From Octopus bimaculoides (lineage: Eukaryota), in contig NC_068986.1 of assembly GCF_001194135.2 (NCBI RefSeq), forward strand, positions 1 through 47,956: a stretch of 47,956 bases of DNA. The letters are read 5' to 3'. Below, in pieces: positions 1 to 47,956 of the stretch. A program made the translations under genes and the position numbers. Under the pieces are notes generated by a model. The model did no database searches, had not been told where the DNA came from, and saw nothing but the letters and a program-made list of their open reading frames with translations. How positions within the stretch are numbered: position 1 is the first letter of the stretch; every line of letters begins with the position of its first letter.

Positions 1-3000
1 ACTGGCCATAAAGTCGGGGACCAAAAATCGCATACTGGCCATAAAGTCGGAGACCGAACATTGTACACTGGCCATAAAGTCGGGGAACAAAATTCGCGAA
101 CTGGCCATAAAGTCGGGGACCAGAAATTCAACACTGGCGATAAAGTCGGAGACGAATAATTTGACACTGGTCCATAAAGACGAGGACCAAATACTGAACA
201 TTGGCCATAAATACGGGGACCAAAACTTGTACAGTGGCCATAAACACGGGGACCAGAAATTCAACACTGGCCATAGAGTCGGGGAACATAAATTGTACAC
301 TGGCCATAAAGTCAGAGACGAATAATTGAACACTGGCCATAAAGTCGGGGACAAAAATTGTACACTGGACATGTAGTCGGCGACCAAAAATTGAACACTG
401 GCCATGAAGTCGGGGACCAAAAATTGAATACTGGCCATAATGTCAGGGAACAAAACTTGTACACTGGCCATGAAGTTGGTGACCAAAAAATTGTACACTG
501 GCCATGCAGTCGGGGACCAAAAATTGAACACTGGCCATGTAGTTGGGGACCAAAAATTGAACACTGGACATGTAGTCGGCGACCAAAAATTGAACACTGG
601 CCATGAAGTCGGGGACCAAAAATTGAATACTGGCCATAATGTCAGGGAACAAAACTTGTACGCTGGCCATGAAGTTGGTGACCAAAAATTGTACACTGGC
701 CATGTAGTCGGGGACCAAAAATTGAACACTGGCCATGTAGTTGGGGACCAAAAATTGAACACTGGCCATGAAGTCGGGGACCAAAAATTGAATACTGGCC
801 ATAAAGACGGGGACCAAACAATGAACACTGGCCATAAAATGGGGGTCCAAAAATCGCACTCGGGCCATGAAGTCGGGGACCAAAATTTGAACACTGGACA
901 TAAAGTCGGGGACCAAAAATTGCAAATCGGCCAGAAAGACGGGGACCGAACATGTACACTGGCCATAAAATCGGGAACGAAAATTTGCACACTGGCCATA
1001 ATGTCGGGGAGGAATAATTGCACACTGGCCATAAAGACGGGGACCGAACATGTACACTGGTCATAAAGTCGGGGACCTAATTGAACACTGGCCATAAAAT
1101 GGGGGAGCAAAAATTGCACACCGGCCATAAAGACGGGGACCGAACATGTACACTGGCCTNNNNNNNNNNNNNNNNNNNNNNNNNNNNNNNNNNNNNNNNN
1201 NNNNNNNNNNNNNNNNNNNNNNNNCGAACATGTACACTGGTCATAAAGTCGGGGACCTAATTGAACACTGGCCATAAAATGGGGGAGCAAAAATTGCACA
1301 CCGGCCATAAAGACGGGGACCGAACATGTACACTGGCCTTAAAGTCGGAGAACAAAAGTCTCACAGTGGCCATAAAGACGGGGACCTAAATTTGAAAACT
1401 GGCCATAAAGACGGGGACCAAACATTGAGCAATGGCCATAAAGTCGGGGAATAAAAATTGAACACTGGCCATAAAATGGGGGACCAAAAATTTGCACACT
1501 GGCCATAAAGTCGGAGACCAAAAATTCAACACTGGTCATAAAGTCGTGGACGAATAATTACACACTGGCCATAAAGATGGGAACCAAATATTGAACACTG
1601 GCCATGAAGTCGGGGACCACAAATCGCACACTGGCCATAAACTCGGGGACAAATAATTGCACACTGGCCATAAAGACGGGGACGAAATATTGAACACTGG
1701 CCATAAAGTCGGGGACCTATAATTGCACACTGGCCATAAAGACGGGGACCAAATATTGAACACTGGCCATAAAGTCGGGGACCTATAATTGAACACTGGC
1801 CATAAAATGGGGGACCAAAAATCGCACATTGGCCAGAAAGTCGGGCAACAAAATTTGCACACTGGCCATAAAGAAGGTGACCGAACATTGAACACTTGCC
1901 ATAAATTCGGGGACCTATAGTTTAACACTGGCCATAAAATGGGGGATCAAAAATCGCACACTAGCCATAAAGTCGGGGACGAGTAATTGCACACTGGCCA
2001 TAAAGTCGGGGACCACAAATCGCACACTGGCCATAAAGTCGTGGACGAATAATTGCATGCTGGCCATAAAAACGGGGACCAAATATTGAACACTGTCCAT
2101 AAAGTCGGGTAGGAATAATTGCACACTGGCCATAAAGACGGGGACCACAAATCGCACACTGGCCATAAAGTCGTGGACGAATAATTGCATGCTGGCCATA
2201 AAAACGGGGACCAAATATTGAACACTGGCCATAAAGTCGGGTAAAGAACATTTTACACTGGCCATAAAGTCGTTGAACAAAATTTGCACACTGTACATAA
2301 AGTCGGGGACCACAATTTAAACAATGGCCATAAAGTCGGGGACGAATAATTGCACACTGGCCATAAAGACGGGGACCACAAATCGCACACTGGCCATTAA
2401 GACGGTGACCAAATATTGAACACTGGCCATAAAGTCGCGGATCTATAATTGCACACTGGCCATAAAGACGGGGACCAAATATTGTACACTGGCCATAAAT
2501 TCGGGGACCTATAATTGAACACTGGCCATAAAGTCGGGGACCAGAAATTCAACACTAGGGGACGAATAATTGCACACTGGCCATAAAGACGGGGGCCACA
2601 AATTGCACACTGGCCATTAAGTAGGGGACTAAAAATCGCACACTGGCCACAAAGTCGGGGACCTTGAACACTGGCTATAAAATGGGGGAGCAAAAATCGC
2701 CCACTTGCCATGAAGTCAGGGACCAAAAATTGAATACTGTCAAAAAGTCGGGGACCAAAAATTGTACACTGGCCATAAATTCGGGGACCAAAAATCGCAC
2801 AGTGGCCATGAAGACGGGGACCGAACATTGTACACTGGTCCTAAAGTCGGGGACGAATAATTGCACACTGGCTATAAAGACGGGGACCAAATATTGAACA
2901 CTGGCCATAAAATGGGTAGCAAAAATTGCACACCGGCCATAAAGACGGGGACCGAACATTGAACACTGGCCATACATTCGGGGACCTACAGTTTAACACT

Positions 3001-6000
3001 TGCCATAAAATGGGGGACCAAAATCGCACACTGGCCATAAAGTCGGGGAGCAATAATTGAACACAGGCCATAAAGTCGGGGACAAAAAATTGAAAACTGG
3101 CCATAAAGTCGGGGACCGAAATTTGAACACTGGCCATAAATTCGGGGACTAAAAATCGCACAGTGGCCACAAAGACGGAAACCTAAAATTGAACACTGTC
3201 CATAAAGACGGGGAACAAAAATTGAACACTGGCCATAAAGTCGGGGACCAATAATTGCGCAATGGCCATAAAGACGGGAACCAAATATTGAACACTGGCC
3301 ATAAAGTCGGGGACCGATAATTGAACACTGGCAATAAAATGGGGGAGCAAAAATCGCACACTGGCCATGAAGTCGGGGACCAAAAATTGAATACTGGTCT
3401 TAAATTCGGGGACCAAAAATCGCATAGTGGCCATGAAGACGGGGACCGAACATTGTACACTGGTCCTAAAGTCGGGGACCCAAAATTCAACACTGGCCAT
3501 AAATCGGGGACCTATAATTGCACACTGGCCATAAAGACGGGGAACAAAATTGAACATTGGCCATAAAGTCGGGGACCTATAATTGCACACTGGCTATAAA
3601 TACGGGGACCAAAATTCGCACACCAGCCATAAAGACGGGGACCAAATACTGCACCCTGGCCATAAAGACGGGGCTAAAAAATCGCTCACTGGCCATAAAG
3701 TCGGGGACGAATAATTGCACACTGGCCATAAAGACGGGGACCAAATATTGAACACTGGCCATAAATTCCGGGACCTATAATTGAACACTGGCCATAAAAT
3801 GGGGGACAAAAAATCGATCACCGGCCATTAAGTCGGGGACCAAATTCTGCACACTTGCCACAAAGACGGGGATCAAAAATCGCACACTGGCCATAAAGTC
3901 GGGGACAAATAATTGAACACTGACCATAAAGTCGGGGACCTATAATTGAACACTGGCCATAAAATGGGGGACCAAAAATCGCACACTGGCCAGAAATTCG
4001 GGGACCAAAAATTGCACACCGGCCATAAAGACGGGGACCGAACATGTACACTGGCCATAAAGTCGGGGATGAATAATTGCACACTGGCCATAAAGACGGG
4101 GACCACAAATTGCACACAGGCCATTAAGTAGGGGACGAATAATTGCACACTGGCCATAAAGACGGGGACCAAATATTGAACACTGGCCATAAATTCGGGG
4201 ACATATAATTGAACACTGGCTATAAAATGGGGGAGCAAAAATCGCACACTTGCCATAAAGTCGGGGATGAATAATTGCACACTGGCCATAAAGACGGGGA
4301 CCACAAAATGCACACTGGCCATTAAGTAGGGGACGAATAATTGCACACTGGCCATAAAGACGGGGACNNNNNNNNNNNNNNNNNNNNNNNNNNNNNNNNN
4401 NNNNNNNNNNNNNNNNNNNNNNNNNNNNNNNNNNNNNNNNNNNNNNNNNNNNNNNNNNNNNNNNNNNNNNNNNNNNNNNNNNNNNNNNNNNNNNNNNNNN
4501 NNNNNNNNNNNNNNNNNNNNNNNNNNNNNNNNNNNNNNNNNNNNNNNNNNNNNNNNNNNNNNNNNNNNNNNNNNNNNNNNNNNNNNNNNNNNNNNNNNNN
4601 NNNNNNNNNNNNNNNNNNNNNNNNNNNNNNNNNNNNNNNNNNNNNNNNNNNNNNNNNNNNNNNNNNNNNNNNNNNNNNNNNNNNNNNNNNNNNNNNNNNN
4701 NNNNNNNNNNNNNNNNNNNNNNNNNNNNNNNNNNNAGGCCATTAAGTAGGGGACGAATAATTGCACACTGGCCATAAAGACGGGGACCAAATATTGAACA
4801 CTGGCCATAAAGTCGGGGACCTATAATTGAACACTGGCCATAAAATGGGTAGCAAAAATTGCACACCGGCCATAAAGACGGGGACCGAACATTGAACACT
4901 GGCCATACATTCGGGGACCTACAGTTTAACACTGGCCATAAAATGGGGGACCAAAATCGCACACTGGCCATAAAGACGGGGATCAAAAATCGCACACTTT
5001 CCATAAAGTCGGGGACGAGTAATTGCACACTGGCCATAAAGTCGGGGACCAGAAATTCAACACTGGCCATGAAGTCGGGGACGAATAATTGCACACCGGC
5101 CATAAAGACGGTGACCGAACATGTACACTGGCCATAAAGTCCGGGAGGAATAATTGCACACTGGACATAAAGTCGGGGACCACAATTTATACAGTGCCCA
5201 TAAAGTCGGGGACGAATAATTGCACACTGGCCATAAAGACGGGGACCACATATCGCACACTGGCTATTAAGACGGGGACCAAATATTGAACACTGGCCAT
5301 AAAGTCGGGGACCTATAATTGAACAGTGGCCATAAAATGGGGGACCAAAAATCACACACTGGCCATAAAGACGGGGATCAAAAATCGCACACTAGCCATA
5401 AAGTCGGTGACGAATAATTGCACACTGGCCATAAAGTCGGGAACCAGAAATTCAACACTGGCCATAAAGTCGGGGCCCAAAAATTGCACACCGATCATAA
5501 AGACGGGGACGGAATATGTACACTGGCCATAAAGTCCGGGAGGAAAAATTGCACACTGGCCATAAAGACTGGGACCACAAATTGCACACTGGCCATTAAG
5601 TAGGGGACGAATAATTGCACACTGGCCATAAAGACGGGGACCAAATATTGCACATTGGCCATTGAGTAGAGGACTAAAAATCGCACACTGGCCACAAAGT
5701 CAGGGACCAAAAATTGATTACTGTCAAAAAGTCGGAGACCAAAAATTGTACACTGGTCCTAAAGTCGGAGACGAATAATTGCACACTGGCTATAAAGACG
5801 GGGACCAAATATTGAACACTGGCCATAAAGTCGGGGACCTATAATTGAACACTGGCCATAAAATGGGTAGCAAAAATTGCACACGAACATTGAACACTGG
5901 CCATAAATTCGGGGACTAAAAATCGCACAGTGGCCACAAAGACGGGAACCTAAAATTGAACACTGTCCATAAAGACGGGGAACAAAAATTGAACACTGGC

Positions 6001-9000
6001 CATAAAGTCGGGGACCAATAATTTCACAATGGCCATAAAGACGGGTACCAAATATTGAACACTGGCCATAAAGTCGGGGACCGATAATTGAACACTGGCC
6101 ATAAAATGGCGGAGCAAAAATCGGACACTGGCCATGAAGTCGGGGACCAATAATTGAACACTGGCCATAAGTAGGGGACCAAAAATTGAATACTGTCAAA
6201 AAGTCGGGGACCAGAAATTGTACACTGGCCATGAATTTGGGGACCAAAAATCGCACAGTGGCCATGAAGACGGGGACCGAACATTGCACACTGGCCCTAA
6301 AGTCGGGGACGAATAATTGCACACTGGCCATAAAGTCGGGGACCTATAGTTTAACACTGGCCATAAAATGGGGGACCAATAATTGCAAACTGGCAATAAA
6401 GTCGAGGACCAAAAATGGAACACTTGCCATAAAGTCGGGGACCAAAATTTGAACACTGGCCATAAATTCGGGGACTAAAAATCGCACAGTGGCCGTAAAG
6501 ACGGGAACGTAAAATTGAACACTGTCCATAAAGACGGGGAACAAAAATCGCTCAGTGGCCATAAAGTCGGGGACCAATAATTACACAGTGGCCATAAAGA
6601 CTGGGAACAAAAATTGAACACTGGCCATAAAGTCGGGGACCTATAATTGCACACTGGCCATAAAGACGGGTACCAAATATTGAACACTGGCCATGAAGTC
6701 GGGGACCAAAAATTGAATACTGGTCTTAAATTCGGGGACCAAAAATCGCACAGTGGCCATAAAGTCGGGAAACAAAATTTGCACACTGGCCATAAAGTCG
6801 GGGACCAGAAATTCAACACTGGCCATAAAGTCGGGGAGGACTAATTGCACACTGGCCATAAAGACGGGGACCACATATTGCACACTGGCCATAAAGTAGG
6901 GGACGAATAATTGCACACTAGCCATAAATTCGGCGACCAAAAATCGCACAGTGGCCATGAAGACGGGGACCTATAATTGAACACTGGCCATAAAATGGGT
7001 AGCAAAAATTGCACACCGGCCATAAAGACGGGGACCGAACATTGAACACTGGCCATAAATTCGGGGACCTATAGTTTAACACTGGCCATAAATTCGGGGA
7101 CTAAAAATCGCACAGTGACCATAAAGACGGGGACCTAAATTTGAACACTGGCTATAACGTCGGGGACCAATAATTGCACACTGGCCATAAAGACGTGGAC
7201 CAAATATCGAACACTGGCCATAAAGTCGGGAACCTATAATTGAACACTGGCCATAAAATGGCGGACCAAAAATTGAACACTGGCCATAAAGTCGGGGACC
7301 AAAAATTGAACACTGGCCATAAAGTCGGGGACAAAAATTTGAACACTGGCAATTAATTCGGGGACTAAAAATCACACAGTGGCCATAAAGACGGGAAACT
7401 TAAATTGAACACTCTCCATAAAGACGGGGAACAAAAATCGCTCAGTGGCCATAAAGTCGGGGACCAATAATTACACACTGGCCATAAAGACGGGGAACAA
7501 AAATTGAACACTGGCCATAAAGTCGGGGACCTATAATTGCACACTGGCCATAAAGACGGGTACCAAATATTGAACACTGGCCATAAAGACGGGGACCGAT
7601 AATTGAACACTGGCCATAAAATGGGGGAACAAAAATCGCACACTGGCCATGAAGTCGGGTACCAAAACTTGAATACTGGTCTTAAATTCGGGGTCCAAAA
7701 ATCGCACAGTGGCCATAAAGACGGGGACCGAACATTGTACACTGGCCATAAAGTCGGCGAACAAAATTCGCAAACCAGAAATTCAACACTGACCATAAAG
7801 TCGGGGACGAATAATTGCACACTGGCCATAAAAACGGTGACCAGAAATCGCACCCTGGCCATAAAGTCGGGGACGAATAATTGCACACTGGTCATAAAGA
7901 CGGGGCCCAAATATTGAACATTGGCCATAAAGTCGGGGACCTATAATTGAACACTGGCCATAAAATGGGGGACCAAAAATCGCTCACCGGCCATTAAGTC
8001 GGGGACCAAATTCTGCACACTGGCCTTAAAGGCGGGGATCAAAAATCGCACACTGGCCATAAAGTCGGGGACCAATAATTGAACACTGGCCATAAATTCG
8101 GGGACGAATAATCTCACACTGGCCATTAAGACGGGGACCAAATATTTGAACACTGGCCATAAATTCGGGGACCTATAATTGAACACTGGCCATAAAATGG
8201 GGGACCAAAAATCGCACACTGGCCATTAAGTCGGGAAACAAAATTTGCACACTGGCCATAAAATCGGGGACCAGAAATTCAACACTGGCCATAAAGTCGG
8301 GGACGACTGATTGCACACTGGCCATAAAGACGGGGACCAAATATTGAACACTGGCCATAAAGTCGGGGACCTATAATTGAACACTGGCCATAAAATGGGG
8401 GACCAAAAATCGCACACTGANNNNNNNNNNNNNNNNNNNNNNNNNNNNNNNNNNNNNNNNNNNNNNNNNNNNNNNNNNNNNNNNNNNNNNNNNNNNNNNN
8501 NNNNNNNNNNNNNNNNNNNNNNNNNNNNNNNNNNNNNNNNNNNNNNNNNNNNNNNNNNNNNNNNNNNNNNNNNNNNNNNNNNNNNNNNNNNNNNNNNNNN
8601 NNNNNNNNNNNNNNNNNNNNNNNNNNNNNNNNNNNNNNNNNNNNNNNNNNNNNNNNNNNNNNNNNNNNNNNNNNNNNNNNNNNNNNNNNNNNNNNNNNNN
8701 NNNNNNNNNNNNNNNNNNNNNNNNNNNNNNNNNNNNNNNNNNNNNNNNNNNNNNNNNNNNNNNNNNNNAAAATTGAACACTAGCCATAAAGACGGGGACC
8801 AAATTCTGCACACTGGCCATAAAGACGGGGATCAAAAATCGCACACTGGCCATAAAGTCGGGGACGAATAATTGCACACTAGCCATAAAAACGGTGACCA
8901 GAAATCTCACCCTGGCCATAAAGTCGGGGACGAATAATTGCACACTGGTCATAAAGACGGGGCCCAAATATTGAACATTGGCCATAAAGTCGGGTACCTA

Positions 9001-9153
9001 TAATTGAACACTGGCCATAAAATGGGGGACCAAAAATCGCACACTGACCATAAAGTCGGAGACCAATAATTGCACACTGGCAATAAAGACGGGGACCAAA
9101 AATTGAACACTGGCCATAAAGTCGGGGACCAAAAATTGAACACTGGCCATAAA
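1..9153 (+). repeat. 33-bp tandem satellite, arm A (consensus CACTGGCCATAAAGTCGGGGACCAAAAATTGAA); runs off the left edge of the window
   Basis: TGGCCATAAA recurs with a 33-nt period, and the ORF track shows an 11-aa periodicity (GHEVGDQKLNT). The array is interrupted by three N-gaps and ends at ...CACTGGCCATAAA (9153). Confidence 0.97.
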
Positions 9154-11466
9154 TGATCGTTCGTTCGTCTGGTTGTTCGTTCGTCTGGACGTTCGTTCGT
9201 TCGTCTGGTATTTCGTTCGTTCGTCCGGTCGTTCGCTCTTACGTACGTACGTACGTACGTTCGTTCGTTCGTTCGGTCGTTCTTACGTACGTACGTAGGT
9301 ACTTAAGTTCGTTCGTTCTTTCGTTCGTTCTTTCGTTCGTTCATTCGTTCTTATTTACGTACGTACGAACGTTCGTTCGTTCGTACGTACTTACGAACGT
9401 ACGTACGTTCATTCGTTCTATCCTTCGTTCGTCCGTTCTTTCGTACGTACGTCCGTTCGTTCTATTTTCGTTAGTTAATTTGTTCGCTCGTTCGTTCGTT
9501 CGTTAGTTTGTTCGTTCATTCTTTCATTCGTTCTGTCGTTCGTGCGTTCGATTGTTTGTTTCGTTCGTTCGTTTGCTCCTTCATCCGTTCTTTCATTCGT
9601 TCATTTGTTTCGTTTGTTCTTACGTACGTACGTTCGTTTGTTAGTACGTACGTACGTTCGTTCGTTCGGTCGTTCGTACGTACGTTCGTTCGTTTGTTCG
9701 TTCGTTTGTTCTTTCGGCCGTTCGTTAGTTTCGTTCGTTCGTACGTACGTTTGTACGTACGTACGTTCGTTCATTCTTTCGTTCGTTCGTTTGTTCGTAC
9801 GTACTTACTTACGAACGTACGTACGTTCATTCGTTCTATCCTTCGTTCGTTCATTCTTTCGTACGTACGTCCGTTCGTTCGTTCTTTCGTTCGAACCTAC
9901 GTATGTGCGTTCGTTCTTTAGTTTGTTCGTTCGTTCATCCGTTCGCTGTTTTGTTCGTAAGTATGAACGTACGTTCATTCGTTCGTACGTACGTACGTAC
10001 GTACGTACCGACGTACTTTTATACATACGTACGTTTGATCGTTCGTTCGATTGTTCATTCGTTCTTTCGTTCGTTCGAATGTTCATTCGTTCTTTCGTTC
10101 GTTCGTTCGTTCGTTCATTCTTTCGTTCGTTCTTTCGTTCGTTCTTTCTTCCGTTCGTTCGTTCGTTCTTTCGTTCTGTCGTTCGTTCGTTCGTTCGTTC
10201 GTTTGTTTCGTTCGTTCTTTCGTACGTACGTACTTTTGTTCGTTCGTACGTACGTACATCCGTTCGTTCGGTCATTCGTTCTTTCATTCGTTCGTTCTTT
10301 CGTTCGTTTGTTCGTTTGTGTGTTTCGTTCGTTCGTTTGTTCCTTCGTTTGTTCTTCCGTCCGTTCGTTAGTTTCGTTCGTTCGTTAGTTTCGTTCGTTC
10401 GTACGTTCTTTCGTTCTTTTATTCGTTCGTTCGTTTGTTCTTTTGTTCGTTCGTTCAATCGTTCGTTCGTTCTTTCTTTCGTTTGTTCGTTCGATCGTTC
10501 GTTCGATCGTTCGTTCGTTCGTTAGTACGTTCGTACGTACGTACGTTCGTTCGATAGTACGTTTGTACGTACGTAAGTTCGTTCGTACTTCTCTAGGTAC
10601 GTAAAATCTTTCGTTCGTACGTTCTCGCATTCGTTCGTTCGTTCGTGTGGTCGTTCGTTCGGTCATTCTTACGCACGTACATAGGTACGTACGTACGTAG
10701 GTACGTACGTACGTACGTTCGTTCGTTCTTTCTTTCGTTCGTTCGTTCGTACTTAGTAACGTACGTAGTTCGTTTGTTCGATCATTCGTACGTACATACT
10801 TATGAACGTACGTACATTCATTCGTTAGTACGTACGTAAGTATGTACGTATGTGATTACGTACGTACGTACGTTTGATCGTTCTTTCGTTTGTTCATTTG
10901 TTCTTTCGTTCGTTCGTTCGTTCGTACATTCATTCTTTCGTTCGTTTGTTCATACGTACATCCGTACGTACGTTCGTTCGTTCGCTCGTTTGTTCTTTCG
11001 TTCGTTCGTTCTTTCTTCCGTTCCTTCGTTCGGTCTATCGTTCGTTCGTTCTTTCGTTCGTTCGTTTGTTCGTTCGTTTGTTCTTTCGTTCCTTCGTTAG
11101 TTTCGTACGTTCGATCATACGTACGTTCGTTCTTTTGTTCGTTCTTTCGATCGTTCATTCGTTTCTTTTTTCGTTTGTTCGTTCGATCTTTCGTTCATTC
11201 GTTCGTTAGTTCGTACGTACGTACCTACTTACGTACGTTCGTTCGTTTGTTCGTTCGTACATACGTACATTCATTCTTTCGTTCGCTCGTTTGTTCGTAC
11301 GTACGTACGTTCGTTCGTACGTACATTCGTTACTTCGTACGTTCGTTTGTTCATTCATACATATATACATATGTAAAAACGTACGTTCGATCGTTCGTTC
11401 GCTGCTTATTTCGTTCGTACGTTCGTTCACTTCGTTCGTTAGCTCGTTCTTACGTACGTACGTACG
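9154..11466 (+). repeat. CpG-dense degenerate tetranucleotide array (TTCG)n/(TACG)n, forward arm B
   Basis: A mosaic of TTCG, TACG, TTTG, TTCA, TTCT and TCCG units in a 4-nt register. Confidence 0.97.
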
Positions 11467-12644
11467 AATGAGCGAACGAACGTTATGAACGAACTAACGA
11501 ACGTTATGAACGAACTAACGAACGAACAAACGAAAGAACGAACGAACGAACGTAAGTACGTACGAATGTACGAACGGACGAATGTACGTACGTACGAACG
11601 AACGTACGTACGAACGAACGTACGAACGTACCTACGAACGAAGGTACGTACGAACGAACGAACGTACATACGTACGAACGAACGATCGTACGTATGAACA
11701 AATGATCGAAGGAAAGAAAGAACGTACGTACGTAAGTACGTCGTACGTACGAACGAATAAACGAACGAACGAACGTAGGTAGGTACGTGCGTACGTACGA
11801 ACGAATGAACGAACGTATGAAAGAGCGATCAAACTTAGGAACGTACGTACATACCTCTATACGTATGAACGAACGAACAAACGAACGAACGAATGAACGA
11901 GGGAACGAACGTACGTACGTACGAATGTACGAAAGAACGAACGTATGTAAGAACGTACGTACGTTCGTACGTACGAATGAACGAACGAACGCCCTAACGA
12001 ACGAACGTACGTACGAACGAGCGAATGGAGGAAAGTGCGTACATACGTCCGTACGTACGAACGAATGAACGAACGAACGACCGAAGGTACGTACATGCAA
12101 CGAACGGACGAACGTACGTACGTAAGAACGAGCAATAGAATGAACTAACGAATGAACGTACTTATGAACGAACGAAAGAACGAACGAACGTCCGAACGTA
12201 GGTATGTAAGAACGAATAAAAGAACGAACGTACGTACGTACATAAGAACGAACAAACGAACGAACGTACGCATGTGCGAACGAAAGAAAGATCGAACGAA
12301 CAAACAAACGAACGTACGTGCGAACGAACGAACGTACGTACGTACATCCGTACGTAAGAACGATCGAAGGAGCGAACAAACGTACGTACGTACGAATGAA
12401 CAAACTAACAAAAGTACGTACATAAGAACGAACGAAATTAAAGAACGAACGAACGAACGAAAGAACGAACGAACGAAAGAACGAACGAACATAAATACGT
12501 ACATACGTAAGAGTGAACGTACGAACGAACGTACGTACGTACGAACGAACGTACGTCCGTACGTGCGTATGTACGAAAGTACGAACGAAAGAAAGAAAGA
12601 ACGTACGAACGAACGAACGTAATTACGTACGTACGTACGTACTT
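11467..12644 (-). repeat. Same tetranucleotide array in inverted orientation, (CGAA)n/(CGTA)n, arm B'
   Basis: The sequence switches from TTCG to CGAA units directly after the (TACG)4 run at 11451-11466. Confidence 0.95.
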
Positions 12645-14483
12645 ACTTTATGGCCAGTGTTCAATTTTTGGGCCCCGATTTTATGGCCAGTGTTCAATTT
12701 TTGGTCCCCGACTTTATGGCCAGTGTTCAATTTTTGGTCCCCGACTTTATGGCCAGTGTTCAATTTTTGGTCCCCCACTTTATGGCCAGTGTGCAATTTT
12801 TGGTCCCCGACTTAATGGCCAGTGTGCAATTTTTGTTCCGCGACCTTATGGCCACTGTGCAAACATTTTGAACCCGACTTTATGGCCAGTGTGCAAATGT
12901 TTGGACCCCGAGTTTATGGCCAGTGTTCAATTATTGGTCCCCGACTTCATGGCCATTGTTCAATTTTTGGTCCCCGACTGTATGGCCAGTGTTCAATTTT
13001 TGCTCCCCGACTTTATGGCCAGTGTTCAATTTTTGGTCCCGAACTTTATGGCCACTGTGCAAATGTTTCGACCCCGACTTTATGGCCAGTGTTCAATTTT
13101 TGGTCCCCCACTTAAGGCCATTGTTCAACACTTGGTCCCCGACTTTATGGCCAGTGTTCAATTTTTGTTCATCGACTTTATGGTCAGTGTGCAAATGTTT
13201 GGACCCCGATTAAATGGCCAGTGTGCAAATGTTTGGTCCCCGACTTTATGGCCAGTGTTCAATTTTTGGTCCCCGACCTTATGGCCAGTGTGCAAACATT
13301 TTGAACCAGACTTTATGGCCAGTGTGCAAATGTTTGGACCCCGAGTTTATGGCCAGTGTTCAATTATTGGTCCCCGACTTCATGGCCAGTGTTTAATATT
13401 TTGTACCCGACTTTTTGGCTAGTGTTCAATTTTTGGTCACCGACTTTATGGTCAGTGTGCAAATGTTTGGACCCCGATTAAATGGCCAGTGTGCAAATGT
13501 TTGGACCCCGACTTTATGGCCAGTGTGCAAATATTTAGACCCCGATTTTATAGCCCGTGTTCAACTTTTGGTCCCTGTCTTTATGGCCAGTGTTCAATTT
13601 TTGGTCTCCTACTTTATGGACAGTGTTCAATTTTTGGTCCCCGATTTTATGTCCTGTGTGCAAATGTTTCGACCCCGTCTTTATGGCCAGTGTTCAATTA
13701 TTGGTCCCCGACTTTATGGTCAGTGTCTAATTTTTGGTCCCTTTATGGCTAGTGTTCAATTTTTGGTCCCCGACTTTATGGCCACTGTGCAAATGTTTAG
13801 TCCACGACTTTATGGCCAGTGTGCAAATGTTCGATCCCCGATTAGATGGCCAGTGTGCAAATGATTGGACCCGAATTTATGGCCAATTTCCCAATGTTTC
13901 GACTCCTACTTTATGGCCAGTGTGCAAATGTTTGGACCCCGAATTTATGTTTGGAGTCCGAATTATGGCGACTGCGTAAACATCTGGTCCCCAATTTTAT
14001 GACTACTGTGTAAATGTTTGGAGTCTGAATTTATCGCCAATGTGTAAATGTTTGGACCCCGACTTTATGGCCACTGTGTAAATGTTCAGAAACCGACTTT
14101 ATGTCCAATGTGTAAATGTTTGGACCCCTAATTTATGGTCACTGTCTAAATGTATGGTCCCAAACTTAATGGCCACTGTGCAATTTTTTGGACCCCGACT
14201 TTATAGCCACTGCATATATGTTTGGACCCACGACTTTATGGCCACTGTGTAAATGTTTGGACCCCGACTTTATGGCCACTGTGCAATTTTTTGGACCCCG
14301 ACTTTATAGCCACTGCATATATGTTTGGACCCCGACTTTATAGCAACTGCATATATGTTTGGACCCACGACTTTATGGCCACTGTGTAAATGTTCGGACT
14401 CCGAATTTATGGCCACTGTGTAAATGATTGGACCCCGAATTTATGGCAGCTATGCAAATGTTCGGACCCCGACATTATGGCCA
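12645..14483 (-). repeat. Inverted satellite arm A': 33-bp units grading into 34-bp units
   Basis: It begins ACTTTATGGCCAGTGTTCAATTTTTGG with a 33-nt period (12681 to 12714). Further on it reads GACTTTATGGCCACTGTGTAAATGTTTGGACCCC with a 34-nt period (14232 to 14266). Confidence 0.95.
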
Positions 14484-17400
14484 CTAAGTTGGGGACAATA
14501 CATTTACACAGTGGCCATAAAGTCGGGGTCTAAACATTTACACAGTGGCCATAAATCGGGGTTCAACCATTTATACAGTAGCCATAAAGTCAGGGTCCAA
14601 ATATTTACACTGTGGCCATAACGTCTGGGTCCAAATATTTACTCAGTATCTATAATGTCGGGGTCCAAACATTTGCACAGTGGCCATAAAATCGGGGACC
14701 AAATATTTACTCAGTGGCTATAAATTCGGGGTCCAAACATTTACACAGAGGTCATAAAATCGGGGTCCTAACATTTACACAGTGGCAATAAATTCGCGTA
14801 TTATACATTTAAACAGTGCCCATAAAATCGGGTCCAAACATTTGCACAGTAGTCATAAAGTCGGGCTCCACACAAATATACAGTTCATAAATGGGGGTCC
14901 AAACATTTACACAGTTGCAATAAAGTCGGGGTCCTAATATTTACAGTGACCACAAAATCTGGGTTCTAACATTTACACAATCTCTATAAATTCGGGGTCC
15001 AAAATTTCGACAGTGGCCATAAATCGGGGTCCATAAAACGGTGACCATAACGTCGGGGTCCAAATATTTACGCAATGGCTATAAATACGAGTTCGAAACA
15101 TTTACACAGTTGCCATAAACTAGGGGTCGAAACATTTACACAGTGGCCATAAAGTCGGGGTCCAATCATTTAAACGGGCGCCATAAAGTCGGGTCCAAAC
15201 ACTTACACATTGGTCATAAAGTCGGGTCCAAACACTTACACATTGGCCATAAAGTCGGGATATAAATATTTACACAGTGGCTATAATTTCGGGGTCCAAA
15301 TATTTACGGAGTGGCTATAAATACGGGTTTTAAAAATTTAGACATAAATTCGGTGTCCTATCATTTACACACCGGCTAAAATATGGCGGTCCAAACATTT
15401 ACACAGTGGCCATGAAGTCGGGGTCCAAATATATATACAGTGGCCATGATGTCGGGGTGCAAACATTCTCATAGTGGCTATTAAGTCGGGGTGCAGATAT
15501 TTAAACAGTGGCCTTAAATTCGGGGTCAAAACACTTACACAGTCACCATAAAATCGGGGCCCAAACATTTACACAGTAGCCATAAAGTCAGGGTCCAGAA
15601 ATTTACACAGTGTCTATAAAGTCGGTGTCCAAATATTTATGCAGTGGCTATAAATCCGGGTTCCAAACATTTACACAGTTGCCATAAATTTGGTGTCTAA
15701 ACATTTACACAGTGGCCTTAAAGTCGGGGTCCAAACATTTACACAGTGGCCAGAAAGTGTGGTTCCAAACATTTAGACAGTTGCCATAAAGTCGTGGTCC
15801 AAACATTTACGCATTGGCTATAAAGTCATGGTCCAAACATTTGCAGACTGGCCATAAAGTCGTTGTCCTATCTTTTACACACCGGCTAATATATGAGGGT
15901 CCGAACATTTACACAGTAGACATAAATTTGGGGTCAAAACATTTAAACGGTGGCCGTAATTTCAGGTCCAAACAATTAAACAGTGGCCATAAGTTCGGGG
16001 TCTAATCATTTAAACGGGGACCATGAAATCGTGGTCCAAACATTTACAGAATGGCCATAAAGTCGGGGTCCAAGCATTTACACACTGGCCATTAATTCGG
16101 GGTGCAAACATTTGCGCATTGGCCATAAATCGGGGTCCAAACATTTACACAGTAGCTTATAAAGTCTGGGTCCAAACATTTCACGGTGGCCAGAAAGTCG
16201 GGTGCTCCAAATATTTACGCAGTGGCCATAATTTCGGGTTCCAAACATTTATACAGTGGCCATAAATTCGGGGTCCAATCAGTTACACAGTAGCCATAAT
16301 GTCGGGCTCCAAAAATTTTCACAGTGGCCGTAAAGTCGGGGTCCAAACATTTACACAGTTGCCATAAACTCGGGGTCCAAACATATTCACAGTCGCCATA
16401 AATTTGGGTTCCAATTATTTACATAGTGGCCATAAAATCGTGGTCCAGACACTTATGTATTGGCTATAATGTCAGGGTCCAAACATTTGCACAGTGGTCA
16501 TAAATTCGGTGTCATATCATTTACACACCGGCTAAAATATGGTGGTCCAAACATTTACACAGTGGCCATAAAGTCGGCTTCCGAACATTTACACAGTGGC
16601 CATAATGTCGGGGTCCAAATATATATACAGTGGCCATAATGTCGGGGTGAAAACATTCTTATAGTGGAGATTAAGTCGGGGTGCAAACATTTAAACAGTG
16701 GCCTTAAATTCGGGGTCAAAACATTTGCACTGTAGCCATAAAATTGGGGCCCAAACATTTACACAATAGCCATAAAGTCGGGGTCCAAACATTCTCACAG
16801 TGGCCATAAAATCGGGGTCCAAACATTTAAACGGTGGCCATAGATTCGGGTCCAAATATTTATAGAGTGGCCAAAAATTCGTGGTCCAATCATTCAAACG
16901 GGGGCCATACAGTCGGGGTCCAAACATTTACACATTGGCCATATAGTCGGGATATAAATATTTACACAGTGGCTATAACTCGGGGTCCAAATATTTACGC
17001 AGTGGCTATAAATCCGGGTTCCAAACATTTACACAGTTACCATAAACTTGGGGTCCAAACATTTGCACAGCGGCCGTAAATTCGGGGTCCAAATATTTAC
17101 ACACTGGCCATAAATTCTGGTTCCAAACTTTTAGACAGTTCCATAATGTCTGGGTCCAAACATTTACACAATGGCCATAAAGTCTGGCTCCAAACATTTA
17201 GACAGTGGCCATAAAGTCGGGGTCCAATTATTTAGACAATTGCCATAAAGCCGTGGTCCAAACATTTACGCATTGGCTATAAAGTCAGGGTCCAAACATT
17301 TACACAGTTTCTATAAAGTCGGTGTCCAAATATTTATGCAGTGGCTATAAATCCGGGTTCCAAACATTTACACAGTGGCCATAAATCGGGGTCCAAACAT

Positions 17401-17756
17401 TTACACAGTGGCCTTAAAGTCGGGGTCCAAACATTTACACAGTGGCCAGAAATTGTGGTTCCAAACATTTAGACAGCCTCCATAAAGTCGGGGTCCAATT
17501 ATTTACACAGTTGCCATATAGTCGGGGTACGAACATTTACGCAGTGGCTATAAAGTCAGGGTCCAAACATTTGCACAGTGGTCATAAAGTTGGGGTCCTA
17601 TCATTTACACACCGGCTAAAATGTGGGGGTCCAAACATTTACACAGTGGCCATAAATTCGGCGTCCAAACATTTACCCAGTGGCCATAAAGTCGGGGTCC
17701 AAACATTTACACAGTGGCCATAATGTGGATGTCCAAACATTTGCACAGTGGTCTAT
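14478..17756 (+). repeat. 34-bp tandem satellite, arm A'' (consensus ACAGTGGCCATAAAGTCGGGGTCCAAACATTTAC)
   Basis: The period is 34 nt (e.g. TGGCCA at 17681 and 17715). It shares the TGGCCATAAAGTCGGGG core with the 33-bp unit. Confidence 0.96.
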
Positions 17757-17778
17757 CCCTAACCCTAACCCTAACCCT
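17757..17778 (-). repeat. Short telomeric-type repeat (CCCTAA)3 CCCT, i.e. TTAGGG on the minus strand
   Basis: The sequence CCCTAACCCTAACCCTAACCCT is seen directly. TTAGGG is the canonical telomere repeat reported for molluscs. Confidence 0.85.
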
Positions 17779-18008
17779 GTGTGTGTTCTTGTGTCTGTGT
17801 GTCTGTTTATTCCCCACCATTGCTTGACAACCAGTCTCGGTGTGTTCTCTTCCCCATAACTTCGTGGTTTGTCAAAAAGAGCAATATGAAAAGTACCAGG
17901 CTTTACAGAAAAAAAGATAGCAAGTACTGGGGTCGATTTGTTTGATAAAAATTCTACATGACAGTACCCCCAACATGGCTGCAGTCTAATGAGTGAATCA
18001 AGTAAAAA
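17779..18008 (+). mobile_element. SINE family A, 3' half only (TG linker plus tail); tRNA head absent
   Basis: TGCTTGACAACC...AAGTACC...AGTACTGGGGTCGATTTG...CATGGCTGCAGTC...AAGTAAAA matches the reverse complement of the tails at 28084-28290 and 42137-42320. Confidence 0.75.
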
Positions 18009-18486
18009 AATATATTTATCTCACATATCCCAGAGTAGGAGGTCTCCCTAGTCATACTAATGGCCACATACTATTATGTAATGCCAAATCAGTATTATAA
18101 CTCATGTTCACCAAATGATTATAACTTGTGGGGTAGGGAAAACATTTGAGGATATCACAAGTAATGACTGATAAGATTTAGATAAAGTAATTAAAAAGAA
18201 AAAAAGTAGTTTATAAAAATAATTCATCTATATGACTTGTCATGAAGGGAAAAAAGATAACTATACATCTATCAATGGTGTTATTATCATAACACCATTT
18301 GCATTCTCGGTTAAGCAAAAGCAAAAAAAAAACTAATAATAATCTCTGGATTATGGACCAACAGGTGGTCATTGCAATCTCGTTTTGATTTATTTAAAAC
18401 TCTTCCGCTGGCAGCTTGTAATGAAATCAACCAATTAAATCTTGTTTATATAGTTAGCAATAAAAGTCATGTTTATTGCTATTCAC

Positions 18487-18493
18487 ACACACG

Positions 18494-18548
<55 letters not shown>
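18487..18548 (+). repeat. (CA)n microsatellite
   Basis: Seen directly. Confidence 0.95.
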
Positions 18549-18550
<2 letters not shown>

Positions 18551-20920
18551 AATACTCCTCTCCATCACATATTTGTAAGAATGTGTATTTGTTTATGTAT
18601 GAATATATTTACATATTCTGTAATGTACATATACAAATAACTGAATGGATGTACTTGTAAATAGGAACAATGCATGTAAGTNNNNNNNNNNNNNNNNNNN
18701 NNNNNNNNNNNNNNNNNNNNNNNNNNNNNNNNNNNNNNNNNNNNNNNNNNNNNNNNNNNNNNNNNNNNNNNNNNNNNNNNNNNNTATATATATATATATC
18801 CATCCATCTTCTCCACCTACAATTTCTGGTTTCTGAGAGAGATGTGGGAGTATAGTCCTTAGGCACCTCCTGTATAAGATCTATCATTCTAGACTAAGGT
18901 CTTGCAGTAGAGTGGTCAAGTAATGGGCGATGGTAATGCAAAAAGAAAATGTTGGAAAAGGTAGGTTATTTTTGTGAATAGAAAGTGAAGTGATTGCCTG
19001 AATGAGAGATGTCACTTTCTTATGTGCTTCTGTCTGTGCCATTTAACACATTTTTTTTTATTTAACACTTCACCAGCCATTGCTCAACTACTCTGATAAA
19101 GAACTTCAATTGCAACAATGGGGTTTCCCTGCTCCTAAATGCAAATGAACTTACTGAAACTGTCATTCTTGAATTTTATGAATATATTATCAGTGACTGA
19201 AACCCTTACCAGTATTTTGTATTCTTAGTTTTGTAGTCCAGGATCAGTTAAGTGTAGTTATCCTGGGTGTATGAAATAAATCAGTATTCCTTATACATTA
19301 GCTGTATCCTTAGCCAAGGCATTTTTATGAGTTCAATACACCTAATAATAATAAACAGGTGTCATCTCAAGATATGTACTCACGGTTGAACAGACTAATA
19401 ATCAAAGACTTTTTAACTGTAACCATTCCATCCTGGTTTTAGAAATGGTATTTATATGTGGTTCAATGGACCCTTCTTTTATTTGCAAGAATAGCATATG
19501 AGATGTGGAAAAGTTGGTTGCTATTTCTAGCAGGTGGGAATAGGAATCTTCTCTTGTATTCTATTTGCTTCAGAATAACCTTATCTAATGCATTGTTCTA
19601 ATAAGATATTACACGTAATGACTGATCTCATCATAAACAGGAAACTTTCATCAGAGTGATGCAGTACTAGGATATGAGGAATTCAGCAAGAATAAAAATA
19701 TAATCTCCTCATAATTCTTTAATGAATAGTGCAGAGTTCATAAGTTTAAAGTATATCAATAAATATGAAACAGTTCAATATCAGATCAATTTGAAGTAAT
19801 AATTCTGGTAGAATTAGTACCAATTACTTAATTACAATCAATTTGGTGAACTGATGTAAACTAAAGTAAATGCACCGCTTAAATCATTCTGTCCATTCAT
19901 TCTGGGATGTAGAGGAAGTGGTGGTAGAGTCTTCAGGTACCTCTTCCATAGGGTCTTAACAGAAGCAACCATCATTCCACTCTTCGGCTGGATTCCAAAT
20001 CGACTACGTTAAGTATACAAAACAATTTTAGCTAATGAGGATGTTTAAGTGATTGCTCGATCTGTAAATTTAGTATCTAAATCTCCCTCTGACTACACCC
20101 TACCAACTTAAAAAAGAATAAACAACACATTGGATAATGTAGTCGTGAATACATTGTATAATATATAAAACGGAAAGGTTACTGAAGTTGATCCAAGACT
20201 AAACAATGACCAACGTTGACCAACGACGGTGCATCTACGTTGCGTTCGACTAATTACATTTAAGTCCTACTTCTCAAATCAAATCCCACTGCTTAAAAAA
20301 AATGGCCACGTATATTGCAGAGCTTGATAATCGTTACCTCTGAAAAAAAAGAAAGGAGATGGGGAAATAAAGGTTGACAGTAGTTGAGATAATAGTCGCA
20401 GCTTAAATGCTTCTGATCAATGGTCTTCTCCGACAGGGTTGCCTTCTCTCGATATTGTCTTACACATGTAAAATTATTAGAATATTTAGTTGATTAACTA
20501 GAAAAACGAGGTTTGAGAAATGTCTTAGTAATTGAGGCTTTGCCTTTAAAGCTATAAATTCCAAATAAGGAGTTTACTTTTATCGAATATTTAACGGTTC
20601 AATCTAAGTGAAAGAAACATAAAAATAATTCAGGTCTACCAAATTTTAAAATGCTCAAATTTCACACTATTTTCTGAAGATGTGAAGAAGAATAAAAGAA
20701 GAAGGGGAAAAGGACAAAAGAAACACTTAAGAACGAGGGGAAATAGCTTAGGTTCAGAGGAGATAGAAAATAGGAGAAAGAAAATAGAATGACTGGAAAC
20801 GTTTCTCATTTCGAGAGAAGTAGACTATAATAAACAAGAAAATTATGGCAAAGCTGCATGATAGTGGTGTCAGACATGGAATGTAGACCGGCATACAATT
20901 TGTTTTATCCTTCTCTTCTG

Positions 20921-21386
20921 TTTTATTTCACAACTAACGGAGCACGAAGCGCTCCTCACAAACGCAGTTCACGAGATTGTTGTGATCTGTAAACGGTTTT
21001 GAGTAGGAACTGGAGAATAAAGAATGAACACGCAATGCGCATGTGCATACTGAATTCCTAAAACGGAAGAAAAAACTAAAAACACAATGTGCATGTCAAC
21101 ATAAAAAGGAGGAGAAGAATAAAATTGCAATGTCAAACAAGTTGTATGATGGTCTGCATGCTACGTTTGACACCACTGTCACGCAGGTTTGTTGCAGTTT
21201 TCTTGTTTTGACATGCACATTGCATTTTTATTCTTCTCTTCCATTTTACAAATTCACAGTGCACATGCACATTGCGTGTTCATGCATCTCTTTCCGGTTC
21301 CTACTCAAAACTGTTTACAGATCACAGCCATCTCACAGATCTGCGTTCGTGAGGAGCGCTTTGTGCTCCTATGGTTGGGAAAAAAG
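20921..21386. mobile_element. Fold-back / long-TIR MITE-like element of about 465 bp, almost entirely palindromic
   Basis: GGAGCACGAAGCGCTCCTCACAAACGCAG (20939-20967) pairs with 21341-21369 at 27/29. GTGATCTGTAAACGGTTTTGAGTAGGAACTGGA pairs with about 21293-21325 at 31/33. Inner blocks (AATGTGCATGTCAA / TTGACATGCACATT) also pair. Confidence 0.8.
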
Positions 21387-24162
21387 TGAGCGCGTTGTTG
21401 CAACCATATATATATANNNNNNNNNNNNNNNNNNNNNNNNNNNNNNNNNNNNNNNNNNNNNNNNNNNNNNNNNNNNNNNNNNNNNNNNNNNNNNNNNNNN
21501 NNNNNNNNNNNNNNNNNNNNNNNNNNNNNNNNNNNNNNNCTTTACATTCACATTTTTAAGAGATAATCTATCATGACAGGATCTTTTCGGTTGCTGCCAC
21601 CACAAGTTTTGTTAAAAAAATTTGTTACCTCATTTCCATGATTTTTAAAATTTATTAATTGCTTACATGAACTGAATTATAACTACAGTATTACGTAAGT
21701 TTGTTTTTTGTAATTTTTCACAAAAAAAATCCGTTGAGGATTGCCAGCTTTCAAATCTTGTCTGTTTGGCTACAAATGATCAAACCTTGAATCTCTGAAA
21801 AATTTTTCGATAACTTTTCTGCAATAAATGAATAAACAAAATCAGATTCAGCTTGAAAAATTACACCAGTTTACGAAATTTCAAACTTTTTCTTTTAATT
21901 TTAATTTTGAAATTTAATTAAAAATTTAAAAAACCTTTGACAACAAGACCCCCATGATATGATGGAAAACTGTATTTATAACTTAGACAACGCTTAGCTG
22001 ATGCATTTATAATAATGTATGCTTAATTAACCGAGTGGAGAAAAATGAATTTCAAATGTAGAAGAATCCATTTGATTAAATAAAGAAGTGTACTTATAGA
22101 GACCAATAATATTTTTTAGAATAGAATTTTTGTTTGTTTCTTTAATATTTTACTTACTGACCAACCTGACATTTATAAAACGATACTTTACAAGAGCGTG
22201 GTGGAAAGGGGAAATAATTGAGAATAAAAAAACAGTTGAATGACCCCTCCCCCAAAACGACTTAAATATAAATGTTTGGCTTCTCTAAGTTACTTTATAA
22301 ACTAATGTAGAATAGATAGAAAGTAGGACGAGTTCTCTTACATTTGAATTTATACAGAGTTTTGATTAATTCAGTTTAGTGCCTCTTAGAATTAATTTAA
22401 ATTTTAAATATTTGTAGATTTGAGTGATGAAGTCAAGGCCTTTCACTAAGAACAAATTTTGCGGGATTTGAGATAAAAACGGACAATTCTAAATCCAAAA
22501 CTCATTATTGTACTTTTATGTTTTTTGAAAAAGAAAAAGCTTAAAATCAAATCCGCGATAAATCTCAAGAAAGGAAAAAAAATATTAAATAAAAGCGTAA
22601 GCAAAATCAATCACGGTTTAGAATAATTAAAATTCTAATTAAAGTGTAAGTCAATTTAGCGAGAAGAATAGCACGCTTATAGCTAAATGTTCTTGGTCAA
22701 AAGAAATAATTCTTAAAATCTGCAATGAGTAAATTATTTATCTTTAGAAAATAAAGATGGCTAGAATGAAAGTTTATAGCTACAGCGGGGTAACTAAGAT
22801 TTATTTTTAACTCAGCCATTGATGTTTTGAAAGACATTCAAAGAAATACAAAAAGAAAAACAATTAGAAAACATCAGTAAAAGAATAATAATATAAAAGA
22901 CTACATTTTAATGATATAGATAGATTAAAGAGTGAGATTTAGGTGAAGACGTAGAATGAAATCTAGACCGAAGAAGTAGATAGTTTTAGATTAATAAAGA
23001 CAAATTAATTTTGGCTGAGATGGGCTAACTAAAAAATATTCTTAAATTTGAAGTTAGTACCTGAATTTAAGAGCTATAATCACAATGAGGAATTTTAGGG
23101 GTTAATGTATAGCAATAGATTAGAGGCCAATGAATAAGACAGATGAAATCACAAGTTTCGTGAGATGATTATGTTACATATAGTAATCTACGAGGATTAT
23201 TTCTTGGTTTGTAGTTTAAGTTTTCATGTACTTCTGTATCCAAGAAGAGATATTCCATTATGTTTATTTAGGGTCGTTTCTGCAGCTAGTAAGATCAGGA
23301 AGTCCTCTGTTGTGCATAAATTACAAGGGTCTTTTATGATCAGTTTGTAAATTACTCGCAATAGATATTTTAGCGTGCAATTATTTTTTCAAATACCAAA
23401 TGAATTATGGAAGTGATGTTTCATTTCTTCTGATCGGTTTGTATGCTTATCAAAGAATAATTTATAAGAACTAGAAGGTAGACCTATGTAGGTGTGGAAA
23501 AAATTATTAGCTTTTACTTTATGTTTGAAAACTATATCATAAGCTGGGTGCACAAACCCAAAAAGGATTAATGGAATTGTAATTTTTAGTTCAGCTAAAG
23601 GTATAGTTGTGGTTACAATTTTGTTGTGAATTCTGCTTATACACATTAGAACAAGCTAGGATTCATGCAAAATTTGCAGTGCTAGAATAAGAAATTTGAA
23701 AGATAATCCAATAAAAAATAAATTATGATATCTAAGCTGTGCTTGAAAGTGTCTTTACGTAATTTAAAGAAATAGCTAACTATTGAGTTAAACAGTTAAG
23801 TAATGAAAAATGGGTTTGTACTAAAAGGGGTTTCTTTTTTATTTGTATAAGTGTGTGCTGTTTACATTCGATAGAAAATATTTTCTATTTAAATTCACTT
23901 CTTGCAAGGACCTCATTGTAATTAGGAAGACTTCAATAAAAATTTGCTAATTGGAAGGGCATCAGAAAGTTTTAGAAGGCTGGATTGTTAATAATGTTCT
24001 TCGGGTGGTTCGAATTGTTATAAATACAGAATCACACAATGATGTATTTCAACTTGTGTACTTACTTTGTCTGTTAAAGTCACAACTCGGCTGTTGTACT
24101 CTTCGGTTTTCTTCAGATGCCTGTCATATTTGGTAATATTCAATATTCTCAGAATCTCAAAC

Positions 24163-24331
24163 CTACCTGCCTGCCTGCCTGCCTGCTGCCTGCCTGCATA
24201 CCTACCAACCTACCTACCTACCTACCTATTCACTGCAACTAGCGTTGAATCGACAACACAAAACTTAATCACCGCTTATGTTCACGATGCCATTGACCTG
24301 CAGGACAATTAAGTGATGGAAATAAGAAAGT

Positions 24332-24374
<43 letters not shown>

Positions 24375-24389
24375 ATATATATATATATA
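24163..24389 (+). repeat. (CCTG)n/(CCTA)n and (TATC)n/(TA)n microsatellites
   Basis: Seen directly at about 24163-24228 and 24334-24389. Confidence 0.9.
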
Positions 24390-24573
24390 NNNNNNNNNNA
24401 TCTATACATGTGCGTGTGGTGTATACACACATATAGACGTTTGAATTTGAAAATAAAAGAAACGAAAGAAAAAGTACTTGAATGCATCATTTATTTAACA
24501 CTTATCATTTATATTGACTATGCCATCGCCCCGCAGGGCAATTAAGCAATAGAAATTAGAAGCTTTAAACCTT

Positions 24574-24667
24574 ATGTATGTGTGTGCATGTGTGTGTGTG
24601 TGCGTGCGTGTGTGTGTATGCATTCATGTATGCATGTGTGAGTGTATATGTGTATATAGACATGTAT

Positions 24668-24708
<41 letters not shown>

Positions 24709-24883
24709 ATAGCTAAATTACTTCATCACCTTACTCAGCACAAACATAAAACCCCTCACGTCGCATATTCCATCCCACTCTATTCGCATACATTCATGCA
24801 AGTTATAACATGCAGCACATTTACGCAATCAATTACCTGCATTTTAGACACGAGCACCCTAACCCCGCCACCATACACAAACA

Positions 24884-24917
<34 letters not shown>

Positions 24918-24920
24918 GAG

Positions 24921-24968
<48 letters not shown>

Positions 24969-25020
24969 ACACACACACAGACACACACACACACACACAC
25001 ACACACATACTCTCTCTCAT
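24574..25020. repeat. (TG)n and (CA)n microsatellite cluster
   Basis: Seen directly; it explains the HT/CV-repeat ORFs here. Confidence 0.9.
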
Positions 25021-25539
25021 TCATAGCTATATGCAAGTGACAGTCTGTAGTAAATAGAAGCTTCTTCAATCATTGAAACTTTAAGAACGCCGATTAGACT
25101 TGAAGATCAACATAGCCGTACAGAAAATGATCCGGGAATTGGTTTTGCTTGTCAACTAGAGTGATATTTACTGTTATATCACCCTAGTCAATTTAGCATT
25201 CATTTAACATTTCATGCTTCGGCTCTAATTAAAGAATAAATTGTAAAACCTTTCAAATTAAAGTATGTCGAAAATGATGGGCTTGCCATTCAAATCCCCC
25301 CCCCTTTTTTGTTTTTAACCATTTATTTTCTTTTATATATATATAGCGATAAAAATGATACCGGTGGAGCGATTTCAGATCCCCTCCCATCTCTACTCCC
25401 CACGTTCAGCTTATCTTCCGGTAACTTGAAACCACGTTCAGAATATCGGTGGTAGAGGGGAGTAGTATGAAATTGATTTCAAATTACTTCCGGGGTAGTC
25501 TGAAATCCATTTCATACAATCCTTACGAGAAATATATAC

Positions 25540-25790
25540 CGTTTGTATTTGAAGTGTATAAATATATTTCGTTTTGTATATAAATACATTACGTTCACAT
25601 TTAAAGCGTATGGATAGATTTTGTTTTGTATAATAGATATGTTTTGTTTGCATTTAAAATGTATTAATACATTTTGTTTTGTATATAAATACATTACGTT
25701 TGCATTTTAAGCGTATGAGTACTAAAATATTTTGTTTCCTATAATATATATTTTGATCGCATTTGAAATGTATAAATATGTATACGATTA
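25540..25790 (+). repeat. AT-rich minisatellite of about 52 bp, 4-5 copies with alternating (dimeric) units
   Basis: GTTTTGTATA starts at 25571, 25623 and 25676. Units 1 and 3 share TATAAATACATTACGTT...TTTAAGCGTATG, which unit 2 lacks. Confidence 0.75.
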
Positions 25791-25797
25791 CATTTTA

Positions 25798-26159
25798 TCT
25801 ATAATAACAAACGCGAAATTCTGTCTGTCCGTCCGTTCGGGACCCCTGTATCTCAATCTAAATTTGCTCTACGCAGACATATTATATCTTTTTGGAATCA
25901 GGATGATCCTGGGACTGAAAATCTGCCCTTCATTTGGTTCTTGAACATTCAGCATTGGGATCAGGTTTGGATGAGGATTTGTTATATGCTAACAGTTGAA
26001 AATTCAAATTTTAAAAGAATTCCAAAAATTTGCGAACTTCCAAGTTTTTCCTTTAAACTGAATTTAAAGTAATATCATATTGGTAGGGTTAAACACATTA
26101 TTATTATTGCTCTCTTTAGTTTTGGCTCGCAGGCCCAATTAGCACTCCGCGGGAACTAG
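25798..26159 (+). mobile_element. Candidate non-autonomous Helitron (362 bp)
   Basis: The termini read A|TCTATAATAACAAA ... CCGCGGGAACTAG|T: 5' TC and 3' CTAG between host A and T. A CTGTCTGTCCGTCC motif lies near the 5' end and a GC-rich stretch near the 3' end. Confidence 0.55.
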
Positions 26160-26479
26160 TTTAAAAGTCCGCACGGAGTGCAGCTTTTAAGCTTTTAATA
26201 AATTCGAACTAAAATAAAAGTTTTGAAGTATCAGAGTAATGTTTTTATTTGAAAATATTGCAGACTCTAAATCTCTGATGTTCAAAGTGTTTTTTAAGGC
26301 AACATAAAAAAATATTCGGAGAATTTTAAAAACCCGATATTTTCATTTTATTTTCACATTTTGAGATTTTTTACAATTTTTTCATTTACCAATTAAATAC
26401 AAAGAAACAAGAAAAAAGAGAGATAAGAAAGGGAAAATAAGAAAGAAGAAAAGGGGGTAAAACAGCATAAGCTGGAGGG

Positions 26480-26720
26480 GTGGGGAAATAGACCACATAC
26501 CTCAGAACAATGGTGAGTTCAGCTGCGCCCATTCGAGGATGCTTTCGAGATCTTTTTTCACGGAATCGGTACATGTTAGGCGTGTGTTGTCTAAGTTGTG
26601 TGGGGATGATGCATGGCTGGAGAAAATTGTGGGAAAATGGTGATGAGTAGTACCATATACGTTGTTGGACTTGACGGCATTATGTGATTGTTGCTGCCAG
26701 GGAGAATGGCCAGTGAGACT
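26480..26720 (-). mobile_element. CR1/L2-like LINE reverse-transcriptase relic
   Basis: The minus-strand ORF 26502-26735 contains SNNVY..TTHHHF....LDNTRL..DSVKKDLESILEWAQLN. This resembles the segment after YADD in CR1-type RTs (L..DL..I..W...N), but YADD itself is not intact. Confidence 0.5.
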
Positions 26721-27298
26721 CGCTGCAGCAGCCACTCCACCTCGCAGGGCTCATTTCTGCGATGGGCCGCTGGCTGTTATTCCTATTTTGAAGAGGAAAT
26801 CAGCAGTACGGGGTCCAAAACCACCTGACGTCACGACGGCGACCGACACTCATTTAATGCTACGAACATATGAGTTGTAAGCGTTAGCAGTTATCATTTT
26901 AGCTAAATCAGAGGGACGGGTAACACCAACAGTGCAAGGATAATTTGAAATCGGGATAATCTGAAATTGATTTCATATCACCGGGGGATAACTCGAAGTC
27001 TTTATACCAGTAATAGTGGTGATAGTAGTTATGTTGATGGAGTACGTCCATAAATTACTGGCGTGAACCTCATCTCTGTTTGTCAAAGTATACTCGTAGG
27101 AGTGAACTCTGACAGGTAAAAACAAACAGGTTAAAACTTGGTTGTTGTTGTTGTTGCTGCTGTTGTTTAGCCACAAGTGAGCCCCGATTGAGCAGAACTG
27201 TGACAAAAGGCATTCCAACTAAAGCTATCTATGAGTCTTTATTTTCAGGCATAGTGAATTATAGCTGCATTATCCAATATGCTCTTCTTTTCCGCAAG

Positions 27299-27382
27299 AC
27301 GGCAAGAAGGAATATATGCAAGATTTCATTGCCATTTACGACAGGAATAGATGGAAACTTTCTCTTTCAATTTTCTCCATCG
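27299..27382 (+). other. Candidate internal coding exon, product unknown (DGKKEYMQDFIAIYDRNRWKLSLSIFSI)
   Basis: It follows a pyrimidine tract ending CAAG and ends at a strong donor CG|GTAAGT (27383). It is 84 nt, phase 1-1, with an open frame. Alternative acceptors at 27248 and 27264 are also possible. Confidence 0.3.
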
Positions 27383-27423
27383 GTAAGTGATACCTTCTCA
27401 TAGATCCTGTAAACGGTCTAGAT

Positions 27424-27663
27424 CAGTAGTTAATTCTGAACCAGGGTCCATATAACCCCTTGAAGTCCATATAAGATTTTGCTGTTAAAATTTATGTGCA
27501 ATAAATTGCTTATACTTCTAGAATATGTAAAATATTTTAACCAAATTTTTAAATACAATTCCTAATAATATCTAATTATAAAAATATAATGGGATTTTTT
27601 AAAACGTAGAATGGCTATGAGAGTCCATCAGAATAGGTTGAGAAACATGGTTGAGAACCACTT
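27424..27663. mobile_element. hAT (Charlie-like) MITE, 240 bp, with exact 8-bp TSD
   Basis: GTCTAGAT flanks both sides (27416-27423 and 27664-27671), matching the NTCTAGAN preference of Charlie-type hATs. The degenerate TIRs are CAGTAGTT..CTGAACC and GGTTGAGAACCACTT. Confidence 0.8.
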
Positions 27664-28083
27664 GTCTAGATGGACTGATAAAGCGATAATTGACCTTGAC
27701 ACGGAGTCAGCGTAGCACTGAAGATGTGATTCAATCTGACGACTTTTCAGCTGCGACCACAATATTCTTTCATTCGGTTCTCATCCTATGCTCCTTTGCT
27801 AAATACATAATTAAGACTAAACAACAATATAGAAATGAATTTTTGCAGTTTAGAAACGCAAGTTGCAGATACGACGTGTAAGTATCCTGATGACTATTCG
27901 ATGGTTTGGTTTATACAATTAACCGAACTTATCGCTCTCGCGTTAGAAGTACAGTGAACCAGTGATACTGATCTGTTGGTAACCAGTGACCAACGACGCT
28001 ATAGTTCACAAATTGCAATATGAAATAAGTAATATTCTGTACGTAGAGAATCATTGAACTCCCGATTTATTAATCTTTCTGTT

Positions 28084-28483
28084 ATCTTTCTTTTGTCTTT
28101 CTTTTACTTGTTTCAATAACTGGATTACAGCGATGCTGGGGCATCGCCTTGAAGGGTTCAGCCGAACAAATCGACCCCAATATTTATTTTTTAGAGACTG
28201 GTATTTTATTCTATCGGCATCTTTTTGCCGCGAACTGGTAAGTTACGGGGACGTAAACAAACCAGCAACAGTGGTCAAGTGATGTTGAGTGGACAAACGC
28301 AAAAACAAACACAAATACGCACAATATACGATGGAGTTCCACACGATTTCCTTTTACCAAATTCACGCATTGATCGGATCCAGCTAAAGTAGAAGATCCT
28401 TGACAAAAAGTGTCGCGCACTGGAACTGAACCTGAAATCAGGTACAAAGCGTACCTTTTAACCACACTGCCATGCCTTGTGCC
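28084..28483 (-). mobile_element. SINE family A, full-length and diverged
   Basis: The minus strand carries a tRNA-like head (A box TGGCAGTGTGGTT, B box GGTTCAGTTCC), a degenerate TG linker and the family A tail. Confidence 0.75.
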
Positions 28484-28929
28484 TAATAAGCAGTTTAAGT
28501 AAAAAAAATATCAACTCAGTCATAACTAAATTAATATTAGAATTCAAACCGAGATTGTCAAACATTGTACAACATTGCTGCTGTAATTATTATAATCTAT
28601 TACTCTAATTAGTGATTCTCTGTCAGTTGCAAATATGACTCATATTTATACTTTATTTTAGTCTTTGATAATTATTTTTACTGACAAATTTGAAATAATT
28701 TTTGTAAGGTTTCTTTGATTTTAAACTTTTTCTTTTATAATGTATTTATTCTATTTGCAACAATAATTAATTGCAAAATGAAAGTAAATTAATTAATAAG
28801 ATGTTATTTAAAGTGAAAATCCAATTTGTAGTGAATGTAGTGTATGTATATAGGAGTTATATCTATCCATCCATCCATCCATCCATCCATCCATGCATAC
28901 ATACATATATGCATACATACATACTTGAA

Positions 28930-29320
28930 ATGAAATTTGGCGAGTCCAAATGTGCATTTTTGGTGGTAAGACACGGCAAAGTTGTCTTTATCCGATACAC
29001 TAAACCTGAACAACCTAGAAATACAGTCTTTGTTCTCTAAGTATCTTGTACAGGATGAGAGTCATATCTGTGATGGGCCTCTCAATAAATAAGGGACAAG
29101 GAACGAGTACATCAAGACAGTTAAAGAAATATAGTGATCTGAACTCTCAGTTTACAAAAAGTATATCTCCCACAACACCTTTGCCGTGCCTATCCTCAAG
29201 ACAACATTTGACCTTCTAAACTGAGCAAGAGCTCAGTGAAATAGACGTACAAACTCGCAAGTTGCTCAGTATTACTAGAAAGTTAAAAAAACAATGGAGT
29301 TATAGACAGGCTATACTTGC
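28930..29320 (+). mobile_element. R4/Dong-like (RLE-type) non-LTR retrotransposon RT relic with stops and frameshifts
   Basis: Manual translation gives MKFGESKCAFLVVRHGKVV, KYLVQDE, EYIKTVKEI**SELS, SHNTFAVPIL, ELSEIDVQTRKLL and IDRLYLP, in the order of RT domains 6-7 and the thumb of R4/Dong/Rex6-type elements. Confidence 0.75.
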
Positions 29321-29462
29321 CACACGATACGCAAATATTATAAACAAAACATTCAAAAGAGATGTCTCAAGAATTCAATCACTACTACCATCCACAACAA
29401 GTTCACTTTCAGGGCACTTAACATCCTACTACTAACATCCTACTACTATCATAGCACTCCCG

Positions 29463-29546
29463 TCTTCTTCTTCTTCTTCTTCTTCTTCTTCTTCTTCTTC
29501 TTCTTCTTCTTCTTCTTCTTCTTCTTCTTCTTCTTCTTCTTCTTCT
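29463..29546 (+). repeat. (CTT)n microsatellite, about 28 copies
   Basis: Seen directly; it explains the poly-R ORF on the minus strand. Confidence 0.97.
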
Positions 29547-29807
29547 CTGCCAAGAATTCACAACAACCTCGAACCCACAAGAGTAAACAAGAGAGACAGA
29601 GACAGGCAGAAGCAAAGAAAATGCCCCTTGTATTTGAATACTATGCAAATATTGTTTTAAAAAAACTTTTCATTTATTTTTTCTAAAATTTAATTGTTTT
29701 CGATATTTATAGTTGAAAAAGTCTCAATGACCGAAACCGGTACTGAAATGTTTTTTATAAAATTNNNNNNNNNNNNNNNNNNNNNNNNNNNNNNNNNNNN
29801 NNNNNNN

Positions 29808-29857
<50 letters not shown>

Positions 29858-30904
29858 CTATATATGTATGTATGTATGTATACATATGTATATATGTGTT
29901 ATCTGCTAATGTCGACATTTTCAATAAGGCCGAATTTTATAACTCTGCCTAACTTAAAGCAGGTTATACAGAGAAAGTTACCTACATTAATTGAATAATG
30001 ATATACGTACACGCACATATACACACCTATATACAAACACGCACTTCAGTATATCTTCTATTATACCCGACTTGCTTCTTTTGTACCAACTTCAGGTTAC
30101 GTACGTCCAAACAAAATCTTTGCACTAGAATATTGTATAGGGGGTTATTTGTAAACACAATATCAAAACTAATATATTTTATATAACAGACAATTACCCA
30201 CGCACGTACGTTTTGAATAGCAGACGAATGCTCTACGTGGTTGCTCAGTATGTTAGAAAAGGTCAGCAAAATCTTTCTTAAATGAAGCGCTAATGTTTTT
30301 TTTAAAATACATTAGGTAATGTAATTTTAAACTGTTCATATAAAAATGAGATTGTTATGGTAAGTATGCCCCTGATCATAGGTCTTCTCGATTGACTTGA
30401 GGCTAAATAAAATGGTTCCACATTGAACAAATATCAACACATTCACATATGTAGACGAACTGGATAATTTTTTATTTTTCTTCTCATCGTCAGAATTTTT
30501 TCAAATTTTCTACTCTGATGTAGTTTTGCATACTGATGACAAAAATCACATTTATTCTCTCTAGAAATCAATAACTAAAACGGTACAGACTTTTAAAATT
30601 ATGTAATTTTAGCTAAAAAGGAAGTCTCCATTTCTCACATACCGGAAGTCGCAGTTGTCTGTTTCCATTAACATTAGCATTAACATTATCGTTGTTATCC
30701 CTGTATTAACGATAAGAAAATGAAAAATGATCAAACTTTGAATTTAAGTAGAGTAATCTAATCGAGCTGTACTACATACATTTTGATACTCCAAGAAAGT
30801 TATGCACCGTAATTTAAAGTACAATCCATTATCACGAACAAACATAATTGATCGCCACAATCACCCTTCCAACTATCTAAAATTAGCAATCACAAAACAC
30901 CGCC

Positions 30905-31258
30905 ACCAGCTTTGTCATGTTAGTAACGTTCACTTCGCAATCATGAGGTACTGGGTTCGATCCCAAGTTGTGACATCTTGGACATGCATCTTTTTCCATA
31001 GTTTTGGGTTGACTCAAACTTCGTAGGTGAAATTGGACATGCGGAAACTGTTTGGAAGTCCTTCGGATGAAGTGTAGGTGTGATTCAAAGATCTAGTATT
31101 TAATGGTGTCACATACTGTGTCACGGTGATTTCGACTGAAAATTGTGTTAAAGGTACGCGTGTCTGTGGAACACTTGGTCACTTAAACGCTTATTGAATG
31201 ATCGGATAGCTCGGTTGATCGACCAAATGAAGGATTGTTGATCCTGGCAACCGACAAA
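30905..31258 (+). mobile_element. Diverged tRNA-derived SINE-like element (family C, single copy here)
   Basis: It has a B-box-like GGTTCGATCCC at about 30954. The following GGAAACTG...GAAGTCC block resembles the family A head end, but the tail is different. Confidence 0.5.
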
Positions 31259-31644
31259 AAATCAATCTTCATCTCAGAAACTACTGAAGTCAGAAAACTC
31301 AATTACCTTCTCATAATTTGCTGAAGTTAAATAAACATAAGGCGACGATTAAAGAGTAAAATGAAAAAGAAATGTCTTTTAAAACTCCTTTTCGAAACTT
31401 ACTTTGCTTTAACAAGTTACCTAGATATTAAATTCGTTGCCACACCCCTTTCAACAGATCGTATGCTCAACCTATACGAAAAATGAAATCAGTTACATGA
31501 AAAATGAAATGCAATAGAAATAAGTTCACTTACATAAGTACGAAATAAGTACACTCGCATAAGACTACAACTACTTAGAGATAGTGATGGCTATAGCTGT
31601 AAGTTGCGCAATGTGCATACACTGAACACATATCTCTCAGTTAG

Positions 31645-32350
31645 ACATTCTTATTCCATTTTACTTCTCAACTTTGCTAATGCAGCAATAAATTTCCTGT
31701 AGCAGTTGACAAGTCTCAAAAGCTGTTTAACTTCCTTATTAGAAGAACGTTTTAAGCTATTAATCTTGTTAATTAGTCACTATGAAGGTTTACGCCATCG
31801 ACTCTAAGACACGAATCTAGAAACTCCATATCTTATAATAGTAAACATTTTTATTTACACTGAAAGAGACGTCTATATCCTTCAGACATTCAACAAATAA
31901 ATTTTATCTTTTCTGAAGCTTTGCAAGTATTGCAGCATATGCCAATATATGATCTTGGTAAACAAATTCTCCCGTGACTATCTTGAAAACTGTTTCCTCG
32001 CAATGTTTGAAAATTGTATTAGAATTCTTGTGGCCCATTTACAATATATTTATTCTGAATACAAGATAGAAAGCTGTTATTAACTTTACATATGCTCCTG
32101 CTCTGTTTATCATGTTTAATTTGCCAACAAGTAGACAACAGGTCAATCTTGAAAAAAATCTTGGCGCCTTTAATTCTCGAAGGCACAATTTACACATTCA
32201 GAGATGATATCTAACTGCTCGGTTACGATTATTTAGAAGTACTTTATAATCCCTGTACATAAACTAAGCTTTTCTGTCTTTTATCTCGGCTTGATTTCGA
32301 GAAATGCATTTGTAACATCTTCATCTGAACGTGGGATAGTTATTTCCATT
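31645..32350 (-). mobile_element. Ty3/gypsy LTR retrotransposon reverse-transcriptase relic
   Basis: Minus-strand translation across frameshifts gives DYKVLLN, RIKGAKIFFKIDLLSTCWQIKHDKQSRSIC, SNTIFKHCEETVFKIVTGEFVYQDHIL (YQDD mutated) and KEVKQLLRLVNCYRKFI, collinear with gypsy RT. Confidence 0.8.
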
Positions 32351-33054
32351 TGATAAAATCTTATTAATTCATTATTAACTTAGCTTTTCTAAATTGAATA
32401 GGCGCTGACGTAGCAGAAGTTGAAAGAAAGATGTTGATGCGTTAAAATGACCAATTAACTTTATACCTTCATATGAATTAAAATAAAGAGAGGACTTACA
32501 AACATCAAGCAGATCACACTCAATCAATTCAGTGCCATGGGAACTTTTAGTAACTACAAACTGATGAGAATGAGGATTATTATTGTGACTGTTAACAGTC
32601 TATTTCACCAATAACCTGTAATTCTGAGCCATCAAATGAAGTCGGCGCGATGAAAGCTTAATTGGTAATCTTAAAGAGACAGCAATATTGTGGCTTGAAA
32701 TAGAACAAGTGTCAGCAGAATATACTTGCATATATATATCAGTACCCCGTTTAGTTGTACCATTCTTTGGATGATTTCCAGAGCACACAATTCGTATTAT
32801 CATCATTACTCTCTGAATCCACCCTCCTTTCAGTTAGTTCGGTACTTAAATTATGAACATTCTGAAATCGACAAACTTCTATGAAATGCCCAATTTTACC
32901 ACAATTATTGCTCTTAGACTTGAAAACGGAGTATCTTCCAAGATTATGCCTTCTTCCTCAATAACTACAATTAGTGCTTAAATTTATATGAATTCTTGTG
33001 GAAAAAAATGTTTATTGCTGCAGATATATTATTAATATTATTACAGGAGTATAA

Positions 33055-33268
33055 GGCGGAGAGCTGCAGGATCGTTAGCACGCTGGGCAAAATGTGTAGC
33101 GACCTTTTGTCCGTTTTTACATTCTGAGGTCAAATTCCGCCGAGACCAACCTTGTCTTTCATCCTTTCGTGATCGATACAATAAGTACCGGTTGATCACT
33201 GGGGTCGATTTAATCGACTTAACCCCACTCCCGAACTTGCTGGCCTTGTGCCAAAATTTGAAACCAAT
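33055..33268 (+). mobile_element. SINE family B copy (tail type 3: ...GGCCTTGTGCCAAAATTTGAAACCAAT)
   Basis: The head GGCGGAGAGCTGCAGGATCGTTAGCAC, the B-box-like GAGGTCAAATTCC and the core TTTCATCCTTTC...AATAAGTACC...CACTGGGGTCGAT are present. Confidence 0.8.
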
Positions 33269-33304
33269 ATTGTTGCAGGAGCAAACGGGGTGAACAGGAC
33301 ATTT

Positions 33305-33630
33305 CTTTCGGCCTTAGGCTCTGAATTCACATTTAGCCAACGTCAATATTTACCTTTTTTTCCTTTCGGGATCAATGAAATAAGTACCAGGTGGGCACTG
33401 GGGTCGATGTAATCCATTTTATTCCCCCCACACCACAAATTCCAAGCCCTGTGTCTAGAGTAAAAAGAATGTAATCTTAACTGTAATTAATGTAATTAAT
33501 AGAATCGTGAGTTTTGGATAAAAATCTTGCGGTATTTTTACGATTATGTTCTGAGTTCAAATACTACTTTTCGTCTCTCCGGGATAAAATGAAGTACCAC
33601 TCAAATACCGGGATAGACTTAATAATTAAC
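33305..33630 (+). mobile_element. Two further degenerate SINE family B copies in tandem
   Basis: The core TTCCTTTCGGGATCAATGAAATAAGTACC...CACTGGGGTCGATG lies at about 33360-33410. A third copy, TTCTGAGTTCAAAT...GGATAAAATGAAGTACC, lies at about 33550-33600. Confidence 0.6.
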
Positions 33631-34257
33631 GTCACAAAAATGCCAGAAGGAAGAAGTAATTGGAAATAAAGCAAATTGGAATAGTGTTGCCACTTTCCTT
33701 TCCACTGCTTCTAAAGTGTTGTTAGGAATGGACAAGTTCAGAAGTTCAGAGATATAGCAGCATCTGAGTTTACTCTAAAATGTTCGAATAATTTAAGTTT
33801 ACTCTCTATTGATCTCATACCAGATATGTAGACCAATCTGTTTAACCCCTGCTTTGGATCATCTTCTATTGTTTAAACTGAGCTGAAGAATTAGATTTCA
33901 CGATTGATTTCACGATTGATAATTTTCTTTGCGCTTAATTTCCTAAAAGTTTTCAGCAACTAATAATTGTGTAAGTCCACAACAGAAAGATAAAAATCTT
34001 CGAATATGTCATATTCCATGTTGTGGTTCAATTTTAGCCTAGTAATTTACAAGGAACACTGGCACACTGTCCCCTACATTGAAACGGTAGTCACCTTAAA
34101 TGTAGACATGGAAACGGTATGCAACACACAACGATATTAGCATAACAATAACATCGCGGACTAGGTAGATGGTGGTCAGATTGTTGATTTATTAGAAAAA
34201 GTTTTATTAGAAAATGATTCTAATAATTTTACTAAAAACAGGATAATTGAGATAACT

Positions 34258-34543
<286 letters not shown>

Positions 34544-37500
34544 TAAGAGGCAACGCCAGGTCATCAGTGTCACTTGAGCTCATCTCAGATTTCGCATAAG
34601 ACACATGCCTGCTTGAAGAATTTCACGTTTTTCCGTAATATTTCTAGCTCAAATGGCTTATTTTTTATATCTAGCCCTCTGTCTTTCTCCATTCCTAAGT
34701 TAAGGGCAAACATTAAGCAACTCTGCAAAACAGAACTGATCTTTCCACACAGACGCACAGAATAACAGCAATTAAATAACGACGACGGGGTGCACAGCAA
34801 ACATCAACGAGATGATTGTCGTCAGTAATTTTGACAAGAGATGCCAGTTAGTCTTTTACACCAGCCAGGCTCGTTCGTATCAACCTGAGTTACTGGATAA
34901 TTTTTCGTTCCTTTAATAATATTGTAGAAAACAGAATTTGAATTACTTTTAATTCTTACGGTCATAGATAACAACTCGAGCTGTAACTTCTGAGCCCGAT
35001 TCAGACGCGTGTGAACGATGTCGAGAGAACGTCTGCTATGATTATTTTTTGACCTAAGGCACATTTAAGACAACTGCCAGACGTTGGCCGAAAATGAATG
35101 AACTGCGACCAGGCTCAAAAAAAAAAAAGGTGTCAGAGTTATTGGCTGAAATTACATACTTGAAGTCAGTGTTGGCAAAAATTAAATCAACTTGTAAATA
35201 CACGTTCACTACTAAATTTATACCCGAATAGCCCGAGTGCTGGAATCGCCACTGATATATATCTATATCGTTGCTATTATGTTGTACTGTCGTATGTCCA
35301 AATTTGGACAAATGCATTGTTTCCATATTTAATTTTGCTTGCAGTAGCCCGTTCTCTTGGTCAAACTATCGTATCTTCAGCTACTTCAGATGAAAATTGC
35401 CAAAGTGTAGTACAACGGTTTAACATCTTTTAAACGACAGTTTTGCAAAAATATTTCTGACTGAAAATATACATGCATAGAGTTACGATTTTATGCCCCC
35501 CCCCCAAAATATTATTGCTAAGCTGAAACTGTTGCTAATGTAAACAGAAATGGAATGGGGAAACTATTTTTTCGTTTTCANNNNNNNNNNNNNNNNNNNN
35601 NNNNNNNNNNNNNNNNNNNNNNNNNNNNNNNNNNNNNNNNNNNNNNNNNNNNNNNNNNNNNNNNNNNNNNNNNNNNNNNNNNNNNNNNNNNNNNNNNNNN
35701 NNNNNNNNNNNNNNNNNNNNNNNNNNNNNNNNNNNNNNNNNNNNNNNNNNNNNNNNNATATATATATATATATATAGTATTGGCTGGAGCAATAAGAAGA
35801 TCGTCAAATATAAATGGAATTAATAGAGTATTGCAAGAAGCACATACTCTGTCTGTCTGTCTGTCTGTCACTGTCTCCGCGTTTGTCTCTCGCTCTCTGT
35901 CTGTCTGTATCTGTGTTTGTCTCTCGCTGTTTGTTTGTCTGTCTGTCCGTTCGTCCATCTGTCTCTCTCCCCCTCTCACTTCCTCTGTCTCCCTCCCTCT
36001 CTGAAGCTTTAGCGCAGCAGCAAACGTACTATTTTGCTGTGCTAATGAGAACGAATAATTTTTATTAGGTAGTGAAGGACAGATTTGATGTTTGTTGATG
36101 GCGCAAAAAGAATGCAGAAACGCATGCATCCTACGAGCCACTGACGTCATTTACAGCACAATATGTTTTCACAGTTGTCTGCTAGGAGGAGAATTTTTTC
36201 TCGAGGCTATTTCTGCAACGAAAAGTCTTCTGACATCCAAGTGTCGTCGAACATGCATTACACGATATATATTATTCAACACTGCTTTATGCGACTTCGC
36301 TTATTAAATATACATTAATCAAGCTTTACGCACATCAACAAACATACCGTTATTCTGTGCTGATAAAACTAATCGTTCTTGTGGGACTTTGAAGACCAGA
36401 TTTGGAGTTCGTAACTGACGACATGAAAAAACGTAGAAATGCATGCAGGCCTTGTACCTGAATTGAAAGCAATTATTAATGGCACCAGTGCAAATTATAA
36501 TGTACCTTCATAATATTGTTCCATATTTCAATTATGGTATAATTTTCGTTTTATAGTTACGATTGTTTCAAACGTAATACTCAGATTTATTTCATTACCT
36601 TAAAGGGCTATTCTCGTATGACGTATGTGACAGCCACAGACAAATTATGAAATATCTAAGTTTTAAATCCTGAACCTTTTCAAGAATTATATTGATTCAT
36701 TTTTACAGTAAAGTTTTAATCAAATTTCTCTTTACTTGGAATGGATGTTGAATTTTTTAAAGAGGATCTAGAATGAATAACGTACGTGTCAATGCACAAA
36801 ATAACTACTTCCACCGGTAAATATTGATTTCAAATTTTGGCACAAAAATATTATCTGTTAATTCCCCTGAATTTCTCTTAAACAGCCTAAAAAGCTTCAC
36901 GGTGTTTATTTACGTTAACCTTGAAATTTCAGAAAATGCTAATGTGTTTGCTGGGTAACGATGTTTATGATCACAATTTGCATTTACCTGCTGTGATGTG
37001 CGTGACAAAATGGATGTGAGGTACGTGACAAAAAATTTCATATTAAAGACAACGCTGTAAGAGCTTAATTAATGTTGATGTATATCGATATCTGGTCAAA
37101 AATGAACCATTTCAACGTACCGTTACAGGTATATAGCAATTTTTCTGAGTATTCTAAAAATGTTTGAAAAACCAGTTTTGTTGATTCAAAAGATTATATT
37201 TCAATTATGTCTTCACTTTCATTCCATAGTTAAAGTTTTCTTTTTAACTCGAATACATGTCGTGTCCAGCAGAATAAAATAGATTTATATTTTAACCACA
37301 TTTTCTTCTGAATGTTTACTGTTCACCACATTCATAGTGAATTTCCCCCACCATGTCTGGACTGTATACGTTATTTATTTCCTGGGTTATTAGTGCCTGT
37401 CGTACAATTGTTAATGTTTATATTGTTGACTTGATATTGCAAATTTGGCCATTTATTTGGATATGATAAAGACTAAATCTAATTTATTCATTGCTGCAGC

Positions 37501-37845
37501 CAAATAATGTAAGATAAAAGTTTTATATTTTCACATAAAACTGTTGACACATGTTTTTTTTTATGATGAGAGAGATAAACACAAATAAATTAACCGTTAA
37601 TTCTGTTAATTCTTTGGACACGATGACTGGTGAAGCGATCAGATATTTTACAATAGATAACAGTATAAACTTTAAATTTGGTTATTACTGGTTACTTCCA
37701 GCAAACTTTTTTGACCACAGTTAATCATAAAGCTAATTATACTTTCTCGTCAATGTAACGAACCCCACAAAATTTTAATTAATGAAAACTTCTAAGCTCG
37801 CTATATCAATTATGTTGGCATTCACTTTATTATTTGTTTTTCAAG

Positions 37846-38003
37846 CTGAGGAAAAGCCCAGCAATCTCATCTACCCCCCCCNNNNNNNNNNNNNNNNNNN
37901 NNNNNNNNNNNNNNNNNNNNNNNNNNNNNNNNNNNNNNNNNNNNNNNNNNNNNNNNNNNNNNNNNNNNNNNNNNNNNNNNNNNNNNNNNNNNNNNNNNNN
38001 NNA
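37846..38003 (+). other. Candidate exon interrupted by an assembly gap (..EEKPSNLIYPP...)
   Basis: The acceptor TTATTTGTTTTTCAAG| is followed by an open frame running into the gap at 37882-38002. A|GTAATT lies immediately after the gap. Confidence 0.2.
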
Positions 38004-38187
38004 GTAATTCTTTTACGTTGTCACACCACTCAGAATTTATTGACTAAAACCTTATATATCACTTAAGCGGTTATAAATCTGGCAATCTTGGTAAAAATTA
38101 TACTTTACTGCGGAGGTCCAATAAAACTGAAACTTCTACAGTTTTCTCCGCAAACAGGGACAAACAGAAAGACAGACTTACACACAA

Positions 38188-38218
<31 letters not shown>

Positions 38219-38221
38219 CAA

Positions 38222-38302
<81 letters not shown>

Positions 38303-38303
<1 letters not shown>

Positions 38304-38463
38304 ATACGACGGGCTTCTTTCGGTTTCCGTCAATCAAGCCCTCTTACAAGGCTTTGGTTGACCTGTGGATATAGTAGAAGACACTTGCCTAAAGTGACAA
38401 GCAGTGGGACAGAACTCGAAACCATGTGGTTGAGAAGCAAACTTCTTGCCACACAGCTATGCC
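38303..38463 (-). mobile_element. SINE family A 5' half (tRNA-like head)
   Basis: It is the reverse complement of the head seen on + at 47742-47905 (GCTTCTTTCGGTTTCCGTC...AGTAGAAGACACTTGCC...GTGGGACAGAAC). Confidence 0.75.
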
Positions 38464-38546
38464 TACACACACGCACACACACACGCACACACACACGCAC
38501 ACACACACGCACACACATACAGCACTCACACATTTAATATAATGAA

Positions 38547-38777
38547 GGCTGCGAGCTGGCAGACATGTTAGCAAGTCGGGCGAAATGCTCAGCGGTATTT
38601 CGTCTGCTGCTACGTTCTGAGTTCAAATTCCGCCGAGGTCGACTTAGCCTTTCATCCTTTCGAGGTCGATTAAATAAGTACCATTTACGCACTGGGGTCG
38701 ATGTAATCGACTTAATCCCTTTGTCTGTCCTTGTTTGTCCCCTCTATGTTTAGCCCCTTATGGGTAATAAAGAAATA
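38547..38777 (+). mobile_element. SINE family B, full length, tail type 1 (...CCCTTTGTCTGTCCTTGTTTG...AATAAAGAAATA)
   Basis: It has the head GGCTGCGAGCTGGCAG, the B box GAGTTCAAATTCC and the core GCCTTTCATCCTTTCGAGGTCGATTAAATAAGTACC. Confidence 0.85.
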
Positions 38778-38778
38778 A

Positions 38779-38976
38779 GAAACATTAGCATGCTGGGCGA
38801 AATGCTTCGCGGTATTTCGTCTGTCTTTACGTTCTGAGTTCAAATTCCGCTGAGGTCGACTTTGCCTTTCATACTTTCGGGATCGATAAATTAAGTACCA
38901 GTTGCGTACTGGGTCGATTTAATCAACTGGCCCCTCCCCCAAAATTGCGGGCCTTGTGCCTAGACTAGAAAAGAAT
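38779..38976 (+). mobile_element. SINE family B, lacking about the first 18 nt, tail type 2 (...GGGCCTTGTGCCTAGACTAGAAAAGAAT)
   Basis: It directly abuts the preceding copy and has the same B box and core. Confidence 0.8.
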
Positions 38977-39141
38977 ATAATGTATAATGTCATTCTGCTT
39001 GTCACAATGTTTAAATACTCATTTGACTCTAAACAACCTTCGCCATGGAAGGAAAAAGATGGCATACTCGAAATATTTAACATGATGCGGCAACTTCGAT
39101 TGTTACGTTTTAAACAATGAAGTTTGACAAAGCCTATTTCT

Positions 39142-39142
<1 letters not shown>

Positions 39143-39193
<51 letters not shown>

Positions 39194-39200
39194 AAGAGAG
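39143..39200 (+). repeat. (AG)n microsatellite
   Basis: Seen directly. Confidence 0.93.
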
Positions 39201-39648
39201 AACAAAAAAGAAAGTATTTTATCAAGGTAGTCAAAGTGAATCTGGATGAGAATCGAACTCAGAGCGCAGAGAAGTGGTTCGAATACCGCTTTGCCGGTTC
39301 ACCTCTTTATTTAAGCTCTTGTGCATTAGTAACGTCTATATATATTTGCTCATCTCTTCCAAATGACAAAACATTTAATATATCAAGGGAACAAGAGACA
39401 AGACACTTAACCTATAATGACTTCAATTTTCTGAGTTGAAACTAAATTGAAGTTGACGCTTATTATTTGATAAAGATTCAGAGGGTTTTAGACTTTTTAA
39501 ACTCCCCTAACACCATGTCGAAGGAAGAAGAATTATATGGATGGTAACTCGATTTCTTCTTCTCATTAATAAAAAGTCAAAGAGGAAGCGAAAAATTTTC
39601 ACCAATTTTTTTATTTCATAGGGCGATGTTATTTGTTAACTTGAGAAA

Positions 39649-39654
<6 letters not shown>

Positions 39655-39747
<93 letters not shown>

Positions 39748-39750
39748 CAA
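39655..39750 (+). repeat. (CA)n microsatellite
   Basis: Seen directly. Confidence 0.95.
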
Positions 39751-39905
39751 ATGTGTGTGTATGTATATACATGTATATGTTATACTCCCGTACACACACA
39801 TATATCTTTTCTACTCTAGGTACCAGGCCCGAAATTAAGGCCTCGCACTTAATGACCACAATGTATTACAGGAATATTGTATGTGAGTGTAAATTTAGGT
39901 TTGTA

Positions 39906-41097
39906 CGAGGGAGAGTTAAAAATTATACGCACTTTTGTTTTTTCAATGTATTTACACAAAAGTAGGGGATAAACAACTACGTCATTTTTCTATATAGTCT
40001 CCTTCCTTTTCGATACACTTGGTTCAGCTGTCCATAAGCTTGCGTATTCCCTCCAAAAAAGAAGGTTTTCGGTTGGTCGTGCTCCCATTTATGCACCACT
40101 TCCTTCACATCTTCATTCGTTGGAAATCGACGACCTCACAAATCATCTTTGAGCGGTCTAAAGATATGATAGTCGGAAGGCGCGAGATCTGGGCGGTAGG
40201 CAGAGTGTTCCAGCACCTCAAATTGGTTAATGGTTTTAACGGCCTCGGCAGCCGTGTATGGGTATGTATTGTCATGCAACAACAAAACTTTCTTCGATTG
40301 TAGACTTCGGCGTTTGGTGCAAATTACTGGCTTCAGTTTGTTGGCCAGCAAATCACTGTATCTTGCACTGTTGATCGTACACCACTTTTCTAGGTAGTCT
40401 TCCAGTATAGACTCTTTTGAGTCCCAATAAAGGGTTATCATCACCTTTCCGCAGACGACTGTGTTTTGAATTCCTTCGTCACTGGCGAGCTAGGATGTTT
40501 CCGCTCAATTCTCTGTCTTTTAGATTCTGCTTCGTAATGATGGACCCACGTTTCATCTCCTCTGACTATTGTGCTCAGAAATTCATCGCCCTCATTGTTG
40601 TAGCGATCGAGTAAATGTTGGCAGACTCAAGACATTTGCGCTTGTGCTCTGCAGTAAGCTCTCTTGGCATCCATCTTGCACAGGTTTATGGAAGCCGATC
40701 TTATCGTGGATGATTTGATAGGCAGAACTATGAACTCATCGATGATAATTCGCTGGTTCACCATTACCATCTCTCGAGCTTGCTGAATCTTGTCCGGCCA
40801 CTTTTAAACTTCTCGATCTTCGTACTGTGCTAAAAGCCTCCGATGAATTTCAGTACCTGTCATACCTTTCGACCAAAGAAATCGGATCACTGCTCTTTGT
40901 TCTTCTTTGGTGCACATTGCTACGGGAGCGGCCATGCTTACACTGTAAAACCAGAAAGAAAAATGGCACAATCAGGCTCAAACTTTGACCGCGTGACCAC
41001 AATAGTACCAACTATAAGCACGCACGCGCAGAAGGTAGTATGACAATAATAAAGATATGCTACAGCGAAAGTGTGAATAATTTTTGACTTCCTCTCA
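39906..41097 (-). mobile_element. Mariner (Tc1/mariner) DNA transposon, decayed, about 1.19 kb
   Basis: The imperfect TIRs of about 30 bp are CGAGGGAGAGTTAAAAATTATACGCAC and GTGTGAATAATTTTTGACTTCCTCTCA. TA flanks both ends (39904-39905 and 41098-41099), and a transposase relic lies inside. Confidence 0.9.
39982..40935 (-). pseudogene. Mariner transposase pseudogene (frameshifts, stops, internal deletion)
   Basis: Motifs occur in order: MAAPVAMCTKEEQRAVIRFLW, ARWMPREL (WVPxxL), GDETWVHHY, LLLHDN, HSAYRPDLAPSDY (YSPDLAPSD) and KCIEKEGDYIEK*. Confidence 0.92.
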
Positions 41098-42072
41098 TAT
41101 GTACGAGTAAAAGAGAAAATAAGCAAATACCTAAGAAAGAATGAAGCTTGGTGATAATATGGACTCTATATCATGTACAATCTATAGCTGTATATTTTTA
41201 GTGTACCATTACCTCGACTATCAGACTACTGTTATCGTTAGATCTTTAGCTTATTTCTGGACATCTATATGCTTATATCCTTTTAGCTATTTTCTTCTAC
41301 AGTTAGCTTCTATATTTTAGTTGAAAGCATAAAATAACACGAAGCAGTCAACAATGAATATCCTAAAAGCAAAACTATTGATTGTTTTAAATAGCTATCT
41401 TTTAAATACGATGTACAATTGCTTACGTTTAAAGTGTTTTAACGACTAACACCTTTGATCTGAACTTGTTTTAGAATTTTAATTTTAAATAGTGTAAACA
41501 GTAATAATTCTTTAGTGCTAACACCATTGGGAATAATTTTGCTTTAGTTATTTATTTATGTATGTATTACGAGTATGATATTCATCAAGTCTTACAGTAT
41601 TTTATAACATACTCAATAAAAATAGCTCAATATCATCTGAGAGCATAAAAGTAAAATCGCCAAATTGAACATATCGCCAAAAATAATTATTAATTTATTC
41701 AATAATAATGAAAATCCGAGTTGGCAACCATAAAATTGTAATAATGCATATGGAAATATGGAAATGGGTTTTTAACGGACCTTTCCGTATTTTTGACACA
41801 GTTTTCTAAGTTAAAAGATTAGTTGATAATTTTACATCGTTGCCATGGTGATATTTAGTTATTGTATTGCGTCCATACTGGGGCATTGCCTTCAAGATTT
41901 TTTTAGCCAATTATGTCAAAGCTAAATCCTCTATAATTTCCTTTTTATTTCTATTTAAGGAAAGTCCACAAGCGTCACGTCTCCTTAGAGTGTTATTTAC
42001 TATTTAAAGACTTAAGAACAACAAAATTTTGCAACCAGTTTTCACCTGTATCCATAACATATGCAATCTCAG

Positions 42073-42133
<61 letters not shown>

Positions 42134-42136
42134 GTC

Positions 42137-42528
42137 TTTTATCTTATTATTTTTCAATGATTTGGCTGCAGTCTTGCTGGAGCACCGCCTTCAAAGGTCT
42201 TGTCAAACAAATCGAGCCCGATGCTTATTTCTTAAAGCTTGAGTCTTATTCTATCGGTATTTTTGCAGAGTCATTACGTTATTGGGACGTAAACAAACCA
42301 ACATCGATTGTCAAGTGGTGGTAGGCGATAAACACACACACGCACAGGTACACACAGAGACACACACACACAAACACAAACACACATACACAACGGCCTT
42401 CTTTCAGTTTCCGCCTACCAAATCCACTCACAAGGCTTTGGTCCGTTCGGGACACTTTCACAATGTGTAACACAGTGGGATCGAATCTGGAATTATGTAG
42501 TTGGGAAGCGAACTTCTTACACACTGCA
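42137..42528 (-). mobile_element. SINE family A, full length (head, CA linker, tail)
   Basis: The tail TGCTGGAGCACCGCCTT...AAATCGA...GGGACGTAAACAAACCAACATCG, the (CA) linker and the head CTTCTTTCAGTTTCCGCCTACCAAATCCACTCACAAGGC...GTGGGATCGAATC are all present. Confidence 0.8.
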
Positions 42529-42593
42529 ATGATTTCTTTTGGAACGGTAAATTTCAAAGCAGATAAAGCTATAAATCAGAACGAATAAGTATT

Positions 42594-42828
42594 TATTTCT
42601 TTATTGTTCACAAGGGGCTAAACATAGAGAAGACAAGCAAGGACAGACAAACAAGGAATTAAGTTGATTACATCGACCCCAGTGCGTAACTGGTACTCAT
42701 TTAATCGACCCCGAAAGGATCAAAGGCAAAGTCAACCTCGGCAGAATTTGAACTCAGAACGTCAAGACAGACGAAATACCGCTAGGCATTTCGCCCAATA
42801 TGCAAACGTTTCTGCCAGCTCGCCACCT
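42594..42828 (-). mobile_element. SINE family B, full length, tail type 1
   Basis: It is the reverse complement of the 38547-38777 copy along its whole length. Confidence 0.85.
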
Positions 42829-43794
42829 TACAACGAATAAATATTGGGTTAAAAAACATTTTGGACAGAAAACGTCGACGGCTGCCCGTCAGCGCATACA
42901 CTCATATAAAAACACACACATAATAAATACATGCATGCATGCATACATACATACATACATACACATATACATCTATACATATGCATATAAATATACATAT
43001 ATATATATGTGGGTATATANNNNNNNNNNNNNNNNNNNNNNNNNNNNNNNNNNNNNNNNNNNNNNNNNNNNNNNNNNNNNNNNNNNNNNNNNNNNNNNNN
43101 NNNNNNNNNNNNNNNNNNNNNNNNNNNNNNNNNNNNNNNNNNNNNNNNNNNNNNNNNNNNNNNNNNNNNNNNNNNNNNNNNNNNNNNNNNNNNNNNNNNN
43201 NNNNNNNNNNNNNNNNNNNNNNNNNNNNNNNNNNNNNNNNNNNNNNNNNNNNNNNNNNNNNNNNNNNNNNNNNNNNNNNNNNNNNNNNNNNNNNNNNNNN
43301 NNNNNNNNNNNNNNNNNNNNNNNNNNNNNNNNNNNNNNNNNNNNNNNNNNNNNNNNNNNNNNNNNNNNNNNNNNNNNNNNNNNNNNNNNNNNNNNNNNNN
43401 NNNNNNNNNNNNNNNNNNNNNNNNNNNNNNNNNNNNNNNNNNNNNNNNNNNNNNNNNNNNNNNNNNNNNNNNNNNNNNNNNNNNNNNNNNNNNNNNNNNN
43501 NNNNNNNNNNNNNNNNNNNNNNNNNNNNNNNNNNNNNNNNNNNNNNNNNNNNNNNNNNNNNNNNNNNNNNNNNNNNNNNNNNNNNNNNNNNNNNNNNNNN
43601 NNNNNNNNNNNNNNNNNNNNNNNNNNNNNNNNNNNNNNNNNNNNNNNNNNNNNNNNNNNNNNNNNNNNNNNNNNNNNNNNNNNNNNNNNNNNNNNNNNNN
43701 NNNNNNNNNNNNNNNNNNNNNNNNNNNNNNNNNNNNNNNNNNNNNNNNNNNNNNNNNNNNNNNNNNNNNNNNNNNNNNNNNNNNNNNNNNNNNN

Positions 43795-43823
<29 letters not shown>

Positions 43824-43826
<3 letters not shown>

Positions 43827-44790
43827 TAACATAAATAATATATAATTATATGCATATATCCATACATATATGTACATACCTACATCTATATGTATACATA
43901 CATGCATATGTGGGTATAGGACGTTAAACACAATGAGAAACGAAAACATAAAGACGAAGACAGAAAAAGAACTTTTTTTCGAACGACGAAAAACACAAAC
44001 AGAGAAACGAGACATGCAACACAAAGAATATTACCCTTCTTCAGTTGTCCCTCCGCGTTTCGAAGGCAAGGACAATACGCGACTTCGTTGGAACAGTCCT
44101 ACCCGCAAATTAATTAAATTTGGAATTTTTTGCAGAGGGTGAAAGTGTAGACAAGAACAGGACAGTGAGAACAAGATAGTAAAAGACAGTAAAAACAAGA
44201 CAGAACAGTGTAAACAAATGGTAAGGGCTGTTAGGCCAAGATGATAGAAAAATTATTATTTTGAACGCGAAGTTAGATGTGAATGAGAGACATAAAAATT
44301 CACGTCTTCTCTGTAGGAAGGCAGGAAGTAGAAATAAATTTTTTTACGTCACGTGTCAGCGACGAGAGGGCAAGGAGTCGGAGTGAGAGAGAGGGAACGG
44401 TGAAAGGACGAGAAGAATAGGGGAGGGTTGAGAGAGAAAAACAGAAAGGATGAAGAACAAGAGGGGGTGAGAGATAGACAGGGAAGTGATAGTAATAGTA
44501 GTAGAGTACGCAGTAGAAATATTAAGATAAAACTTACTTGGAGACTGTGCGTGGCATTCGATCATATAATAACATAAATAATATATAATTATATGCATAT
44601 ATCCATACATATATGTACATACCTACATCTATATGTATACATACATGCATATGTGGGTACAGGACATCACAAAAAACGTTAAACACAATGAGAAACAAAA
44701 GCATAAAGACGAAGACGGAAAACGAACTTTTTTTCGAACAACGAAAAGAAACAAACAGAGAAACGAGACATGCAACATAAAGAATATATA
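43824..44790. repeat. Unit flanked by about 200-bp direct repeats (43824-44030 and 44568-44787)
   Basis: ATAATTATATGCATATATCCATACATATATGTACATACCTACATCTATATG...GAGAAACGAGACATGCAAC is present twice, with a 15-nt indel and scattered substitutions. Confidence 0.8.
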
Positions 44791-44974
44791 TATATATGCA
44801 CATTCATAATAAGTACATACACACATATGTAGGAGAAATACAGCAGATTCGTGGTCGGGGATTGAAACACCGGCCACCACATTCATTTTTAATGTTCTTG
44901 GATTGCACTCTTAAAATTCTTTTGCTTAACCTGTCATATTCTCTGTCATCTTTGCTGATGTGATAAGAATTCAT

Positions 44975-45163
44975 GAGGTACACGCACAATAGCGAGAAAG
45001 CAGAGAATGGCGTATCTATTCAATTTAGATACGTTCTGACAGATTCGAACATGAATATCTCATTGCTATTGCATTTTCATCATCTGAGAGCACCTCCCAT
45101 TCAATTCTGATTTGGGTGACCTCTTTCGGCTTTAACACACGTTACACACACACACACATACAG

Positions 45164-45198
<35 letters not shown>

Positions 45199-45451
45199 CA
45201 CACATGCACACACACACACACGTGTATGCGTATTAGAAAACTGATAACATTAAAATCCTTTTTTATCTGACGAAAAAATACATGTCTAAGAACAGCATGC
45301 ACCAAATAGTCACACATTGTCTAAAGGGGGGAGGTGTTCTCAGATGATAAAAAAGCAATTGCGATGCGATATTCACGTTCAAATCTGCAAAACGTATTTA
45401 AAATGAATAGATGCGTTATTACTTGGATATTTGCTAGTGTGGGTACACCCC
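44975..45451. mobile_element. Long-TIR MITE-like element (arms of about 130 bp) with an internal (CA)n
   Basis: GCGTATCTATTCAATTTAGATACGTTCTGACAGATTCGAACATGAATATCTCATTGC...CATCTGAGAGCACCTCCC (about 45015-45108) is a clear but imperfect reverse complement of GGGAGGTGTTCTCAGATG...ATGAATAGATGCG (about 45329-45415). Confidence 0.75.
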
Positions 45452-45548
45452 ACGAATCATTATCACATCAGCAAATAATTCGTTTGCTGACTCTCTATAC
45501 ACTAGAGCTCATGCTCTTGTTAAAGATTCATCGGGTTTGATGGAGATA

Positions 45549-45601
45549 GCTTTCACTGATGAGATGCATAACGAGGTCAAAACACTACAGTGTCTCAAAG
45601 T
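45549..45601 (+). ncRNA. Type I hammerhead ribozyme-like motif with a G12-to-A core change
   Basis: CTGATGA lies at 45556-45562. Stem II is GAT/GTC, followed by AAAA where GAAA is expected. Stem III is ACAC/GTGT with a TACA loop, the cleavage triplet is GTC (C at 45594), and stem I GCTTTCA/TCAAAGT pairs at 6 of 7 positions. Confidence 0.5.
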
Positions 45602-46539
45602 CTTCTTACACTGATAAATCGCATGTTATGGGACGAAGTGTCCTCCGATGAGTAAACAACAGATATACGCATCCGGATCTGCCAAAGCGATGAAGTGTTC
45701 TCTGATGCGCGAAAACAGCAAATATTTGGGTGATCTACCAGAGCGTATTCAGAAGGAATCATAAATTGATAAAAAGATACATTTGTCAAATTTTTAAAAC
45801 AAGACGTTCATATTCACACTTTGACTCTTTGCTATACAGATACTCATAATACATACATACACACATTACATACATACATGCATACGTACATACGTACATA
45901 CGTGCATACGTACATACATACATACGTGCATGCATTCATGCATAACCACGCATCTTAAACTTAGAAAAAAATAGGTACTAATCCACGCAAGCAGGAGTAT
46001 AAAGAAAATAGACGCAGCTGAAAATGCACAGAAAGTGTGTCAGGAGATTTATTTGTATTAATATAAATACATTTAACCGGTTTCATATTTGTTTGCTTTT
46101 CAAAAGTGCAAGATTTGAGAGATGTGGAACTGTCACAAACTGTATCGTTTCTGCTCCGCACAACTGTCACATATATACAATTGCGCATGCAAGCGCACAC
46201 GCAAAATATACATGTTTGTGTGTGTACGTGTGTGCACGCGCGAACATATACCAAAGAGTAAAAGTGCGAATATGTAAGAAAAAAGGAATACTTCAACAGG
46301 TTTACAAATTTATCTTTTTATCAATTCCTAATTTTTTATTTATTCTTGTGACATAGTTTTTCAGCAGATTCAATAACGCTGTTTTAATGTTCTTATGAAC
46401 ACACGTATATATTTGTACAGACATATAAATACATTATAAATACATACGTACATATAAACATGTACATACATATATACATGCATATATATGTGTGTATTTG
46501 AACGCAGCGTCTCACAAAAATTGTAAGTTTTCGTAAACT

Positions 46540-46770
46540 CATCCTCCGACGCTACTCTATCTCTTTCTCTTTCCTTTCTCCCCCCCCCCCCGTTCATCCT
46601 CTGTACTACTACGTATCTCGCCTTACCCCTCTTGTTCTTCCTCTGTTACTACTACGTATCTCCTTTTCCCCCTCGTATTTCCTCTCTTTCTCTTTTCCTC
46701 TCGTTGCTCACCTATTCTTCTACTTCCTCCCTCTCTTTCTCCCTCTACCACTCTCTCTCTTCCCTTTACA
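46540..46770 (+). repeat. Polypyrimidine low-complexity tract with an internal CTCTGT(T)ACTACTACGTATCTC duplication
   Basis: Seen directly. It loosely resembles the reverse complement of the purine tract at 44360-44520. Confidence 0.7.
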
Positions 46771-47371
46771 CCGGCATGGTCACATGCTTCCGGTCAATAA
46801 TCCTTTCCTTCCTTGGCTTTCGCCAAGCAACGCACGCCACCACTTTGTCTCTCTCGGTTCCGTGCCTCATCGCGTTCATACACACATAATTTTTCTCGTC
46901 TGGCCGTAAAGCNNNNNNNNNNNNNNNNNNNNNNNNNNNNNNNNNNNNNNNNNNNNNNNNNNNNNNNNNNNNNNNNNNNNNNNNNNNNNNNNNNNNNNNN
47001 NNNNNNNNNNNNNNNNNNNNNNNNNNNNNNNNNNNNNNNNNNNNNNNNNNNNNNNNNNNNNNNNNNNNNNNNNNNNNNNNNNNNNNNNNNNNNNNNNNNN
47101 NNNNNNNNNNNNNNNNNNNNNNNNNNNNNNNNNNNNNNNNNNNNNNNNNNNNNNNNNNNNNNNNNNNNNNNNNNNNNNNNNNNNNNNNNNNNNNNNNNNN
47201 NNNNNNNNNNNNNNNNNNNNNNNNNNNNNNNNNNNNNNNNNNNNNNNNNNNNNNNNNNNNNNNNNNNNNNNNNNNNNNNNNNNNNNNNNNNNNNNNNNNN
47301 NNNNNNNNNNNNNNNNNNNNNNNNNNNNNNNNNNNNNNNNNNNNNNNNNNNNNNNNNNNNNNNNNNNNNNN

Positions 47372-47419
<48 letters not shown>

Positions 47420-47741
47420 TATATATATAAATACATATACACACATATATATCCATACATACATGCATACATACATACATACATACATACATTCATACAT
47501 AAATACATACATACATACATACACACATACAAACATACATACACACACAGACAAAATTCAGTTGCCGCGCAGCCATATAAGTAATAAAGTAGAGAACATA
47601 TTCCCTTATAAGCAGTAAAACTAAGTACGACATTTATTAGCTATAAAGTGTAGCTTCATAGTTAATAAACAAATATATCTGCTTATATTTTACTATTTAT
47701 GTCGCTTTACAGCTAATATATACATACATACACACACATAT

Positions 47742-47920
47742 AGGCCCAGGCCTGGTTGTGGTAAGAAGCTTGCTTTCCAGTCACATCGTTCTGGGTTCAG
47801 TCCTACTGCGTGGCACCTTGGGCAAGTGTCTTCTACTGTAGCCTCGGACGACCAAAGTCCTGTGAGTGGATTTGGTAGACGGAAACTGAAAGAAGCCCAT
47901 CGTATATGTGTGTGCATGTG

Positions 47921-47956
<36 letters not shown>
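47742..47956 (+). mobile_element. SINE family A head plus (TG)n linker, running off the right edge
   Basis: GTGGTAAGAAGCTTGC (A-box-like), GGGTTCAGTCC (B box), GGCACCTTGGGCAAGTGTCTTCTAC...GGAAACTGAAAGAAGCCC, then (TG)n. Confidence 0.85.

What the first reader, a model, noticed from the sequence alone, without database searches (positions are those of the whole stretch)
1..17778. 17.8-kb zig-zag tandem-repeat complex: two inversion centres, nested satellite and CpG arms, ending in telomere repeats
Seen: the order is 33-mer(+), TTCG/TACG(+), CGAA/CGTA(-), 33-to-34-mer(-), 34-mer(+), (CCCTAA)3.7. The first four blocks form a giant asymmetric palindrome with satellite outside and tetranucleotide inside, and a second head-to-head reversal follows at about 14480. 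Known: breakage-fusion-bridge and fold-back repair at chromosome ends produce such alternating orientations, and Drosophila Foldback elements have inverted arms built of short tandem repeats. Inference: this is either a fossil subtelomere or fusion site, or a giant foldback-type element with composite arms. I do not recognise this satellite as a described family.
Basis: partly seen in the sequence, partly recalled or inferred. Interest (0 to 1): 0.8.

Follow-up and report, generated by a model that had tools for sequence, protein, structure and literature searches.

The report
Old octopus satellite block with orientation flips
This is a real but ordinary kind of junk-DNA block: an undescribed 33/34-base satellite plus a CpG-rich four-base repeat, probably from an octopus genome. 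It changes strand orientation twice and abuts a 22-base telomere-type scar, and there is no sign that it is a gene or a mobile element.

Summary
The blocks are:
- 33-mer(+) at 1-9153
- TTCG/TACG(+) at 9154-11457
- CGAA(-) at 11458-12644
- 33-mer(-) grading through a 33/34 mosaic into 34-mer(-) at 12645-14480
- 34-mer(+) at 14481-17756
- (CCCTAA)3.7 at 17757-17778

The "palindromes" are mostly orientation switches. Mirror-image identity survives for only about 50-60 bp around the first axis (11457|11458, inside a self-complementary (GTAC)n run). There is none at the second axis (14480|14481, the monomer's own TGGCCA palindrome). Monomers are about 78% alike within and between blocks, so the assembled arrays are old and decayed.

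The three N gaps lie inside the 33-mer array with the same orientation on both sides. Two of them have flanks that overlap exactly (115 and 51 nt), so array lengths are unreliable.

The telomere tract is short and exact. It points the right way for the right-hand DNA and cuts a dispersed SINE-like repeat at its internal (TG)n, so it looks like a break-repair or healing scar.

The flank carries a repeat shared with Octopus bimaculoides. A foldback transposon is not supported. The satellite family is undescribed, but every structural element is known. Interest is low to moderate.

The parts
1..9153 (+). Block A: forward 33-mer satellite. Consensus TGGCCATAAAGTCGGGGACCAAAAATTG(A/C)ACAC. About 250 units. 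It contains N gaps at 1160-1224, 4368-4735 and 8421-8768. It runs to the first base of the window, so its left end is unknown.
   Evidence: 218 exact-length units, mean 0.877 identity to consensus, all classed as 33-type.
9154..11457 (+). Block B: degenerate (TTCG)n interspersed with self-complementary (TACG)n. It is CpG-rich, at 15.9 CpG per 100 bp and o/e 3.46.
11421..11494 (.). Inversion centre 1. The axis is 11457|11458 inside GTAC|GTAC. It is a local imperfect palindrome of about 2 x 37 nt, and the only place where mirror symmetry beyond repeat-family level survives.
   Evidence: best axis, 32/40; rank 0-1 among more than 2200 and more than 1100 registers; hairpin -28 kcal/mol, z = -5.68, against z = 0.20 for a control stretch of block B.
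11458..12644 (-). Block B': the same tetranucleotide array in reverse orientation (CGAA/CGTA). CpG o/e is 3.42. It is half as long as B.
12645..14480 (-). Block A': reverse satellite. It holds near-consensus 33-mers next to B' (12645 to about 12800), a mosaic of 33- and 34-type units up to about 13950, then pure 34-type units up to the axis.
   Evidence: (class string 4444...43334333444333443.43334333344333333, read from 14478 down to 12645).
14478..14483 (.). Inversion centre 2. One TGGCCA hexamer, the unit's own palindrome, is shared by the last reverse unit and the first forward unit. The axis is 14480|14481.
   Evidence: Read directly from the sequence. There is no mirror identity above background. 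The hairpin is weak, z = -3.09.
14481..17756 (+). Block C: forward 34-mer satellite. Consensus TGGCCATAAAGTCGGGGTCCAAACATTTACACAG. About 95 units. The last unit is cut within its TGGCCATA part (TGGTCTAT).
17757..17778 (+). Short interstitial telomere-type tract, CCCTAA x3 + CCCT, exact. It is the only such tract in the window. Its orientation is that of a left-end telomere for the DNA to its right.
17779..18030 (+). A copy of a dispersed SINE-like repeat that starts in its internal (TG)n and lacks the head present in another copy (42230-42640, reverse strand). This marks the proximal edge of the complex.
   Evidence: Alignment. The right end at about 18030 is approximate.

Best explanation
A non-coding heterochromatin block in an octopod genome. 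It is built from one undescribed satellite family with two length variants (33 and 34 nt) and a CpG-rich TTCG/TACG microsatellite. The arrays grew by ordinary tandem-repeat mechanisms (slippage and unequal exchange) and then decayed to about 12-13% from consensus. The two orientation switches are old rearrangement scars, made where a single strand can pair with itself: the (ACGT)n run and the unit's TGGCCA. The first switch most likely arose by a fold-back (hairpin or template-switch) inverted duplication of an existing 33-mer-to-TTCG junction. The arms then changed length independently. The 22-nt CCCTAA tract is a scar of telomerase action at a broken end inside a dispersed repeat. That end was either healed for a time or joined at once to a satellite-bearing end, so the satellite lies distal to it. 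The arrangement fits a chromosome-end or subtelomere-like setting but does not prove one. What is shown: the layout, the age and divergence, the local palindrome, the phase of the junctions, the truncated repeat and the lack of coding or mobile-element signals. What is inferred: the fold-back mechanism, the telomerase scar and the terminal location.
For: - Layout.
- Age and divergence: about 0.78 pairwise identity within and between blocks, with no lag periodicity and no gradient towards the centres. Identity to consensus is 0.87-0.88.
- Centre 1: its mirror match is the best or second best of all registers, and it forms a strong hairpin.
- Outer junctions: both cut the unit after TGGCCATAAA(G).
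- Centre 2: it sits exactly on the shared TGGCCA.
- Assembly support: the junctions lie in gap-free sequence, and all 31- to 101-mers at both centres and at the telomere junction are unique in the window, bar one repeated 31-mer at centre 2. The palindromes at the axes (about 16 nt and 6 nt) are too short for a k-mer graph to flip strand by itself.
- Telomere junction: the tract is exact and correctly oriented, and it replaces the head of a dispersed repeat.
- Not coding: there are open frames in 4 of 6 frames but no relative among 5.8 billion proteins. The 34-nt variant breaks the frame.
- Host: a dispersed repeat in the flank is 76% identical over 59 aa to an annotated Octopus bimaculoides protein.
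- Literature: fold-back inversions through single-strand hairpins, and inverted duplications with short or no spacers, are established (PMC7467729 and PMC3907307). ITS classes are in PMC6410037. Strand switches are common in complete satellite arrays (bioRxiv 10.64898/2026.07.22.740206).
Against: - There is no mirror signal at centre 2, nor beyond about 60 bp at centre 1. An inverted duplication is therefore inferred from weak relics.
- A strict breakage-fusion-bridge history does not fit. The middle (inverted) pass holds 33-mers and TTCG, which the innermost pass (34-mers only, 3.3 kb up to the telomere tract) lacks.
- The clustering of four boundaries within TGGCCATAAAG is only mildly unlikely by chance. 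My own estimate is about 0.04-0.06, and two of the four may be copies of one event.
- No other copy of the satellite could be fetched, so genome-wide placement is unknown.
- The window comes from a gapped short-read-style scaffold, and block A is stitched from four contigs.
Confidence: 0.55

Rival explanations
1. One simple inversion. The ancestral array was all forward and built of repeated macro-units (34-mer, then 33-mer, then TTCG). A single inversion of 11458-14480 created both switch points at once.
For: Re-inverting 11458-14480 gives a regular forward series: 33-TTCG / 34-33-TTCG / 34 (layout). This needs one event instead of two. It also explains why both 33-mer-to-TTCG junctions share a phase.
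Against: It does not predict the residual mirror symmetry of irregular bases around 11457|11458. It also needs both breakpoints to fall exactly on macro-unit borders.
Confidence: 0.15
2. Assembly or scaffolding artefact. One or both reversals, or the join across the telomere tract, do not exist in the chromosome.
For: The window has 11 N gaps. Gaps 1 and 2 have exactly overlapping flanks, and contigs end where units become consensus-like. A perfect hexamer tract could have been collapsed if the assembler used k below about 22. That would let a satellite-CCCTAA edge and a CCCTAA-unique edge from different places be joined.
Against: All five junctions lie in one gap-free stretch, 8769-18681. K-mers across the two centres and the telomere junction are unique in the window at k = 31 to 101, except for one repeated 31-mer at centre 2. 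The self-complementary cores are far shorter than usual k values, and odd k rules out self-complementary nodes. The arms are not near-identical mirror copies, which a missed-adapter or chimeric long read would give.
Confidence: 0.12
3. A foldback-type transposon, or its remains. Its inverted arms are built of the 33-mer (outer) and the tetranucleotide (inner), as in Drosophila FB or Tetris.
For: There are inverted arms made of tandem repeats, with two nested repeat types. Foldback elements can seed satellites (PMC4079207).
Against: - Arms are very unequal, at least 9.1 kb against 1.3-1.8 kb.
- There is no non-repetitive terminal flanking domain and no middle domain.
- The right arm runs straight into another array of the same family in opposite orientation.
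- There is no in-register arm identity.
- There are no isolated units or second copy in the other 30 kb, nor in any searchable collection.
- The left end lies outside the window, so target-site duplications cannot be checked.
Confidence: 0.06
4. An interstitial relic of an end-to-end chromosome fusion. The satellite would be the subtelomere of the partner chromosome.
For: A telomere-type tract lies between a satellite block and ordinary DNA.
Against: There is no head-to-head TTAGGG/CCCTAA arrangement and only one orientation is present. The tract is 22 bp and exact rather than long and degenerate. From my own knowledge, octopod karyotypes are conservative.
Confidence: 0.08

Closest known systems
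Strand switches and inversions inside satellite arrays, as seen in complete (T2T) assemblies such as human beta-satellite and HSat3
   Same: Long tandem arrays of one family change orientation at sharp points with no other sequence between them. The switches are viewed as by-products of array turnover (bioRxiv 10.64898/2026.07.22.740206).
   Different: Here the array is small, old and decayed. It lies in a mollusc, carries a second nested repeat type at one switch, and is not known to be centromeric.
Fold-back inversions / inverted duplications (hairpin-primed or template-switch, with or without breakage-fusion-bridge cycles)
   Same: The junctions are head-to-head and centred on short self-complementary sequence with little or no spacer. 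A telomere-type addition lies nearby (PMC7467729, PMC3907307 and PMC3834830).
   Different: Those cases have long, nearly identical mirror arms. Here only about 50-60 bp of mirror identity remains at one centre and none at the other. The block contents also do not fit a strict BFB series.
Short interstitial telomeric sequences (s-ITS) and subtelomeric ITS that divide proximal from distal subtelomere (yeast X-ITS-Y', human subtelomeres)
   Same: A few exact hexamers lie at a junction of unrelated sequences, oriented like the true telomere. Repeat arrays lie distal and ordinary DNA proximal (PMC6410037; PMC9498494).
   Different: Subtelomeric ITS are usually longer and degenerate. The s-ITS insertion mechanism is documented for mammals, not molluscs. 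A terminal position is unproven here.
Foldback transposons (Drosophila FB, Galileo, Tetris)
   Same: Inverted arms composed of short tandem repeats. Such elements are a known source of satellites (PMC4079207).
   Different: No terminal unique domain, no middle domain, no target-site duplication that can be tested, no other copies found, and grossly unequal arms.

Membership tests
Satellite DNA | Many head-to-tail copies of one unit in long arrays | tested here: met
   About 390 units of 33/34 nt in three blocks. 50 pattern matches against 0 expected.
Satellite DNA | Non-coding | tested here: met
   ORFs are at most about 200 aa without N, spread over 4 frames and broken by stops and 32/34-nt units. 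A protein search found no relative. Rfam found nothing.
Fold-back inverted duplication | Mirror-image arms in register | tested here: inconclusive
   Block order is mirrored. Sequence is mirrored only for about 50-60 bp at 11457|11458. There is none beyond that and none at 14480|14481.
Fold-back inverted duplication | Axis on a short inverted repeat or microhomology, with little or no spacer | tested here: met
   One axis lies in GTAC|GTAC of a (TACG)4 run, and the other in the shared TGGCCA.
Breakage-fusion-bridge series | Each inverted pass contains only material present in the preceding pass | tested here: not met
   The inverted pass holds 33-mers and TTCG, which are absent from the innermost pass. 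That pass is 34-mers only, up to the telomere tract.
Foldback transposon | Long terminal inverted repeats containing tandem repeats | tested here: inconclusive
   Inverted repeat-built arms exist, but they are at least 9.1 kb against 1.3-1.8 kb and show no in-register identity.
Foldback transposon | Unique terminal (flanking) domain and a middle domain | tested here: not met
   The right arm abuts an opposite-strand array of the same family. The centre is only the tetranucleotide array. Features as defined in PMC4079207.
Foldback transposon | Target-site duplications of 8-10 bp | not testable with these tools
   The left end lies beyond base 1 of the window.
Foldback transposon | Several dispersed copies in the genome | tested here: inconclusive
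   None in the other 30 kb, none in metagenome, viral or prokaryote collections and none among predicted proteins. The host genome itself could not be searched.
Fusion ITS | Head-to-head (TTAGGG)n(CCCTAA)n | tested here: not met
   There is only CCCTAA x3.7 and no TTAGGG run in the window.
Short ITS at a repaired break | A few exact hexamers between two unrelated sequences | tested here: met
   22 exact bases lie between a cut 34-mer unit and a head-less dispersed repeat.
Short ITS at a repaired break | Absent from the orthologous site of relatives (insertion polarity) | not testable with these tools
   No related octopod locus could be fetched.
Subtelomeric ITS / telomere-associated repeats | Tract oriented like the terminal telomere, with repeat arrays distal to it | tested here: met
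   CCCTAA is on the + strand, with the ordinary DNA to the right and the arrays to the left.
Subtelomeric ITS / telomere-associated repeats | Location within some tens of kb of a chromosome end | not testable with these tools
   The array reaches base 1 of the window. Whether a scaffold or a chromosome ends there is unknown.

The most novel reading that the evidence does not exclude
The zig-zag is a germline fossil of repeated fold-back events at an octopus chromosome end. All array boundaries are drawn to one site in the unit, the TGGCCA palindrome within TGGCCATAAAG, because that site is a preferred break or hairpin point. The CpG-rich TTCG/(ACGT)n array was born at, and grew outward from, the first palindrome centre. 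If so, the family would be a natural model for how satellites invert and how new chromosome ends are capped in cephalopods. A weaker variant is that the composite unit is a very large foldback-like mobile element.
Probability: 0.1. Interest if true: 0.6.

Novelty: new member of a known kind. Interest (0 to 1): 0.3.

Why it matters
Little is known about cephalopod satellites and chromosome ends. I found no paper holding this unit and no cephalopod satellite survey in the library. The locus gives a named 33/34-nt family, a CpG-rich tetranucleotide partner and a telomere-type scar. These can be used as FISH and long-read probes for octopus chromosome ends or heterochromatin. It is also a practical warning for annotation. 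The 33-nt period gives open frames in four of six frames, and the gap flanks are duplicated. As biology it is a further example of known satellite behaviour, not a new mechanism.

Tried and rejected
- **Coding repeat (11-codon period, TGHKVGDQKLN):** rejected. Frames are broken, the 34-nt variant shifts the frame, and no relative exists.
- **Long true palindromes:** rejected by both-strand self-BLAST and register-displacement tests.
- **Higher-order repeat structure:** TRF suggests 99, 66/67 and 137 nt. Unit-to-unit identity by lag shows no clear period, so I make no HOR claim.
- **Origin of the unit from another element in the window:** the best local alignments do not exceed those of shuffled queries.
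- **Fishing related loci failed throughout.** The metagenome scan gave 19 stretches, all chance matches or unrelated repeats. The viral scan gave none. The prokaryote-genome scan gave 16 chance matches.
- **Organism via the mariner copy:** only 57-69% identical hits. An exact look-up of the window's mariner ORF found nothing. Two ENA contigs lacked the window's dispersed repeat.
- **Exact-string search of papers for the SINE-like repeat:** none.
- **tRNA and Rfam scans:** nothing.
- **Inverted repeats I1-I11:** these are N runs matching N runs, not real repeats.

Full report
**What is there.**
- Block A: 251 forward units with 33-nt spacing from base 4 to 9112. The array ends at 9153.
- Block B: a period-4 TTCG/TACG array running to 11457.
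- Block B': the same array as CGAA/CGTA running to 12644.
- Block A': 52 reverse units from 12640 to 14467, spaced 33 or 34 nt.
- Block C: 89 forward units with 34-nt spacing from 14479 to 17716.
- An exact CCCTAACCCTAACCCTAACCCT at 17757-17778.

A two-unit pattern matches 50 times against 0.00 expected from shuffles. Per-100-bp counts show TTCG falling to zero and CGAA rising within one bin at about 11460. The corrected junctions are 9153|9154, 11457|11458, 12644|12645, 14480|14481 and 17756|17757.

**Gaps.** The window has 11 N runs of odd lengths, so it looks like a scaffold built from shorter contigs. The three gaps inside the finding all lie in block A and have forward units on both sides.
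- The last 115 nt before gap 1 are identical to the first 115 nt after it (1045-1159 = 1225-1339).
- The same holds for 51 nt at gap 2 (4317-4367 = 4737-4787). These contigs overlap, so the N runs there are scaffolding artefacts or stand for collapsed repeats.
- As written, gaps 1 and 2 break the 33-nt phase by 18 and 24 nt. Gap 3 is in phase, which has about a 1-in-33 chance.
- Contig ends resemble each other and are more consensus-like. The assembler seems to have stopped where the array is more uniform, so the real block A may be much longer.

By contrast, 8769-18681 is gap-free and holds every junction. At both centres and at the telomere junction, all 31- to 101-mers are unique in the window apart from one repeated 31-mer at centre 2. 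The two outer junctions are unique from k = 71.

**The units.** The 33-type consensus is TGGCCATAAAGTCGGGGACCAAAAATTG(A/C)ACAC. The 34-type consensus is TGGCCATAAAGTCGGGGTCCAAACATTTACACAG. They are clearly one family.
- Block A is purely 33-type and block C purely 34-type.
- The reverse block changes from 34-type at the second axis, through a mosaic, to near-consensus 33-type next to the tetranucleotide.
- Mean pairwise identity is 0.77-0.80 within blocks. It is 0.78 between A and the 33-type zone of the reverse block, and 0.77 between the reverse 34-type units and block C.
- There is no trend with distance from either centre and no clear periodicity by lag.
- Units are 0.87-0.88 identical to their consensus. 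The 22 33-type units of the reverse block are 0.93.

The assembled arrays are therefore old and decayed.

**CpG.** The CpG of the unit is kept in 82% of block A units, no worse than other positions. CpG o/e is 3.4-3.5 in the tetranucleotide blocks against 0.82 in the flank.

**Are the palindromes real palindromes?** Only in block order and strand.
- Reverse-strand self-BLAST finds the reverse block matching any register of block A at about 80%.
- At the second centre, in-register mirror identity (0.79-0.82) is no better than registers displaced by 1-5 units (0.77-0.89).
- At the first centre, gapped mirror scores over 120-1100 nt equal those of displaced registers.
- The first centre does keep a local relic. 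Ungapped mirror matches of 26/32, 32/40, 38/48 and 43/60 are the best or second best among more than 2200 alternative registers on the left and more than 1100 on the right.
- The stretch 11421-11494 folds as a single DNA hairpin of -28 kcal/mol (z = -5.7). A control stretch of block B gives z = 0.2.
- The first axis lies in GTAC|GTAC of a (TACG)4 run, which is its own reverse complement.
- The second axis lies in the middle of one TGGCCA hexamer, the unit's own palindrome. The last reverse unit and the first forward unit share it.

**Junction phase.** Both outer 33-mer/tetranucleotide junctions cut the unit at the same place. The junction at 9153 reads ...ACTGGCCATAAA|TGATCG. Read on the reverse strand, the junction at 12645 reads ...CACTGGCCATAAAG|TAAGTACG. 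The last 34-mer before the telomere tract is also cut in this motif (TGGTCTAT|CCCTAA). Four boundaries within about 7-8 nt of a 33-nt unit has a chance of roughly 0.04-0.06 by my estimate. That is suggestive only, and two of the four may be copies of one event.

**The telomere-type tract and its right flank.** The tract is short (22 nt), exact and unique in the window. With CCCTAA on the + strand, it has the orientation of a left-end telomere for the DNA to its right. Directly after it comes a dispersed SINE-like repeat that begins in its internal (TG)n. A second copy (42230-42640, reverse strand) carries a further head (...GAGTGGATTTGGTAGGCGGAAACTGAAAGAAGGCC...) upstream of the same (TG)n and body. 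So the edge of the complex is a break inside a dispersed repeat, followed by telomere repeats and then satellite.

In the published classes (PMC6410037), a few exact hexamers are a short ITS. I know of such tracts as insertions at repaired breaks from Nergadze et al., whose paper titles appear in the reference lists shown. I did not read those papers. [quoted passage not shown] The fusion hallmark is absent here.

**Host and surroundings.** The 30 kb to the right is AT-rich and full of (AC)n and similar microsatellites.
- It carries several copies of dispersed repeats (families D6, D7, I12-I14, I18).
- It carries a decayed mariner transposase.
- I found no convincing gene.
- I recognised the repeats from memory as octopod. 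As a test, the translation of the repeat at 42628-42837 is 76% identical over 59 aa (E = 4e-19) to 'uncharacterized protein LOC106868243 [Octopus bimaculoides]', with no other strong hit.

The window therefore most likely comes from an octopus. The exact species is not shown.

**What it is not.**
- Not a gene. The 33-nt period gives open frames in one forward and three reverse frames, but they are short and broken. No relative exists, and the 34-nt variant breaks the frame.
- Not a known RNA.
- Not derived from anything else in the window.
- Not found in papers, metagenomes, viral contigs or prokaryote genomes.
- A foldback transposon, as defined by Tetris/FB (PMC4079207), needs unique terminal domains, a middle domain, 8-10 bp duplications and several copies. 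The first two are not met, the third cannot be tested and the fourth is unsupported.

**How it most likely arose.** The arrays are ordinary satellite and microsatellite DNA.

The first reversal is best explained by a fold-back inverted duplication. A single strand ending in the self-complementary (ACGT)n run snaps back or switches template, and copies the 33-mer-to-TTCG junction in mirror image. This mechanism is documented in yeast and human (PMC7467729 and PMC3907307). Slippage then changed the two tetranucleotide arms to 2.3 and 1.2 kb and erased the register beyond about 60 bp.

The second reversal, on TGGCCA, may have the same kind of origin but keeps no relic. Alternatively, both switches are the two ends of one inversion of 11458-14480 in a forward series of 34-33-TTCG macro-units. 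That model is tidy but does not predict the relic at the first centre.

A strict breakage-fusion-bridge series is contradicted, because the inverted pass holds repeat types that the innermost pass lacks. The telomere tract records telomerase action at a broken end that now joins satellite and ordinary DNA.

Strand switches are frequent in completely assembled satellite arrays, so the pattern is not exceptional.

**Verdict.**
- A subtelomere-like or break-repair setting is plausible.
- Fusion is unsupported.
- A foldback element is unsupported.
- 'Giant palindrome' overstates what the sequence shows.

The satellite family appears undescribed, but every structural element has known parallels. 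It is a new member of a known kind, with an interest of about 0.3.

Noticed in passing
window 1045-1159 vs 1225-1339; 4317-4367 vs 4737-4787: The sequences on the two sides of gap 1 and gap 2 are exact duplicates of each other (115 and 51 nt). The contigs overlap, so the N runs and one copy of each duplicate are probably assembly artefacts.
   Followed up: yes
window 40139-40971 (-): A decayed mariner-family transposase, split over several frames. Pfam Transposase_1 matches it. The best database relatives are 57-69% identical, and none is close enough to name a source.
   Followed up: partly
window 33036-33425, 38367-38965, 42230-42840, 47625-47956, 17779-18030: Copies and fragments of dispersed SINE-like repeats with an internal (TG)n. 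One part is 76% identical, as translated, to an annotated Octopus bimaculoides 'uncharacterized protein'. That protein is therefore probably a repeat-derived gene model.
   Followed up: partly
window 1-9153 and 12645-13949: The 33-nt period equals 11 codons. The array is open in one forward frame (TGHKVGDQKLN) and all three reverse frames, giving many spurious ORFs of 100-200 aa. This is a trap for gene finders.
   Followed up: yes
window 9154-9240: The tetranucleotide block starts with three copies (plus a variant with GTCCGG) of a longer irregular unit containing GTCTGG (TTCGTTCGTCTGG...). The mirror arm near 12644 has no counterpart.
   Followed up: no
window 11356-11379: A small AT-rich non-repeat island (catacatatatacatatgtaaaaa) lies about 90 bp left of the first axis. 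The right arm has no mirror partner for it.
   Followed up: no
window 43821-43992 vs 44564-44747: A direct repeat of about 130-170 nt, 88-93% identical and about 750 nt apart, lies just right of the 775-N gap. It is either a local duplication or another gap-flank artefact.
   Followed up: no
window 20973-21107 and 21200-21334: An inverted repeat of 135 nt, 81% complementary, with a 92-nt spacer. It is possibly a MITE-like element.
   Followed up: no
window 25540-25722: A 52-nt tandem repeat in 3.5 copies, AT-rich and unrelated to the satellite.
   Followed up: no
window 42927-43837 and 46913-47468 (I1-I11): The long 'inverted repeats' reported here are runs of N matching runs of N, not real repeats.
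   Followed up: yes
L029/L034 (JAFZUV010000008.1, Clostridia MAG), L029 about 6180-6340: An unrelated 33-nt tandem repeat containing CTTTATGGCC in a rumen Clostridia genome bin. It matched the search pattern by chance, and there is no match to the whole unit.
   Followed up: partly
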